NCBI GenBank assembly: GCA_965217585.1
Contig: OZ244561.1
Coordinates: forward strand, 640,001 to 704,000
Length of the DNA stretch: 64,000 nt
Direction of reading: 5' to 3'
Origin: Candidatus Latescibacterota bacterium
Lineage (GTDB): Bacteria > Latescibacterota > UBA2968 > UBA8231
Both the position numbers and the translations under genes were made by a program. The notes under the pieces are model-generated. The model saw only the letters and a list, made by a program, of their open reading frames with translations, ran no database searches and was not told the DNA's origin. Below are positions 1 through 64,000 of this stretch, piece after piece (the first letter of the stretch is position 1; the number at the start of each line of letters is the position of its first letter).

Positions 1-376
1 ACGCATCGCTTTTGCCGACGGCAGCCGTCGTATCGGCCCGTGTATCGCGGTTGCTGGTATTAGCGGCACCGCGCGGCGGCATCGCGCGGCGGGGCAAAGA
101 ATCCAGCCGCGCACTTAGGACGCGGCTCTGGCTTTGGAGGGCCCTGAGTGCCTGCCGCAACTGAGCATTGGATGCCTCTAGCTGACGCACGCGCTCGGCC
201 ATGGCCTGCTCGCGCTCGTACGCAGCCGCAACGGCGCGTTCGAGCGCCTGGAGGGCCCCACTTTTTTCCTCCTGCTGGGCCTCCTCCCACTGGACGGGAG
301 GTTGTCCAGTTTGCGGCGGCGTAGCACAAGCCCCAAGGCCCAAGGCCAACACCAACGCGCTTTTCGCGCTTTTCAT
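1..376 (-). CDS. Lipoprotein with coiled coil, possibly CpoB/YbgF-like (partial, runs off the window start)
   Basis: Translated by hand from ATG at 376: MKSAKSALVLALGLGAC (lipobox LGAC), then heptad-like ERVRQLEASNAQLRQALRALQ; frame open to position 1. Absent from the ORF track because it is truncated. Confidence 0.55.
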   Translation of the reverse strand, partial: MKSAKSALVLALGLGACATPPQTGQPPVQWEEAQQEEKSGALQALERAVAAAYEREQAMAERVRQLEASNAQLRQALRALQSQSRVLSARLDSLPRRAMPPRGAANTSNRDTRADTTAAVGKSDA

Positions 377-461
377 CGCATTTTTAATTGGAAGCACCAA
401 TGAACCATCTTCGATAAATATAGCACAATCCCCCTCCCCAGACCAAATCGCGCAAGGGGCG

Positions 462-977
462 TCACGCGCTGGGCAGCGCCTTGATGCGCTCGACTAATTG
501 GGTAGTGGAAACGCCCGGCCACAGCGGCAGGGCGCGAACTTGGCCGCCGCGCGTTTCGACGTGTTCGCGGCCGACGATGGCGGCCGGGGCGTAATCGCCA
601 CCCTTGACCAAGACATCGGGCGCGAGTGCGGCCACGAGGCTCTCGACGCTCTCACCTGAGAAAATGCACACATGCGAAACGCATTCTAAGGCCGCGAGCA
701 CGGCGGCGCGGTCGCCCTGTGGGCAGAGGGGACGGCCCCGTCCCTTGAGGGCGCGGACCCCGTCGTCGTCGTTTAACCCCACCGCGAGACAATCGCCCAA
801 GGCGCGCGCCGCGCGTAGGTACTCGACGTGGCCGCGGTGCAGTAGGTCAAAGCATCCATTGGTGAAGACGAAGGTCTGCCGCGCTTTTTTCAATTGGCTG
901 CGGACGGCAAGCAACTGGTCGCACGTAATGATTTTGGCGGGACCGGCCCAGGCCGGCGGTGCATCGGGCGACTGCAT
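462..977 (-). CDS. rfaE2: D-glycero-beta-D-manno-heptose 1-phosphate adenylyltransferase (RfaE domain II)
   Basis: VFTNGCFDLLHRGHVEYL, VGLNDD, PDVLVKGGDY, STT motifs. Start moved to ATG 977 because the longer ORF runs into tRNA-His. Confidence 0.9.
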   Translation of the reverse strand: MQSPDAPPAWAGPAKIITCDQLLAVRSQLKKARQTFVFTNGCFDLLHRGHVEYLRAARALGDCLAVGLNDDDGVRALKGRGRPLCPQGDRAAVLAALECVSHVCIFSGESVESLVAALAPDVLVKGGDYAPAAIVGREHVETRGGQVRALPLWPGVSTTQLVERIKALPSA

Positions 978-1000
978 GGGCAAAGACGAGATGTAAAAGA

Positions 1001-1078
1001 TGGGGTGGATGACGGGAATTGAACCCGCGCCCTCCAGGGCCACAACCTGGCGCTCTAACCAACTGAGCTACACCCACC
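1001..1078 (-). tRNA. tRNA-His(GTG)
   Basis: GGTGGGTGTAGCTCAGTTGGTTAGAGCGCCAGGTTGTGGCCCTGGAGGGCGCGGGTTCAATTCCCGTCATCCACCCCA; G-1, GTG anticodon, encoded CCA. Confidence 0.96.
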
Positions 1079-1099
1079 ACTATGTCTTGAGGGCTTGCA

Positions 1100-1176
1100 T
1101 GGCGTGCCCAGTAGGACTCGAACCTACGACCGTCTGCTTAGAAGGCAGATGCTCTATCCAACTGAGCTATGGGCAC
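1100..1176 (-). tRNA. tRNA-Arg(TCT)
   Basis: GTGCCCATAGCTCAGTTGGATAGAGCATCTGCCTTCTAAGCAGACGGTCGTAGGTTCGAGTCCTACTGGGCACGCCA; TCT anticodon, encoded CCA. Confidence 0.96.
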
Positions 1177-1203
1177 ATCGCCAAGCGGTGCAAGCATTCA
1201 AAG

Positions 1204-1232
1204 ATATTAGGGGCTATTGCGATCAAAGTCAA
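1204..1232 (-). promoter_or_regulatory. Sigma70-type promoter for tRNA-Arg/His
   Basis: TTGACT (1232-1227), 17 nt spacer, TAATAT (1209-1204), about 28 nt upstream of tRNA-Arg. Confidence 0.65.
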
Positions 1233-1302
1233 CGCGACTCGCGGCTAGGCCGGACCTCTGCCGGGGCCGGGGGTCGCCATGTATCCGCCGGGCCCCAACC
1301 GC

Positions 1303-3333
1303 CTACTCGACCGGGACCTCGCCGCCATGCCAAGGAAAGGCGTAGCTGGGGTCGTTTACAAACCGTCTCAGGCCGCAGGATAGGCGCACGGACGTCATCG
1401 GCGGCAAGGTCACGGTGAAGTGCTTGCCGTTGACCTGAATGGTATTCGCGGTCGCGGTCTTGATCGAACGCACGCGGGTATTGGGGTTGAGGTCGTCGCT
1501 GCTGTAATCCGTCCCCGTGAACTCCACTTCCGTGAAGGAATGCTCGCCGAAGGCGCCGGACTGGACGATGAGGTTCCGGCACTCGCTGTGGCTCGTGTTC
1601 ACTAGCTGGATTCCGCATCCATTGGCGGAGAGATCATCGACGAGGGCGGCCACGTCCGGCGGCAGGCCGGGGCGGATGGCGTCGGCGTCGAAGTAACGCA
1701 CGGTCGCGCGCAGTATTCCCCCGTTGTAGAGTTGACCGGGGCAGCCCATGGTCGTCTGCACGAGGCCCTTGACGATCACGGGATTTGGCGGCCAAGCGTT
1801 GTCTGCGATGATCTGCTGGACGGTGCGGGTGTCGCGCATCATACCCTCGAGGAAATCGGCGACCTGTTGGTAGTCGGCCTGCAAACACTGCACCGGCCAG
1901 TCCGGGTTCTTGCCGTCGTAATACTGGAAGCGGGCGAATTCGGTGCGAGCGCCGCCGCGGTCGCCGATGGGCGGGAGCTCGTTCCAGTCGGTGCCGCCGC
2001 CGTCCCGCACCTGGGTGACCAGCTCGTAGTCGCCCTGTGACATGGACTCGTGCCACAGGTTGACCAGATGGGTGGGGCCGCCGCGGATGGTGAACTCGGC
2101 GTAGCCGGTCCAGCCGTCGGGCCCGTGGCTCTTCGGCACCACCAGCTCGCCCTGCTCGGTCTTGCCGCGGTCGAGGAGGGCGACGATCTGCGAGCGCAGC
2201 ACTTCGAGGTAGTCGTCGTCGCCGCTGAGCAGATGGGCGCACTGGGCCCCGACGATGAGACCGAGAAAGAGTCGGTCGGCGGCACTCTCGCTGCTGCTCC
2301 AGCCGTGCAACCCCCCCCACCACTGGCCGTCGTGGTGTTCGCCGATCTTGCCGGTGGGACCGACGTTGTCGGGAATGACCCCATCGTTGTCGCGGATGCG
2401 CTCTATCCAGCCGCCGACGTAGTCGAGGACCCACTTCTTGTACTTCTCGTCGCCGGTGTAGAGGTAGGCGTTGGTCACCAGCGCCGTGGCGCAGAGGCCG
2501 GCCGGCTCGTCGCCCTGCAGCGCCATCTCGTCGAAGAGGTCGAGGATCTCCTCGCGACGAGCTTGGTCCTCGTACCACCGTGGCTCGAGCTCCTTGATCT
2601 TCGGGTAGAGGAAGTGAGGCGTCAGCGGCTCGGTACTCGGATTGTCTTGGAGCGCGTTGCGATGGCCAAAATCGCCCAGCGAGCCGCGATCGAGCCAGTG
2701 GCGCACCAAGTGGACGTGATCCGAGATGTCCCCTCCTCGTTGGACAATGCCTTCGTGCTGGCGCACGGACGTCATCGGGCCGGCACCGCCGTGGAGTGGC
2801 GAGCGGAAGACACCGTGCTCGGTATCGAAGTTGGGCGCGTTGGGGTCCTCGCCGATGTACATGGCGGCGAACTTGCGGGCGCGCTCGCGGTTGGACGGAT
2901 TGGTCGGATCGGCGACGCCGAAGTCGTAGAGCATCTGATTGCCCTCGCCCATGTGGAACCAGTCGGCGTTGAAGGGGATGCTGAGGTTCCAGTACTCGTT
3001 GCGCAACTGCGGCATGTACATGGGATGCTTAGGCTCGTCGTCGGTCAGCTTGCGCTCTTCGCTGTAGAGCCAAGTGATCGCATCCCATTCCCGCTTGGCG
3101 ATGTGGAGGAAGCGCTCGTGGCCGCCTAGGGCGTAGAGCATGGCGCGCATGGAGCGGCTTTCGTAGGCGTCGTCCACGTCGAAGAAATGGTACACCCGGC
3201 CGTCGGAGCGGGCATAGCCCTCCGTGGCGCTGTCGCCCGCTGTCTCCAAGATGCTGAACAGGCGACGCTGCAGCAACGCCCACTTGGGCGGGGGGAGGAT
3301 GTCGGTACTAACGATGGTCGGTATGGTAGCCAT
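1303..3333 (-). CDS. Uncharacterised 676 aa cytoplasmic protein, paralog 1 (putative alpha/alpha-toroid enzyme)
   Basis: Long ORF with plausible RBS. Shares NAYLYTGDEKY, PDNVGPxGxIGE, WWGGxxGW, YNGG, RPGLPPDVAALV and QxGxFGEHxF with ORFs 6962 and 47818. Fold is inference. Confidence 0.85.
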   Translation of the reverse strand: MATIPTIVSTDILPPPKWALLQRRLFSILETAGDSATEGYARSDGRVYHFFDVDDAYESRSMRAMLYALGGHERFLHIAKREWDAITWLYSEERKLTDDEPKHPMYMPQLRNEYWNLSIPFNADWFHMGEGNQMLYDFGVADPTNPSNRERARKFAAMYIGEDPNAPNFDTEHGVFRSPLHGGAGPMTSVRQHEGIVQRGGDISDHVHLVRHWLDRGSLGDFGHRNALQDNPSTEPLTPHFLYPKIKELEPRWYEDQARREEILDLFDEMALQGDEPAGLCATALVTNAYLYTGDEKYKKWVLDYVGGWIERIRDNDGVIPDNVGPTGKIGEHHDGQWWGGLHGWSSSESAADRLFLGLIVGAQCAHLLSGDDDYLEVLRSQIVALLDRGKTEQGELVVPKSHGPDGWTGYAEFTIRGGPTHLVNLWHESMSQGDYELVTQVRDGGGTDWNELPPIGDRGGARTEFARFQYYDGKNPDWPVQCLQADYQQVADFLEGMMRDTRTVQQIIADNAWPPNPVIVKGLVQTTMGCPGQLYNGGILRATVRYFDADAIRPGLPPDVAALVDDLSANGCGIQLVNTSHSECRNLIVQSGAFGEHSFTEVEFTGTDYSSDDLNPNTRVRSIKTATANTIQVNGKHFTVTLPPMTSVRLSCGLRRFVNDPSYAFPWHGGEVPVE

Positions 3334-3451
3334 TTCTCGCCTTTCCTCTATTCGATTGAAAGGGAATTCGCCGTGCTAGGGGGACAGCTATTATAAGGTC
3401 AAATCCCTTCCTGAAGAAAGCCGGGCGGTGACCGATTGAGAGCAGGTCGGG

Positions 3452-5443
3452 CTAGTAGTGGTGGGAGAAGACCGGGACTTTGTTGCCGGTGCCACCGGCC
3501 AGCAAGTCGACGACGAGCCAGAACGCGGAGCAGGTAATCTGCCCCAATATGAAACCGAGAAAGAGGGGTCGCAGGGCGCGGTAGAGCCGGACTCCACCGT
3601 ACTTAAGGATGAAAGCCTTCAGGACCGATCCCAAGAAGATACTGAACCAACTCGCCGAGGTCATGTTGGTGGCGCTGACGGCGAAGCCGATATAGTGTAT
3701 GGGCCACCACAGGAAATGGTGCCGGGCCCAGATGAGGGCGGTCATGACGGCACCGCCGATGCCGGTGAACAACAACCGCGGGCCCATCACGTCAAAAGGC
3801 TCCAACAGGCTGACGGGGTTCAGAATTTTGTAGGCGGTGAAGCTGGAGGGCCCCTTGGCCATGGCCTGATACGCCCACAGCTCCAGATTGATGCCGCCGT
3901 GCTCGTAGGCGAGGTAGATGACGAGCCAGACCGAGGAGAGCAGGCTGACGAGCATGGCGACGACCATCGCCCAGAAAAGGGGACGCCGGAGCGCACCGAC
4001 GCCCTCGGCCAACTTCATGCCGTTGATGGCCGAGGCCATGAGCAGGATGCGAAGGTTGCCGGCCCAGCTAAAGGTCATGGCCAAGCTGAAGATGCCGGGC
4101 GGAGTGACGGAACCAGTGCCGAGAAAATTGATGACGATAGGCTGGGACGTCATCTGGGGCCGGATGAAGCCCAAGCCGCTCTCGGCGATGAGGCGGGCCA
4201 TGAACAGGAAGACGCCGAACGCCACCAGTAGGAAGACGATGGTCACCCACAGCGGCACCCCCGACAAGGTGAGCCAGGCCATCACGTAAAGGCTGCAGAC
4301 GCCCAGCAGCAGGGCGGCCGCCCGGTAGGAGAGCATCTCACCGCTGTCGTTGGTGGCGTTGGGGCCGGAACGCCAGACTTTGAGGGCGACCGTCTTGAGG
4401 TGATCTCGGGCCGTCCAGATGCCGTACGCGATGAGGGCCAGCATGGCACCCATGCCTTGGTGCGCCAGCATCAGGGTCCCCTCCATGAACTTCTCGATTT
4501 CCCCCGACAGCCGGTAGCCGATGGTGTACTGGAGCCCCATCTGCAGGTTGGCCAGCAAGTGGAACAGCCAGAGGCTGGAGGCCAACGCGAAGCTGAGGAA
4601 GTAAGCCAAGCCGAGGACGGTAAAGCTGAGGAGGATTTCGAGGGCACCAAAGTCGCGAAAGGGTACGATGACGGTGTACAGGTTGACCTTGGGAATGGAC
4701 GGAAAATAGAAATTCAGTCCGTGGGTACTCATCAGGCAGAACGGCACTAAGAAGCCAACCCACATGAGCGGGCTCTTCAGGAATGGGCCGAAGCGATCGC
4801 CGGGCCGGCCCTCCTCGATCATCTGCAAAGGCAGCTGCACTAGCGGGAAGAGCAGGCGCTCGTGGTCCACCCATTGCCGGCGCAGCAGCACCATCAGCGC
4901 GATCATCATCAGGTATATGGCCACGATGAAGCTGAGCCAAGCGACCAGCGGCACGACCCAAGCACTCCAGGGGATGGCCGCGCCTTCGGGCAGGCCCTCA
5001 AAGAAATAGCTGACGGCATCGTGGTCATGAACCACCATCCAGCGGTGGATGTGGGGGTGGATGAGCTCGGACCAGTCGTTCTCGACCGTGGCGAAGTAGT
5101 AAACCGCCGGGAGCATCGGGATGAGGTTGGCCGAAAAACCCCAGGTGGGAATGGTCGAGGCGATGATGAGCATCACGTAGATCACGGCCAGTTCGCCGCG
5201 ATTGAAGCCCCAAGGCGGATGCACCAGCTTGAGCAACGGATTGAGAAAAGCGGTGAGGAGGAAGAAGACGGCCACGGCCCCGGCGGTGATGTAGTCCGAG
5301 GACATACCGGCCGTGGACAGGGCCAGCCGGCAGTAGGCAAAGCCGACGCTGATGAGCAGGGACAACAAGGTCCCGGCGATGATGCTGCGGGCAAAGCGCA
5401 GGTGGGTCTCGCCAGCGGCTTGTGGGGTGCAGGAAGCGGCCAT
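3452..5443 (-). CDS. DUF6785/DUF6784 family polytopic membrane protein (OPT-like putative transporter)
   Basis: Many hydrophobic segments; ELAVIY, YFATxENDW, FFEGLP, LRRQWxxxERLxFPLVQLP, WWPIHxIG, LKYGG, RPLFLGFILG. Start at ATG 5443 with GGAG RBS. Confidence 0.8.
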   Translation of the reverse strand: MAASCTPQAAGETHLRFARSIIAGTLLSLLISVGFAYCRLALSTAGMSSDYITAGAVAVFFLLTAFLNPLLKLVHPPWGFNRGELAVIYVMLIIASTIPTWGFSANLIPMLPAVYYFATVENDWSELIHPHIHRWMVVHDHDAVSYFFEGLPEGAAIPWSAWVVPLVAWLSFIVAIYLMMIALMVLLRRQWVDHERLLFPLVQLPLQMIEEGRPGDRFGPFLKSPLMWVGFLVPFCLMSTHGLNFYFPSIPKVNLYTVIVPFRDFGALEILLSFTVLGLAYFLSFALASSLWLFHLLANLQMGLQYTIGYRLSGEIEKFMEGTLMLAHQGMGAMLALIAYGIWTARDHLKTVALKVWRSGPNATNDSGEMLSYRAAALLLGVCSLYVMAWLTLSGVPLWVTIVFLLVAFGVFLFMARLIAESGLGFIRPQMTSQPIVINFLGTGSVTPPGIFSLAMTFSWAGNLRILLMASAINGMKLAEGVGALRRPLFWAMVVAMLVSLLSSVWLVIYLAYEHGGINLELWAYQAMAKGPSSFTAYKILNPVSLLEPFDVMGPRLLFTGIGGAVMTALIWARHHFLWWPIHYIGFAVSATNMTSASWFSIFLGSVLKAFILKYGGVRLYRALRPLFLGFILGQITCSAFWLVVDLLAGGTGNKVPVFSHHY

Positions 5444-5591
5444 TCTGCTCCGTTCCGGCGCTCCGCGGCACCGGAGTTTGTATGGGACGAGTTGACGGCC
5501 TGCGGAGGAATCGCCTGCTTGTCCGGAACTAATTAAAGAAGCGACAATTTGTGCGTTCTGTCGATGCAGCCTGATTAGGAGGAAGGAGCTT

Positions 5592-6710
5592 ATGACCCAA
5601 GACAACAGGACCTATCGCGTCGCCTTGATCGGCTGCGGCCGCAAGGGGCACGGACACGCCCGGGGGTACGCGGGCAATCCGCGCACCGAGATCGTCGCCG
5701 CCGCCGATCCGGACGCCGACAATCTGAAGCTGTTTCTGGAACACTTTCCGGTGCAGGGGTATGCCGACTACCGCGAGCTGCTCGCCCAAGAGGAGATCGA
5801 CATCGCCGCCCCGATCCTGCCGGTGCAGCCCAACCCGCAAGTCGTCATCGATTGTTCCGGTGCCGACGTCAAGGCCATTTACTGCGAAAAGCCGATGGCG
5901 GCGAGTCTGGCGGAAGCCGACGCCATGGTTCAGGCCTGCGAATCGCGGGGCATCGCCTTTGCCTCGGGGGACGCCTACCGAAACATGCCCCAGCATTGGA
6001 AGGTCAAGGGCCTCATGGACTCGGGCGACCTCGGGGAGCTGTGCAGCATCAATCTGTACCAGTCCACCAACGAGATCTCGGGGGGCGGCTGCCAAGGCCT
6101 CAGCGTCCTGCGCCTATTCGCCGACGACGCCGACGTGGAATGGGTGACCGGCTGGTGCCTCGGCGACCCGTTTTCGGACGACGACCAGTGCATGGGTGGG
6201 CACGTCCGGTTCGCCAACGGCGCGGACGCCTTCATCCACACCAAGCGCTCGCCTCTCGAGGGCATCGAGGTAGTGTGCAGTAAGGGCGTGTACCATTCGA
6301 CCTGGAACAGCGGTCATCTCTGGCGGGGTGAGCCTCATAAGAAACTGGCGGAAGAGGAAGGTTTCTTCGCGGAATTTGGCGATCCGGAGGACTGGATCAA
6401 CCCCAGCGGTACGCGCCAGCGCGGCGGCATCCAGTCCATTGTTGAGGCCCTCGACCAGGGCATCGAACCCCGCTGCAGCGGGGCCAACATGCGCAAGGTG
6501 CTCGAGATCGCCATCGGCCTGCGCCAGTCGCACCGCGAGAATCACGCACCCGTCCGCTTCCCCATCCGGGACCGCAGCCAGAAGATCGTCCCGGCGAGGA
6601 GCCGCTTGCTCAACAAGAAGGAGACCCTAGGCGAGGAGCGTTATAGCGAGCAGATCAAGTCGGCGGCCGAAAAACCGCTCGGCGGGGCCGCAGTGGAAAC
6701 GGCGAGGTGA
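5592..6710 (+). CDS. Gfo/Idh/MocA family oxidoreductase
   Basis: YRVALIGCGRKG Rossmann motif and CEKPMA motif; AGGAG RBS. Confidence 0.9.
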   Translation: MTQDNRTYRVALIGCGRKGHGHARGYAGNPRTEIVAAADPDADNLKLFLEHFPVQGYADYRELLAQEEIDIAAPILPVQPNPQVVIDCSGADVKAIYCEKPMAASLAEADAMVQACESRGIAFASGDAYRNMPQHWKVKGLMDSGDLGELCSINLYQSTNEISGGGCQGLSVLRLFADDADVEWVTGWCLGDPFSDDDQCMGGHVRFANGADAFIHTKRSPLEGIEVVCSKGVYHSTWNSGHLWRGEPHKKLAEEEGFFAEFGDPEDWINPSGTRQRGGIQSIVEALDQGIEPRCSGANMRKVLEIAIGLRQSHRENHAPVRFPIRDRSQKIVPARSRLLNKKETLGEERYSEQIKSAAEKPLGGAAVETAR

Positions 6711-6961
6711 TGGTATCGTCGAGGCCGCCGGTTCGCCGCCTCGATCGCGTCCAGACCGTTGGGGCGAAAAGTGAGTTTTCTCGGTTTGGCTTAGATTCTA
6801 TATTTTATCCCTGCTCCCGCACGTCGCATACCACAGGACGCTCGCCTTTGTCAGCCGCTTTTGCGGCAAGCGGCGTCATGGGGGCCATCGTCGGCGGGGT
6901 CTAGGTGAAGCAGATGGGCGGACAGAAACGGGATGATTGACCAACGATCAAGGAGGCTGCT

Positions 6962-8992
6962 GTGACCGATATGAGTGCATTGCCGCAGATCACCGCGACC
7001 CGGGTGGGTGCGCCGCCGGCCTGGGCCCTACTAGAGCGCAATCTCATCGCCCAGATGGAGGAGGGAGCTCGGTTCAGGTTTCGCCAGTGTACGGAGCGCG
7101 GTGGGGCCATCCTCTACGCCGAGGATTTCGACGATCTCTTCGAGCAATTCTACAACTGGGGCCTGTTCTACGCCATGGGGGCGGACGATAGCTTGCTCGA
7201 GATGGCGGCGACGGCGTGGAACGCGACAGTCCGAATCAGCGATGAGAACATCGTCCATCGCACCCGGTTTAACGACCACAAGAAGGTCTTCCGGCCCTCG
7301 GCCCGGCGGGAGTTCTGGAATATCGAGCAGGCCATGGAGTGGCATCATCTGGGGGAGGGCATGATGGCCTTCTACGACTTCGGCGTCGCCGACCCGACGA
7401 TCTCGGAGATGGCCCGGCGCACCCAGCTATTCGCCGGATTCTACACGGGCGAGGATCCGGAGGCACCCAACTACGATCCAGAGCACAAAATTCTGCGGTC
7501 CCCCTTCCAGTCGAGCGAGGGGCCGTTGCAGGAAGTGGGGGCCGAGACCGCACACGCCATGCTCCTCGCGGGGCGCTGGCTGGGCAGCGAGGTCAACTAC
7601 TACGGCGTCCGCGCCAGTCTCTACCCGATCGTGGAAGACCTCGAGCTCGACTGGTGGGAGGACCCGGCGCGACGGGAGGAGATCGTCGACCTGTTCAACA
7701 AGCTGATTCTGCAGTCGGACACACCCAACAACCTAGGCGCCACGGCGCTGGTGACCCACGCCTACCTGTACACGGGGGACGAGAAGTACAAACGCTGGGT
7801 GCTGGAGTACACCGAGGCGTGGATGGAGCGGGCCGCGCAGAACGGCGGCATCATGCCCGATAACGTGGGACCCAACGGCATCATCGGCGAGCGTCGCAAC
7901 GGCAACTTCTGGGGCGGCCAGTACGGTTGGAACCACTATCAGGGCTTCAACATCATGTTTCACAGCCTCAACATCGCCGCCGAATGCGCCCTGCTGCTGA
8001 CCGGCGACTTCGGCTACCTCGATCTGCTCCGCGATCAGGTCAAAATCCTCCTCGATGCCTCCATCAAGAGAGAGGACGGTCAGCTAATTATGCCGACGCG
8101 CTACGGACCCTCTGGCTGGCAGTACGACCCACCCCTGCCGCGGCGGGAAGACACGATCGTGCCGATGCGCCACGTTTACACCGGTCCGATTCCCTGGCGT
8201 ATGCAGGAGTTGGCCCACCTGTACCACGCCTCCATGGCGCGGGAGGACTACGAGCTGATCGAGCAGGTGCGCGAGGGGGAGGTCGAGCGCGACTGGAATT
8301 CCGTTGGCGCGGTTGCCGGCGAAAAGAACGGGGGACAGACCGAGTTCGCCCGGTTCCAGTACTACGACGGCAAGAACCCGGAGTGGCCCGAGAAGATCCT
8401 AGCGGCCGAGTCGGAGTGGTCAATGCAGGCCATTAACCGGATGCGCAAGGACCAGCGCACCGCGATCGAAAGACTGCAGGAAAACGCCATTCCCGAGAAC
8501 CCGGTCTTTACCAAGGGCCTGACCCAAGTGACGATGGGGGGGCCCCAGTCCATCTACAACGGCGGGCTGCTGCGCGCCACGGTTCGCTACTACGACCGAG
8601 ACCAGCAGCGTCCCGGGTTACCTCCCGACGTCGCCGCCCTCGTCGACCATCTCGCAGCCGACGCCGTGGGGGTCCAGCTCGTGAACTGCAGCCGTGAAGA
8701 GGAGCGACGGTTGATCGTGCAGGCGGGTACCTTCGGGGAGCACACCTTCACGGAGGTGAGGACGGAGAATGGCGAGGGGACGGCACCGGCCACAACGCAC
8801 GTAAACGGCCGGTATGTCGCCGTCAATCTGCCGCCCGCGACGCAGGTGAGCCTCAACGCCGGTCTCTCCCGGTTCAGCAACAAGCCGAGTTACGCTTTCC
8901 CTTGGCACGGCGGTGAGATCCCGATCCCGTTTCCCGTAAACGCGGGTGCAACCGGCAGATCGGGTTCAGCATACGTGGCGCCGTCTCGTTGA
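6962..8992 (+). CDS. Uncharacterised 676 aa cytoplasmic protein, paralog 2
   Basis: AAGGAGG RBS before GTG; same motif set as 1303..3333, including TEFARFQYYDGKNPxWP and PSYAFPWHGGE. Confidence 0.85.
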   Translation: MTDMSALPQITATRVGAPPAWALLERNLIAQMEEGARFRFRQCTERGGAILYAEDFDDLFEQFYNWGLFYAMGADDSLLEMAATAWNATVRISDENIVHRTRFNDHKKVFRPSARREFWNIEQAMEWHHLGEGMMAFYDFGVADPTISEMARRTQLFAGFYTGEDPEAPNYDPEHKILRSPFQSSEGPLQEVGAETAHAMLLAGRWLGSEVNYYGVRASLYPIVEDLELDWWEDPARREEIVDLFNKLILQSDTPNNLGATALVTHAYLYTGDEKYKRWVLEYTEAWMERAAQNGGIMPDNVGPNGIIGERRNGNFWGGQYGWNHYQGFNIMFHSLNIAAECALLLTGDFGYLDLLRDQVKILLDASIKREDGQLIMPTRYGPSGWQYDPPLPRREDTIVPMRHVYTGPIPWRMQELAHLYHASMAREDYELIEQVREGEVERDWNSVGAVAGEKNGGQTEFARFQYYDGKNPEWPEKILAAESEWSMQAINRMRKDQRTAIERLQENAIPENPVFTKGLTQVTMGGPQSIYNGGLLRATVRYYDRDQQRPGLPPDVAALVDHLAADAVGVQLVNCSREEERRLIVQAGTFGEHTFTEVRTENGEGTAPATTHVNGRYVAVNLPPATQVSLNAGLSRFSNKPSYAFPWHGGEIPIPFPVNAGATGRSGSAYVAPSR

Positions 8993-9010
8993 ACAGCGCC
9001 AGCCGGCGTC

Positions 9011-10183
9011 CTAGGCCGAGGCCAGCACCCGCACGACGTTTTCCCCCATGATCTTGGCCGCGTCCGTCTCGGAATAGCCATGGTCGATCAACGCCGCGGT
9101 GTACTCCTTCCACTGCGGCACACTTTGTGCATGGGAGGAAAGGCCGACATGGTCGATTCCCGCCGCGTTGATTACATGGTCTATGGTGGCTAAGTCGAGC
9201 TTGGTGCCCCAGATCTCCGCGTCGGCCAACTTGGCCTGGGCACGCTCGAACGGGTCGGGGTAGCGCCGGTGCAGGGCGTCGTCGCGCTTGCGCCGGGCCT
9301 CGTGTCGTTCGCGAGGAGTTCGCGGCGTCGGCGCCAAGACGCAGACCACGCCTCCGCCATCTGCTACTTCCCGCATCAGGTCGTCCGGCATGTCGCGCAG
9401 ACTCCGGCTGAGAGCCCGGGCTTTGGTGTGGGTGGCTATCATCGGCTTCGTCGCCACTGTTAGGGCATCTCTGCAGGTGTAGTCGGAGCAGTGCGCCAAG
9501 TCGACGAGCATACCGAGTTCGTTGCAGGTGCGGATCACGTCGCGCCCAAAGTCGGTCAAGCCGGGGGGATCGTTCAACTCGGCGCTGGAGTCGGCCCAAG
9601 AGGGCGCGCTCAGGTGGCTGGGGCACATGACCCGTATGCCCTCGCGGTAAAACTCGCGGAGCACGTCGAGACGGTCCGCGATAAAGCCGCTCACCAGCAT
9701 CAGCACCATCGCGATCCTGCCGTCGGCGACGATCCTAGAGACGTCATCGCCGGAGCAGGCGACCTCGACGTAGTCCCCGTAGGCCGCGGCGAACTGCTTG
9801 TGCTCTTCGAGGTTCATCACCACGCGCTCGAGGAGCTCCTCGCCTTCAAAGAATGGCTTCCACTGCTTGGACCCGCGAGTCGGTTCGGTTAGGGAATCGA
9901 ACTCCGGCGTCTCGGCTACGTACTGTTCCTCCACCCCGAACGCTTGGATGACCACGTCGATGCGTCCGCGGATGTTCTCCGCTAGATCTACCACAGCCGA
10001 GTAGGCGTCGACCACGGTGAGCTGCCGATGGAGTTGGTCGTACGGGCCGTGATCGAAGCGGTCATCGAGAACGCAGTGGGTCGACGCGTCCAGCCGGCCG
10101 ATCTTTTGGCCGATCGGCAGGCCCAGCCTCTCGGTCTCGCGGCTTTCGACGTACTTAGTGCCTATGTCAGGTCGCCTAGTCAT
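9011..10183 (-). CDS. Membrane dipeptidase (M19) family protein, divergent active site
   Basis: GLTDFGRDVIRTCNELGMLVDLAH, IATHT, ADGGGVV, IDHVINAAGIDHVGL match the M19 fold; several metal ligands are missing. Confidence 0.8.
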   Translation of the reverse strand: MTRRPDIGTKYVESRETERLGLPIGQKIGRLDASTHCVLDDRFDHGPYDQLHRQLTVVDAYSAVVDLAENIRGRIDVVIQAFGVEEQYVAETPEFDSLTEPTRGSKQWKPFFEGEELLERVVMNLEEHKQFAAAYGDYVEVACSGDDVSRIVADGRIAMVLMLVSGFIADRLDVLREFYREGIRVMCPSHLSAPSWADSSAELNDPPGLTDFGRDVIRTCNELGMLVDLAHCSDYTCRDALTVATKPMIATHTKARALSRSLRDMPDDLMREVADGGGVVCVLAPTPRTPRERHEARRKRDDALHRRYPDPFERAQAKLADAEIWGTKLDLATIDHVINAAGIDHVGLSSHAQSVPQWKEYTAALIDHGYSETDAAKIMGENVVRVLASA

Positions 10184-10250
10184 CCCGATCACCGACGGGC
10201 AGATGGCCGATAAAGTATGCCGCGGCAGGTACGGCTACGCAGCCTCGCGG

Positions 10251-10447
10251 CTAGGACGGCCCACCGCTTTCGTTGTTGACTGCCTGCACCAGCGCCCGCA
10301 TATAGGCGATGGAGTACGCGACGCCCACGCGACTTCCTCCGATTATCTCGGGGATATGGTCGGGGATGATGGCCCCGTCGAACTCAACGGCGCGCTGGCG
10401 TACAAGCCGGGGACAGCGCGCAGTGCGTAGGGTCTGTTGGCGGTCAT
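10251..10447 (-). pseudogene. Internally deleted mannonate dehydratase (UxuA-like) remnant
   Basis: ATG 10447 overlaps the upstream gene's TGA and follows AAGGAAGG. In a different frame, 10388-10251 reads VEFDGAIIPDHIPEIIGGSRVGVAYSIAYMRALVQAVNNESGGPS*, matching the UxuA C-terminus. Confidence 0.7.
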
Positions 10448-11232
10448 GGCGTGCCTTCCTTTATCAGTTCTGAGACCGGCTGCGACCTTTCCCAGCGCAG
10501 CGCGATCTCTTGGTCAATGCCGCAAAGCCAGTGCCAAGTGCGGATGCGCCGCACCCGGTCGCGGTAGGATTCGACTTCGGTCGCGTAGGGCAGGCGCGGA
10601 CGATCGCGGTAGGGGGGAATCTCCGCCCCATCGCAGAGCCAGTCTCGCTGTGGCGCGGCCATGCGGTGGTAGGAAAACTTGATCATGCTGCGGGCGCGGT
10701 CGTTGGTTTTGGGGCCGGCCTTGTGCCAGATGCCATAACGGGTCAGCACCACGGTGCCGGCCGGCACCGTCAGCGAGACTTGGCCGCGGATATCGCCGTA
10801 GTGGGCGATGGCTTCGCGATCGACGGCGCGGCAATGCGAGCCGGGCAGAACCATAGTCGGCCCGTCGGCGAGCGCGACGCTGTGCGGGTAGTAGTAGCAC
10901 TGGAGCTCGACGACATCGTAGCCGCTGCCCGAAAGCCCGTCCGAATGCCAGGTCTGGCCGAAGTGCGGCTCCTTGAAAAAGTGGTGGTGGCCGCCTCGGG
11001 GCACCAAGAAGTCCTCGCCCAAAAGCGAGCGTGCAACCCCGGCGACTTGGGGATGCAGGAGCACCTGGTGAGTGAAGTCGTCCCCAGCGATAAAGGCGTC
11101 GCAATTGCCGGGGGCGAGGTCGTCGCAGCAGCGATTGAAGCGCTCGTTGATGGCGCTTTCGAGGACGACCAAGCCGGAGGCGACAAAGTCCATGACGCCG
11201 TCGTCGTCTAGCGTCGGTCTAATTGGGGACAT
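10444..11232 (-). CDS. Phytanoyl-CoA dioxygenase (PhyH) family Fe(II)/2OG oxygenase
   Basis: WHSD (HxD), GPTMVLPGSH, AGTVVL...IWH, distal R. Confidence 0.85.
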   Translation of the reverse strand: MSPIRPTLDDDGVMDFVASGLVVLESAINERFNRCCDDLAPGNCDAFIAGDDFTHQVLLHPQVAGVARSLLGEDFLVPRGGHHHFFKEPHFGQTWHSDGLSGSGYDVVELQCYYYPHSVALADGPTMVLPGSHCRAVDREAIAHYGDIRGQVSLTVPAGTVVLTRYGIWHKAGPKTNDRARSMIKFSYHRMAAPQRDWLCDGAEIPPYRDRPRLPYATEVESYRDRVRRIRTWHWLCGIDQEIALRWERSQPVSELIKEGTP

Positions 11233-11240
11233 AGTTTCTC

Positions 11241-11600
11241 CTAAACGAATTTTTCGAGCACGAACTCATAGCCGAGGTAGTCGTTGTCCTGGCCCTCGTA
11301 CGCGTAGAGCTTGGCGATGGGAAACTGTACCACGCGCCAGCCATCGGCCACGGCCGCGAGCACCGACTCATAGGGCGGTTCGTCTCGGGGCAGGGTCGGC
11401 ATTTGCGGCTGGGTAGCGTCGTACAAGGCCCAGCTAGCGAGCGGCGAGCGCATATTGGTCGATTTGGCGTAGAGGTAGAGGACCTGCTGGCGAGGCTCGG
11501 CGAGCAAGGCACCGAGGCGGTCGAGATCCGCGGCGGTAATCGCCTCGGTGCGGAGCTTGTCCCGGCAGTGTGCCAACCAGTCTTTTACAGCTTCGTGCAT
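11241..11600 (-). CDS. Small hypothetical protein co-transcribed with PhyH
   Basis: AGGAG RBS before ATG 11600; 8 nt gap to the PhyH start; motifs RQQVLYLY, PPYESVLAAVADGWRVVQFP, YEFVLEK. Confidence 0.7.
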   Translation of the reverse strand: MHEAVKDWLAHCRDKLRTEAITAADLDRLGALLAEPRQQVLYLYAKSTNMRSPLASWALYDATQPQMPTLPRDEPPYESVLAAVADGWRVVQFPIAKLYAYEGQDNDYLGYEFVLEKFV

Positions 11601-11671
11601 ATAGGCTCCTGATAGCGTCGGCGGCATAAGAAAGCGTCCCCATTTAGCGCGGTCAACAAGCGGCGGGGTGC

Positions 11672-12694
11672 CTAGTAATCAACCACCACTTTTATGGTTT
11701 GAGGCTGGAGCGCTGCGTCGAAACCGGCGACCAAGTCGGGAAAGGTGACGCACTGCGAGATGAGGGGGTCGAGGTCTAACTGCCGCCGCGCCAACAGATC
11801 GAGGGCTTGGGAAAATACGTGGGCAAAGCGGAAGGAGCCGCGGACGGTCAATTCCTTTTGCATGACCAAGTTGACCGGCAGTTCAATCGGGCCGCCCTGG
11901 ACGCCCAACTGCACGATGGTGCCACCGGCCTTGCAGTGCGCGTACGCGGCTTGCAGGGCGGCCGGAGCACCGGAGGCTTCCATGACCACATCGCTGCCCG
12001 CGCTCGCTGCCCGCGCCATGGCCGCCGGATCGTCGGCGCGCACGGGCTGATCGGCCCACAGCGACGACGCCAAGTCGAGTGCACTTTGGCGAATATCGCT
12101 GACGGCGAGATGGGCCGCTCCGTAGTGCCGAGCGACTAGGCCGATGAGCTGGCCGATGGGACCAGCACCGGTCACCAGTACGCGCTTGCCAGCAATGCCC
12201 CCCGCTTGGCCGACGCCGTGGACGGCAATGGATAGCGGTTCAAGTAGGGCCGCTTGACGATAGTCCATTGCGGCAGGCAGCGGATGGCAGTTGTGCGCAT
12301 GGACTTGCACGTATTCGCGGAACGAGCCGTCTTGGGGTGGGCTACAGGCAGCAGAGCCGAAGTAGCGCATCTGCGGGCAGAGGTTGTAGCGGCCCTGACG
12401 GCAGTGAGCGCATCTGCGGCAGGGGTGGGACGGGTCAATGGCCACTCGGCTGCCCATCGGCAGCACGTCTGCGAAAGCCCCCGCATCGACGACTTCCCCG
12501 GCCGACTCGTGCCCGAGGACAAAGGGGCGCTCCGGGACGAAATCGCCGTTTCTGCCGTGTACATAGTAATGCAGGTCCGAGCCACAGATGCCAGTGGCGC
12601 GAATCTGCACCAAGACCTCGTCTGCGGCGATCTGCGGCCGGTCGATTTCCGCGGCTCGCAGGTCGCGAGCGCCGTGTAGGTAAAAGGCTCGCAT
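11672..12694 (-). CDS. Zn-dependent sugar/sugar-acid dehydrogenase (L-idonate 5-dehydrogenase / sorbitol dehydrogenase-like)
   Basis: GICGSDLHYY, LGHESAG, CxxCxxCx7C, EPLSIAVH, GAGPIG, GSFRF. Confidence 0.85.
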   Translation of the reverse strand: MRAFYLHGARDLRAAEIDRPQIAADEVLVQIRATGICGSDLHYYVHGRNGDFVPERPFVLGHESAGEVVDAGAFADVLPMGSRVAIDPSHPCRRCAHCRQGRYNLCPQMRYFGSAACSPPQDGSFREYVQVHAHNCHPLPAAMDYRQAALLEPLSIAVHGVGQAGGIAGKRVLVTGAGPIGQLIGLVARHYGAAHLAVSDIRQSALDLASSLWADQPVRADDPAAMARAASAGSDVVMEASGAPAALQAAYAHCKAGGTIVQLGVQGGPIELPVNLVMQKELTVRGSFRFAHVFSQALDLLARRQLDLDPLISQCVTFPDLVAGFDAALQPQTIKVVVDY

Positions 12695-12830
12695 GAAGCG
12701 GATAGTAGCGGCCAAAATAAGGCGCGTCAAGGGAAAGAGCTAGCCATGGCGAAAGTTGCCTGCCGCAGGCGTTGTGCGTACTGTGCAGGCACCCTGTTAA
12801 CAGCTCATCCCATCAGAAAGGGGACCTGCC

Positions 12831-13802
12831 GTGAAACTCGGCCTCAAGTTCAGCCTCGACGCGCTCAGCAAAGAAAACCTGCAATTCGCCCAACAGATGG
12901 GCGTCACGCACATCGTCGTCCACAGCCCCCGCCTCGGCAACGAGGGCGTCCTCGATTACTTCGAATTGTTGCGGATGAAAAAATTCATCGACTCGTTCGG
13001 CTTGGAGCTGTGCGCCATCGAGAACTTGCCCGGCGACCACATGCACCCCATCACCCACGCGACGCCAGAGCGCGACGCCCAGTTGGCGAAAGTTTGCACA
13101 TCCATTGAAAACATGGGGAAAATCGGCATCCCGGTCCTCGGCTACTACTTCAGCTTGGCCGGCGTCTCCGGCCACTGGCGCGCGTACGACAGTGGCGGCG
13201 GACGCGGTGGGGCTGGACTTAAAAGCTTCGATTACAGCTTAGTCAAGGACGCGCCGCCGATTGTTGATGAGTCGGTCTCGGTCGCCGAGATGTGGGAGCG
13301 ATTGGCCTATTTTCTCGAACGAGTAGTGCCCGTCGCCGAAAACGCCGGGGTCAAACTCGCCGCCCACCAAGACGACCCCCCGGCCGAAACCCTCTTCGGC
13401 ACGGGGCGGCTCTTGACCAACCACGACGCCATGCAGCGGTTGATTGACCTCGTGCCCAGTCCTAGCAATGGGCTGGAGTTTTGTCAGGGAACGGTGGCAG
13501 AAATGGGGCCGGACGAGACGATCTCAGCCGTGCGCCGCTTCGCCGCACAGGGCAAGATATTCTACGTGCATTTCCGCAATGTGCGCGGCGGCTTCCCCAA
13601 ATTCGACGAGGTCTTTATCGACGAGGGAGACGTCAACATGATCGCCGCGCTCAAAGCCTATCGCGACGCTGACTACGACGGAATCATCACGCCCGACCAC
13701 ACGCCCCGCGTAATCGGCGACGAGCCGTACGGACACCGGGGTCGAGCTTTCGCCCTAGGGTACATTCGCGCCGGAATGCAGGCGCTGGAATTGCTGGATT
13801 AG
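12831..13802 (+). CDS. uxuA: Mannonate dehydratase (UxuA) family
   Basis: FLERVVPVAENAGVKLAAHQDDPP, NGLEFCQG, IFYVHFRNV, FIDEGDVNM, PDHTP, AFALGYI. Confidence 0.85.
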   Translation: MKLGLKFSLDALSKENLQFAQQMGVTHIVVHSPRLGNEGVLDYFELLRMKKFIDSFGLELCAIENLPGDHMHPITHATPERDAQLAKVCTSIENMGKIGIPVLGYYFSLAGVSGHWRAYDSGGGRGGAGLKSFDYSLVKDAPPIVDESVSVAEMWERLAYFLERVVPVAENAGVKLAAHQDDPPAETLFGTGRLLTNHDAMQRLIDLVPSPSNGLEFCQGTVAEMGPDETISAVRRFAAQGKIFYVHFRNVRGGFPKFDEVFIDEGDVNMIAALKAYRDADYDGIITPDHTPRVIGDEPYGHRGRAFALGYIRAGMQALELLD

Positions 13803-13823
13803 TGGGAAGGGGTGAGGGTCTAG

Positions 13824-13911
13824 TGGTGCCGAGGGCCGGACTCGAACCGGCACGTCCTAAGCGGACAGTGGATTTTAAGTCCACCGCGTCTACCAATTCC
13901 GCCACCCCGGC
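13824..13911 (-). tRNA. tRNA-Leu(TAA)
   Basis: GCCGGGGTGGCGGAATTGGTAGACGCGGTGGACTTAAAATCCAC...GGTTCGAGTCCGGCCCTCGGCACCA; long variable arm. Confidence 0.96.
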
Positions 13912-13926
13912 GCACAGATAAAAAAA

Positions 13927-14000
13927 TGGAGGCGACGCCCGGAATCGAACCGGGGATAAGGGCTTTGCAGGCCCCTGCCTTACCACTTGGCCACGTCGCC
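13927..14000 (-). tRNA. tRNA-Cys(GCA)
   Basis: GGCGACGTGGCCAAGTGGTAAGGCAGGGGCCTGCAAAGCCCTTATCCCCGGTTCGATTCCGGGCGTCGCCTCCA. Confidence 0.96.
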
Positions 14001-14015
14001 TCAAACAAGGGTTTG

Positions 14016-14044
14016 AAGGTACGCGGCGGGTAGGCCCCTGTCAA
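14016..14044 (-). promoter_or_regulatory. Sigma70-type promoter for tRNA-Cys/Leu
   Basis: TTGACA (14044-14039), 17 nt spacer, TACCTT (14021-14016). Confidence 0.65.
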
Positions 14045-14095
14045 CCTGTCTGCCGCCCGCTTGCGCTATGTGTTCCGAGCCAAGAATAGGTTACA

Positions 14096-14128
14096 CCTCG
14101 ACCATGGAGCGACCAAAGCCGACCGCAC
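14096..14128 (+). repeat. 33-bp degenerate copy of thyA 5' coding sequence (14214-14246)
   Basis: cctcgaccatggagcgaccaaagccgaccgcac vs cctcgaccacggcgcggccaaagccgaccgcac; 3 mismatches. Confidence 0.85.
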
Positions 14129-14136
14129 AAACGCCT

Positions 14137-14164
14137 TTGACACGGTGCGAAAAACCGCTAAAAT
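14137..14164 (+). promoter_or_regulatory. Sigma70-type promoter for thyA
   Basis: TTGACA, 16 nt spacer, TAAAAT, 17 nt before the ATG. Confidence 0.6.
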
Positions 14165-14181
14165 AAAAAAGAGCTTTCACC

Positions 14182-14973
14182 ATGCGACAATACCTCGACC
14201 TAGTAAGCCATTGCCTCGACCACGGCGCGGCCAAAGCCGACCGCACGGGTGTCGGCACCCTCGCCATCTTCGGCTATCAGATGCGCTTTGATCTCGCGGA
14301 TGATTTCCCCTGCCTGACCACCAAAAAGCTGCATTTGCGCTCCATCATCCACGAACTCTTGTGGTTCCTCAAGGGCGACACCAACACGGCCTATTTGCAA
14401 AAAGAAAACGTCAGCATCTGGGACGAATGGGCCGATGAAAACGGCGACCTCGGCCCCATCTACGGCAAGCAGTGGCGCGAGTGGTCAACCCCGGACGGCC
14501 CCATCGACCAAATTCAACGCGCCATTGATCTGATTAAGACTAATCCCGATTCACGCCGCATCCTCGTCAGCGCGTGGAACGTCAGCGAGTTGGAGCAAAT
14601 GGCCCTCATGCCCTGCCACTGCCTGTTCCAGTTTTTCGTCGCCCGCGGTCGGCTTTCCTGCCAGCTCTATCAACGCTCTTGCGACGTGGGGCTTGGCGTG
14701 CCGTTCAACATCGCCAGCTACAGCCTGCTGACCATGATGATGGCCCAAGTCTGCGGCTTGCAGCCCGGGGAATTCGTCTGGACCGGCGGCGACGTCCATA
14801 TCTATCAGAACCACATCGCCGCGCTGCGGCAACAACTCGCCCGCACCCCCCGGCCACAGCCGGTGATGACCATTAAAAATCGCGGCCAGTCGATTGCCGA
14901 CTTCCGCTACGACGACTTCAAACTGCTCAACTACCATCCCCATCCCTCCATCCCCATGGAAATCGCCGTCTGA
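14182..14973 (+). CDS. thyA: Thymidylate synthase
   Basis: [31 protein letters not shown] catalytic motif, YQRSCD, PFNIASY. Confidence 0.98.
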
Positions 14974-14982
14974 CGGGCCTGT

Positions 14983-15073
14983 TTGCACCGACCATGTCGT
15001 GCCCGTTGGGCGGGTGAAGCGGTCGGCGGATACAGCCTTGCACCGACCATTCAGTCGGCGGATACAGCCTTGC
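14983..15073. repeat. Interleaved short direct repeats in the thyA 3' intergenic region
   Basis: gtcggcggatacagccttgc at 15022 and 15054; ttgcaccgaccat at 14983 and 15038. Confidence 0.75.
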
Positions 15074-15430
15074 TCAATCTTTGTTCAGGACCTTCACCTG
15101 CGGATGTGCAGCATCTATGGTCCAAGCCCCAATCTGCCCGTCCCCGTCCAAGTCGGCCCGCACCACCAACCAGAACCCATCGGTGACGGGCCATAACTCC
15201 CAAGCATGGCCCTCTACCCGCCACCAAGTGCGCCGCAACTTCTCGTCATTTGGGTCAAAGTAGCGGCCGTGCTCGGCAAAATAGGCATTTTCGACCAAGT
15301 AGAGTTGCTCTAACCGCGCCTCCAATTGGATCAAGCGCTGCTCATCAGGGGTCAAGCGAGAAAAATGCACAACCCCCAGCCCTATGAGCACCAAGACCAA
15401 AAGCGTCAACTCGATCAGTCTCAGCGGCAT
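15074..15430 (-). CDS. Small membrane-anchored protein, type IV pilin-like
   Basis: LIEL followed by a hydrophobic helix; ENAYFAEHGRY and ADLDGDG...WTID are reminiscent of pilins; overlaps the upstream gene's stop. Confidence 0.55.
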   Translation of the reverse strand: MPLRLIELTLLVLVLIGLGVVHFSRLTPDEQRLIQLEARLEQLYLVENAYFAEHGRYFDPNDEKLRRTWWRVEGHAWELWPVTDGFWLVVRADLDGDGQIGAWTIDAAHPQVKVLNKD

Positions 15431-16983
15431 GGGATAACTACCTCCTCGACGATTTGGCCCGCGTCTAAGTCAATCGGCTCGCCATAGCGTCCATAAGGCT
15501 CAGCATAGCGAAGGGGGCTGAGCGAGCCGCTGCCGTGCTCTCCGTCGCCATCGCGATCTACAAACGCCCACAGCGAGTAGGTGCCAGCCAGCAGGCCCTC
15601 CAGAGCGAACTGCCCATCTTCATCGGTCCACTCGGCGTACGTCCGCCCGTCCTCGTTGAAGGCCGCGACCCGGACGCGACCCATTTCCCCGGCCTGCACC
15701 TGCCCCTGAATCGCCGCGGTCTCCGCGCCGACCGCGAACGAGAGCGCGAGCAGGCTGTCGGCGAGGCCATTGCCGGCCCGGTCCACGAGCCGAGCGGCTG
15801 GCCCCGCGAGCCGATACGCACCCGGTGCCAGCGGTTCGGCGGGAGCAAAGCGGGCGCAGTTGGGCGCTGGCCACAGCCAATCCCCGGCTAATGATTGCGT
15901 CGAATCGCTCTCCGTCCAAAACCCTTCCAACGCGGCCGGCTCCATAGCTTCAGAAAAAAGCAAGTCCAGAGCATCGCTTGGGGTCAGTCGATTCCGCGCC
16001 AGCGCGACGAAAGAGGGCGGCTTGCGGTCGGGTCGCGCACTGCCGCGAACGGGCGCGTCCCACTGCACGGGCGCACCGGCGAGCGCAAGCTGTACAGCAT
16101 AGTGCCGGCCCGGCTCTTGCGCTGCCGTCTCGACGTAAATTTTCCCCTCTGCATCAGGGGCCGCGGACAGCGATTCCACCGCCAGCCCAGCGACTTCCAG
16201 CTCTAAATCTTGCGGATCCACAGCCTCGGTAAACAGCAACATCAGCCGCTCGGCGTGTATGGCTTGGACCCGCTTGAGCACGGGCGCGAGCATCTGTCGG
16301 CGCACGAGAGCCAAATCGCCAGCCAGCACCTCTTCCTCCCCCACTTCCACAGAGGACGCCGGCAGGGCTAGCCACTCGTCGGCATCTGGCAGGGCGTTGC
16401 GGTTTTTGTCCCTAAAGGCCAGCACCCCATAGTGCCCCGGAGCGAGGCGGGTAAACTCGTAGTCTCCGTCGGTGCCACTCTGCGTCTGATAGGACGGTTC
16501 GTCCAATCCTACCTCCCCGCTAAAGGTTCCCAAGTCATAGGCCCAAATATGGACACCGGCCACGGGTTGATGGTCTTGGTACACCCGGCCCCGAACCAAA
16601 CCCTGATCGAGCTGTGAGCCAGTGGCAAAAGCCAAGGTAAAGGAGTTCGCCAAGGCATTGCCCCGCAGATCTCGTGCCCCGGTACCCACCGTCAGCACAT
16701 AGGTCCGCTCCTCGGCCAAGGGCATGGCAATGCGTAGCCGCGGGCCGCGCCACGAGAGTTGCAACGGCCCGGCCGGTGATGTGAAAATAGCGGCTTCGGT
16801 CTGCTCGCGGCTCATGGGTTCGCTGAAGACGATCTCCACTTCGGTATCCCGCGCCACTTCCAAAGCGTCGCTCTCTGGGTAGTGAGACAGAATGCGGGGC
16901 GGCTGTTTGTCCACCGGCCCTCCGGTGGGGGGGCCGACTTTGGCACAACCCCACAACAGCGCGACCAAGACGCTAATCAGCAC
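15421..16983 (-). CDS. Lipoprotein with Ig-like (Big_5) domains
   Basis: LLWGC lipobox, PTGGPVDKQPP, IVFSEPM, DLRGNAL, repeated beta-sandwich units with GxFxLxxLxxGxY. Confidence 0.8.
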   Translation of the reverse strand: MLISVLVALLWGCAKVGPPTGGPVDKQPPRILSHYPESDALEVARDTEVEIVFSEPMSREQTEAAIFTSPAGPLQLSWRGPRLRIAMPLAEERTYVLTVGTGARDLRGNALANSFTLAFATGSQLDQGLVRGRVYQDHQPVAGVHIWAYDLGTFSGEVGLDEPSYQTQSGTDGDYEFTRLAPGHYGVLAFRDKNRNALPDADEWLALPASSVEVGEEEVLAGDLALVRRQMLAPVLKRVQAIHAERLMLLFTEAVDPQDLELEVAGLAVESLSAAPDAEGKIYVETAAQEPGRHYAVQLALAGAPVQWDAPVRGSARPDRKPPSFVALARNRLTPSDALDLLFSEAMEPAALEGFWTESDSTQSLAGDWLWPAPNCARFAPAEPLAPGAYRLAGPAARLVDRAGNGLADSLLALSFAVGAETAAIQGQVQAGEMGRVRVAAFNEDGRTYAEWTDEDGQFALEGLLAGTYSLWAFVDRDGDGEHGSGSLSPLRYAEPYGRYGEPIDLDAGQIVEEVVIPCR

Positions 16984-17944
16984 CGTGCGGGTGGGCCTCG
17001 GCGTAGATGGCTTGCAGGTGCTCCAAGCTCACTTCGGTATAGCTCTGAGTCGCGGCCAACGTCGCGTGCCCGAGAAGCTCCTTAACGGCCACCAAGTCGG
17101 CACCAGCGTCGAGGAGGTGGGCGGCAAAGGAGTGGCGCAGGCGATGCGGGCTGAGCGAATCGTCTTCGGAGACTGCGCGCAGATGGCGCTCGACGATGCG
17201 TTGCACGGTGCGGCGGCTCAAGCGCTTGCCGCGCCCGTTGAGGAAGAGGGCACCGGCTTCTACTTGGGACATATCGCATTCGAGCAGAACCTCGGCGCGG
17301 CGTTGCAGATACGCTTTGAGAGCCTCTTGTGCCTTCGCACCGATGGGAGCGAGGCGCTCCTTGCGGCCCTTGCCCATCACCTTGATGGTGCCTTCGCCCA
17401 GATCCAGCGACGAGAGGTTGAGCGCCAATAGCTCTCCGAGGCGAATCCCCCCTCCGTAGAACACCTCTAGAATGGCCCGATCCCGCACGCCACTGAACCG
17501 CTCGGTCGAAGGGGCTTCCATAGCCTCGGCGACCTGTTCTACGGGCAGGTGCCGCGGCAATGCACGCTCGACTAAGGGCGATGCCACCGCACCAGCCGGG
17601 TTGGCGACGAGCGCGCCCTCGCGACAGAGATAGCGGAAGAGCGAGCGCAGGGCCGCCAACTTGCGGGCGACGGTACTGGCCTTGAGGCCCTTTTCCTCTA
17701 GGTCGGCGACAAAGGACTGCACCTGCTCGTGCTGCACCACTCGGAGCGGCAGTTGCAAATTATCGACTCGCGGGTAGAGAAAGCGGGCGAATTGCTGCAA
17801 GTCGCAGCAATATGAACTGAGGGTGTACTCGGCGCAGTTGCGCTCTTTGTGCAGGTATTCCAAGAAGCGGGCAATGCCCTCTTCGAGGCTGGATCCGGCG
17901 TGCAGAGCGCTCTGCGGTGCATCGGCCATGGCGTAGCGAGCCAA
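16973..17944 (-). CDS. xerC: Tyrosine recombinase XerC/XerD-like
   Basis: R (GIRLGEL), K (GKGRKER), HRLRH, LLGH and TQSY catalytic residues; directly downstream of topA. Confidence 0.85.
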   Translation of the reverse strand: MARYAMADAPQSALHAGSSLEEGIARFLEYLHKERNCAEYTLSSYCCDLQQFARFLYPRVDNLQLPLRVVQHEQVQSFVADLEEKGLKASTVARKLAALRSLFRYLCREGALVANPAGAVASPLVERALPRHLPVEQVAEAMEAPSTERFSGVRDRAILEVFYGGGIRLGELLALNLSSLDLGEGTIKVMGKGRKERLAPIGAKAQEALKAYLQRRAEVLLECDMSQVEAGALFLNGRGKRLSRRTVQRIVERHLRAVSEDDSLSPHRLRHSFAAHLLDAGADLVAVKELLGHATLAATQSYTEVSLEHLQAIYAEAHPHGAD

Positions 17945-17962
17945 GGAGGAAAGAATGAATAC

Positions 17963-20254
17963 TTAGGTAGCTTGGGCGCTTTTGTCTTTTTCGCCCTCTT
18001 CATTTTCGTACTCAGTGCCGCAGACCCGGCAGTACATGGAAGAAGGGCCCGAGCGGCTACTCTTTTCGTAGAGCAAGGCAGCGTCGCAATGCGTGCATTT
18101 GCGGTCTATGGGGCGGTCCCAGCTAGCGAACTTGCACTGGGGATAGGTGCTGCAACCAAAGAAGACCTTGCCCTTGCGCGACCGCTTCTCCACGATCTGG
18201 CCCTCGCAGCCGTCCTCTGGACATTGGATCCCGAGGACATAGGGCTTGACGTTTTTGCAAGCTGGATAGCCGCTACAAGCCAAAAAGCGGCCATAGCGGC
18301 CCGTCTTGACGACCATGGGCGCGCTGCACTGATCGCAGACCTCGTCGGTCTCCTTCTCGCTTTGCTCTTCGAGGGGTTTGGTGTTTTTGCACTTGGGATA
18401 ACCAGAGCAAGCGAGGAAGCGGCCGTTGCGGCCCCACTTGACGACCATATCGGCTCCGCAGTCCTCGCAGTCCTCGTCCGACGCCTCTTGCAGCGCGAGC
18501 TTTAGCTCTTTGCGGCGGTTGTTGGCCCCGTCTAAGTCACCCTTCCACGAGTCGTAGAACTGCTGCACGATCGCCACCCAGTTAATGCCCCCATCCTCGA
18601 CCTGATCGAGTTTGTCCTCCATGTTGGCCGTGAAAGCCACGTTGAAGAGGTGCGGAAAGGTATCGACGAGTAGTTTGTTGACGGTCTGGCCGAGCTCAGT
18701 GGCCACGAAGTAGCGGTTATCAACCTTTTCGACGTATTTGCGCTCGAGGATGGTAGTGATGATTTGCGCGTAGGTCGAGGGACGGCCAATGCCTTCGGAC
18801 TCTAGTTGTTTGACGAGAGACGCCTCGGTAAAGCGCGGCGGCGGCTTGGTAAAGTGTTGCTCAGGCGCGATTTCCTCTAACTTCAGCACCTCGCCCTGGG
18901 CAATGCCGACAGGCATGGCCCGCAGTTCGTCCACTCCTTCCTTCTGGGCAATGCCGTTAGACACGGCCTCCGACTTCTCCTCTTCTTCCTTGCTCTCGCT
19001 GTAGAGCAGGGTAAAGCCCGGAAACTTGACGACGCTACCCGTGGCTCGGAGCAAATAGGGGCCGGCCTCGATGTTGGCCGTTGTGATGCTGAGTACCTGC
19101 GGCTTCATCTGCGAGGTAACGAACCGTTTCCAGATCAGGGAGTACACCCGCGCCTGATCTGGCTTGAGCAAGTGCCTGATCTCGTCTGGATGCAGGGCCA
19201 CGGAGGTAGGGCGTATCGCTTCGTGAGCGTCTTGGGCGCTGTTCTTGGTCCGGTAGTGATTGGGAGCCTCGGGTACGTACTCGCGGCCGTAGAGGGCGTC
19301 GATCTGCTCGCGCACCTCGGCAATGGCGTCGGCTGCAACGCGCACCGAATCCGTGCGCATATAAGTAATCAGACCACGGGTTTCGCCCTCGACCTCAATG
19401 CCTTCGTATAGCTGCTGAGCTACAGCCATGGTGCGCTTAACCGAAAAGCGCATCCGCCGAGCGCATTCTTGCTGCAAGGTGCTGGTCGTGAAGGGCGGGG
19501 CCGGGCGGCGCACTTGGTCGCGCTTCTTGACCTCTTTGACCGCTATGTCCTGCTCGGCTAGCTCAGCGGTGATGCGATCGGCTTGCTCCTGATTGACGAT
19601 GTCGAGCTTCTCGCCGTCTTTGGCCAAAAGGCGCGCCCAGAACGAACCTCGGCTCTCTCGGCCCAAAAGGGCCTCGATTGACCAGTACTCCTGAGGATCA
19701 AATGCCTTGATCTCGCGGTCGCGGTCGCAGATTAACCGCACGGCTACGGACTGCACTCGGCCGGCTGAGAGCCCGGAGTGTATGACCTTCCACAAGAGCG
19801 GGCTGATCTCGTAGCCGACTAAGCGGTCGAGCACGCGCCGCGCCTGCTGGGCATCGACCTTGTGAAGGTCCAGCACGCCCGAGTGCTCCAGCGACTCGCG
19901 CACCGCCTTGGGCGTGATCTCGTTGAAGAGAATTCGCTTGACGTTGTCGTCCTTGCGAGCGATGGCTTGGGCCACGTGCCAAGCAATGGCCTCGCCCTCG
20001 CGGTCGGGGTCGGTGGCCAAGTAGGTAGTATCGGCAGCTTGGGCTGCTTTGCGGAGGCCGCTGAGGATCTTGCCCTTGCCCCGAATCGTTACGTAGCGCG
20101 GCTTGAAGCCGTCTTCAATGTCGATGCCCAGCTCTTTCGGCGGCAGGTCCCGCACGTGCCCCATACAGGGTTTGACTACAAAATTTTTGCCCAAAATTTT
20201 GTTAATTGTCTTGGCCTTGGCCGGCGACTCGACAACCACCAATGACTTGCCCAT
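17963..20254 (-). CDS. topA: DNA topoisomerase I
   Basis: VVESPAKAKTI, LATDPDREGEAI, SAGRVQS, LITYMRTDS, GIGRPSTY, C-terminal zinc ribbons. Confidence 0.98.
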   Translation of the reverse strand: MGKSLVVVESPAKAKTINKILGKNFVVKPCMGHVRDLPPKELGIDIEDGFKPRYVTIRGKGKILSGLRKAAQAADTTYLATDPDREGEAIAWHVAQAIARKDDNVKRILFNEITPKAVRESLEHSGVLDLHKVDAQQARRVLDRLVGYEISPLLWKVIHSGLSAGRVQSVAVRLICDRDREIKAFDPQEYWSIEALLGRESRGSFWARLLAKDGEKLDIVNQEQADRITAELAEQDIAVKEVKKRDQVRRPAPPFTTSTLQQECARRMRFSVKRTMAVAQQLYEGIEVEGETRGLITYMRTDSVRVAADAIAEVREQIDALYGREYVPEAPNHYRTKNSAQDAHEAIRPTSVALHPDEIRHLLKPDQARVYSLIWKRFVTSQMKPQVLSITTANIEAGPYLLRATGSVVKFPGFTLLYSESKEEEEKSEAVSNGIAQKEGVDELRAMPVGIAQGEVLKLEEIAPEQHFTKPPPRFTEASLVKQLESEGIGRPSTYAQIITTILERKYVEKVDNRYFVATELGQTVNKLLVDTFPHLFNVAFTANMEDKLDQVEDGGINWVAIVQQFYDSWKGDLDGANNRRKELKLALQEASDEDCEDCGADMVVKWGRNGRFLACSGYPKCKNTKPLEEQSEKETDEVCDQCSAPMVVKTGRYGRFLACSGYPACKNVKPYVLGIQCPEDGCEGQIVEKRSRKGKVFFGCSTYPQCKFASWDRPIDRKCTHCDAALLYEKSSRSGPSSMYCRVCGTEYENEEGEKDKSAQAT

Positions 20255-20413
20255 CTGCTTCCTCGGTTGATAGTACTTAAGCCGTAAGTTGTGTAATTTT
20301 CTGAATATATAGACGCCCTAAGACAATAGCAAGACGCGCTCTTGACAAACCAGAGCCGCCGCCTTTTTGTAACGCAGCCGGTATTACGCGCCGCATTCTC
20401 TGGGGTTTGGACC

Positions 20414-21169
20414 TTGATCCACCGCAAGAAATCAAGCGAAATAGAGTACATTGCCGCTAGCTGCGAGATCGTCTTCGCCGTCCAGCAGAAGCTCGAAGCG
20501 CTCATCGCGCCTGGCATCAGCACCCTCGAGCTGGACCAAGTCGCCGAAGCCGAAATCCGCGCCTTAGGAGCTGTGCCCGCCTTCAAGGGATACCACGGCT
20601 TCCCCCACTCGATTTGCACTTCAGTAAATGCCGCAATCGTGCATGGGTTCCCCGACGAAACCCCGCTGCAAGAGGGCGACATCGTTAGCATTGACGTGGG
20701 TGCCTACCTCGACGGCTACTATGGCGACGGGGCCTTTACCGTCGCGGTCGGCGCGATCAGCGCGCAGGCGCAGCACCTCATCAATGGCACCCTCGCCTGC
20801 CTCGCACGGGGCATTGACCAAGCGCGAGCAGGAAGGCGACTCTCCGACATCTCGTACGCCATCCAGTGCCAAGCCGAAAGCCAAGGGCTAGCCGTAGTGC
20901 GCGAGTACGGGGGCCACGGCATTGGCCGCGAGCTGCACGAGTCGCCCTATATCGGCAACTATGGCCCGCCCGGCAAAGGTCCTCTGCTCACGCCCGGGCA
21001 CGTATTATGTATCGAGCCAATCCTCTGCCTAGGCGACCCCCAAATCGACCATCTCGACGACTGGACCACCCTTACCTCCGACCGCTCGCTCGCCGCCCAC
21101 GCCGAGCACACTGTGGCCATTACTGAGGAGGGTCCGCGGATTCTGACCCTGCCCGCTGTGCCGGCATGA
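20414..21169 (+). CDS. map: Methionine aminopeptidase type I
   Basis: FKGYHGFP, SICTSVN, DIVSIDVG, GHGIG..LHE, IEP, AHAEHT; start uncertain (TTG 20414). Confidence 0.93.
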   Translation: MIHRKKSSEIEYIAASCEIVFAVQQKLEALIAPGISTLELDQVAEAEIRALGAVPAFKGYHGFPHSICTSVNAAIVHGFPDETPLQEGDIVSIDVGAYLDGYYGDGAFTVAVGAISAQAQHLINGTLACLARGIDQARAGRRLSDISYAIQCQAESQGLAVVREYGGHGIGRELHESPYIGNYGPPGKGPLLTPGHVLCIEPILCLGDPQIDHLDDWTTLTSDRSLAAHAEHTVAITEEGPRILTLPAVPA

Positions 21170-21924
21170 AAGTCACCTTCCTCGGCACCGGCACCTCTAT
21201 CGGGGTGCCGCGCATCGGCTGCTACTGCCCGGTTTGCGCCTCAGACGACCCGAAAAATAAGCGCTTGCGCTGCGCCTTACACCTAGCACATCAAGGCCGG
21301 TCAATCCTCGTAGATGCCGGCCCAGATCTCAGAACCCAAGCCCTGCGCTATCAGATCGACCGAGTCGATTGCGTGCTGTTGACCCACGGCCACGCCGATC
21401 ATCTGCACGGCCTCGACGACGTGCGCTCCTATTGCTTTGACCGCGACCAGCCGCTGCCCTGCTATGCGGACCCGCACACCATTGCACGCATCGAACGAGT
21501 CTTCGACTACGCCTTTGACAAAGACGCCCCCAGCGCGACGCCGCAGATTGCCCTGCGTCCGATTGCCGGGCCGTTCACGGCCTGTGGGATCGCCATCGAG
21601 CCGCTTACCATCTATCACGGCCGCGCTCCGGTTCTCGCCTTCCGCATCGGCGACTTCGCCTACGCCACGGACACGAACTACATCCCAGAGGCGGCCATGG
21701 CGCGGCTGCGCGGTCTAGAGGTCTTGGTCCTCGACGCACTACGCCACAAAGAACATCCTACCCATTTCAACGTCGAGCAGGCGTTGGCCATTGTCGCCGA
21801 ACTCCAGCCCGCTTGTACCTACTTCACGCATATAGCCCACGACCTCGATCACCATCAGACCAATGCAGAACTCCCCCCAGGCGTACAACTCGCCTACGAC
21901 GGATTGGTGCTGGAGTTGAGATAA
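21166..21924 (+). CDS. MBL-fold metallo-hydrolase, PhnP-like phosphodiesterase
   Basis: FLGTGTSIGVP..GC.C.VC, THGHADHLHG, YATD, HPTH, THIAH, AYDG. Confidence 0.9.
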   Translation: MKVTFLGTGTSIGVPRIGCYCPVCASDDPKNKRLRCALHLAHQGRSILVDAGPDLRTQALRYQIDRVDCVLLTHGHADHLHGLDDVRSYCFDRDQPLPCYADPHTIARIERVFDYAFDKDAPSATPQIALRPIAGPFTACGIAIEPLTIYHGRAPVLAFRIGDFAYATDTNYIPEAAMARLRGLEVLVLDALRHKEHPTHFNVEQALAIVAELQPACTYFTHIAHDLDHHQTNAELPPGVQLAYDGLVLELR

Positions 21925-21962
21925 AAAACGAGGACGCCGCCGGTCTCCCGACGACATCCTCG
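21923..21962 (-). terminator. Rho-independent terminator for nrdJ
   Basis: Minus strand CGAGGATGTCGTCGG-GAGA-CCGGCGGCGTCCTCG followed by TTTTTT. Confidence 0.8.
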
Positions 21963-21994
21963 CCTCAATCAAAAAAGCACTGTCCGGCTTTAGT

Positions 21995-24346
21995 TCAACA
22001 CTTGGACCACCCGCAGTGCTTGCACATCAGACAGCTACTCTCATACGATACCGTCGACCCGCACTCTGGACAGGTAGTCAGCGTCTTCGGCTCGCTGCTC
22101 TCGACAAAACTGGGCGGTACGTCCTCGGGGGCGACAGCATCAAGCTGCTTGCCTGCCTTCCGCTGCAAATAGCGCTCCATCGCCTTGCCAATGGCATCGG
22201 GCGTAGACAGGATCAACTCGCCGTTCTCCCAGACCGGGTTTGGGCCTGAAATGCCCTTCAACTCGCTGATAACTTCCTGAGGATCAACCCCCGAACTCAG
22301 CACCAGCGAAATTAGCCGGCTGATGGCCTCAGACTGAGCTGCGGCGTTGCCGCCAGACTTGCCGATGGTACTGAAGACTTCGCATATCCCGTACTCGTCT
22401 TCGTTAATTGTGACGTAGATTTTGCCCTCGCCGGTGTTGATCCGCTCGGTGATACCCGCAGTGACCGCTGGGCGGCGGCGGCGGTGGAGAAAGCCGTCCG
22501 GCCCCATGTAGTCGGGGATCTCCGCAGCCGGGGCTTCTTTCTTGTCGGATTGGCCCTCGGTCTGCAGGATGCCCTCGCGGCTGCCCTCGCGGTACACCGT
22601 CACGCCCTTGAGGCCCTCCTTGTACGCGGTGATGTAGATGTCGGCGACCGTCTCTATCGCGATGTCTTCGGGCAGATTGATCGTCGAAGAAATGCTACTA
22701 TCAGTGTATTTCTGGATCACGCCCTGCATCTTGACTCGGAAGTAGGGATCGATTTCGTGGGCCGTCACGACGTAATTGGGCAGGTCCTCGTCGCCGCCGA
22801 AGACGCGCTGAATGAGCGGGTGATAGACCTTGTATTCGCGGAAACTCTCGCCGTCGTCCTGCTTTACCCGGCGGGTGTAGCTAGTGCAAAAGATTGGCTC
22901 AATCCCCGAACTCGTCTGCGCCACAATAGAACCCGTACCCACCGGCGGCATCGTAATCAAGGTGCAATTGCGCAGGCCGTGCTCGGCGATTTTCTCTTGC
23001 AGCGCTTGGGGTAGGCTCTGGATGAATTTGCTCTGCTTGATGCCCTCCCAGTCGAAAAGCGGAAAGGCTCCCTTTTCACGGGCCAACTCGACGGACATTT
23101 CATAGGCATTGTGGCAGATGGTGGCCATAATGCGGTCGATGATTTCCAGGGCCTCGTCCGAATCGTATTTGCTCTGCATCAAGACCATCGCATCGGCCAT
23201 GCCGGTGATGCCTAAACCCACCCGGCGATCGGAGGCTACGGCTTCCCGAATTTTGGGCAAGGCATGGTTGTCCACGTTGTAATCAATGACGTTGTCCAAA
23301 AAGCGGGTCGCCACGCGGGCGGCCTGCCCCAACTCCTCGTAGTCGAGCTCGCCGTCGGCACGGACGAAGTTCACCAAATTGAGATTGCCTAGGTTGCAGG
23401 CCGTGTACGACGCCAGTGGCTGCTCGCCGCAGGGATTGGTGCTGGAGAGCGGATTGACGTATTCGACATTGTGATACTCGCGCATCGTATCCCAAAAAAT
23501 AATCCCCGGCTCGGCGCTGGCGTGGGCATTGGCGATGATCTTGTCCCACAATTGGCGCGCCTTGACCGTGCGGAATACCTTGCCACCCCAGCGCAAGTCG
23601 AAGTCCGAGTCGGCCAATACAGCCTGCATGAACTCGTGGGTAATCAGCACGCTGATGTTGGCGTACTGCACTTTGGTGCGGTTGGCGTCGTTTTTGATGG
23701 TAATAAAGTCTTCGATATCGGGATGATCGACCCGCAAAGTCAGCATCAGGGCACCGCGACGGCCGGCTTGGGAGACGGCATTGGTGCTCTCGGAGAGCAG
23801 GTTCATAAAGGCGGTGCAACCCGGTGAAGCATCCACCGTGGCGTTGACCGGGGCTCCTTGCGGCCTGAGAATCGACAAATCCGTGCCGACGCCACCGCCC
23901 GTGCGGTACACCATCGCCGATTCGTTCAGGCAGCGATAGATGCCCTCTAGACTGTCCTCTTCAATGGGGATGACATAGCAGTTGGACAGCGTCGGCTTGC
24001 GCCTAGCCTCGTCGCGGCCAGCCCCGTGCATGACGCGCCCGCCAGGGATGAACTTGAAGTCCATCAACAGCGAGAAGAAGCGGTCGTACCAGTATTGGGG
24101 ATCCTTCTCCACCGAGGCCATGGCCCGGGCGATGCGGTCCCAGATGTGCAGCGGCCCGGTCTCGCCGGGTGCCAAGTACTTGTTGCGCAAAACGTCGATG
24201 GCGAGGTCGTTGTCCCTGTAATAGGTCTCGGCATCAGCGGCGCGAGCCAAGAGAGCGTCGTGGCCGTTGCGCTTGAGCCCGTGGCCTTCGAGCTGCGCTA
24301 GCATATCTTCAAAGCGGTGTGTGACTGCGCGTTCGGACTCCATCAT
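21995..24346 (-). CDS. nrdJ: Adenosylcobalamin-dependent (class II) ribonucleotide reductase with C-terminal TSCPD-type domain and zinc ribbon
   Basis: LSNCY, GGGVG, RRGA, TNPCGEQPL, PPVGT, SSGIEP, KGVTVYR, STPDAIG, CPEC...CKHCGWSKC; no small-subunit gene nearby. Confidence 0.93.
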   Translation of the reverse strand: MMESERAVTHRFEDMLAQLEGHGLKRNGHDALLARAADAETYYRDNDLAIDVLRNKYLAPGETGPLHIWDRIARAMASVEKDPQYWYDRFFSLLMDFKFIPGGRVMHGAGRDEARRKPTLSNCYVIPIEEDSLEGIYRCLNESAMVYRTGGGVGTDLSILRPQGAPVNATVDASPGCTAFMNLLSESTNAVSQAGRRGALMLTLRVDHPDIEDFITIKNDANRTKVQYANISVLITHEFMQAVLADSDFDLRWGGKVFRTVKARQLWDKIIANAHASAEPGIIFWDTMREYHNVEYVNPLSSTNPCGEQPLASYTACNLGNLNLVNFVRADGELDYEELGQAARVATRFLDNVIDYNVDNHALPKIREAVASDRRVGLGITGMADAMVLMQSKYDSDEALEIIDRIMATICHNAYEMSVELAREKGAFPLFDWEGIKQSKFIQSLPQALQEKIAEHGLRNCTLITMPPVGTGSIVAQTSSGIEPIFCTSYTRRVKQDDGESFREYKVYHPLIQRVFGGDEDLPNYVVTAHEIDPYFRVKMQGVIQKYTDSSISSTINLPEDIAIETVADIYITAYKEGLKGVTVYREGSREGILQTEGQSDKKEAPAAEIPDYMGPDGFLHRRRRPAVTAGITERINTGEGKIYVTINEDEYGICEVFSTIGKSGGNAAAQSEAISRLISLVLSSGVDPQEVISELKGISGPNPVWENGELILSTPDAIGKAMERYLQRKAGKQLDAVAPEDVPPSFVESSEPKTLTTCPECGSTVSYESSCLMCKHCGWSKC

Positions 24347-24461
24347 GCCCTCCCATTGGAACAAAAAAGGTCCATGGGCGAAGTAGGAAACATCGCCAAA
24401 AACAAGAACTTAGGTTAACTGCTGTTAGAATTAGGGGAGAGGGCAAAAGTGCAGCCCTGAG

Positions 24462-24508
24462 ACACATTATCTCAGGGCATTACACTCATTTGACACTATA
24501 TGTAGTGT
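24462..24508. promoter_or_regulatory. Tandem NrdR boxes
   Basis: acactatatgtagtgt (24493-24508) fits the acaCwAtATaTwGtgt consensus; a degenerate acacattatctcaggg lies 31 bp away (24462-24477). Confidence 0.8.
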
Positions 24509-24518
24509 GTTGAGGCCT

Positions 24519-24547
24519 AAAGTAGAAACGGCGTGCGTATTTGTCAA
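24519..24547 (-). promoter_or_regulatory. Sigma70-type promoter for nrdJ
   Basis: TTGACA (24547-24542), 17 nt spacer, TACTTT (24524-24519); the NrdR box lies just downstream. Confidence 0.7.
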
Positions 24548-24619
24548 GTCAAAAATAAGGTCCAGAGCAATTTCTTTTCAATCCGGTTACGATGCGCTAA
24601 AAAAAACAGCACAGACCTC

Positions 24620-25072
24620 TTAGCTGTTGGCCAATTGCTCTAATTCGCGCATGAAATCGCTCTTGTCTTTGAACTGGCGATAGACCGAGGCAAAACGCAC
24701 ATACGCCACTTCGTTGAGTTGGCGCAGATGCTCCACGACGCGCTCGCCGATCTGTTTGGAGGGAATTTCCTTCACGTTGAGGCTGCCCACTTCGGCCTCG
24801 ACCTGATCGACGAGCTGCTCGATCGCCTCGACCGATATGGTCGTCTTGTAGCAGGCTATCTGTATCTTGTCGAGCAGTTTGCTGCGATCGAAAGGCTCGC
24901 GCCGGCCGTCGGCCTTAATAACGGATAGAGGCACGTTTTCGATGTATTCATAGGTTGTGAAGCGCTTGGCACAGCTTATGCACTCGCGGCGACGGCGGAT
25001 CGCCATACCTTCGCGGCACGACCGCGAATCCACTACCCGATCTTCTTCACAATTGCAATAGGGACACCGCAT
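24620..25072 (-). CDS. nrdR: Transcriptional repressor NrdR
   Basis: MRCPYC, VVDSR, IRRRREC..C..RFTTYE, ATP cone, VAYVRFASVY. Confidence 0.97.
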   Translation of the reverse strand: MRCPYCNCEEDRVVDSRSCREGMAIRRRRECISCAKRFTTYEYIENVPLSVIKADGRREPFDRSKLLDKIQIACYKTTISVEAIEQLVDQVEAEVGSLNVKEIPSKQIGERVVEHLRQLNEVAYVRFASVYRQFKDKSDFMRELEQLANS

Positions 25073-25183
25073 AGACTAATCCTCCCACCAGTTTGCTCAG
25101 AGTACGACGGACGGTGTTTATGCGGGGAGTAGAGGAAGGAGAGTAAGACTAAATATAAGAAAAATAGGAGGATATGGCAATCA

Positions 25184-25843
25184 TTAGTTGAGCCTGAAGA
25201 TGAAGGGCAGGCTAACCCTGACCTTGACGGGCCTGTCGTTTTGCATCGCCGGCGTAAACTCCCATTGGAGAGCAGCGGCTCTGGCGACCTCGTGGAAAAC
25301 CTTGGGACCCGTGATCTTGCCGATCTCTTCGACCTTGCCGTCTTTGTCGATTAGCGCCTCGACAAACACCTTGCCGGTGATGTTGGCCTTCTGGGCGGTA
25401 GGCGGATACTTCGGCTCTACTCTCTTGGTGGGCACAGGTTTCTTCTCGACCCGCCACAACTCGACGATCTCCTCTTCCTCTTCCAATTCGACTTCCTCAA
25501 CCACCTCCTCCTCCAACGGCGGCGGCGGTGCCAAATCGTCGAGGCCTAAGTCGAGCTCGGTGTCCTCAATGGTCACGTCATCCGGGACATCCGGGTTGTC
25601 GGTAGGCACGGGCACCACTGGCCGGGCCGGCGGTGGGGGCCGACGCTCTTGCTTAGTCTCAGGGATTTCTTCGAGTTGAATGATAATCGGCTCTTCGGAT
25701 CTGGCGTAGGCTTCGGGCTCGAAGCTGGGGAAGAGGCCAAAGAGGGCCGCGTGCAAGAGGGTAGAAAACCCCGTGCAGGCCCATAACGTCTTCCGGTACG
25801 TCAACCGTAGATTAGCTTCAGGCTGTTTGCCGCGAATCATCAT
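25184..25843 (-). CDS. tonB: Energy transducer TonB
   Basis: N-terminal TM with SxxxH, Pro/Glu-rich linker, PKYP...GKV...WEFTPA C-terminal domain. Confidence 0.88.
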   Translation of the reverse strand: MMIRGKQPEANLRLTYRKTLWACTGFSTLLHAALFGLFPSFEPEAYARSEEPIIIQLEEIPETKQERRPPPPARPVVPVPTDNPDVPDDVTIEDTELDLGLDDLAPPPPLEEEVVEEVELEEEEEIVELWRVEKKPVPTKRVEPKYPPTAQKANITGKVFVEALIDKDGKVEEIGKITGPKVFHEVARAAALQWEFTPAMQNDRPVKVRVSLPFIFRLN

Positions 25844-26250
25844 TCCAGCTCCCGTTTGGTGGAGAAATTGACCCGCAGAGCCTCGGCTTTGCGCAGCTCC
25901 TCCATGACATCGGAAATCACCCCGAACTCGGAATCCTTATCACCTCGCAACGAGATGATCAACCGAGGATTGGCCGTCAGGTACTTATGCACCAACTTGC
26001 CCACTTCGGAAAGCGGTATGTTCCGGTCTTCAATATTGACGATTCCCTCGCTATTGACCCAAACCTGCAATACGTTGCGGCGGCTTTCGAGCTTCTCAAT
26101 TTTTTCGGCCTGTGGTAGCTCCACCGGCACGCCCCTATAGCGCACGAAAACCGTCGATACCATAAAAAACACGAGGAGCAAGAAGGATATATCAGCCATG
26201 GAAGCCGTGGGAATGACGCTGACCACTTTGGCTTTGCGTGCGAATTTCAT
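25840..26250 (-). CDS. exbD: ExbD/TolR family biopolymer transporter
   Basis: IPTASMADISFLLLVFFMV; LRGDK. Confidence 0.9.
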   Translation of the reverse strand: MKFARKAKVVSVIPTASMADISFLLLVFFMVSTVFVRYRGVPVELPQAEKIEKLESRRNVLQVWVNSEGIVNIEDRNIPLSEVGKLVHKYLTANPRLIISLRGDKDSEFGVISDVMEELRKAEALRVNFSTKRELE

Positions 26251-26253
26251 CGG

Positions 26254-26667
26254 CTATTCTTCCGGGTTGGCAATCGAGATTTTGGTAGAACCGGCCAGTT
26301 TGAGTTCATCTAATACATCGACGAAGGTCCGATAGGTGGCCCCGCGCTCGGTCTTAAGCGAGACGATCAGATTCTCGTTTTCCCGCAGACGCCCCTCAAT
26401 TCGCGCTTTGAGCTCGGCAAACGGCACCGGCGTTAGCTGGTCATTTTCAAAAAAGGCGACCTGATCGCGGGCGTTGATCCACACGTTGAGAATGTTCTTT
26501 TCTCGCACTTCCTTGGTCTCGCCCACCGGCGGCAAGTGCAACGAAAGGCCCTTGTCTTGGTTCATCGTGGTCGTGACGAGGAAGAACACGATCAACAAAA
26601 AGGCGATATCCGCCATCGAAGCCGTAGGGATTTCCGGGGGAACCCGGCTTTGGCGCCTCCCGATCAC
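26254..26667 (-). CDS. exbD: ExbD/TolR family biopolymer transporter
   Basis: IPTASMADIAFLLIVFFLVTT; start codon uncertain. Confidence 0.9.
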   Translation of the reverse strand: MIGRRQSRVPPEIPTASMADIAFLLIVFFLVTTTMNQDKGLSLHLPPVGETKEVREKNILNVWINARDQVAFFENDQLTPVPFAELKARIEGRLRENENLIVSLKTERGATYRTFVDVLDELKLAGSTKISIANPEE

Positions 26668-26669
26668 GC

Positions 26670-27287
26670 CTAGGCTCCTTGATGCTGACGCGCGGCCAGC
26701 AGGTCGATGAAGTTGGCCGTCTGCTCGGTCATGTCGGCGATGATCTTATCGATGCGATTGGCGCAAAAGTTGTAGCAAAACTGGATTAGGATGCCCACGA
26801 TCAGACCCGCAGCCGTGGTGATTAGGGCCTCAGAAATACCGCCCGCGACCATGGAAGGCTCGACGTCGCCGGCTTCCTTGATCGCCTGAAAGGCGTTGAT
26901 CATACCGCTGACCGTGCCCAAAAAGCCTATCATCGGTGCCAAGTTAGCCACTGTCGAGAGCCAGACCATGCCGCGCTCGAGAAAGGCCATCTCCACCGCG
27001 CCGGAATTGTCAATGGCTTTCTCGACGTGGTCGATGCCGCGCTCCAAGCGCAGGAGCCCAGCGTGGATAACTGAGGCAACCGGACCGCGCGTATTCGAGC
27101 AAAGCTCGGCCGCGGCGTCGGGGCCCCCGCTGTTGAGTGCCTCTTCGAGGTTCGTGAAGAAATTCGCAGCGTCAATCGACGACCGCGACAGATTGAACAG
27201 GCGTTCGGCGGCTACGGCAACGCCGATGATGAGCAGAATGAGCAAGGGATACATGGCCCACCCACCGTCTTGAAAAAGCTCTACCAT
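26670..27287 (-). CDS. exbB: MotA/TolQ/ExbB proton channel
   Basis: APMIGFLGTVSGMI, GISEALITTAAGL. Confidence 0.92.
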   Translation of the reverse strand: MVELFQDGGWAMYPLLILLIIGVAVAAERLFNLSRSSIDAANFFTNLEEALNSGGPDAAAELCSNTRGPVASVIHAGLLRLERGIDHVEKAIDNSGAVEMAFLERGMVWLSTVANLAPMIGFLGTVSGMINAFQAIKEAGDVEPSMVAGGISEALITTAAGLIVGILIQFCYNFCANRIDKIIADMTEQTANFIDLLAARQHQGA

Positions 27288-27341
27288 TTTTTTTCCTCGC
27301 GATTATAACGTTAGTCCCGGTCCGACAGACCCGAGCGATGT

Positions 27342-28496
27342 TTAGTTTTGTTCCTCTTGTGCCTCTTCGCCACCGAAGAATTGTCGCTTGAGCTTTTCTT
27401 CTTCGGTCTCGGGCGGCCGGAGCTGCCAGATGCGCTGCTGGGCCACCTTCTCCCAAGCCGGATCGGCTTTGGCTTTCTCAAAGGCGGCGATGGCCCCTTC
27501 CTCGTCACCCTCCCTCACCAAATTGTCGCCCTTAAGCAGCAGCAGGTGTGCATCCTCCGAATCTCCCTTCAGCCCCCGCTCCAACCACGTTTTTGCAGAT
27601 GCGAACTCGCCGCGGCCTTGGTGCCACTCCACTAGTTTAGCTATGCTCTTCAGATCCTTGGGATCGGCCTCAACCATGCCCTTGAGGCCCTCAACGTGCA
27701 TGGAGTCGTTGCCCGCTTCAGAGGCGACTGATGCGATGCGGTTATAATAGGAATAGGCGTTCTGCGAATCCACCTTCGCTAGTTCCAACAGCGAGTCGTA
27801 GGCCCCTTTGACATCTCCGACCTCTAGCTGCAGCTCGACGATGCTCTCTAGTTGGTCGGCACCACCCGTCCCGCCCTTGACTTGGCGGTGGCGCCACGCA
27901 AGAGCCTGCTCCACCTGCCCCAGCTCCTGGTGCAACACCGCAAGTATTTCAAATAGCTCGGCATCCTTAGCCCCATCCTCGGCCAACTGTTCGTAGTGGG
28001 TGACAGCCCGCTCGTTGTGGCCCTCGCGGCGATAGAGGTCGGCCAGCTCGCGACGGTGCTTAGCTGCGTCCGGCTTTTTGAGCAGTGTGCGCTCCAAGCT
28101 CCAAGCAGCCGAATCGGGCAAGTCCATGGCTTTATATATCGAATAGAGAAGCAGGTTGGAATTCAGATGCAGCGAGTCGATGCTGACTGCTTGGCGCAGT
28201 GCGATGCGCGCCTGGGGCAGTGCGATGCGTGCGCCGGTGGAATCCTTTTTTTCGTAGTAGAGCTGCCCCAAGAAGAAGGCGGCCTTCAGGTCTTGGGGAC
28301 TATATTGCAGAAGAGTCGTGTAATAGCCTATAGCCCTGTCGTACTCTTTGTTTTTGCGGGCCGTCTTGGCGTAGTATTTGTACTTGTGGATTGAATCGGC
28401 TGTTGCAACTTCCTCCGCCTCGGCCTCGGCACCCAAAATTAAGGCGCAGATCGCTAGTCCTAGGGTACACATCAGATTACATTTCACGGTGAGCAA
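27342..28496 (-). CDS. Exported tetratricopeptide repeat protein
   Basis: Signal-like N-terminus and TPR-like helices; first gene of the TonB operon; start uncertain. Confidence 0.75.
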   Translation of the reverse strand: MLTVKCNLMCTLGLAICALILGAEAEAEEVATADSIHKYKYYAKTARKNKEYDRAIGYYTTLLQYSPQDLKAAFFLGQLYYEKKDSTGARIALPQARIALRQAVSIDSLHLNSNLLLYSIYKAMDLPDSAAWSLERTLLKKPDAAKHRRELADLYRREGHNERAVTHYEQLAEDGAKDAELFEILAVLHQELGQVEQALAWRHRQVKGGTGGADQLESIVELQLEVGDVKGAYDSLLELAKVDSQNAYSYYNRIASVASEAGNDSMHVEGLKGMVEADPKDLKSIAKLVEWHQGRGEFASAKTWLERGLKGDSEDAHLLLLKGDNLVREGDEEGAIAAFEKAKADPAWEKVAQQRIWQLRPPETEEEKLKRQFFGGEEAQEEQN

Positions 28497-28648
28497 TCCT
28501 CAATGTGGCTACGGTCTCCGAGCCGCGACAATTCGCGGGTTCATTATCATTGCTTAATGCAACCTTCGTAGAGCCGTCAAAATATGGATTTACCGTTTGG
28601 GATGCAACTTCAAAGGCCACATGGATATTGAATACAATAACCCCGCGA

Positions 28649-28700
28649 TTACATCTATATAGCAACTGCGTTACATTTATATAGCAACTGCGTTACATTT
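28649..28700. repeat. 22-bp tandem repeat, about 2.4 copies, in a divergent promoter region
   Basis: ttacatctatatagcaactgcg / ttacatttatatagcaactgcg / ttacattt. Confidence 0.9.
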
Positions 28701-28853
28701 TCGCGGCTGGCCTCGCGTCCGCAGATTGACAAGTATTTATTTTTAATGCACTTTATTCGTTTCTAGCAATATGGCGACGAGCGCGTTTATCCGAGCTACC
28801 GCCATGTTCACTTCGCCGGACTCGAGCGGCGGGCTAATCTGAGAGGAAAAGCC

Positions 28854-29708
28854 TTGAACTGGTTTGAAAAAATGAAAACGGGGATCAAGTCCTTAATAAA
28901 GCGCGAAATTCCCCAAGGCATCTGGATTAAGTGCAAAAAGTGTAGCCGCTCCAACTACGAGATGGCCCTGCGACGCAGTCACTGGATCTGCCCGGAGTGC
29001 GCCTTCCACTATCCCATCGGCCCGCAGCAATACATTGACCTCCTCGTCGACGAAGGTACTTTTGCCGAAATCGACCCGGACGTGATGCCCGTCGATCCGC
29101 TCAAGTTCAAAGGCTATAAGGACAAAATCAAGAAGGGGCGACGCGAAAGCGGCACCAAGGAATCAGTACACACTGGCGTCGGCCAGATCGACGGGCAGCC
29201 CATTGCTCTCGCGATCATGGACACGCGCTACCTAATGGGTACTTTGGGCGGCGCGACCGGCGAGAAGATCTGCCGCCTCATCGACCGTGCCATTGCCGAG
29301 CACCGTACCCTAATCGTCATCTGCCAGTCTGCTGGGGCCAGAATGCAGGAGAGTGCCTACTCCCTGATGCAGATGGCCCGGATCAGTGCCAAGCTCAACC
29401 AGCTCGCGCAAAACGGCTTGCTCTACATCGCCATTCTTACCGACCCGACCTACGGGGGAGTCACCGCCAGCTTCGCCATGCTCGGCGATATCGCCTTGGC
29501 CGAACCCGGGGCGCGCATTGGGTTTGCCGGCCCAGCCGTCATCCAGCAGTTCCTCGGCACGGACACCCCTTTTCCCGCGGGCTTTCAGAAAGCCGAAACC
29601 GTCCTTGAACACGGCTTTATCGACCGCATCGTCCCGCGCGACCGCATGGCGGCGGAATTGGCGCGCTTAATCGCACTTTTGGCCTCGAAGACTGCCGACC
29701 ACGCCTAG
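28854..29708 (+). CDS. accD: Acetyl-CoA carboxylase carboxyltransferase beta subunit
   Basis: WIKCKKC...CPEC zinc finger, GARMQE, LTDPTYGGVTASFA, IGFAGP. Confidence 0.95.
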   Translation: MNWFEKMKTGIKSLIKREIPQGIWIKCKKCSRSNYEMALRRSHWICPECAFHYPIGPQQYIDLLVDEGTFAEIDPDVMPVDPLKFKGYKDKIKKGRRESGTKESVHTGVGQIDGQPIALAIMDTRYLMGTLGGATGEKICRLIDRAIAEHRTLIVICQSAGARMQESAYSLMQMARISAKLNQLAQNGLLYIAILTDPTYGGVTASFAMLGDIALAEPGARIGFAGPAVIQQFLGTDTPFPAGFQKAETVLEHGFIDRIVPRDRMAAELARLIALLASKTADHA

Positions 29709-31018
29709 AAGTTATGTCCTAGACTCAGCCAGATATCCATTTGCTCGTCGGCGACGCCCGTGCCCATGCGGACCACGAGATCGGCGTCCCAGACCATTCG
29801 CACCCCCGCGCCGCCGCTGATGTGCATACCCGACCACCCGATCTGATCTAAGTCGGGCCAGACCCGGCCCGAATCGAAAAAAACCATCCCCTGCCACTCT
29901 ATATACTGCCCGTAAAACCAGATGTCGTACAGTTGGTAGCGCAATTCGACATTGGACAAAAAGCGCACGTCATCTGTAAACCGCTGGGTGTCGAAACCAC
30001 GCAGCGAATCGCTGCCGCCCAACCCTTTGACCCGGCGGCTGCCCCCGATCTCGCCATAGGCGTAGAGAGGCACTGCGCCACTAAGCACCTCCAGCACGAG
30101 GCGATGGGAGAAGTTCACCCGAGGCGACAGCGGGATGTAGTAAGCATTGGTCAGGGTCACGCGGCTAAAATCAATAGGCTCAAAGAACAGCGCCAGAAGC
30201 GAGTTGCGCGCCGACTCGTACGACCACTCTTGAAAGAAGCCGCGCCGCGGCATCACTTCGTCGTCGCGGGTATCCCACTGAAGAGTCGCACTGATAAACC
30301 CCGAAAATCCATCTATCACTCCGTCTGGGGTGCCACGCTCTAAATAGAATGCCTGTGTCCCCCGCTGGTCCACATCGACGCGCTCCAGCCCAAAACCGAC
30401 CGACATGGATACCGGACCGTACAAACGGCGAAAAAGGCTCACCAAGATTCGCGGGTTTCTTGCTAAGATATAGTAGTAGTAGTTCTCATCCTTGAAATCA
30501 GTGCTATTCGGCTCGACGAAGTCCCGATTGAATGCGCTGTCGTTGCCCAACCCGTAGTAGCGCGTGCGCAGATTGCGCTCTCGGACCAACTCCAACCCCA
30601 AGCCGAAACCCGTCCCCGAAATCTGGGGTACCTTCAACCGCACGAGGTTTTTTAATTTGCCCTCAGAGGACTGCTGTACGTGCAGGGTCAGCTTATAGAG
30701 ATAGGGCTGGTGCCGATAGTCGGCCCAATGTACGCGCGCCCCCCAGTTCCAGCCCGTGTTGGGGCTGAGAAAAGCGAAAGGAAGGCCGGTGACGCCGTAG
30801 GGAATGCCCCACAGGGTAAACTGGCGTCGCTTTGCCATCCAGCGCACAGCCTCCACGGTTTGCTCGGTCGCCGACTGCGAGACTTTGGCCAGCAACGGGG
30901 ACGAAGGTTGGCTGTGGGTGGAATCGACGCGGACCTCGCCCTCGCCCCACGCGCCCTCTGCGAACAATAGGACGCCGATACAACTGCCGTTTGTGAGAAG
31001 ACGCTTAACCACGACCAC
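29705..31018 (-). CDS. Omp85 (BamA/TamA-like) outer-membrane beta-barrel without POTRA domains
   Basis: WDTRD, LGGSDSLRGF, NVELRY, FFDSGRVW, C-terminal aromatic residue (LGHNF). Confidence 0.75.
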   Translation of the reverse strand: MVVVKRLLTNGSCIGVLLFAEGAWGEGEVRVDSTHSQPSSPLLAKVSQSATEQTVEAVRWMAKRRQFTLWGIPYGVTGLPFAFLSPNTGWNWGARVHWADYRHQPYLYKLTLHVQQSSEGKLKNLVRLKVPQISGTGFGLGLELVRERNLRTRYYGLGNDSAFNRDFVEPNSTDFKDENYYYYILARNPRILVSLFRRLYGPVSMSVGFGLERVDVDQRGTQAFYLERGTPDGVIDGFSGFISATLQWDTRDDEVMPRRGFFQEWSYESARNSLLALFFEPIDFSRVTLTNAYYIPLSPRVNFSHRLVLEVLSGAVPLYAYGEIGGSRRVKGLGGSDSLRGFDTQRFTDDVRFLSNVELRYQLYDIWFYGQYIEWQGMVFFDSGRVWPDLDQIGWSGMHISGGAGVRMVWDADLVVRMGTGVADEQMDIWLSLGHNF

Positions 31019-31937
31019 CTCGCTTCACCGTGCCTGCAGGCGTGAAAACGCCGCGCTCAAAGCGCCGTCGATCAACTGGGCTTATTGGGGCACCGAGCGA
31101 ATAGTGGAGTGGCGTAATCGCGATTGCACCGCGTTCCAAGGCTTCCACATCGCTGTTAGCTCCATCGCCGACTAACTGCAACTGGCAGCTATGGTAATCG
31201 AAGTGCGGCTCGGTCGCGCGTCGGGTGAATAGCGGACCATAGCTCGTCCTCGCCAAGCCCGTCAGGCACCTCGGGGATTCGCGCCTAGTACTAGCGGGCA
31301 TGTTTACCGCGACCATGTCGGCACCAGCGGGCAACCCCCCGCGCAAGATCTCGGCGGCGATGTCGGCGGAGACAGCCACCGCCGCCGAGACCAGCGCATC
31401 GAGCGCGGGATCGAGCCGCCGAGACCGCCGCCAGAGAGCAAAAGCCGGGGCGGGCAGCTCCAGCGAAAAAGCCGCGGACGGCACCCCGGCGAGAAAGCCC
31501 TCTACAGCCGCTCCTATCGTGCCGGAACTCAGCGTGAAAGCGAGGCCGGAGTTGACGCCCATATTGATGCCGGAAACGACTAGGGCCGGCTTTTCGGGAC
31601 AGATGTTGTGAATGCCGATATTGGCACAGTCGGCTGGCTTGCCGGTCAGCGTCTGGGCGGGAAAGCCGCCGCATTCGATCTCGGCCAGCACCAACGGCTC
31701 AAAGCGGCTCATACTCTTGCTGGTCCAACTGCATTCCGCAGCCGGCACGACTATGCACAGCTCGGCCAACTTGGATAACTCCCGTAGCAAAGGCACCAAA
31801 ATGGGCGAATCGGCCCCGTCGTCGTTTGTCACCAATACTTGGGGTTTTACAGCGGTCACAGTCGGTTTTCCCTTCGATATAGACGCACTCTGAGGTGGCG
31901 TCATAATAATAACAATCCGCCATTCGGCTCCCAACAA
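31005..31937 (-). CDS. surE: 5'/3'-nucleotidase SurE
   Basis: VLVTNDDG, GKPADC, VVSGINxGxN, SGTIGAAVEG, ITPL; the true start is probably somewhat downstream. Confidence 0.88.
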   Translation of the reverse strand: MLGAEWRIVIIMTPPQSASISKGKPTVTAVKPQVLVTNDDGADSPILVPLLRELSKLAELCIVVPAAECSWTSKSMSRFEPLVLAEIECGGFPAQTLTGKPADCANIGIHNICPEKPALVVSGINMGVNSGLAFTLSSGTIGAAVEGFLAGVPSAAFSLELPAPAFALWRRSRRLDPALDALVSAAVAVSADIAAEILRGGLPAGADMVAVNMPASTRRESPRCLTGLARTSYGPLFTRRATEPHFDYHSCQLQLVGDGANSDVEALERGAIAITPLHYSLGAPISPVDRRRFERGVFTPAGTVKRGGRG

Positions 31938-31978
31938 TTTCCTTGCTTAGCTGCGGCCTGCGGTCCTATTATTTTGTT

Positions 31979-32242
31979 ATGGATGACTCCATTCTCCTAC
32001 AGGAACTTGAAACCCTCGCCGAAGGGCTAGATATCGAGGTGCGCTACGACGATTTCGAGGGTAGGGGTGGGCTTTGCCGCTACGGCGGTAGGTCCTACTT
32101 GATCGTCAATCACGAACTCGATACCGAAGCCCGAGTGCATTTGTTATGCCGTGCCCTTTCGCGGCTACCTCTCGATGCGGTCTTTATTCGTCCCCAAGTG
32201 CGGGAGCGGATCGAAAAATATAGCTCGCACGCAGCCGCCTAA
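31979..32242 (+). CDS. Small conserved hypothetical protein
   Basis: LQELETLAEGLDIEVRY...GGLCR...IRPQVRE; coherent coding pattern. Confidence 0.65.
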   Translation: MDDSILLQELETLAEGLDIEVRYDDFEGRGGLCRYGGRSYLIVNHELDTEARVHLLCRALSRLPLDAVFIRPQVRERIEKYSSHAAA

Positions 32243-32339
32243 GCACCTACACTCCAGCCACTGATCGCGCCCAGCTCCGAGACGGGACCGCGAACTTTCC
32301 CGACAAAATTTCACTGCCCGCAGAACGGACTGCCCTTCC

Positions 32340-32368
32340 TTGACAGTCCTTATTTCATGGCCTATTTT
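32340..32368 (+). promoter_or_regulatory. Sigma70-type promoter for rpmI-rplT
   Basis: TTGACA, 17 nt spacer, TATTTT. Confidence 0.65.
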
Positions 32369-32405
32369 TTGCTCTCTTGCCCAAAATCAAGACAGAGGGA
32401 CCATC

Positions 32406-32603
32406 ATGCCCAAAATCAAGACGCATAAATCCTCGGCCAAGCGCATTAAGCAGCGCGGATCGGGCCGCCTGAAGCGCCGCAATGCCTATGCCACTCACCT
32501 TTTGGGCGGTCGCTCGACCAAGCGCAAACGGGCTTTGCGCAAAAACAACCCCGTCTCGTCCGCAGACCTAGCCAATGTTCGCCGGGCCCTGAACCTCAAG
32601 TAA
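32406..32603 (+). CDS. rpmI: 50S ribosomal protein L35
   Basis: MPKIKTHKSSAKR...HLL...KRKRALR. Confidence 0.95.
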   Translation: MPKIKTHKSSAKRIKQRGSGRLKRRNAYATHLLGGRSTKRKRALRKNNPVSSADLANVRRALNLK

Positions 32604-32626
32604 GCGAGTTTAACGGAGAATAATCC

Positions 32627-32980
32627 ATGCCACGGGTAAATCACGCCGTAGCCACCAAAAAGCGAAAGAAGAAGGTACTCAAACAATCCAAGGGTTATTG
32701 GGGCGCGCGCAGCCGCCTCTTCCGCACCGCTCAAGAAGCCGTTGACCGCGCTCAAGCCTACGCCTACCGCGACCGGCGCCAGCGCAAGCGGGACTTCCGC
32801 CGCCTCTGGATTGTCCGCATCAATGCCGCCGCCCGCCGCAACGGCATGTCTTATAGCCAGCTCGTCCATGGGCTGGACCAAGCCGGCGTTGCAATCAACC
32901 GCAAGGTCTTGGCCGATCTAGCCGTGCGCGATCCGGCCGCCTTTACCGCGGTAGTCGAACAAGCCCGGCCCCACGTCTAA
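32627..32980 (+). CDS. rplT: 50S ribosomal protein L20
   Basis: [46 protein letters not shown]. Confidence 0.98.
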
Positions 32981-32995
32981 ATTTACACTCATCTG

Positions 32996-33034
32996 ACAAA
33001 AAGGGGTCGGCGACACACGCCGGGCCCTTTTTGT
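32996..33034 (+). terminator. Rho-independent terminator after rplT
   Basis: acaaaaaggggtcggcg-acaca-cgccgggccctttttgt hairpin with T tract. Confidence 0.75.
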
Positions 33035-33046
33035 TCTATTAGCTAT

Positions 33047-34057
33047 ATGTTAGAAGAAGTACGACAATTGGCGTCGGTGGCCGTAGAGGAAATCGAAGCC
33101 GCCCGAGACGGTAAGGCACTGGAGGCACTGCGAGTTCACCACCTCGGGCGCAAGAGCCGGCTGCGCCAGATCGCGCGGCAGATCGGCCACCTGCCCGCCG
33201 CCCAACGACCAGCACTAGGGGAGGCCACCGGTCGCGCCCAAAAGGCCATTCAGCAGGCTCTAGACGACAAGGCACTAGCCCTCCGACAGGTGGCCGAAAC
33301 GGATTCTGCTCTCGATGTAACGCTCCCGGGCCGACGGCCCCTCTTGGGCTGTGCCCACCCCCTGTCCCAGCTAACCGACGAATTGATCGGCATCTTCCAA
33401 GGCATGAGTTTCGACGTAGCCGACGGGCCGGAAGCCGAGGACGAGTACCACAACTTCGACGCCCTCAACACCCCGGCCGACCACCCCGCGCGCGACCTAC
33501 ACGACACCTTCTATCTAGAGGGAGGTGGACTCATGCGCACCCACACCTCCACGGTGCAGATCCGCGTCATGGAGCAAACGCCGCCGCCAGTGCGGATCAT
33601 CTCCTTGGGACGTTGCTACCGCAAGGAGACGGTCGATGCAACCCACCACTTCGCCTTCCACCAGATTGAGGGTCTGTATGTTGATCGCGGGGTCTCTTTC
33701 GCCGACTTGAAGGGCACTATTGAGGCCATGGGACGCCAGCTCATGGGCGCGGAGACCCAAGTGCGCTTTCGGCCTCACTTTTTTCCCTTTACCGAGCCAA
33801 GCGTGGAATACGATTTCACCTGCATCTGCAAGGGGCAACGCGCGAACTGCTCGATCTGCAAGGGAACGGGTTGGATCGAAATCGCCGGGGCCGGCATGGT
33901 CGATCCGGCCGTCTTTGCCGCGGTGGGCTACGACCCAGACGAATATACTGGCTTCGCCTTCGGCATGGGATTGGAGCGGATCGCCATGATCCGGCACGGC
34001 ATCGACGACGTGCGGCGCTTCCTCGACAATGACTTGCGTTTCACCCGGCAGTTCTGA
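33047..34057 (+). CDS. pheS: Phenylalanine-tRNA ligase alpha subunit
   Basis: NFDALN...HPAR..HDTFY, MRTHTS, FHQIEG, FPFTEPS, GFAFGMGLERIAM. Confidence 0.98.
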   Translation: MLEEVRQLASVAVEEIEAARDGKALEALRVHHLGRKSRLRQIARQIGHLPAAQRPALGEATGRAQKAIQQALDDKALALRQVAETDSALDVTLPGRRPLLGCAHPLSQLTDELIGIFQGMSFDVADGPEAEDEYHNFDALNTPADHPARDLHDTFYLEGGGLMRTHTSTVQIRVMEQTPPPVRIISLGRCYRKETVDATHHFAFHQIEGLYVDRGVSFADLKGTIEAMGRQLMGAETQVRFRPHFFPFTEPSVEYDFTCICKGQRANCSICKGTGWIEIAGAGMVDPAVFAAVGYDPDEYTGFAFGMGLERIAMIRHGIDDVRRFLDNDLRFTRQF

Positions 34058-34075
34058 GATTCTCGGCAACGCCTT

Positions 34076-36454
34076 ATGAAAATCACGTACAATTGGCTCA
34101 AGGAATACGTGGACTTCGCCTGGGATTGGCCCGAGCTAGCCGAGCGCCTGACCATGACGGGCTTGGCATTCGAGGGCATGGAGGATCTCGGCACGCGCTA
34201 CGAGGGCGTCGTCATCGGCCGTGTCAACTCCTGTTGCCCACATGAAAACGCCGATCGCTTGACTGTCTGCCAAGTCGATGTGGGGACCGGGGTCAACACC
34301 ATCGTCTGCGGAGCACCCAATGTCGCGTCCGGGCAAACCGTTGCCGTCGCCCTGCCCGGCACCGAGCTGCCCGGAGGCATGCTGATTAAAAAAGCCAAAA
34401 TTCGCGGCGTCGCATCCGAGGGCATGCTCTGTGCCGAAGACGAGCTCGGGCTGGGCGATAACCACGACGGCATTGTCGTGCTCGACGAGAACCTCCCGGT
34501 CGGCACCCCCTTTGCCGCAGCCACGGGGCTCGGCGACGTGGTCATCGACTTAGAGGTTACGCCCAACCGCCCGGACTGCCTGAGCCTCTTGGGCATTGCC
34601 CGCGAGGTCCACGCGCTCACCGGCAACCCCCTCCGTTTTCCCAACTTACAGGTGCCCGAAAGCGGACCGGCCACCGCGGCAGACGTGCAGATCAACATCG
34701 AAGCACCGGACGATTGCCCGCGCTACGTCGGCCGCGTCGTGCGCGGCGTCGAGGTTGGCCCCTCGCCCCAGTGGCTCCAGCGCCGACTCCAAGCCGTGGG
34801 TCAGCGCCCAATCAACAACATCGTCGATATCACCAACTACGTACTGCTGGAATTGGGGCATCCTCTGCACGCTTTCGATCTACACGCACTGGACCAGCGG
34901 CGCATCATCGTCCGCCGGGCGCGATCCGGCGAAACCTTGGATATCCTCGATGGCACCCAATGTACGCTCGATGAAGAGATGCTGGTCATCGCCGATGGGA
35001 CGCGGCCCCAAGCACTAGCCGGGGTCATGGGTGGGGCCCATTCCCAAGTATCGGCGGCCACCACTGACATTCTGCTCGAAAGCGCGTACTTCGCACCGTC
35101 GCGGGTGCGGCTAGCCCGGTCTCATCTAGGGCTTTTCACCGAGGCAGCCACGCGCTTTGAGCGCGGTGCCGATTGGGACGCCCCGGTGCGGGCGATTGAC
35201 CGCGCCGCTCGCCTAATCGCCGAGCTAGCCGGCGGCGCAGTCGCTCCAGATCCTTTGGACGTGTACCCCCGCCCCGGCCAACGTCGCCAAATCCCGCTCT
35301 GCGTTGATCGCACCAATCAGCTCTTGGCTACGGAGTTAGACTCTGCTGCTATCGTCCAGACTCTCGAGCGTCTCGGCTGCCGGGTCGAATCGGGCCGCCC
35401 CCTCGTGGTAACGGCCCCGAGCTTCCGCCCCGATCTAGTGCGCCCGGCCGACCTCCACGAGGAGGTCGGCCGCATCTACGGCTTCGACCGCATCGAGGGC
35501 CGCCAAGAGGCATCTGGGCCTTGGATCACTCAGCGCGACCCCGAGCCTACCTTTAGGCAGGTTGCTCGGCAACGGCTTTTGGGCCTGGGTTTGGACGAAG
35601 TCGTCAGCAATACGATCGTCGAATCCCGCTGGCTCGAGCTAGTCGGTGCCGCAGGCCAAGCCGCCCGCTTAGCCAACCCGCCGACCGAAACCCAAGACGC
35701 CTTGCGCACCACCTTGGTGCCGAGCCTCTTGGATGTTGCGTGTCGCAACTTCAACCAGCGGGCCGCGGGGGTGGCCATTTTCGAGCTGGGCAAGTGCTTT
35801 GTCGCCAGCGCGGAAAAGGGCACCAGGCCCGAGGAAAGCTGGCATCTCGCAGCCCTGTGGTCGGGCCGCGTCTCAGCGTCTCCCTATCAGGCCGACGCTC
35901 GCGAGGCCGACTTCTTCGACCTCAAGGGCTTGCTCGAAGCGCTAGTGGGCGAGGGGGACCTGCGCTTTACCCCCGCCGACCGCCCTGAATGCCGCTCGGG
36001 ACACGCGGCCTGCGTCTCCCTCGGTGGCCAGCCTCTCGGCTGGTTGGGCCAAGTTTCGGTCGGCTTGTGCGCAGCATTTGATTTAGAGCGTCAAGTACAT
36101 ATTTTTGAAATATCGTTCACCGCGCTAGTGCGCCATTGGCACGGTCGGGAGCGCTCGTTTTCCGCGCTCCCCAAATTTCCGCCGATCGAGCGCGACTTGG
36201 CCGTAGTCGTACGCGCGGACACTGCAACCGCCGAACTCATCGCCGCCATGAGAGATAGCGCGTCCCGCCTCGTCGAATCCATCGAGGTTTTTGACCTCTA
36301 TCAAGGGGATCAAATAGAAGCAGGCCACAAGAGCGTGGCTTTCACCATCCGTCTGCGCGACCGCGAGCAGACGTTGCAGGACGCTCAGGCCGACGCGGCG
36401 ATCTCCTCGATGCTCAAGAGCCTCGAAGCGCGGTTCGGCGCTCGTTTGCGCTAA
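34076..36454 (+). CDS. pheT: Phenylalanine-tRNA ligase beta subunit
   Basis: [47 protein letters not shown]. Confidence 0.98.
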
Positions 36455-36488
36455 TCCCAACCTCAAAATCAGGAGTACAGCCGCCCCA

Positions 36489-36824
36489 ATGGATGTAAAC
36501 GAAAATTTTGAACGCCTTGAGCACCACATCAACCGCCTGACGGGAGTACTCGAATCGCTCCGCAAGGAAAACGACGAGTTGAATGGGCAGATCCAGAGCC
36601 TCAAAGAAAAAAATGACACCCTGCAGGTAGACATCCAGAGCCTCGAAGAAAAAATCAGCGTCGCCAGCAGTGAGAACGAACAGTTCAAAAAGGACAAAGA
36701 AGCGGTGAAAGGACGCATCGAACAGCTCCTCAGCCGCTTGGACCGCGCCGTCAGCAGCGAAAGCGAACAGCTCGAGCCGGTCGAAGCGGCCCACATAAAG
36801 GTCGAACAGGACAAAGACGTCTGA
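36489..36824 (+). CDS. Coiled-coil protein, ZapB-like
   Basis: Continuous heptad pattern; conserved position between pheT and zapA. Confidence 0.7.
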   Translation: MDVNENFERLEHHINRLTGVLESLRKENDELNGQIQSLKEKNDTLQVDIQSLEEKISVASSENEQFKKDKEAVKGRIEQLLSRLDRAVSSESEQLEPVEAAHIKVEQDKDV

Positions 36825-36838
36825 GAAAGGGGTCTAGT

Positions 36839-37153
36839 ATGTCGTCCCAAGTAGTGGTCAAAATATTCGACAAGCACTATACCCTAGGAGTCGACCAAGA
36901 TCACTCTGCCGAACACGTGCAAAAGCTCGCCGAGATGGTGGACGAGCGCATGCACGAGATCAAGCACGAGATCAAAGGCGGCTCCCCACTCCAAGTGGCC
37001 ATCTTGGCCAGTCTGAGCTTGGTGGAGGAACTCCTCTCCCTGCGGGAGGACTACGCTTCCGCCGAAGCCGATATCGCCCTGCGGACTTCTCAGCTCGCCA
37101 CCTCGCTTGGGCACCTTTTCGCCGAAGTAGAAGTTCCCCGTTCCGATAGCTGA
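36839..37153 (+). CDS. zapA: Cell division protein ZapA
   Basis: VKIFDKHYTL, LAEMVDERM, VAILASL. Confidence 0.85.
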   Translation: MSSQVVVKIFDKHYTLGVDQDHSAEHVQKLAEMVDERMHEIKHEIKGGSPLQVAILASLSLVEELLSLREDYASAEADIALRTSQLATSLGHLFAEVEVPRSDS

Positions 37154-37194
37154 AAGCAGTATTCTGAGCCGGGTTCGCCCCGTGCTCTGGCCCG

Positions 37195-38808
37195 ATGCCC
37201 GAAGGCGTCGAGACCGATGAGAAAGAGATACCTGTGTTTAATGGGTTTGACTATATAGTCCTAATCTGTTCTGCCTTCGCCTTTTTCGCCGGCGGCTGTC
37301 TCCTCGGCTGGCTAGGGAGCGAGCGGACGCGCAACAGCAGACTGAGCAGCACCCAAGCCACCGCCGATCAGATCGTCGCCCGCGCTCACCAAGAAGCCGA
37401 GGTTCTGAAAAAAAACGCCTTGCTCGAAGCGAGAGACGAATGGCACAGCGAGCGCGCCCCGTTGGAAAAGGAGCAAGAGACGCAGAGGCGCTCGCTGCGC
37501 GACCTCGCGGCCAAGCTGCTAGAGCGAGAACAGCAACTAGAGCGCAAAATAGACCTGCTCACGAGCAAGGAGCGCGAACAGCTCAAAAACGAGCAGGATC
37601 TCGACCACCGCGAGGCAGTCATAACTGCAGCCGAGACGCAAGCACAGGACCTCGTCCTCCAGCAGAGTCGGCGGCTGGAAGAGTTGGCCGGCATCAGCCA
37701 GCAAGAGGCCCGGCGCATACTCGTCGATCAGCTAGAGGAGGGCGCGCGCCAAGTCGCCGCTCGCAAAGTCCGCGAAATCAAGGACACCGCGATTGCCACA
37801 GCCAACCTAGAGGCCAAGGAAATTATCACCCGCGCCATCCAGCGCTTCGCCGGGGAGCTGACCGTCGAGAGCACGCTTTCGGTGCTGCCCATCCCCTTCG
37901 ACGACATGAAGGGGCGCATCATCGGTCGCGATGGTCGCAACATCCGCTCCTTTGAAATGATCACCGGCGTCGAAGTCATCGTCGATGATACCCCTGGCAT
38001 GGTCATGCTCTCGGGCTTTGATCCACTGCGCCGCGAGGTGGCCAAACATACCCTCGAAACGCTCATCCGCGACGGCCGCATCCACCCCGGACGCATCGAG
38101 GAAGTGTACGACAAAGCCCGCAGCACCGTCGAGGAGATGATCCGCGAGTCCGGCTCCAAAGCCGCCTTCGACCTCGGCATTCACGACTTGACTGAGCCGC
38201 TATTGGAAACTCTGGGCAAGCTCCGCTTCCGCACCAGCTACGGCCAAAACTTGCTGGTCCACAGCAAGGAAGTCGGGTTTTTGGCCGGCATGATGGCCGA
38301 GATACTCGACCTCGATATAGCGCTGGCCCGCCGCGCCGGTCTCTTGCACGACATAGGCAAGGCACAGGACTTCGAGTTGGGCAACGACCCAGCGCAAAGC
38401 AGCGCCGTCCTGGCCCGCAAGTGCGGCGAAAGTCCTGAAGTCGTGCAGATTATCGAAACCCACAGCAAGCACACGCCCTCGCGCTCGGCCATCGCCGTAC
38501 TAGTCGAAGCCGCCAACGAAATCTCCACCCACCGCCCAGGTGCCCGCAAAGAAAAAGTCGAGGAGTACATCCGCCGCTTGCACTACATCGAGGAGCTTGC
38601 GGCCGATTACGTGGGCGTGAAGCAAGCTTTTGCGCTGCAAAACGGCAAGGAGGTTCGGGTCTTAGTCGATAGCGGGGTGGTGGACGACACGTATGCCGAA
38701 CAACTCGCCGACGAAATCACCAGCAAGCTCGAGCAACAGCTCGAATACCCCGGGCAGTTGCGCGTCTGCATCATTCGCGAGATGCGCGCCGAGTCCTACG
38801 CGCGGTGA
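37195..38808 (+). CDS. rny: Ribonuclease Y (TM, coiled coil, KH, HD), divergent HD site
   Basis: MKGRIIGRDGRNIR KH motif, RTSYGQN, LLHDIGKA, RPGAR, YPGQ; start may be GTG 37234. Confidence 0.93.
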   Translation: MPEGVETDEKEIPVFNGFDYIVLICSAFAFFAGGCLLGWLGSERTRNSRLSSTQATADQIVARAHQEAEVLKKNALLEARDEWHSERAPLEKEQETQRRSLRDLAAKLLEREQQLERKIDLLTSKEREQLKNEQDLDHREAVITAAETQAQDLVLQQSRRLEELAGISQQEARRILVDQLEEGARQVAARKVREIKDTAIATANLEAKEIITRAIQRFAGELTVESTLSVLPIPFDDMKGRIIGRDGRNIRSFEMITGVEVIVDDTPGMVMLSGFDPLRREVAKHTLETLIRDGRIHPGRIEEVYDKARSTVEEMIRESGSKAAFDLGIHDLTEPLLETLGKLRFRTSYGQNLLVHSKEVGFLAGMMAEILDLDIALARRAGLLHDIGKAQDFELGNDPAQSSAVLARKCGESPEVVQIIETHSKHTPSRSAIAVLVEAANEISTHRPGARKEKVEEYIRRLHYIEELAADYVGVKQAFALQNGKEVRVLVDSGVVDDTYAEQLADEITSKLEQQLEYPGQLRVCIIREMRAESYAR

Positions 38809-39587
38809 ACATTCTTTTCGTCGCCGATATCTTTGCCCAGCCAGGTCGCCGGGTCGCCGCAGCCCTGATTCCCGAGTTAGTGCAAAAGCGCGAAGTCTCT
38901 CTGGTAATCGCCAACGGCGAAAATGCCGCCGGGGGGTTTGGCCTCACCGACCGCATCGCGGATAAGCTGCACAGCTATGGCACTGACATCATCACCAGCG
39001 GCAATCACATCTGGGATCGTCGCGAGTTCATCCCTTACCTAGACCAGTCAGACCGCGTCCTGCGCCCCTTCAACTATCCAAAAGACGCCCCCGGCACGGG
39101 TGCGGCCATCGTCACCGCACGCGGCGGCTCCCCAGTGGCCGTGCTCTGCCTCCAAGGGCGCACCGGTATGCCGACCATCGACTGCCCCTTCCGCACGGGC
39201 CGCGCCGAGGTCGAGCGCCTGCGTGCGGAGACACCCCTGATCTTTGTGGATTTCCACGCCGAAGCCACGGCCGAGAAAATGGCCATGGGCTTCCACCTCG
39301 ACGGGCTGGCCACCGCGGTCGTCGGCACCCACACCCATGTGCAAACCGCCGATGAGCGCATCCTGCCCAAAGGCACGGCGTACCTAACCGACGCCGGCAT
39401 GACCGGCACCCGCGAATCCGTGATTGGCGTGCGTCCCGAAATGGCCATCCAACGCTTCCTCACCCAAGTCCCCACCCGCTTCAAGCCCGCCGACGGCAAG
39501 GCGGTCCTCTGCGGCGTGCTCGTCGAGGCCGACGAAGCAAGCGGCCGGGCCACCCGGATCGAGCGGTTGCAGCTAGCTGAGCCTTGA
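38805..39587 (+). CDS. YmdB/TIGR00282 family metallophosphoesterase
   Basis: NGENAAGG, TSGNHIWD, VDFHAEATAEK, GTHTHVQTADE, TDAGMTG; follows rny. Confidence 0.92.
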   Translation: MNILFVADIFAQPGRRVAAALIPELVQKREVSLVIANGENAAGGFGLTDRIADKLHSYGTDIITSGNHIWDRREFIPYLDQSDRVLRPFNYPKDAPGTGAAIVTARGGSPVAVLCLQGRTGMPTIDCPFRTGRAEVERLRAETPLIFVDFHAEATAEKMAMGFHLDGLATAVVGTHTHVQTADERILPKGTAYLTDAGMTGTRESVIGVRPEMAIQRFLTQVPTRFKPADGKAVLCGVLVEADEASGRATRIERLQLAEP

Positions 39588-39669
39588 CCTCGCCTCTTCA
39601 GCGGCCTATTCTGGTGAATTAGGAATTGAGAATTCCTAATTGATTCCTCGCTTCCCCAACCGGAGACCT

Positions 39670-40914
39670 ATGTCCTTTCGAGAGCCAGTCTTCTGGACCG
39701 ATGCCGAAGACGCAGCCCATCGGCCCTACTCGGTCTCCGAAATCACCAGCCAAGTCAAGGGCCTGCTCGAGGAGAACCTGCCCAAGTGCTGGGTCGAGGG
39801 TGAGATTTCTCAGTACAACCACCACAGCTCCGGCCACCGCTATTTCACGCTCAAAGACAACGCGAGCCAGCTAGGCGCAGTGATGTTCAAATGGAAGGCC
39901 AGCTCGCTCTCCTTCACCCCCCAACAGGGCATGCAGGTGTTGGTGTACGGATATATCTCCGTCTTCGAGCGAGGGGGGAAGTACCAACTCTACGCCGAGC
40001 AGATCAAACCCGCTGGTGTCGGCGAACTGGCCATCGCCTTCGAGCAGCTCAAAAACCGCCTAGCGGCTGAAGGGCTTTTCGCCGAAAACCGTAAACGGTC
40101 CCTGCCTCCCTATCCCCGCAAAATCGGCGTGGTGACCTCGCCGACCGGCGCGGCCATCCGCGACATCATCCAAGTCCTCGACCGCCGCGCCTCGGATATC
40201 GAGATCGTCCTCTGCCCCGCTCGGGTCCAAGGCGAGGGTGCCGCCGCTGAGATCGCCGAAGCCATCGCCAGCTTAAATCAGCTAGACGACATCGACGTGT
40301 TGATCATCGGCCGCGGCGGCGGCGCTCCAGAAGACCTCTGGCCCTTCAACGACGAATCCGTCGCCCGGGCCATCTACCAGTCGCCTCAGCCCGTCATCTC
40401 TGCCGTCGGCCACGAGATCGATTACACCATCGCCGACTACGTGGCCGACTGTCGCGCCCCGACTCCCTCGGCCGCGGCCGAAATGGTCGCCCGTGAACGC
40501 AGTGCTCTGCGCGAGCGAGTCGCCGAGCAACAAGGCCGCTTGCTAGCGGAAATGGAGCGCTACCTCAGCTCCTTAGAGGAGCGGTTGCGCCACTGCGGTC
40601 CAAGCCGTCTGCGCGCACGCCTCGACGACCGCTTGCAACAGCAAAACCTCTACCTCGACGAGCGGCGCCAAGCCCTCTCTACCGCTTTCGATTGGTTTTT
40701 GCACACTCGGGTCGAGACCCTAGCCAACGCCGCCACCCGCCTCGACGACCTCAGCCCGCTCACGAGCTTAGCACGCGGTTTTGCCCTAGTGGAACACGTC
40801 GCCAACAAACACCTCGTCCGCGACAGCAACGAGCTTCAGTCGGGCGACAAACTGCAACTGCGCTTTCGCCGCGGAGGCGCCATCTGCTGTGTGGAGGAGA
40901 AACTCGATGAGTGA
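39670..40914 (+). CDS. xseA: Exodeoxyribonuclease VII large subunit
   Basis: SGHRYFTLKD, VTSPTGAAIRD, GRGGG..EDLW.FN, SAVGHEID, APTPSAAAE. Confidence 0.96.
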   Translation: MSFREPVFWTDAEDAAHRPYSVSEITSQVKGLLEENLPKCWVEGEISQYNHHSSGHRYFTLKDNASQLGAVMFKWKASSLSFTPQQGMQVLVYGYISVFERGGKYQLYAEQIKPAGVGELAIAFEQLKNRLAAEGLFAENRKRSLPPYPRKIGVVTSPTGAAIRDIIQVLDRRASDIEIVLCPARVQGEGAAAEIAEAIASLNQLDDIDVLIIGRGGGAPEDLWPFNDESVARAIYQSPQPVISAVGHEIDYTIADYVADCRAPTPSAAAEMVARERSALRERVAEQQGRLLAEMERYLSSLEERLRHCGPSRLRARLDDRLQQQNLYLDERRQALSTAFDWFLHTRVETLANAATRLDDLSPLTSLARGFALVEHVANKHLVRDSNELQSGDKLQLRFRRGGAICCVEEKLDE

Positions 40915-41137
40915 ATCTTTTGAAGAATCCCTAGCCGTGCTCGAAGAGAGCGTCCAGCGGCTTGAAGCAGGCGACCTCAAGCTCGAAGAGGCCCTCGAAG
41001 TATTTGAAAAAGGCGTCGCCGCCTCGCGCGTCTGCGGCCAGTGGCTCGACCAGACCCGCGAGCGCGTCCAAGTTCTCACCACCGATGCCGAGGGCCAGTT
41101 CCGCCTCTCCTTTCTGGACGACGAAGACGACCAATAG
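40907..41137 (+). CDS. xseB: Exodeoxyribonuclease VII small subunit
   Basis: SFEESLAVLEESVQRLEAGDLKLEEALEVFEKGV. Confidence 0.93.
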   Translation: MSESFEESLAVLEESVQRLEAGDLKLEEALEVFEKGVAASRVCGQWLDQTRERVQVLTTDAEGQFRLSFLDDEDDQ

Positions 41138-41158
41138 CCGCCCCTCGGCCTCGGCCCG

Positions 41159-42850
41159 ATGTTGACTCGCCTCTACATCAAGGACTTTGCCCTCATCGAA
41201 GAAGCGGTGATCGAATTTGGCCCCGGCCTCAACGTCATCACCGGCGAGACCGGGGCCGGCAAGTCCATTCTCATCGGTGCCCTCAACTCGATCCTCGGCG
41301 GCCCCGTCAACGCCGAGTTGGTGCGCAAAGGGGCTAGCTCGTGTTCGGTGGAGGGCTTTTTTGAACTCGACGACAAAAACCAAGCCGCGCGCTTGGCCGA
41401 TCTGGGCGTTTCCTTGGAGGACGGCCAACTCATCCTCCGCCGCGAGATCCGCGGCCAAGGTCGCTCGCGAGCCTTTGTCAACGGCCAAGGCCAGCCAATC
41501 AAGCAACTAAAGCAAATCGGCGCGATTTTGGTGGACCTGCACGGCCAACACGAACACCAGTCGCTGCTCGACCCCAAGCTCCACGCCAGCTTTCTCGACG
41601 CGTTTGCTGGCCTCGACGGCCAGCGCCGCCTCGTGGAACAGCACTGGCGCGCGTACCGCGATAGCGTGGCCTGCCTCGACCGACTGCGCGCAGAGCGCGA
41701 CGCGCTCGCAGCCGAAGACGAGTTGCGCGCCTTCCAGTTAGAAGAGATCCGCCGCCTCGCACCCCGACCAAGCGAAGAGCCCGAGATAGAACGCGAGTTG
41801 CAAGTCCTCGACAACGCCGAGACCCTATCCCAAGGCGGCCTCCAGCTCTACGACTTGCTCTATCAGCGCGAAGGTGCGGTTTGCGAGGCACTCGGCCAAG
41901 TTCGTCGCCAGCTCGACCGGCTCCGCGAAATCGACCCTGCGCTTGGCCCCCAAGCCGCGGCCTTAGAGGAATTGATCTACGAGGTCGAAGACCTAGCCGG
42001 CCAACTCCGCGACTACGCCCGCAGAATCGAGGTGCGCCCCGGGCGGGCCGACGAACTGCGCGAGCGCCGCGACGGCCTGCGCGCCCTAAAAAAGAAATAC
42101 GGCGGCACCCTCGACGCCGTCTTAGAACTCGCCCGCGAGCTTTCGGCGCGAGAAGACCGCGCTGACCGCCTCCGCGACGAGCTGGTCCGAGCGGCTGAGC
42201 ATCGCGATCAAGCACTCGCCGAGTTTGCCACCTGTTGTCTAGCCCTTTCTGCGGCTCGCCAGCAGGCCAGCGCCACCTTGTCTCGGTCGCTAGTCGCCGC
42301 CCTCGAGGAGTTGGGCATGGCCAAGGCCCAGTTCTACATCGAGCTAGCAACCACCGAGGACCCAGAGGGGACGGTTGAGCGCGACGGGCGTCGCTACGCG
42401 GCTGGCGAGCACGGCATGGAGCACATCGCCTTCCACATTTCCGCTAATACCGGCGAACCACCGCGCGCCCTAGCGCACATTGCCTCGGGCGGGGAAATTT
42501 CGCGCGTGATGCTGGCCGTCAAGGAAGCTGTCGCCGGGCGCGACCTCGTTTCGACCTTAGTCTTCGACGAAATCGACGCTGGTATCTCGGGGCGCATCGC
42601 CGCGGCTGTCGGCCGCAAGCTACAGGCCCTCTCCGCAGCACACCAAACCATCGTCATCACCCACCTGCCGCAGGTCGCCAGCCTCGCCGACCAGCACTTC
42701 TCGGTGCGCAAGCAGCAGGAGCAGCAGCGGACCACCACCGAGGTCGTGCTACTTGACGCAACGGCCCGCGCCGAAGAAATTGCCTATCTGTTGGCCGGCG
42801 AGACCATTTCGGATACGGCGCGCCAACACGCCCGCGAAATGCTGCAATAG
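41159..42850 (+). CDS. recN: DNA repair protein RecN
   Basis: ITGETGAGKS, LHGQHEHQSLL, ASGGEISR, VFDEIDAG, ITHLPQVA. Confidence 0.97.
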   Translation: MLTRLYIKDFALIEEAVIEFGPGLNVITGETGAGKSILIGALNSILGGPVNAELVRKGASSCSVEGFFELDDKNQAARLADLGVSLEDGQLILRREIRGQGRSRAFVNGQGQPIKQLKQIGAILVDLHGQHEHQSLLDPKLHASFLDAFAGLDGQRRLVEQHWRAYRDSVACLDRLRAERDALAAEDELRAFQLEEIRRLAPRPSEEPEIERELQVLDNAETLSQGGLQLYDLLYQREGAVCEALGQVRRQLDRLREIDPALGPQAAALEELIYEVEDLAGQLRDYARRIEVRPGRADELRERRDGLRALKKKYGGTLDAVLELARELSAREDRADRLRDELVRAAEHRDQALAEFATCCLALSAARQQASATLSRSLVAALEELGMAKAQFYIELATTEDPEGTVERDGRRYAAGEHGMEHIAFHISANTGEPPRALAHIASGGEISRVMLAVKEAVAGRDLVSTLVFDEIDAGISGRIAAAVGRKLQALSAAHQTIVITHLPQVASLADQHFSVRKQQEQQRTTTEVVLLDATARAEEIAYLLAGETISDTARQHAREMLQ

Positions 42851-42857
42851 CCCGGCA

Positions 42858-43382
42858 ATGTTGGCCAATTTCCTCAGCGTCCTGCGGGTTCTACTCATCC
42901 CCTTCCTACTCCACTTCATCGCTCAAGGGTCGGCGGCCCAGCTCCAAGCCGTGCTCCTGCTGCTCATTGCCGGTGCCACGGACATCGGCGACGGCTGGGT
43001 GGCGCGGCGTTACAATCAAGTCTCCCGCCTCGGCAAGATACTCGACCCGCTGGCCGATAAAATTTTCCTCGCCTGCCTGCTCGGCGGGCTAGTCCTCTGG
43101 CGCGATTTGCCGCTGTGGCTCTTGGGGATGCTCTTTGCCCGCGACTTGGGAATCGTGCTGGTGGGGGGGTTGCTCTTGCGTTCACAGGGGCTGGTCATTG
43201 CCGCCAATCGCTGGGGCAAATACACAACCCTCAGCATGGTACTTACGGCCCTCAGCTATGTCCTCGAGGCCCCGGCCAGCTTGCGCACGGGGCTAGGCCT
43301 AGCGGCTGCGGCCTTGGTCGTCATCTCCAGCTTGAGCTATGCGCAACTCGCGCTCAGGCTCTCGAAACGAGATCAAGCTTGA
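42858..43382 (+). CDS. CDP-alcohol phosphatidyltransferase (PgsA-like)
   Basis: TDIGDGWVARR...G.ILDPLADK signature. Confidence 0.9.
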   Translation: MLANFLSVLRVLLIPFLLHFIAQGSAAQLQAVLLLLIAGATDIGDGWVARRYNQVSRLGKILDPLADKIFLACLLGGLVLWRDLPLWLLGMLFARDLGIVLVGGLLLRSQGLVIAANRWGKYTTLSMVLTALSYVLEAPASLRTGLGLAAAALVVISSLSYAQLALRLSKRDQA

Positions 43383-43397
43383 ATTATGGGGCGTGGA

Positions 43398-43547
43398 TCA
43401 GTTGGGCTGGATCAAGCGATACCAGCGCAAATAGGCCTCGTCGAGGCGGCGGCGGTAAGCGTATATCCCGATCATTTCCACTACCTTGAGCCGCAAGGCC
43501 AACTTGTGCAGATCGACTTTGCCCTCCTGACGCTCTCCGCGCTTCAC
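43398..43547 (-). CDS. Putative 49 aa small protein
   Basis: GTG overlaps the upstream TGA (GTGA); fills the intergenic gap; reads (M)KRGERQEGKVDLHKLALRLKVVEMIGIYAYRRRLDEAYLRWYRLIQPN. Confidence 0.4.
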   Translation of the reverse strand: MKRGERQEGKVDLHKLALRLKVVEMIGIYAYRRRLDEAYLRWYRLIQPN

Positions 43548-46500
43548 AGCCCGAACCCAAAGTAGTAGCGCCACTTGTCGATTAGGGGGTCGTCCTCGTC
43601 TCTGGAAACCCGCTCTCGATTGAGTGGATGCGCCACTTGGAAATAGGCGAACATGGGGATGCGATAAAAAGTAAAAAGCTGTAGCCGCAACTCGCCGCCC
43701 ACGTCGGTCAGGAATTTGTCGGTATTGGGCATAGACCGCCATCGCTCCTCCTTCCAGAAGTCAATGTCCTCAAAGCGCGAGAAGTTGCCCACCACCCCGG
43801 CTTCGGCGAATAGCTCGGCGTAGAGCTTGGAAAAGTTGAAGTTGATAAAGCGGCTGCTAATGCGCTTGAGAATCGGAAACCCGTAGCCGATGCGGGCGTA
43901 GAGCAACTTGGTGCCAGAGTCGGTGAAATAGGGATAGCCGCTGAGGAAGTTGCGCCCGCCGATATAATAGCGCAGGGGCCAATAAAAGCGGCCCTCAAAG
44001 AACCCGCCCCCCTCGATACGGCGAGGCTTGAGCCGGATGTTTTTGTACGCGCCAATTAGCTCGATGTTGAGCGAATTGTTGAACGGCAACCTGATCCGCT
44101 CGTTGTATGCAGCTATGTATTCGTTGACCCGCAGGCGGCGCTCGACGCCGACGAACCGGTCGCGGGGGACTCCATCGATGGGTGTTTGCTCGGTCAGCGA
44201 ATCGGCCACAGTCGGCATCAGATAGCGATAGACCAAGGCCATGGCACGGCCCGATGGGCTGATCAAGCGGTCAGCCGTGGGGTTGATCTTCCGGTAGCGC
44301 CAAGCCGTGCTCAACATGTGCGTGCGAAAAAAGCTGAGGTCGCCGTAGAATTTCAGCGGATCCTCGCTGTTAACCAACAGGGTGTCTTGGGCCAAAAGCG
44401 CCGGGTCTAAGATAGCCGACACGTCATACATGGTAGTGTCTGGGTCCAAATATTTCTGCTGCCCCAAATAGATCTGGTTCTGGCTGCGGAAGCGGGGCAA
44501 GGTCCAGCCCTCGGCGTAGTTGCGCCATATGTAGAGGGCGTTCAACTCGGTGCGCCGGGTCAGCGGCACATCGACGCCCACGGCGAGTTGCCCCAAGGCG
44601 GTCTTGAACAGATCTTCGCGACTGGTGGCCTGATAGACGTATTGCTGGGCGGCCGGGATGAGCAAGCTGGTGACCGAATCGACCGGGACCGGATAGATAT
44701 TGCCCACCTCGAGCGTATCAATCTGGATCTGGCTCTCCTTGAACAAGTTGTCGATCTCGCGCCGCCGGCCCGCTATGTAAAACGAGGGGTTGAAGGTCCG
44801 ATTGTTGCCCACCTGTGGCCGGAGCCGGCGCTCGTAGAAGAAGCCAACATCCGTATTGAGATCTGTGGCGTCGCGCATGTTCTTGCCAACGATGCCCCAA
44901 GCCGTCAGCTCCTGACCACCAAACATGTCCCCGGTGGTAAACTGCAAGCCACCGCTGGCTTGATTGAGGCCAAAGGTGTTGCCGACAAACGTGGGGCCAA
45001 CCTGTAGAATCGGGATGTAGCGCAAGACGTTGCGCCCCCTGTACGACGCGACCTGGTACTGGTCGGCGAGTTTGGGGCCGTCGAAGATGGAGCGATAGTC
45101 GCGCATCGCCACCGGCTCAAAGTGCGCATTGCGCTCGAATTCGCCCATCTCGAAGCGATAGAGACTATAGTCGTTGGAGTGGTAGCCACTGTACACTACG
45201 CTCTCGTCGGCGGCTACGGTCGGCACAAAGGCCCCGCCAATGACGTTGGTTAGCTGCTCGATTTGGCCGTTTTCCAAGCGATAGCGGTAGATGTTGAAAA
45301 TGCCGCTCTGGTCCGACGAAAACACAAAACCCGAGCCATCGGGCAGCCAGCACGGATCGCGCTCGTCGGCCGGCGAGGCAACGACCGCGCGGAACCCCGA
45401 CGAGTCGGGATGAGCGAAGGCAACGGTATCGGGAAAGACGTCGATGGTTTCCTCCTCGTCTTCTTCGTCCTCACTCTTCTTCTTGGCCTTCTCAAAGGTC
45501 TTTGGCCGCGGCGGGCTATCGGCGCGGATCATCGCAATGTCGCGGTCCTCGCCGCGGAACACGCTGAAGAGCAGCCACTCGCCGTCGGGTGAGAAGCGCG
45601 GCGCACTGTATTGGGTGGCGTCGTTGTTGTTCGTTAAATAGACCAAGTCCGTGCCGTCGCGATCTATGAGGCCGAGGTTGTTGGTCCCGTCCTCATTGTG
45701 CACGAAGGCGATGCGCTGGCCATCGGGGGAAAACGAGGGGTCTTTGGCGCGCAGCCTAGCGCTGATACGGCGCTCCTTGTCCGCGGCCAAATTGTAGATA
45801 TAGAGGTCGTTAAAACCGCCCTTGTTGCGGGTAAAGACGATCTCCTCCCCGTCGGGAGACCAGCCAATCCGCGTATCTATCCAGCCTTTGAGCTTGGTCT
45901 TTTTTTGCGTCTCGAAATCGTAGATCTTGAGGGTCGTGATCGCAAAGTCCTGCTTCTCGCTGGTGAGGTAGGCCAGTTTTTTGCCGTCCAGCGACAGCGC
46001 GGGATGGTATTCGAGCACCCCCTCGTTGACCTCATCCAACGACATGCCCTCAAAGAAGCCCTGCCCGCGGATTTCGGATTCGAGGCGACCGTAATTCTCG
46101 GCCAAGAAGGCGACCCAATCCGCGTAAAACTGGTCGGAGGAAATGCCCAACACCCGGCGAATAGCCGGGTCGAAGCTCATCGAGCCGACCTGATGCGTCA
46201 GCTCATCTACCTTCTCGGCACCGTACTGCTGATGGATGTACACCATCATCGCGTAGCCCTGATTGTACACGAACTCTCCGTAGAACTTGCCCGTGCGGTC
46301 CCAGACCGTCCCCATCTCCTCCCACGAGAGCAGATCGTCTTCTAGCACCGCCATCCGCAGCAACATGTCGCGGTGCGAATCCCAAGAGTCATAGCCGAAT
46401 TTGTGCGCCCCGTACTGGGCGATGCCCTCGGTCCAACCGCGCGGGGTGTTGAGATGGTACAGCGGAAACTGAAACGTAATGTCCGGATTGGAGTCGAAGC

Positions 46501-46942
46501 GCGAGACCGAGAGCAACGCGAACTGGAAGGGCCATTTCTTGCGCGCCTTGTTGAGCGTAATGATGTGCGTCAACTCGTGCGTGACCACGTTTTTGATCCA
46601 ATCGTGACTGCCGCGCAGCTCAAAGTCGAGGCTAGTGGCCCAAATGGCCATGGTATTACTGTAGTAGTTGGCCCAACCATTGCCTAGCTGATCGGAGTTG
46701 TCGAGGACGATGACGTGGATGGTGCGAAAATCGTCGTAGTAGTCGTAGGCCGCCGCGAGGGTGGGGAAGACCTCCTCGCAGGTTTCGGCCACTCGGCGCG
46801 CGGTGCCCTCGGCCCCAAGCGTGAAATGGACCCGGAAGTGATCCGTGACGATGGTTTGTATCTGGGCCTGGGCCGCTCCGGCGAGGAGCAGCGCGGCAAT
46901 GGCGGAAAAAGTCGCTCGGCGCAACGTGTATCCCTTTCGCAA
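43544..46942 (-). CDS. Exported Zn-peptidase (MA) + TolB/PD40 beta-propeller + probable C-terminal outer-membrane barrel
   Basis: Signal peptide (AAQA-Q), THELTH + WTEGIAQY, repeated P.(F/W)SPDG, terminal WRYYFGFGL. Confidence 0.8.
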   Translation of the reverse strand: MRKGYTLRRATFSAIAALLLAGAAQAQIQTIVTDHFRVHFTLGAEGTARRVAETCEEVFPTLAAAYDYYDDFRTIHVIVLDNSDQLGNGWANYYSNTMAIWATSLDFELRGSHDWIKNVVTHELTHIITLNKARKKWPFQFALLSVSRFDSNPDITFQFPLYHLNTPRGWTEGIAQYGAHKFGYDSWDSHRDMLLRMAVLEDDLLSWEEMGTVWDRTGKFYGEFVYNQGYAMMVYIHQQYGAEKVDELTHQVGSMSFDPAIRRVLGISSDQFYADWVAFLAENYGRLESEIRGQGFFEGMSLDEVNEGVLEYHPALSLDGKKLAYLTSEKQDFAITTLKIYDFETQKKTKLKGWIDTRIGWSPDGEEIVFTRNKGGFNDLYIYNLAADKERRISARLRAKDPSFSPDGQRIAFVHNEDGTNNLGLIDRDGTDLVYLTNNNDATQYSAPRFSPDGEWLLFSVFRGEDRDIAMIRADSPPRPKTFEKAKKKSEDEEDEEETIDVFPDTVAFAHPDSSGFRAVVASPADERDPCWLPDGSGFVFSSDQSGIFNIYRYRLENGQIEQLTNVIGGAFVPTVAADESVVYSGYHSNDYSLYRFEMGEFERNAHFEPVAMRDYRSIFDGPKLADQYQVASYRGRNVLRYIPILQVGPTFVGNTFGLNQASGGLQFTTGDMFGGQELTAWGIVGKNMRDATDLNTDVGFFYERRLRPQVGNNRTFNPSFYIAGRRREIDNLFKESQIQIDTLEVGNIYPVPVDSVTSLLIPAAQQYVYQATSREDLFKTALGQLAVGVDVPLTRRTELNALYIWRNYAEGWTLPRFRSQNQIYLGQQKYLDPDTTMYDVSAILDPALLAQDTLLVNSEDPLKFYGDLSFFRTHMLSTAWRYRKINPTADRLISPSGRAMALVYRYLMPTVADSLTEQTPIDGVPRDRFVGVERRLRVNEYIAAYNERIRLPFNNSLNIELIGAYKNIRLKPRRIEGGGFFEGRFYWPLRYYIGGRNFLSGYPYFTDSGTKLLYARIGYGFPILKRISSRFINFNFSKLYAELFAEAGVVGNFSRFEDIDFWKEERWRSMPNTDKFLTDVGGELRLQLFTFYRIPMFAYFQVAHPLNRERVSRDEDDPLIDKWRYYFGFGL

Positions 46943-47073
46943 AAAGGCGACCAGCAGCCAATTGCCGGTCGCTCCATAAGTTGTGTAGGAAAATACTGGA
47001 GGTCGTGCTCCCCGTCAAACAGTATGGAGGCCGCTTTCACGCGGCTACGCCGTTGCTTATTATGTCTTGTGCC

Positions 47074-47745
47074 ATGCTCTACACCATCCATCGCACCGAC
47101 GACCTCGACCTTCCCGACGCCGATTGGCAGCGTCCCCAATGGCAGGCGGCCGAGACCCTAGCGATTACCCACTTTTCCTGGGAGGATTCCGGCCACCGTC
47201 CCCGCACTCAGGCGCGCGTGCTCTACGACGAGCGGGCACTATCCATTATCTTCCGCGTCGAGGATCGCTACGTCCGCGCTGTGGCCGAGCGCTTCCAAGA
47301 TTCGGTCTGCACCGATTCCTGCGTCGAATTCTTCGTTGCGCCCCTGCCCGACTCGCAAGCCTACTTCAATTTCGAGGTCAACTGCGGCGGCACCATGCTC
47401 CTGCACCGCTGCCCTTCAGCCGCAGAGCGCGCCCAAGGCCGAGTGCCCGAAAACGTCAGCGATGCTGACGGTGCCACCATCCGCATCGCCACAACCCTTC
47501 CCCAAATCGTCGAGCCAGAGCGCACCACCCCCACGATTTGGGCGGTCGAGTACCGCGTCCCCTTCGCCCTCTTTGCCCAGTACTTCGGTGCCCAGACTCC
47601 CGTGTCCGGCACCCAGTGGAAGGGCAACTTCTACAAGTGCGGCGACCGCACCTCCCATCCCCACTGGGGTACTTGGGCACCAGTAGATACGCCCAACCCC
47701 AGCTTTCACCAGCCAGACTTTTACCAGCCACTCGTATTTGCCTAG
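47074..47745 (+). CDS. Carbohydrate-binding family 9-like (DOMON-type) protein
   Basis: DSCVEFF, YFNFEVNCGG, WKGNFYKCGD, HW..W, P.FHQPDF; no signal peptide; start uncertain. Confidence 0.8.
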   Translation: MLYTIHRTDDLDLPDADWQRPQWQAAETLAITHFSWEDSGHRPRTQARVLYDERALSIIFRVEDRYVRAVAERFQDSVCTDSCVEFFVAPLPDSQAYFNFEVNCGGTMLLHRCPSAAERAQGRVPENVSDADGATIRIATTLPQIVEPERTTPTIWAVEYRVPFALFAQYFGAQTPVSGTQWKGNFYKCGDRTSHPHWGTWAPVDTPNPSFHQPDFYQPLVFA

Positions 47746-47817
47746 CGCGGCCCCTTGTCCCACCTGAGCGCCAACATCGGCTCTGTACGTGGGTAGTGGT
47801 ATCGCTATCCTGAGTGC

Positions 47818-49641
47818 TCAGCCAAAAAGAGGGGAACTGTAGGAAGGCGAGCGGGCAAAGCGTTTCAGCCCAAGGTGCAAACGGGCCTGGGCCGCCGGTC
47901 CCAAATGCACCTGGAGATACTGATCCTCTACCTCGACGGACTGATCCTGGCCGTCTTCATTTTTAAGCTGGGCGCAAGTGAATTGATGCTCGCCAAAGGA
48001 GCCAGCTTGCAAGAGGACGGAGCGGCCTTCCACTGGGTCCGTATTCACCAGCGTCAGGCTAACCCCGTCGGCGCTGACCCGATCAACTAGGGCCGCGACG
48101 TACTCGGGCAGGCCGGGGCGACGGCGCTGCGGATCGAAATAGCGCACGTGGGCCTGGAGCATCCCGCCGTTGTAGATCGCCGCCGGCGTGCCTAAGGCCA
48201 TCTGGATCAGGGCTTCGGGTAGCACGGGATTGAGCCTCTGGAAGTGGTAGCACTCGCGCGTCTCAGGGTCGCTATCGTCGTTCTCCAAGCGAGTCAGACT
48301 GTGACAGATGCTGGAGTAGGTCGAGTCGATAACCTGATCGATGTAGCCGGGGTTTTTGCCCTCGATAAAAGCGAACCAAGCCGTCGGCGGGCAGATGCCA
48401 GCTTTGGCAGCGCCCCAGTCGGAGGGCAGACCGGCAAAAGCGGCGCGGTCGGGAAAGGCTGCGTCGAGGCGGGCCAAATCCCGCTCGCTTTGGCTCAAGT
48501 AATATAAATGAACGTACAAATAGGGGTCGGGCGGCCGGAAATCGAACCAGCCTTGGTCGCCGTGACGGGTCGGCACCTTGACGAGGCCGTCCTCCTCGCG
48601 CCGCTGTTCCCAGAGCATGTCGAGCTGCGAGCGGGCCAAGTCCAAATGGGAATCATCGCCGGTCATCAGCAGGGCGCAACTGCCGGCTACCAGGGCAGGC
48701 TCGACTATATTGCGCGCGCCGTGCGGCCAGCGCCAGCCGTAGTACCCGCCCCACCACTTGCCATCCATCAACTCGCCAATGGTTCCCTCGGGTCCAATAT
48801 TGTCGGGCATAATGCCGCCGTTGGCCTTGCATCGCTCTTCCCACGCCTGCAAATAATCGAGTACCCAAGTTTTGTACTGGTCGTCGCCGGTGTAGAGATA
48901 GGCGTTGGTGATCAGGCTGGCGATGTTCAAGTTGAGGGGCACATCGCCGCGGGTCATGCGCTGGTTGATCAAGTCGAGCACGCGGGCGAATACTTCGTCG
49001 TCCGTCCAATCGACCTTGAAGAGCGGATCGGAACTGTCGGCACCTGGAATATCCTCAAAGGGCGCTAGATAGTGGGCTAGGATGGGCCGGTGGTAATCCC
49101 AATCGACCTGGGTAGTGACAAAGCGCGGGCCCTTGCTGCCGTTGAGCGGCGAGCGGATCATTTTGCGCTGGGCGTCCCAATTGGGTGCCAGCGGGTCGGC
49201 ACCGGTGTACATGGCGGCGTAGCGCAGGGCGCGGGTGCGGTTGATGTGGTGCGCGGGATCGGACAGGGCTAGATAGTAGATGTAGGTATAGCTCTCGGAA
49301 TGGTGAAACCAGTCAAAGCCGGTGACAAACTCGCGCTCGACCGTGCCGTAGTTGGCGTACTGCCAAGTGATGGCGTCCCACTCTTTGCAGGCAATCTGGT
49401 GGATGTGCTCGCCGCCGCCTAGCAGGTAAAACAGGGGGAAGGAAAGGAAGGCCTCATAGCCATTGTCGGTGCCGTCCATGCTAGTCCACTCCGTGCGCTG
49501 GATCAGGGTGCCATCTGGACGGGTACTGTGCTCGACAAAGGGATGGGCAGCGCGGTCCATCAGGGCGATCAAGTCGCGTTGGCGCACGGCCCAATGGGGC
49601 GGGTTTTCGCGGGTCTTAGCTGCAATGGATACGCGGGCCAT
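47818..49641 (-). CDS. Uncharacterised 607 aa cytoplasmic protein, paralog 3
   Basis: AGGAGG RBS; DWFHHSE, GDVPLNL, NAYLYTGD, PDNIGPEGTIGE, KWWGGYYGW, YNGG, RPGLP, QAGSFGEH. Confidence 0.85.
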   Translation of the reverse strand: MARVSIAAKTRENPPHWAVRQRDLIALMDRAAHPFVEHSTRPDGTLIQRTEWTSMDGTDNGYEAFLSFPLFYLLGGGEHIHQIACKEWDAITWQYANYGTVEREFVTGFDWFHHSESYTYIYYLALSDPAHHINRTRALRYAAMYTGADPLAPNWDAQRKMIRSPLNGSKGPRFVTTQVDWDYHRPILAHYLAPFEDIPGADSSDPLFKVDWTDDEVFARVLDLINQRMTRGDVPLNLNIASLITNAYLYTGDDQYKTWVLDYLQAWEERCKANGGIMPDNIGPEGTIGELMDGKWWGGYYGWRWPHGARNIVEPALVAGSCALLMTGDDSHLDLARSQLDMLWEQRREEDGLVKVPTRHGDQGWFDFRPPDPYLYVHLYYLSQSERDLARLDAAFPDRAAFAGLPSDWGAAKAGICPPTAWFAFIEGKNPGYIDQVIDSTYSSICHSLTRLENDDSDPETRECYHFQRLNPVLPEALIQMALGTPAAIYNGGMLQAHVRYFDPQRRRPGLPEYVAALVDRVSADGVSLTLVNTDPVEGRSVLLQAGSFGEHQFTCAQLKNEDGQDQSVEVEDQYLQVHLGPAAQARLHLGLKRFARSPSYSSPLFG

Positions 49642-49684
49642 TTTAGGTTCCTCCTAGTGGTCAGTACTTCGCCCAAGAAGCGAA

Positions 49685-50416
49685 TTATTCAGGTCGCAAA
49701 TCCGTGTACCGCTCTCCCCGTGCCCCGCCTTCCCCGCGCACCAGAAACACCGGAATCGGATGTTGGTCCATGTCCACCCAAGCCGTGTCTGTGCTACAGT
49801 AGCGAATCGTATAACCAGCGCGCCGGCGGCCACTCTTATTGGCCCGGCTGCCGTGCAGAATGTAGGAGTCGTGAATGGATAGACTGCCGACTTTCATCTC
49901 CATCATCACGGCCTCGGCCTCCATTTCGGGGGCGACCAAGATCTTCTTTCTCAGCATCTCGGCCTCCCCTGAAGGCACGGTTTTCATCTCCCGGTACCCT
50001 CGGTGTGAACCGGGTATGATGCGCATGGCGGCGTTTTCGGCGTCCGCGTCGTCGAGCGCCAACCACACCGTAGCCACATCAGTGCCGCGTACGCTGGGCC
50101 AGTAGTTGTTGTCCTGGTGCCAGCCCACGCTGATTCCATCGCCCGGAGGCTTGATGAACATGCTCGAATAGACCAAGATCAGGTTGGGACCTAGGACGGC
50201 CTCCACTGCGTCGAGCAGGCGCGGATGGCGGCAGACCTCCAGCCAGAACACTTCCTTGGTATGCGGCTCCCCGTAGTATTGATCCCGGTCGAGAAAACCC
50301 GCACGCACGCCCACGTCCAGCGAATGCTGCATGGCGGCGACTTCGTCCGGCCCGAAAATATCGGAAAAAAAGCAATAGCCTTCTGTGGCAAAGCGCCCGG
50401 CGTCGGTATTCAGCAC
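49685..50416 (-). CDS. Phytanoyl-CoA dioxygenase (PhyH) family
   Basis: WHQD, VWLALDDA, IIPGSH, LHGS..N.S..RRAG; GTG start after AAGAGG. Confidence 0.88.
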   Translation of the reverse strand: MLNTDAGRFATEGYCFFSDIFGPDEVAAMQHSLDVGVRAGFLDRDQYYGEPHTKEVFWLEVCRHPRLLDAVEAVLGPNLILVYSSMFIKPPGDGISVGWHQDNNYWPSVRGTDVATVWLALDDADAENAAMRIIPGSHRGYREMKTVPSGEAEMLRKKILVAPEMEAEAVMMEMKVGSLSIHDSYILHGSRANKSGRRRAGYTIRYCSTDTAWVDMDQHPIPVFLVRGEGGARGERYTDLRPE

Positions 50417-50469
50417 GATACGCCTCTTGCAATTTTGCGGACGAGCCCGCGAGTCTGCACAGGTGTCTC

Positions 50470-51300
50470 TCAAATCCCGTAAACCCGGGCGGCGTTCTCC
50501 CCCAGCACTTTGGCCCGATCACCCTCGTCCAGTTCCGCGGCAAAAGTGCGGATTATTTCCAAACTCTGCCGGTACGTGATATGGCGGCCGACCGGCGGCC
50601 AGTCCGAGCCCCACAGCAGGCGGTCGGCCCCCAAGCCCTTGAGTAAGCGGCTGAAAAATCCCAGCGCCTGGGGGCAGCGGAAATCCCAGGGAGTCGCAGC
50701 CGCCGCGTAGAAGCCCGACGCTTTGATCGACAAATTGGGATAGGCCGATGCCTGCAGCAGTCCCCCGTATGTCTCATCTTGGGCATTGGGGCCGCCGGGC
50801 AGCGCGGGCAGGCCTAGGTGATTGGCGACAAAGCGGATCTCCGGATATCTCTGTGCCAACTCCAGCAAGATCCCGTAATTGGACGGCCCAATTTGCAGAT
50901 TACAGACTAAGCCGGTGTCTTTGTACGCCTGCCAAAGCGCGGCGCAAGGTTCTTCCAACAGCCACTGCATTCTCTCATCAAGCTTGGGTGGGTAGTAACT
51001 GGTGCCCACGGCACCGAATTCCTCGCCCGCCCGCAAGACCCGCTCGGCGGCGTCTTGCTGGTGCATGGGCACATCCGTCAATACGGCCAGTCGATCGGGG
51101 TGCTCTCGCCCCCACTGGGCGCACTCCTGATTGTTGCCCGGCGAGTAATCGGCCACCACCGGCAGCACGACGGCTTTGTCGACATCGCATTCGTCCATGT
51201 GGTGGAGGAGCCGATCTACCCGCCCTAGATCTTCCCAAGGGGCCATAGGAGCAAAGTTGGTAAGCACGTGAACATGAGCGTCGATAGCGGGCATTGACAC
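50470..51300 (-). CDS. Amidohydrolase family 2 protein (sugar-lactonase-like)
   Basis: IDAHVH, ANHLG, IKASG, RLLWGSDWP, GENAARVY. Confidence 0.85.
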   Translation of the reverse strand: MSMPAIDAHVHVLTNFAPMAPWEDLGRVDRLLHHMDECDVDKAVVLPVVADYSPGNNQECAQWGREHPDRLAVLTDVPMHQQDAAERVLRAGEEFGAVGTSYYPPKLDERMQWLLEEPCAALWQAYKDTGLVCNLQIGPSNYGILLELAQRYPEIRFVANHLGLPALPGGPNAQDETYGGLLQASAYPNLSIKASGFYAAAATPWDFRCPQALGFFSRLLKGLGADRLLWGSDWPPVGRHITYRQSLEIIRTFAAELDEGDRAKVLGENAARVYGI

Positions 51301-51516
51301 CTCCTTACTCGTTTGATCTATCTACAGGAACTATGTACGCAATAACGCACCGATTCACCAATTTCGCAACGGCAGCGACCGCGGCCCCACCGATTCCCTC
51401 AATGCCGACGGGCCACCTATCCCAACATTTCATCTTGTTGGCTCAATACCGCCTCCGTATTTTCAGAGGCGCTTTGCCGCAATAGACCTCCCTCCCAACG
51501 GAAAAAGGGGAAGATC

Positions 51517-52497
51517 ATGTCGAATGTATCTCTCGTCAGAGTGGGCGTTCTAACCTGCGCCCGGTACGTGCACATCACGGGTATATGGGGTCCGATCATT
51601 GACCCCACCTGCCAGCACCAATTCATGGGCTGCACGACGCGTATGACCGGTATGGTCATGACCCACGTTTGGGATGTAGATAAAGAAGGCGTCAAGGATT
51701 TCTGCGATACGTACAAAGGAGTCGAAGCGGTGGAGAACTATTGGGATATGGTCGGCAAGGTAGACGGCGTCATCCTCTCCGATTTTGATTCGACCCTACA
51801 TTTCAAAGAATTGGCCAGACCCTATTTGGAAGCCGGCGTCCCCATCTTCATCAATCGCCCTTTTGCCCTCAACCTCCAAGACGCGCAGGAAATAATCGAT
51901 CTATCCAAAAAGCACGACACCCCCATTATGTCGGGTTCTTCCTTCGGCTCAGCGCCGGAAATTGAGCATATCAAACGCGAGGTGGCGGCCATCGAACCAA
52001 TCAGGGGCTTTGCCGCGGCCAATTCCATGTCCGATTACGCTACCCACGGCATTCATGGCCTGTACATGATCTACGCATGTATCGGCGGCGGCATTAAAAG
52101 CGTGGCCTACCAGACGCCCGACTGGCATGTCCCCAATGGTCACCTCACCTTTGAATACGAACCCAGAGGAGCAGAGGGGAAGACCTTTTACGGATCGTTG
52201 CAGGAAATATCGGGGACATGGGGCTGGATCCGGGTGTTTGGAGAGCGCACCTTCGAGCAGTTCGTGCACAGTGGCATCCACTTCTGGGTTCCTCTGCTGC
52301 TGGAGATGCAGGAGATGTTTGAAACCCGAAAAATGCCCGAACCCCACGAGGCCATATACGAGAAGGTGCAGATGTTTCTGGCCGGCTTCAAATCGCACGT
52401 GGAGAGTGGCGGTGCCCCGGTGCGGCTGGACGAAATCGGCGACTGGACGGCTCCACTGCTCAATCCTGATCCGTACCCCAACGGGTTTTTCAAATAG
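51517..52497 (+). CDS. Divergent Gfo/Idh/MocA-like oxidoreductase
   Basis: THVWD, VDGVI, H.ELARPYLEAGVPIFINRPFA, YATHGIH. Confidence 0.7.
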   Translation: MSNVSLVRVGVLTCARYVHITGIWGPIIDPTCQHQFMGCTTRMTGMVMTHVWDVDKEGVKDFCDTYKGVEAVENYWDMVGKVDGVILSDFDSTLHFKELARPYLEAGVPIFINRPFALNLQDAQEIIDLSKKHDTPIMSGSSFGSAPEIEHIKREVAAIEPIRGFAAANSMSDYATHGIHGLYMIYACIGGGIKSVAYQTPDWHVPNGHLTFEYEPRGAEGKTFYGSLQEISGTWGWIRVFGERTFEQFVHSGIHFWVPLLLEMQEMFETRKMPEPHEAIYEKVQMFLAGFKSHVESGGAPVRLDEIGDWTAPLLNPDPYPNGFFK

Positions 52498-52666
52498 ACT
52501 GCAAGACGCTCGATTGTCGCGCACTAGAAAAATAAATTGTATGGCAACCGTCTTTTATGGGCGGACGCCCCGAGTAATTTAATACCTCGTGCCCCACCTT
52601 GGTCGAATGTAGAGGGGCGGAGCTTTGTAGGAAGCCGGCTGCCCTCTAGCGACGGAGGCTCTGTAC

Positions 52667-54600
52667 TTGGCACGGAGTAAATCGCCCTTCACCCTGCGGG
52701 TATTCTCGGCAGGCCTCCTTTTGTGCCTGCTGATCAGCGTCGCCACACCGTACACTAATATGTACCTACAGGGTTCGCTGATGGCCATCGATTTTGGTAC
52801 GGCCGCGGCTCTGTTTCTGCTCTTCCTACTTGTCTGTATCAACGCGGTTCTCCATCGTTGCGCCCCGGCCATGGTCTTCCGGCGGGGCGAACTGGCGGTG
52901 ATTTACGCCATGATGGCGACCGCCTGTGCCATTCCGACCATGGGCTTGATGGAATATCTATTGCCGGGCATGACCGCTCTGGAGTACTACGCCACGCCCG
53001 AAAATGATTGGCAAGCTTATATCCAGCCTCATGTAAAGCCGTGGATGGTGGTCGAAGATCCACTGGCGACCAAATTCTTCTACGAAGGACTGCCCCGGGG
53101 CATGGCCATTCCCTGGGAAGCGTGGATAGTACCGCTGTGCGCCTGGAGTCTTTTCATTGCGGCGCTCTATCTGACCATGATTTGTGCCGCGGTGATCATC
53201 CGGCGCCAGTGGATGGAGTACGAAAGACTGGTCTATCCCCTCGTCCAAGTACCGGCGGCCATGATCCAACAGGACGAGGGGTCTATCCCACCTTTTTTTA
53301 GGAATGGGTTGATGTGGGTCGGTTTTGGCTTGGCCCTAGTCGTGGGCAGCTTAAAAGGGCTACACCACTACTATCCGTCCGTGCCGGCAGTATCCATGTC
53401 GACCTCCTTGGGCATCCTGCGCAATACGGTGAACTTGCCCATTATGTTGAGCTTTAGCGCCGTGGGCATTTTCTTTTTTGTCAACCTGGATATCGCCTTG
53501 GGTCTGTGGGTTTTCACCCTGCTGGCCATGCTCGAAAAAGGGGTTTTCAGCGTAGTGGGACTCCATAGCACCGAGGTCGTCAGTGTGTACGGTACCCCGG
53601 AATCGCCGCTATTGGCCCACCAGGGAATCGGAGCGCTATTGGCCTATGTGGTCGTGGGACTGTGGCAGGCCCGGTCCCATTTTGCCACTGTTGGACGCCA
53701 AGCTTGGAAAGGGCATGAAGGGGACGAGGATGCCGGCGAGATCATGTCCTACCGGGCCGCCGTGCTAGGGCTGTCCGGTGGGATTACGGTCATGGTATTG
53801 TGGCTCTGGTCATCGGGTATCCCCCTGTTGCCACTCTTGGTATTTCTGGCCGTCGCCCTGCTCTATTCTTCGGCTTGTCCCGCATAGTGGCCGAGGGCGG
53901 CGTTGCCGCCGCCCGTAGCCCCATGATCGCCTCGACCTTTGCGGTCTCGGGACTAGGCACATCTATAGTGGGAGCCGAAGGCTTGGTGGCCCTTGCCTAC
54001 ACTTATATATGGCACGGCGATGTGCGCACTTTTGTCATGGCCTCGTGCGCCAACGGCTTGAAGATAGTCGAAGGGATCACCAATCTCCGACCCTTGTTCT
54101 GGGCCCTAGCTCTGGCCATTTTAGTGACCTTGGCCGGATCGATCGCGACCATTCTCTACTTGGCCTACGCCTATGGGGGGATCAATCTGCATGGCTGGTT
54201 TTTCGGTGCTGGGCCCCAAGCACCCTTTAATTATATCGCCCACAAATTTCAGAACGCCCCGTCTGTGCAGGTGGACGGCTGGTTGTTCAAAGCCATTGGC
54301 GCGACCCTAATGGGCGGGTTACTCTGGTTGCGGCACCACTTTTTGTGGTGGCCTTTCCATCCGTTGGGCTTTGCTATTTGTACGGTATCCTTTATCGTCG
54401 GGCGGCTCTGGTTCAGCGTATTCCTAGCTTGGTTGTTCAAAATGGCCGTGCTCAAGTACGGAGGATCGCGGCTGCACCGCATGATGCGACCCTTCTTTAT
54501 GGGCCTAATCTTGGGACAGTTCTCCAACGCCGGGTTCTGGCTCATGGTCGACGGATTTACAGGTACTACCGGCAACGGGATAGGCGTGCTGTTCTGGTGA
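52667..54600 (+). pseudogene. DUF6785/DUF6784 membrane protein split by a 1-nt frameshift (pseudogene or sequencing error)
   Basis: ORF 52667..53887 matches the N-part and ORF 53800..54600 the C-part of 3452..5443; the frame switch falls near 53863 (ctc-ta-ttc-ttc-ggc). Confidence 0.8.
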
Positions 54601-54660
54601 AAAACCCACTTCGCGCCAAGACGATAACGATGGCGCGTTTGGCCGGGCTATTCATAGGGT

Positions 54661-54695
54661 GCTCCTTAAATTTTGTCGCGGAAAATTTAAGGAGT
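54661..54695. repeat. 13-bp perfect inverted repeat (hairpin or operator)
   Basis: ctccttaaatttt-gtcgcgg-aaaatttaaggag. Confidence 0.7.
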
Positions 54696-54783
54696 TGCTG
54701 CACAGAGCGTTACAGCTATACTTTAGACACCGCCGCACACAATACCACACTGACCCATCCTTATCAAAACGCCCGAGGAGACC

Positions 54784-55887
54784 ATGACTACGTATCGCGC
54801 CGCCGTTATTGGCCTGGGCCGCATGGGCAGCACGTTCGACGATGAAATGAGCGAAGGAGGATCCATTTTTCTGCCCTATTGCCACGCCCCCTCGTACCGC
54901 GCTTCGCCCCATACGGAACTGGTGGCCGGAGTCGATCTGCACGGCGAACAACGCGCCATTTTCGGCGACCGCTGGGGCCTAGATCGAGACCATCTCTACA
55001 GCGACTACCGGCAAATGCTGGAACGAGAAAACCTCGACTTGGTCAGCGTCTGCACCACAGCCCGTATTCGCTCGCAGATCGTCCAGGATTGCGCCCGCGC
55101 TGGCGTCAAGGCCGTATGGGCCGAAAAGCCCATCGCCCTGACCTTGGCTGAAGCCGATGCCATGGTCGAGGCCTGCCGCCAACACGGGACGGCCCTAGCC
55201 ATCAACTGCGCTCGCCGCTGGAACCCCTTCTTCAGCCAAGCCCGCGGTCTCATTGACGAAGGCGCACTGGGGAAAATCCTCCAAGTCACCGGCTACGCCC
55301 AGTGCGGCCTGTCGCACAATGGTAGCCACCTCATCGACATTGTGCGCTATATGGTCGGGGGTCAGGTCGAGTGGGTTTTTGGCGAAATGGAATCGGACGC
55401 CGCGGCCCAAGGCGAAACTGACCCGCAGGGCAACGGCTACCTCAGCTTTGACAATGGTGTACGCGCCTTTATCCGCGCTACTCCCACCGGGGTTGCGTCC
55501 TGGGAAATCGACGTCATTGGCACCGAGGGCCGCATCCGCTCTTTAGCCAATTGCACCCAAATGGAGTACATCCGCACGGCTCCAGGCGGCAACCGGGGAC
55601 GCGGAGTGCCCGCATACGTACCCTTTCCCTATCCGACGCACATACAAGGCATGGGGCTGACCATTGTAGAGGATCTGATCCAAGCCATTGAGACGGGATC
55701 GGATCCGCGCTGCTCGGGCGACGATGGTCGGGCCGCCCTCGAAGTGGCCATTGCCCTGCGCCAATCGCACCGCGACGGTTTTGTCCGCGTGGACCTGCCT
55801 CTAGAAGACCGCTCGTTGGGCATTCTCTCTTCGGAGATTTCCCAGGACCACACCCCGGCACGGGTGCGGCGGTTGCAGGCTTCTTGA
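54784..55887 (+). CDS. Gfo/Idh/MocA family oxidoreductase (same subfamily as 5592..6710)
   Basis: YRAAVIGLGRMG, AEKPIA..LAEADAMV, PRCSG...LEVAIALRQSHR...DRS. Confidence 0.9.
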   Translation: MTTYRAAVIGLGRMGSTFDDEMSEGGSIFLPYCHAPSYRASPHTELVAGVDLHGEQRAIFGDRWGLDRDHLYSDYRQMLERENLDLVSVCTTARIRSQIVQDCARAGVKAVWAEKPIALTLAEADAMVEACRQHGTALAINCARRWNPFFSQARGLIDEGALGKILQVTGYAQCGLSHNGSHLIDIVRYMVGGQVEWVFGEMESDAAAQGETDPQGNGYLSFDNGVRAFIRATPTGVASWEIDVIGTEGRIRSLANCTQMEYIRTAPGGNRGRGVPAYVPFPYPTHIQGMGLTIVEDLIQAIETGSDPRCSGDDGRAALEVAIALRQSHRDGFVRVDLPLEDRSLGILSSEISQDHTPARVRRLQAS

Positions 55888-55983
55888 ATGTAAACCGGTA
55901 CCGGTCCTAGGAAGACAGTACTTTCGAATGGTCTATGGATGGTTGTCGATTATATGGCCGAAGAGGAGTGACCAATATCACCA

Positions 55984-57555
55984 ATGCGTGAACGAAATCC
56001 TGTACTACTCAGGCATTGCGGTACTATTGGGCTCGCTGTTTCACTCTGCTGTATCCTGTGTTACTCTGGAGGATCACAGGGACAGAACCTGAGCACAGAT
56101 GCCTACCAAAAGAGCGAATATCATTATGACCAAGGCCAGCGCTACGCCAAACAGGGTGACTATAAAAGTGCCGAGCAAGAATATAAAAAAGCGCTTACAA
56201 TAAATAAAAACAACGTACGCGCTTACGACGGCCTTGGCTTTGCTTATGCCCTGCAAGCCAGATATCCAGAGGCATTAGCTGAACTTGAAGAGGCGATTCG
56301 AATTGATCCGAGCTATACACCTTCGCTATACAAGTTAGGCAAAGTATTCTTCATAATCAAAGAATATGACAAGGCTAAAGACGCCTACATCAAAACCATT
56401 GAGGTCGATCCCAAGTACGCTCTTGCACATCATGGCCTCGGCGTTATTTATGCCCAAACTCAGGATAGAGATAAAGCAGCAGAGAGTTTCGCTATAGCTG
56501 TCAGGCTCAATCCCAATTATGGGCCTTCTCGCTACCGCCTTGGGGTGATATACCTGGAAAAACAAGACTATTTCAAAGCTATCGAAGAATTGCGGTTGGC
56601 GGCAAAGCTCATCCCCAGGGAACCGACTGTCCATTACACACTCGGGAATGCTTATATGACCATTGGCAGACTTCCCGAAGCGGTAGACGCTTTCAAAATA
56701 ACATTACAACTCGATCCACAACGCGCCGAGGCACACGATAAGTTGGGACTGGTTTACACCGAGCAATCCCGCGCCCTTTTAGGAGCGGTATTCATGGATC
56801 AGGATGGACTGGACAAGGCGATGGCGGAGCATCGTCAGGCGGTGGAACTGGTTCCAGAGAATGGCTGGTTTCAGTACAGGCTCGGTATGGCTTATGAACG
56901 ACAGCGAAGGTACGACGATGCAGCGGAGCAATACAGGAAAACCCTTGAGATAGATCCAGATATAGCGCAGGCATCCTACCGCCTTGGAATGATATACTCG
57001 AGAAACAAAAGATACGATGAAGCCGCCCATGCGTACGAACAAGCGATCCGTCTCGAGCCTGATAATTCAGATTTCCACTACGGTTTGGGTGCAGTATATG
57101 ACAAGATCGGCAAACGCCGAGAAGCGATTGAAAAATACCAGAAAGCGATCGAACTAGATGACTATAACTCAGAAGCACATTTCAGCCTAGCCAATGCCTA
57201 TCTGCAACAGGGCAGCCGCGAAGAGGGGAAGAAGGAAATGGAGATATTCAGAAGGCAGCGTGAGGGCAATATAACGGATCTTGAACAAAACGTCGCCCTC
57301 GTTCCCAACAATCCGGAATCTCACTACAAATTAGCGTTGCTGTATGCCAAACAGGACAGGCATATAAGAGCGATCAATCGGTTCAAGTTCGCTATTGGTC
57401 TCGATCCCTATAATCCTGAGTATCATCGCCACCTCATAGATTCTTATACTAAAATGGGTAGACGTCAAGAGGCGAAACGGGAATTAGAGATATTCCAAAG
57501 TCTGACAGATAAAGCCAAAAAATCGGCTACTAGGACAGCCCCTGAAGCGGACTAA
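55984..57555 (+). CDS. Exported multi-TPR protein
   Basis: About a dozen canonical TPR units (A...LG..Y...G...EA...Y..A...DP); lower GC than the core. Confidence 0.9.
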   Translation: MRERNPVLLRHCGTIGLAVSLCCILCYSGGSQGQNLSTDAYQKSEYHYDQGQRYAKQGDYKSAEQEYKKALTINKNNVRAYDGLGFAYALQARYPEALAELEEAIRIDPSYTPSLYKLGKVFFIIKEYDKAKDAYIKTIEVDPKYALAHHGLGVIYAQTQDRDKAAESFAIAVRLNPNYGPSRYRLGVIYLEKQDYFKAIEELRLAAKLIPREPTVHYTLGNAYMTIGRLPEAVDAFKITLQLDPQRAEAHDKLGLVYTEQSRALLGAVFMDQDGLDKAMAEHRQAVELVPENGWFQYRLGMAYERQRRYDDAAEQYRKTLEIDPDIAQASYRLGMIYSRNKRYDEAAHAYEQAIRLEPDNSDFHYGLGAVYDKIGKRREAIEKYQKAIELDDYNSEAHFSLANAYLQQGSREEGKKEMEIFRRQREGNITDLEQNVALVPNNPESHYKLALLYAKQDRHIRAINRFKFAIGLDPYNPEYHRHLIDSYTKMGRRQEAKRELEIFQSLTDKAKKSATRTAPEAD

Positions 57556-57564
57556 AAAATCAAA

Positions 57565-59364
57565 ATGGGCATCCAGAAGTTTCCACCTAGGCGCAACCTT
57601 TTTTATCTGTCAATCCTCGTTTTTACAGGATTATTGTCCGCCGGGTGTCAAAGCGATGGTCCTGTGGACAAAGATTTTTTGGGGAGTGATCGAGGTCAAG
57701 TAGCGCCTGACAAAGGGGTAGATTCTCAAGAGATCAAACCTGCCACAGGTCTCCCAGTAGACGGACGTGTTCAATTCGTGGATGTAGCAGTAGATTTAGG
57801 AGTGGTTCTAAAGAACGTCTCTGGCGACAGTGAACAGAGCTATGTGATAGATACAATGATGGGTGGATCGGCGTTGCTCAATTATGACAACGATGGCGAT
57901 TTAGATTTGTACGTTTTGAATGGTTCGAGAGTGGTTGGGTTTCCAGTTGGAGAGCATCCTCGAAATGCTTTTTACAGAAACGACGGAGACAAGTATGCGG
58001 ATGTGACCGAAGAATCAGGGCTGGGGGACACGGGTTGGGGGATGGGTTGCGCCGCTGGAGATTACGACAACGACGGCGATCCAGATATCTATGTGACCAA
58101 TTACGGAAAAAACGTCCTGTACAGCAACCAGGGAGATGGAACTTTTACAGATGTAACAGAAATTGCAAAGGTGGGAGACGAAAGATTCGGCACAGGATGT
58201 GCGTTTTTTGATTACGACGCCGATGGCGACTTGGACCTGTACATTGCAAACTACGTTGATTTTAAACACTTCATTGAGACTACTCCAGAGAAGTCTTACA
58301 CGTGGAAAGGCCTTAAAGTCCACTTCGGACCGCGCGGAATGAAGGGGGAGGCGGATATACTGTACCGCAATGAAGGGGATGGTACCTTCTCGGATGTGAC
58401 CCAAGAAGCAAACGTCGTAGATCACCAGAAACTCTACGGTCTCGGCGTGATTGGTGGGGATTACGACAACGATGGCGATCCGGACATCTATGTGGCCAAC
58501 GATACGGGTCCCAACTTCCTCTATCAAAATAACGGCGATGGGACTTTTACCGAAGTCGGCTGGATGGTAGGTGTCGCCTATGGTGCAGGCGGCGAGTTGC
58601 AGGGGTGCATGGGCATTGCTTTTGGGGATTACGATAATGATGGATACCACGACATACTGGTGACCAACTTCTGGGAACAGACTAATACCCTTTATCACAA
58701 CGATGGGGGTCAATTTTTTTCGGATCTCAGCTTCGACGCCGGAGTAGGTTTGGCAAGCTTTGAATTCCTAGCCTGGGGCACAGGGTTCTTCGACTACGAC
58801 AACGATGGAGACAAAGACCTTTTTGTTTCTAACGGGCACCTCTTCCCGCAGCTAGACAGAGTAAATTTAGGCGTCAGCTATGCCCAAACTAATCAACTCT
58901 TTGAGAATTTGGGGGACGGCACATTCACCGATGTATCCGAAATTTCTGGACAGGGATTGCGCATCAAAAAGGTTAGTAGAGGCGTTTCCTTCGGAGACTA
59001 CGACAACGATGGGGACTTGGACATATTCGTCCTGAATCTAAACGATATGCCCACTTTTCTGCGCAATGATGGCGGCAACAACAACAACTGGTTGATGATA
59101 AAGACCATAGGAGTAAAAAGCAACAGAGATGGCATAGGAACTAGGGTAAAGCTCAAGTGTGGGGGAGAGACCCAGATCAATGAGGTCAGGAGCGGTTCCA
59201 GTTATCTTTCGCAGAACGATTTCAGGCTCCACTTCGGCCTAGGGAAAAGCGATACTGTAGACCTGTTAGAGGTGAATTGGCCGAGCGGCCTAGTTGAAAG
59301 ATTCGAAGATTTGGCTGCCAACCAGTTCGTCGTCATTAAGGAGGGGAAGGGGATAATTCGGTAG
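57565..59364 (+). CDS. CRTAC1/ASPIC-UnbV family lipoprotein (FG-GAP repeats)
   Basis: LSAGC lipobox, repeated DYDNDGDxD, N.GDGTF.DV, SNRDGIG, SYLSQND..LHFGLG, V.WPSG. Confidence 0.9.
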   Translation: MGIQKFPPRRNLFYLSILVFTGLLSAGCQSDGPVDKDFLGSDRGQVAPDKGVDSQEIKPATGLPVDGRVQFVDVAVDLGVVLKNVSGDSEQSYVIDTMMGGSALLNYDNDGDLDLYVLNGSRVVGFPVGEHPRNAFYRNDGDKYADVTEESGLGDTGWGMGCAAGDYDNDGDPDIYVTNYGKNVLYSNQGDGTFTDVTEIAKVGDERFGTGCAFFDYDADGDLDLYIANYVDFKHFIETTPEKSYTWKGLKVHFGPRGMKGEADILYRNEGDGTFSDVTQEANVVDHQKLYGLGVIGGDYDNDGDPDIYVANDTGPNFLYQNNGDGTFTEVGWMVGVAYGAGGELQGCMGIAFGDYDNDGYHDILVTNFWEQTNTLYHNDGGQFFSDLSFDAGVGLASFEFLAWGTGFFDYDNDGDKDLFVSNGHLFPQLDRVNLGVSYAQTNQLFENLGDGTFTDVSEISGQGLRIKKVSRGVSFGDYDNDGDLDIFVLNLNDMPTFLRNDGGNNNNWLMIKTIGVKSNRDGIGTRVKLKCGGETQINEVRSGSSYLSQNDFRLHFGLGKSDTVDLLEVNWPSGLVERFEDLAANQFVVIKEGKGIIR

Positions 59365-59366
59365 GG

Positions 59367-61649
59367 ATGATGCAGATGGCCACGATTCATAGATGGTTGA
59401 TAGCCGCCGTGATCGCGGGGGGGTGGATTCTGGAGCTAGCGTCTTGCTCCGAGCCCTCTGGCCCAGAGCAGGCAGCCAGCACCCGACGCATGGCCGAACG
59501 CCTCGAAGAAATCGCCCGCAATGCAGACCCTTCGCTGCATATCTATGTGAACGCGGAAAGGGTGGAGTACTTTCGCGCCCGGGTAAAGCACCTGCGCGAA
59601 ACAACCGCTGCCAACGACCCCCAAGGCAAAGACCAGCTCCTCAAAACCCGGTTTACTCTAGCCAATGAACTGCTGCGGGCTGGTCAATTCGAAGAAGCCG
59701 TGAAGAGTTTTCGGCAACTGCAGGCCGAAACGGTTGGCAAGCCCCAGATCCAGCATATACTCCAGGTTTTACTGGGACTTTCCTATCTCCGCCTAGGAGA
59801 ACAGGAAAATTGTGTCGTCCACCACAACATCGAATCCTGCTTGCTGCCGATCCGCGGTGCTGGGGTACACCAGATTAAGCGTGGATCGCGCGCTGCCATC
59901 GAGGAGTTTCTGGGGGTTCTACAGCGAAATCCCGGTGATCTGTCGGCCCGCTGGTTGCTCAACATCGCCTATATGACGCTCGGCGAGTACCCCGACAAAG
60001 TGCCACAGGACTACCTGATAGCAGCCGAGGTTTTCGCAGCCGACTACGATATCAAGCGCTTCCGCGATGTCGCTCCTCGGCTAGGTCTGGATGTGGTGGG
60101 ACTTTCGGGCGGAGCCATCATGGAAGATTTCGACGGGGACGGCTACCTTGATATAGTGGCTTCTTCTTGGGGGCTACGCGACCAGATCCGCTATTTCCAC
60201 AACAGGGGAGACGGGACCTTTGCGGATAACACTCAAGAAGCGGGGTTGGTGGGTATTGTGGGCGGATTGAACACGCGCTTGACAGACTACGATAACAATG
60301 GCTACGCCGATATCCTAATCCTGCGCGGTGCCTGGCTCGGCCCGATTGGGCGCTATCCCAACTCGCTGTTGCGCAACCAAGGCGATGGAACATTCATCGA
60401 CGCTACCGAAGAGGCCGGTCTGCTCACCTTGCACCCGACCCAGACCGCGACCTGGGGAGATTTTGACAACGATGGTTGGGTGGATCTGTTCGTGGGCAAC
60501 GAATCGATTGGCACGGAAATACACCCGTGCGAACTGTTCCGCAACAAAAGAGATGGCACCTTTTCCGATGTGGCCAGGGAAGTGGGAGTCGCCGTGGTGG
60601 GTTATGTAAAAGGGGTGGCGTGGGGAGACTACAACAACGATGGACGACTGGATCTGTACATTGCGCGTATCGCGCAAAAAGAGGCCAATCTGCTCTACCG
60701 CAACGAAGGGAAAGATGCCTCCGATCACTGGCACTTTGTGGACGTATCGGCAGAAGCAGGGGTGCCCGGGCCCAGCCACAGCTTCCCGACCTGGTTTTGG
60801 GACTACGACAACGATGGCTGGCAGGATATTTTTGTCGCCGGGTTTAAGGCCCAGGTCGGGGATGTAGCGGCCGATTATCTGGGGCTGCCGCACGACGGCG
60901 AACATCCTCGCTTGTACCGGAATAAGGGCGACGGCACCTTTGCCGACGTCACTCGGGAAGTCCAACTCGACAAGCCCCTGCTCGCCATGGGCTGCAATTT
61001 CGGCGATTTGGACAACGATGGCTATCTGGATGGTTATATCGGGACCGGTGACCCGGGGCTGGCCTCGCTGATGCCCAATCGCATGTTTCGCAATGCGGCG
61101 GGCCAATTCTTCCAGGATGTCACCACATCCGGCGGGTTCGGGCATTTGCAAAAGGGCCACGGCGTAGCTTTTGGCGACATTGATCACGATGGCGATCAAG
61201 ATGTCTTTGCCGTTATGGGCGGGGCTTTTACCGGGGATGTAGCCCCCAATGTCCTCTTTGAGAACCCAGGCCATGGCAACCACTGGATTAAGCTCAGACT
61301 GGAAGGAGTCCGCTCCAATCGCGCTGCCATCGGGGCGCGAATAAAGGTAAGTTTGAATACGAAGAATGGTGGCCAAGATGTGTATGCCACGGTGACGAGC
61401 GGGAGTAGTTTCGGTGCCTCCAGCCTGCGACAGGAGATCGGCCTAGGACAGGCCACTTCGATCCGCGCTATTGAGATAGTCTGGCCGGCCGGCGCGGATG
61501 TGCAGGTGTTCCAGAATGTCGAGATGGATCAATTCCTGCACATCCGCGAAGGGGATCCGATGCCCCTTGTCCTCGAATTCGATTCCCTTGATCTTGCCTC
61601 TGAGAATAGAGCAGCGGTACGGGATCACGCTCACCACGAACAAAACTAG
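59367..61649 (+). CDS. CRTAC1/ASPIC-UnbV family lipoprotein with N-terminal TPR-like region
   Basis: LASC lipobox, GEQENC...CLLPI, repeated D(F/Y)DNDG, GHLQKGHG, SNRAAIGARI, EIGLG. Confidence 0.88.
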   Translation: MMQMATIHRWLIAAVIAGGWILELASCSEPSGPEQAASTRRMAERLEEIARNADPSLHIYVNAERVEYFRARVKHLRETTAANDPQGKDQLLKTRFTLANELLRAGQFEEAVKSFRQLQAETVGKPQIQHILQVLLGLSYLRLGEQENCVVHHNIESCLLPIRGAGVHQIKRGSRAAIEEFLGVLQRNPGDLSARWLLNIAYMTLGEYPDKVPQDYLIAAEVFAADYDIKRFRDVAPRLGLDVVGLSGGAIMEDFDGDGYLDIVASSWGLRDQIRYFHNRGDGTFADNTQEAGLVGIVGGLNTRLTDYDNNGYADILILRGAWLGPIGRYPNSLLRNQGDGTFIDATEEAGLLTLHPTQTATWGDFDNDGWVDLFVGNESIGTEIHPCELFRNKRDGTFSDVAREVGVAVVGYVKGVAWGDYNNDGRLDLYIARIAQKEANLLYRNEGKDASDHWHFVDVSAEAGVPGPSHSFPTWFWDYDNDGWQDIFVAGFKAQVGDVAADYLGLPHDGEHPRLYRNKGDGTFADVTREVQLDKPLLAMGCNFGDLDNDGYLDGYIGTGDPGLASLMPNRMFRNAAGQFFQDVTTSGGFGHLQKGHGVAFGDIDHDGDQDVFAVMGGAFTGDVAPNVLFENPGHGNHWIKLRLEGVRSNRAAIGARIKVSLNTKNGGQDVYATVTSGSSFGASSLRQEIGLGQATSIRAIEIVWPAGADVQVFQNVEMDQFLHIREGDPMPLVLEFDSLDLASENRAAVRDHAHHEQN

Positions 61650-61775
61650 TGCAACACGGTAGCCCAGCCGTACTCAACCAGTTTTTAGGTTTTTCTGCTT
61701 AGTGGCTAGCCCTAGGGTTATCTTGGACACCCGATCCGCCCTATATTCAGGGTTAGGTTGAAAGGAGTGTCCGGT

Positions 61776-62105
61776 ATGAAAAAGAGCCATCGCACGGCAG
61801 ACCGGGGTCGTTTTTCGGCCCAGCGCAAAAGTGAAGCGGTCCTTCGCCTGTTAGGCGGTGCAGAGCTGGAGTTATTATCGCGTGAATACAAAGTGACGGC
61901 CGCTAAACTGAGCCAATGGCGCGATGCTTTCTTGGCGGCCGGCCAAGCGGGTCTGCGGTCAAGCGGTTCGGAGGTGCCCTCAGCCCAACTCGAAAAGTTG
62001 CAGGCCAAAGTGGGCGAGTTGACCATGGCCAACGATTTGCTTGAGCACAAAATTGAGCACTTGGAACGCGGCCGGTCTTTACCAGCGCGGCGGTCGAAGC
62101 CATGA
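61776..62105 (+). CDS. IS OrfA (HTH + leucine-zipper-like)
   Basis: RFSAQRK.EAVLRLL, LSQWRDAFL, LQAKVGELTMANDLL; AAAGGAG RBS. Confidence 0.85.
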   Translation: MKKSHRTADRGRFSAQRKSEAVLRLLGGAELELLSREYKVTAAKLSQWRDAFLAAGQAGLRSSGSEVPSAQLEKLQAKVGELTMANDLLEHKIEHLERGRSLPARRSKP

Positions 62106-63004
62106 GTGAGGCCTGCTCGATCGCCACCCGCAAGCGCTATGGGCTCCAGCGGGTCTGTCGGATTTGGCGCGTACCCCGTTCGACGCTCTACGCCCAGCGC
62201 CGAGCGGCCGCGGCCATCGGCGCGACCGGCAAAAGAGGGCCGATGGGTCCGTGCTCGGATCCGGTTTTGGTCGATCATATCCGCCACGTGTTGGCCGCCT
62301 CGCCTTTTCATGGCGAAGGCTATCGCAAGGTGTGGGCTAGGCTGCGCTTGCAGGGGCTGCGTACGTCCAAAGAGCGGGTACGGCGGCTGATGCGCGAACA
62401 CGGTTTGCAGGCCCCGCAGCGGAGGGGGTATCCTCCCGGTCTGCCCGTCCACGACGGGACGATTATCACCGATCAGCCGGACGTAATGTGGGGCACAGAC
62501 GCGACGACAACGAGGACTCACAAGCAAGGCCCAGCCCATGTCTTTGTCTGTGTCGATCACTGCACCTTTGAATGCATCGGGATTCATGCCTCGGCGCACG
62601 GCCATCGGTTGGAAGCCTTGGAACCGATTCGGCAAGGCATCCGCCAACACATGGGCGGCTATGCCGCGCAGCGGGCGGCGGGGCTGGCCGTGCGGCACGA
62701 TCATGGCTCGATCTACGTATCGGATGACTTCCAAAACGAATTGAATTTTCTGGGCATCGAATCGTCGCCCTCCTTCGTGCGACAGCCCCAAGGCAACGGA
62801 TGCGTCGAGCGCTTTATTGGCCTACTCAAGGAGAACCTCTTGGGGGTGCATACCTTTTCCACCATTGAAGCGCTTCGGTTGGCCCTACTTGCATTCAAAA
62901 AGTGCTACAATCAGCAGTGGATCCTGCAACGCCACGGCTATAAAACCCCCGCCCAAGTACGACAGGAAAAACGTCCTACCCAGTACGCGGTGGCGGCTGG
63001 ATGA
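62102..63004 (+). CDS. IS OrfB DDE transposase
   Basis: GYRKVW, RVRRLMRE, WGTD, RHDHGS, GNGCVERF, H..KTP; ATGA overlap with orfA. Confidence 0.9.
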   Translation: MSEACSIATRKRYGLQRVCRIWRVPRSTLYAQRRAAAAIGATGKRGPMGPCSDPVLVDHIRHVLAASPFHGEGYRKVWARLRLQGLRTSKERVRRLMREHGLQAPQRRGYPPGLPVHDGTIITDQPDVMWGTDATTTRTHKQGPAHVFVCVDHCTFECIGIHASAHGHRLEALEPIRQGIRQHMGGYAAQRAAGLAVRHDHGSIYVSDDFQNELNFLGIESSPSFVRQPQGNGCVERFIGLLKENLLGVHTFSTIEALRLALLAFKKCYNQQWILQRHGYKTPAQVRQEKRPTQYAVAAG

Positions 63005-63252
63005 AACCCAAATCCGTGTCCAAATACTCTAAGGCTTTACAGTTTTTCTGCTTAGTTTGACGAGTCTCTCTCTTTTTTAATGATGTGCTTGGTTTGATCA
63101 TCTACAGGCTTGGGATGTCCTTCTTCAGCGGCGGGAAAGGATTGTCTCTAGGACCTGCAGACCAATTTAGAGAAATTAACTGGTCGTTCTCCGATTTGGA
63201 GGGAGGCCTTGAACGAAATTCTCTATAGAATCTAAATGATATGGGATTGAAA

Positions 63253-64000
63253 ATGAAGAATTTTACCAGAATTCGGCTAGCTCTTTGTTTTTTTAGTTCT
63301 GGCGCTACCACGCTAGCACTTGAAATTGTTTGGTCCAAGGAATTATCCTATATATTGGGTAATACGTATTATGCAGTAGCTACGGTAGTTGCCGCGTTTA
63401 TGACGGGGCTTGCAATCGGCAGCGCCCTGGCTGGTCGGTACGGAAGCAAGGTAAAATATCCAATAAAAGCATATGCCTTAATGGAGTTCGCCATAGCAAT
63501 ATGTGGCATTTGTTCAATCTGGGTCCTGCGATCCACTCCACCTTTGTTTGACGCACTATATTCTTGGATAGGTACCTCCCAACTCATCTTCTTAAGTGTG
63601 CGTTTTTTGCTCGTTTTTCTCTTAATGCTAATTCCCGTGACACTTATGGGCATGACGCTACCTGTTGTTGTTGGAGCTTCTAGCCGAGGCAAGAAATATT
63701 TCGACTTTGATGCCGGACTATTCTATGGTCTTAATACCTTAGGTGCTGTAGTGGGAACTTTGATTGCTGGATTCTTCTTGATGCAAGCCTTTGGTTTGGC
63801 AAAGGCTTGTACAATTATAGGAGTGACAGATTTTATTATCGGAATCTACGTAGTGTATTTACATATGAAATCATTAGATCTTGCCGCAGAATCCAAAATT
63901 TATGCCGCTCCCAATCGTCAGTCTTCCAAGCAAAAAGGGGTTACCCAAACACAAAAGATTATCAGTATTGTTTTCTTGATTTCTGGTTTTTTTGCACTGG
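63253..64000 (+). CDS. Fused MFS-like/spermidine synthase family membrane protein (partial)
   Basis: Translated by hand: FFSSGATTLALEIVW, LGNTYYAVATVVAAFMTGLAIGS, P.TLMGMTLP, YGLNTLGAVVG; low GC; runs off the window end. Confidence 0.8.
   Translation, partial: MKNFTRIRLALCFFSSGATTLALEIVWSKELSYILGNTYYAVATVVAAFMTGLAIGSALAGRYGSKVKYPIKAYALMEFAIAICGICSIWVLRSTPPLFDALYSWIGTSQLIFLSVRFLLVFLLMLIPVTLMGMTLPVVVGASSRGKKYFDFDAGLFYGLNTLGAVVGTLIAGFFLMQAFGLAKACTIIGVTDFIIGIYVVYLHMKSLDLAAESKIYAAPNRQSSKQKGVTQTQKIISIVFLISGFFAL

What the first reader, a model, noticed from the sequence alone, without database searches (positions are those of the whole stretch)
1303..11600. Repeated uncharacterised catabolic module: unknown 600-680 aa enzyme + DUF6785/6784 transporter + one Gfo/Idh/MocA subfamily + PhyH + amidohydrolase fold
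Seen: the same five gene types occur together here and again at 47.8-55.9 kb, with about 33 kb of housekeeping genes in between. Order and orientation differ and the proteins have clearly diverged, so this is not a recent duplication. The two Gfo proteins (5592, 54784) share a distinctive tail (PRCSG...LE(I/V)AI.LRQSHR...DRS), and each sits beside a DUF6785/6784 gene. Known: Gfo/Idh/MocA enzymes oxidise sugars and glycosides; PhyH enzymes are Fe(II)/2OG oxygenases; as far as I know DUF6785/6784 have no assigned substrate. Inference: this is an uptake / oxidise / cleave system for modified glycosides or amino-sugar conjugates, feeding the sugar-acid enzymes nearby (idonate-DH-like, UxuA).
Basis: partly seen in the sequence, partly recalled or inferred. 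Interest (0 to 1): 0.82.

Follow-up and report, generated by a model that had tools for sequence, protein, structure and literature searches.

The report
Loose sugar-acid gene cluster around DUF8034
The two gene clusters are real but are a reshuffled mix of heavily multiplied enzyme and transporter families, not a fixed five-gene unit; their most interesting member is an unstudied barrel-shaped enzyme that elsewhere sits in sugar-acid breakdown operons.

Summary
The genes are as described. The unknown protein is DUF8034/PF26099 (13 copies in this genome). It is a cytoplasmic alpha/alpha toroid, probably seven hairpins, plus a beta-sandwich, with invariant Asp/Glu/His and no close solved relative (Z about 12). 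DUF6785/6784 has the OPT/Yellow-Stripe transporter fold (Z 24.8).

The fixed five-gene module does not hold. The paired PhyH genes and the paired amidohydrolases show no BLAST similarity. All five types co-occur in 4 of 79 related loci, all at 92-97% identity. DUF8034 is not enriched near DUF6785 in five other genera (8/79 against 5.3 random and 8.8 local). A third five-type cluster in this genome and a few orthologue-level links keep a weak tie alive.

Elsewhere DUF8034 lies with enolase-family dehydratases (43/77 loci), sugar ABC or sugar-acid MFS transporters, KdgD, lactonases and pectin enzymes. None of those 77 loci has DUF6785 and one has PhyH. Best reading: an accessory island for sugar-acid catabolism, with DUF8034 an untested eliminase/dehydratase (0.4), glycosidase (0.3) or epimerase (0.2).

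The parts
1001..1176 (-). tRNA-His and tRNA-Arg, left border of the variable segment
1303..3333 (-). DUF8034 (PF26099) copy U1, 676 aa
   Evidence: 43% to U2, 33% to U3; same clade as U2, support 100
3452..5605 (-). DUF6785+DUF6784 membrane protein D1 (likely start 5443, 663 aa), OPT/YSL fold
   Evidence: Pfam; model pLDDT 91; 7wsr Z 24.8, 555 aligned, rmsd 3.8; Foldseek E 4.7e-7, TM 0.63
5592..6710 (+). Gfo/Idh/MocA oxidoreductase G1; its close clade lies near DUF8034 more than chance in some relatives
6962..8992 (+). DUF8034 copy U2, 676 aa
9011..10192 (-). Peptidase_M19-fold protein with altered metal and catalytic positions; stays beside U2 orthologues
10444..11232 (-). PhyH-type oxygenase P1; belongs with the small gene upstream
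11241..11627 (-). 128-aa protein with no Pfam family; 6 of 6 paralogues lie directly upstream of a PhyH gene
11672..12730 (-). Zn-dependent dehydrogenase; best model L-idonate 5-dehydrogenase, below cut-off (280 of 469 bits)
12831..13802 (+). UxuA-like dehydratase; below the mannonate dehydratase cut-off (148 of 191 bits), one of 16 paralogues
13824..14000 (-). tRNA-Leu and tRNA-Cys, right border of the variable segment
47818..49641 (-). DUF8034 copy U3, 607 aa, the folded model; a different clade from U1 and U2
49685..50473 (-). PhyH-type oxygenase P2, no BLAST hit to P1
50470..51300 (-). Amidohydro_2 protein, weakly lactonase-like (46 of 400 bits)
51517..52497 (+). Gfo/Idh/MocA G3, a separate clade from G1 and G2
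52667..54600 (+). DUF6785/6784 gene D2, in two frames (52667-53887 and 53800-54600)
54784..55887 (+). Gfo/Idh/MocA G2, with the shared C-terminal tail

Best explanation
The two clusters are independently assembled pieces of catabolic islands, in a genome whose closest relatives are Ca. Latescibacterota and which has multiplied a small set of families. Cluster 1 is variable cargo between two tRNA pairs. Its looser core is the U1/U2 clade of DUF8034, the G1-type Gfo, D1 and the M19-fold gene. PhyH with its small partner, and the dehydrogenase/UxuA pair, are separate pieces.

Working model (fold, conservation and contexts shown; chemistry inferred): an OPT/YSL-fold importer brings in a small polar solute. 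NAD-dependent dehydrogenases and lactonase-like amidohydrolases make a sugar acid. DUF8034, a cytoplasmic alpha/alpha-toroid enzyme with an Asp/Glu/His site that may bind a metal, acts on a sugar acid or its small glycoside or ester.

Most likely (0.4) it removes the proton next to a carboxylate and eliminates water or a substituent, giving a keto-deoxy acid for KdgD or aldolase-type enzymes. Hydrolysis of a glycoside (0.3) or epimerisation (0.2) remain open.
For: Fold: pLDDT 95.4. All top structural matches are alpha/alpha toroids (GH76, GH47, GH88, AGE epimerases, PL2; Z 10-12). The longest alignments are to GH47 and PL2 (347-392 residues).

Site: D59, E63, H113, E116, D233, W303, E551 and H552 are invariant in 53/53 sequences from archaea and several bacterial phyla; D59/E63, H113/E116 and D233 lie at the starts of helices. 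None of the 13 copies has a hydrophobic N-terminus.

Context: enolase-family dehydratases in 43/77 metagenome loci, adjacent in 24. Sugar ABC parts in 19-29, SDR in 22, Amidohydro_2 in 16, AKR in 16. In Asticcacaulis and Sphingobium a D-galactonate-type MFS gene lies directly upstream and KdgD is near, both above cut-off. Pectate lyase, GH28, GH4 or uxaC is present in 9 of 11 haloarchaeal loci viewed.

Not a fixed module. tRNA borders.
Against: No activity was tested and no characterised relative is detectable: profile probability at most 21.6%, no PDB sequence hit. Z about 12 for a helical protein may reflect only a common arrangement. In this genome DUF8034 is not near enolase-family genes (1/13 within 5 genes). 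Cluster 1's neighbours in relatives include peptidase, penicillin-binding and metallo-hydrolase folds, so the U1/U2 clade may act on something other than a plain sugar acid. The context loci are related lineages, not independent draws, and have no matched null. A third five-type cluster in this genome and one in G099 (L201) fit a tighter link than I propose.
Confidence: 0.6

Rival explanations
1. A true five-part uptake/oxidise/cleave system, rebuilt many times from different paralogues for different glycosides.
For: 3 five-type windows in this genome against 0.07 expected. Orthologues of U1, D1, G1 and U2+M19 (79-90%) lie within about 17-40 kb in G088 and G061, in part in G099, G107 and G078. 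U3 and D2 orthologues are head-to-head in G095. G1-clade near DUF8034 8/23 against 1.2 random and 2.5 local.
Against: DUF8034 near DUF6785 8/79 against 5.3 and 8.8; none of the 79 has both DUF6785 and Amidohydro_2 within 6 kb. All five types in 4/79 loci. DUF6785 in 0/77 and PhyH in 1/77 metagenome loci. Two Dehalococcoidia genomes with tandem DUF8034 have no DUF6784 match. In same-genus G083 cluster 2 is split 180 kb apart.
Confidence: 0.12
2. DUF8034 is a new glycoside hydrolase family that frees sugars from imported oligosaccharides, with two carboxylates as acid and base; the sugar-acid genes act downstream.
For: Best structural matches are GH76, GH47, GH127/146 and GH88. Invariant D59, E63, E116, D233 and W303. 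Sugar ABC importers, alpha-L-fucosidase, GH3 and GH4 lie beside it.
Against: Its directly upstream transporter in two Alphaproteobacteria scores as a sugar-acid MFS. Its commonest neighbours are dehydratases. The GH88 alignment (probability 6.6%) puts no invariant acid on the UGL Asp88 position.
Confidence: 0.3
3. DUF8034 is an AGE/YihS-like epimerase or isomerase that converts rare sugar acids or uronates into substrates for the neighbouring dehydratases.
For: AGE-family matches at Z 9-11 and TM up to 0.35/0.49. Invariant H113. Neighbouring dehydratases and uxaC.
Against: Only one invariant His in the barrel, whereas AGE enzymes use a His pair (recalled). The matches are no better than those to hydrolases.
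Confidence: 0.2
4. Pure chance: the co-location says nothing about function.
For: All the expanded families cluster with one another in this genome, and the DUF8034-DUF6785 link vanishes in five other genera.
Against: U2-M19 adjacency persists at 69-95% identity. G1-clade and Amidohydro_2 links exceed the nulls. Contexts in distant phyla agree on sugar-acid catabolism.
Confidence: 0.15

Closest known systems
GH47 alpha-1,2-mannosidases and PL2 pectate lyases (seven-hairpin toroids; hairpin number recalled)
   Same: Longest structural alignments with the lowest rmsd among the top rows (GH47 347-392 residues, rmsd 4.3-4.9, Z 10.5-12.1; PL2 373, rmsd 4.5, Z 10.3) and the best Foldseek TM (0.38/0.50).
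   Different: 7-13% identity; Pfam GH47 E 0.25; extra insertion and a C-terminal beta-sandwich; no shared motif shown.
GH76, GH88/GH105, AGE/YihS epimerases, YyaL-like 7tkv, AprG (six-hairpin toroids)
   Same: Z 9-12 and carboxylate/His residues at helix starts.
   Different: Profile probabilities 21.6% (YyaL-like), 6.6% (GH88), 1.4% (GH105-like); no Pfam or NCBIfam hit.
OPT/YSL transporters (barley YS1, 7wsr; Gomolplitinant and Saier, PMC3061005)
   Same: Whole-length fold, Z 24.8 against 6.1 for the next row.
   Different: 12-13% identity, no sequence hit to PDB, about 75 copies in one genome, substrate unknown. PMC3061005 (passages) predicted peptide uptake for many prokaryotic OPTs from context.
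Non-phosphorylative sugar-acid pathways with paralogue expansion (SAR202; PMC10444878)
   Same: The same enzyme classes surround DUF8034: dehydrogenase, lactonase, enolase-family dehydratase, aldolase, FAH hydrolase.
   Different: The passages read do not name a DUF8034-type step (I did not search that paper for the term); the window clusters carry no enolase-family gene.
Gfo-initiated oxidation/elimination glycoside cleavage (BT2156-2158 type; recalled)
   Same: The logic 'oxidise with Gfo, then cleave'.
   Different: No DUF1080 or dedicated isomerase-fold lyase in either cluster; G1 and G2 do not hit the glycoside 3-dehydrogenase model at E 1e-10.

Membership tests
DUF8034 (PF26099) | Family match over full length | tested here: met
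   All 120 listed homologues of U1 carry PF26099; Atlas score 0.97. The local Pfam copy gave no hit.
Conserved five-gene module | Partners in the two copies are nearest paralogues | tested here: not met
   Ranks 63/78, 20/76, 5/94, 6/13 and 7/13; PhyH pair no hit; amidohydrolase pair no hit.
Conserved five-gene module | Co-location above a paralogue-matched null in other genomes | tested here: not met
   8/79 against 5.3 and 8.8; 4/79; 0/77. PhyH and M19 were not in the five-genome test.
Conserved five-gene module | Co-location above null within this genome | tested here: inconclusive
   3 against 0.07, but two of the three defined the pattern.
Conserved five-gene module | Co-expression | not testable with these tools
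   Only contigs of RNA runs were available; they cover cluster 1 but give no level or strand.
OPT/YSL transporter superfamily | OPT/YSL membrane fold | tested here: met
OPT/YSL transporter superfamily | PF03169 sequence match | tested here: not met
   Pfam gives only DUF6785/6784; Atlas OPT cluster 0.77 is a lead only.
OPT/YSL transporter superfamily | Proton-coupled uptake of peptides or metal chelates | not testable with these tools
   needs a transport assay
GH88/GH105 | Sequence profile and catalytic Asp register | tested here: not met
   Probability 6.6% and 1.4%; register not kept in that weak alignment.
GH76 / GH47 / PL2 / AGE | alpha/alpha toroid fold | tested here: met
GH76 / GH47 / PL2 / AGE | Family HMM above cut-off | tested here: not met
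GH76 / GH47 / PL2 / AGE | Superposed catalytic residues and hairpin number | tested here: inconclusive
   No coordinates were available; seven hairpins are inferred from the helix list and alignment lengths.
Gfo oxidation/elimination glycoside pathway | 3-dehydrogenase plus lyase plus DUF1080 hydratase (recalled) | tested here: not met
M19 membrane dipeptidase | Binuclear site with HxD, Glu, two His and catalytic Asp (roles recalled) | tested here: not met
   In the alignment to 3id7 the Glu and the GGDY Asp positions are replaced and both His kept; Pfam score is above cut-off.

The most novel reading that the evidence does not exclude
DUF8034 is a new class of seven-hairpin, metal-dependent sugar-acid eliminase, unrelated to the enolase, IlvD/Edd and UxuA dehydratases, found from haloarchaea to marine Chloroflexota. 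In Latescibacterota particular paralogues are fed by OPT/YSL-fold importers of sugar acids or their conjugates, which would be a new substrate class for that transporter fold.
Probability: 0.22. Interest if true: 0.72.

Novelty: new variant of a known kind. Interest (0 to 1): 0.42.

Why it matters
The five-gene module is mostly a by-product of paralogue expansion, a useful caution for genomes of this kind. What remains is a large unstudied enzyme family: 1550 hits among 50%-identity representatives, in 97 of 121 genomes searched in this phylum, with 8-38 matches in each of five related genomes. It now has a fold, candidate catalytic residues and a pathway context. It also has homologues in cultured, tractable hosts: Haloferax volcanii HVO_RS01685, Asticcacaulis ASTEX_RS18220, Streptomyces and Devosia. 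That makes a missing step of sugar-acid and pectin catabolism, and part of how uncultured marine bacteria use carbohydrates, directly testable.

Tried and rejected
1. Recalled idea that DUF8034 keeps the GH88 catalytic register: not supported by hhalign.
2. Sequence searches of PDB with U1, the DUF8034 profile and the DUF6785 profile: nothing significant.
3. The UniRef label 'linalool dehydratase/isomerase domain' on two members: no Pfam hit, and it is not among the listed fold matches, which does not exclude it.
4. A locus scan with the alignment failed and was run with U2 alone, so those 79 loci lean to the U2 clade. The 77 metagenome loci come from a U3-like query.
5. Enolase-family or UxuA-like genes near DUF8034 in this genome: no enrichment.
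6. Unbiased neighbours of DUF6785 in this genome: TPR, ASPIC, secreted proteins and one PhyH group rank first; DUF8034 3/13, p=0.11.
7. RNA: contigs of two runs of one study cover all 30 bins of window 400-15100 and a run of a second study 18; no level, strand or co-expression follows.
8. Promoter and terminator scan: at chance level.
9. The careful DUF8034 tree did not finish; the quick tree is used.
10. Papers: none hold DUF6785, DUF6784, PF20580, PF20581 or PF26099. DUF8034 is in none of the 15 listed of 21. Searches gave nothing. Searches (guessed old Haloferax tags) gave one paper each, seen as listing only. Subscription journals and supplements were not seen.
11. No complex prediction was run, as no binding is claimed.
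Full report
What is there. The window lies in a 7.3-Mb single-contig genome whose closest titled relatives are Ca. Latescibacterota MAGs; the placement is inferred. The unknown protein is DUF8034/PF26099. The three window copies are 33-43% identical. U1 and U2 share a clade with Poribacteria and Dehalococcoidia proteins, and U3 lies apart (quick tree).

Background. My gene model gives 5734 genes, with 13 DUF8034, 78 DUF6785 hits, 115 Gfo, 209 PhyH and 40 amidohydrolases. PhyH expansion is described for Poribacteria (PMC3909097, passages). These families cluster with one another across the genome. All five types fall within eight genes three times against 0.07 expected (0/300), but only the cluster at 2.014-2.024 Mb is an independent test, and its members are distant from the window's. 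The partners of the two window clusters are not nearest paralogues, and the PhyH and amidohydrolase pairs show no BLAST similarity. The two Gfo share a 16-member clade whose other 14 members lack these neighbours.

Five other genera. In five near-complete genomes I used 79 DUF8034 (83 matches, fragments merged), 148 DUF6785 (150 of 175 matches were listed, two split pairs merged, 25 unseen), 117 Amidohydro_2, 23 G1-clade Gfo and 37 other Gfo. Contig lengths for the random null were approximated. DUF8034 had a DUF6785 within 6 kb in 8/79, against 5.3 at random and 8.8 with local shifts. G1-clade Gfo had a DUF8034 within 6 kb in 8/23, against 1.2 and 2.5 (0/300), but 18 of the 23 come from one genome. 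Amidohydro_2 within 3 kb was 7/79 against 2.2 and 2.6 (p 0.013), and not significant at 1 or 6 kb. DUF8034 near another DUF8034 was 18/79 against 3.5 and 9.3.

Other loci. Among 79 loci around U2 relatives (41 Latescibacterota-like, 25 Poribacteria, 13 Dehalococcoidia-like), DUF6785 occurred in 8, 0 and 0. All five types occurred in 4, all at 92-97% identity and one with only a DUF6785 remnant. Three Poribacteria genomes hold 14-59 DUF6784 matches and two Dehalococcoidia genomes none. This sample and the G-handle sample overlap and are not independent.

Cluster history. Cluster 1 lies between tRNA-His/Arg and tRNA-Leu/Cys. The five closest relatives differ in cargo and none has U1 there. In other genera U1, D1, G1 and U2+M19 orthologues stay in the same 17-40 kb islands, wholly or in part, while PhyH with its small partner and the dehydrogenase/UxuA pair lie elsewhere. 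One such region (L201) again has all five types; these regions were picked for holding orthologues and are not a fair count. Cluster 2 is split 180 kb apart in G083, yet U3 and D2 orthologues are head-to-head in G095, and U3 orthologues lie near several different Amidohydro_2 paralogues. So there are real pairwise ties but no fixed unit.

DUF6785. The model (pLDDT 91) matches only barley YS1: Foldseek E 4.7e-7, TM 0.63; Z 24.8, 555 aligned, rmsd 3.8, next row 6.1. It works like an OPT/YSL importer and lacks the PF03169 match; the substrate is unknown. PMC3061005 (passages) found prokaryotic OPTs uncharacterised and predicted peptide uptake from context. PMC11535203 (passages) names an OPT transporter without saying whether it is this family. 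Earlier scan notes reached the same fold; I looked at them only after my own fold result.

DUF8034. The U3 model (pLDDT 95.4) is an alpha/alpha toroid with a C-terminal beta-sandwich. Matches to GH76, a YyaL-like protein, GH47, GH88, AGE and PL2 are tied at Z 10-12. Profile comparisons give no membership. Eight positions are invariant in 53/53 sequences and no copy has a signal-like N-terminus.

Context in compact operons. Of 22 plasmid-collection hits I viewed 17. Nine of 11 haloarchaeal loci hold pectate lyase, GH28, GH4 or uxaC, and 7 hold a Gfo. Three of 4 actinomycete loci hold Amidohydro_2, two of them with fucosidase, AXE1, an RraA-like aldolase and a sugar ABC system. Both alphaproteobacterial loci have a D-galactonate-type MFS gene directly upstream and KdgD nearby. 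In 77 metagenome loci, enolase-family genes occur in 43 (adjacent in 24), DUF6785 in 0 and PhyH in 1; 31 of the 77 are shorter than 10 kb and many are kin. These are the enzyme classes of non-phosphorylative sugar-acid catabolism described for SAR202 (PMC10444878, passages).

Mechanism. Shown: folds, conserved residues and contexts. Inferred: import by the OPT-fold protein, oxidation to a sugar acid, and DUF8034 acting on that acid or a small conjugate. I favour elimination to a keto-deoxy acid (0.4), because a sugar-acid carrier and KdgD flank it in two loci where no glucarate or galactarate dehydratase was seen within about 8-10 kb (the Asticcacaulis locus has dgoD). Glycoside hydrolysis (0.3) and epimerisation (0.2) follow. 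Against this, the tie to enolase-family genes is absent in this genome, and U1/U2-clade islands hold peptidase-like folds.

Verdict. DUF8034 is a worthwhile, testable enzyme family that I did not find in print in the searches named. Interest 0.42.

Noticed in passing
window 11241-11627 and five paralogues in G000 (1546426, 2175271, 2488894, 3852036, 5923186): A small protein of about 90-140 aa with no Pfam family lies directly upstream of a co-oriented PhyH gene in 6 of 6 cases. The pair moves as a unit in relatives. It may be an oxygenase partner.
   Followed up: partly
window 9011-10192: M19-fold protein with the Glu ligand and catalytic Asp positions replaced (roles recalled), kept beside U2 orthologues at 69-95% identity.
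   Followed up: partly
window 52667-54600: One-base gap near 53863 splits D2; the orthologue in G083 is intact. Assembly error or recent loss is not decided.
   Followed up: partly
window 55984-61649: TPR and two ASPIC/UnbV FG-GAP genes at lower GC (0.47-0.57). ASPIC-type genes stay next to D2 orthologues in G083, G081 and G095, and TPR/ASPIC families are enriched beside DUF6785 genome-wide.
   Followed up: partly
G078 (C1 0.77-1.52 Mb, C2 0.28-2.65 Mb): 38 DUF8034 matches and 18 G1-clade Gfo in one genome, a joint expansion.
   Followed up: partly
L196:12653-14440, L197:5397-7019, L200:5599-6768: Three further proteins with no Pfam family recur in U1/U2-clade islands.
   Followed up: no
G000:C1:1039543-1043973 and 137652-144008: Large proteins next to or fused with DUF6785-like genes, including a 2118-aa fusion.
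   Followed up: no
window 62102-63004: Integrase-core (rve) transposase-like gene.
   Followed up: no
window 46981-47745: CBM9-like gene convergent on U3; a CBM9-like gene is also in the Haloferax volcanii locus.
   Followed up: no
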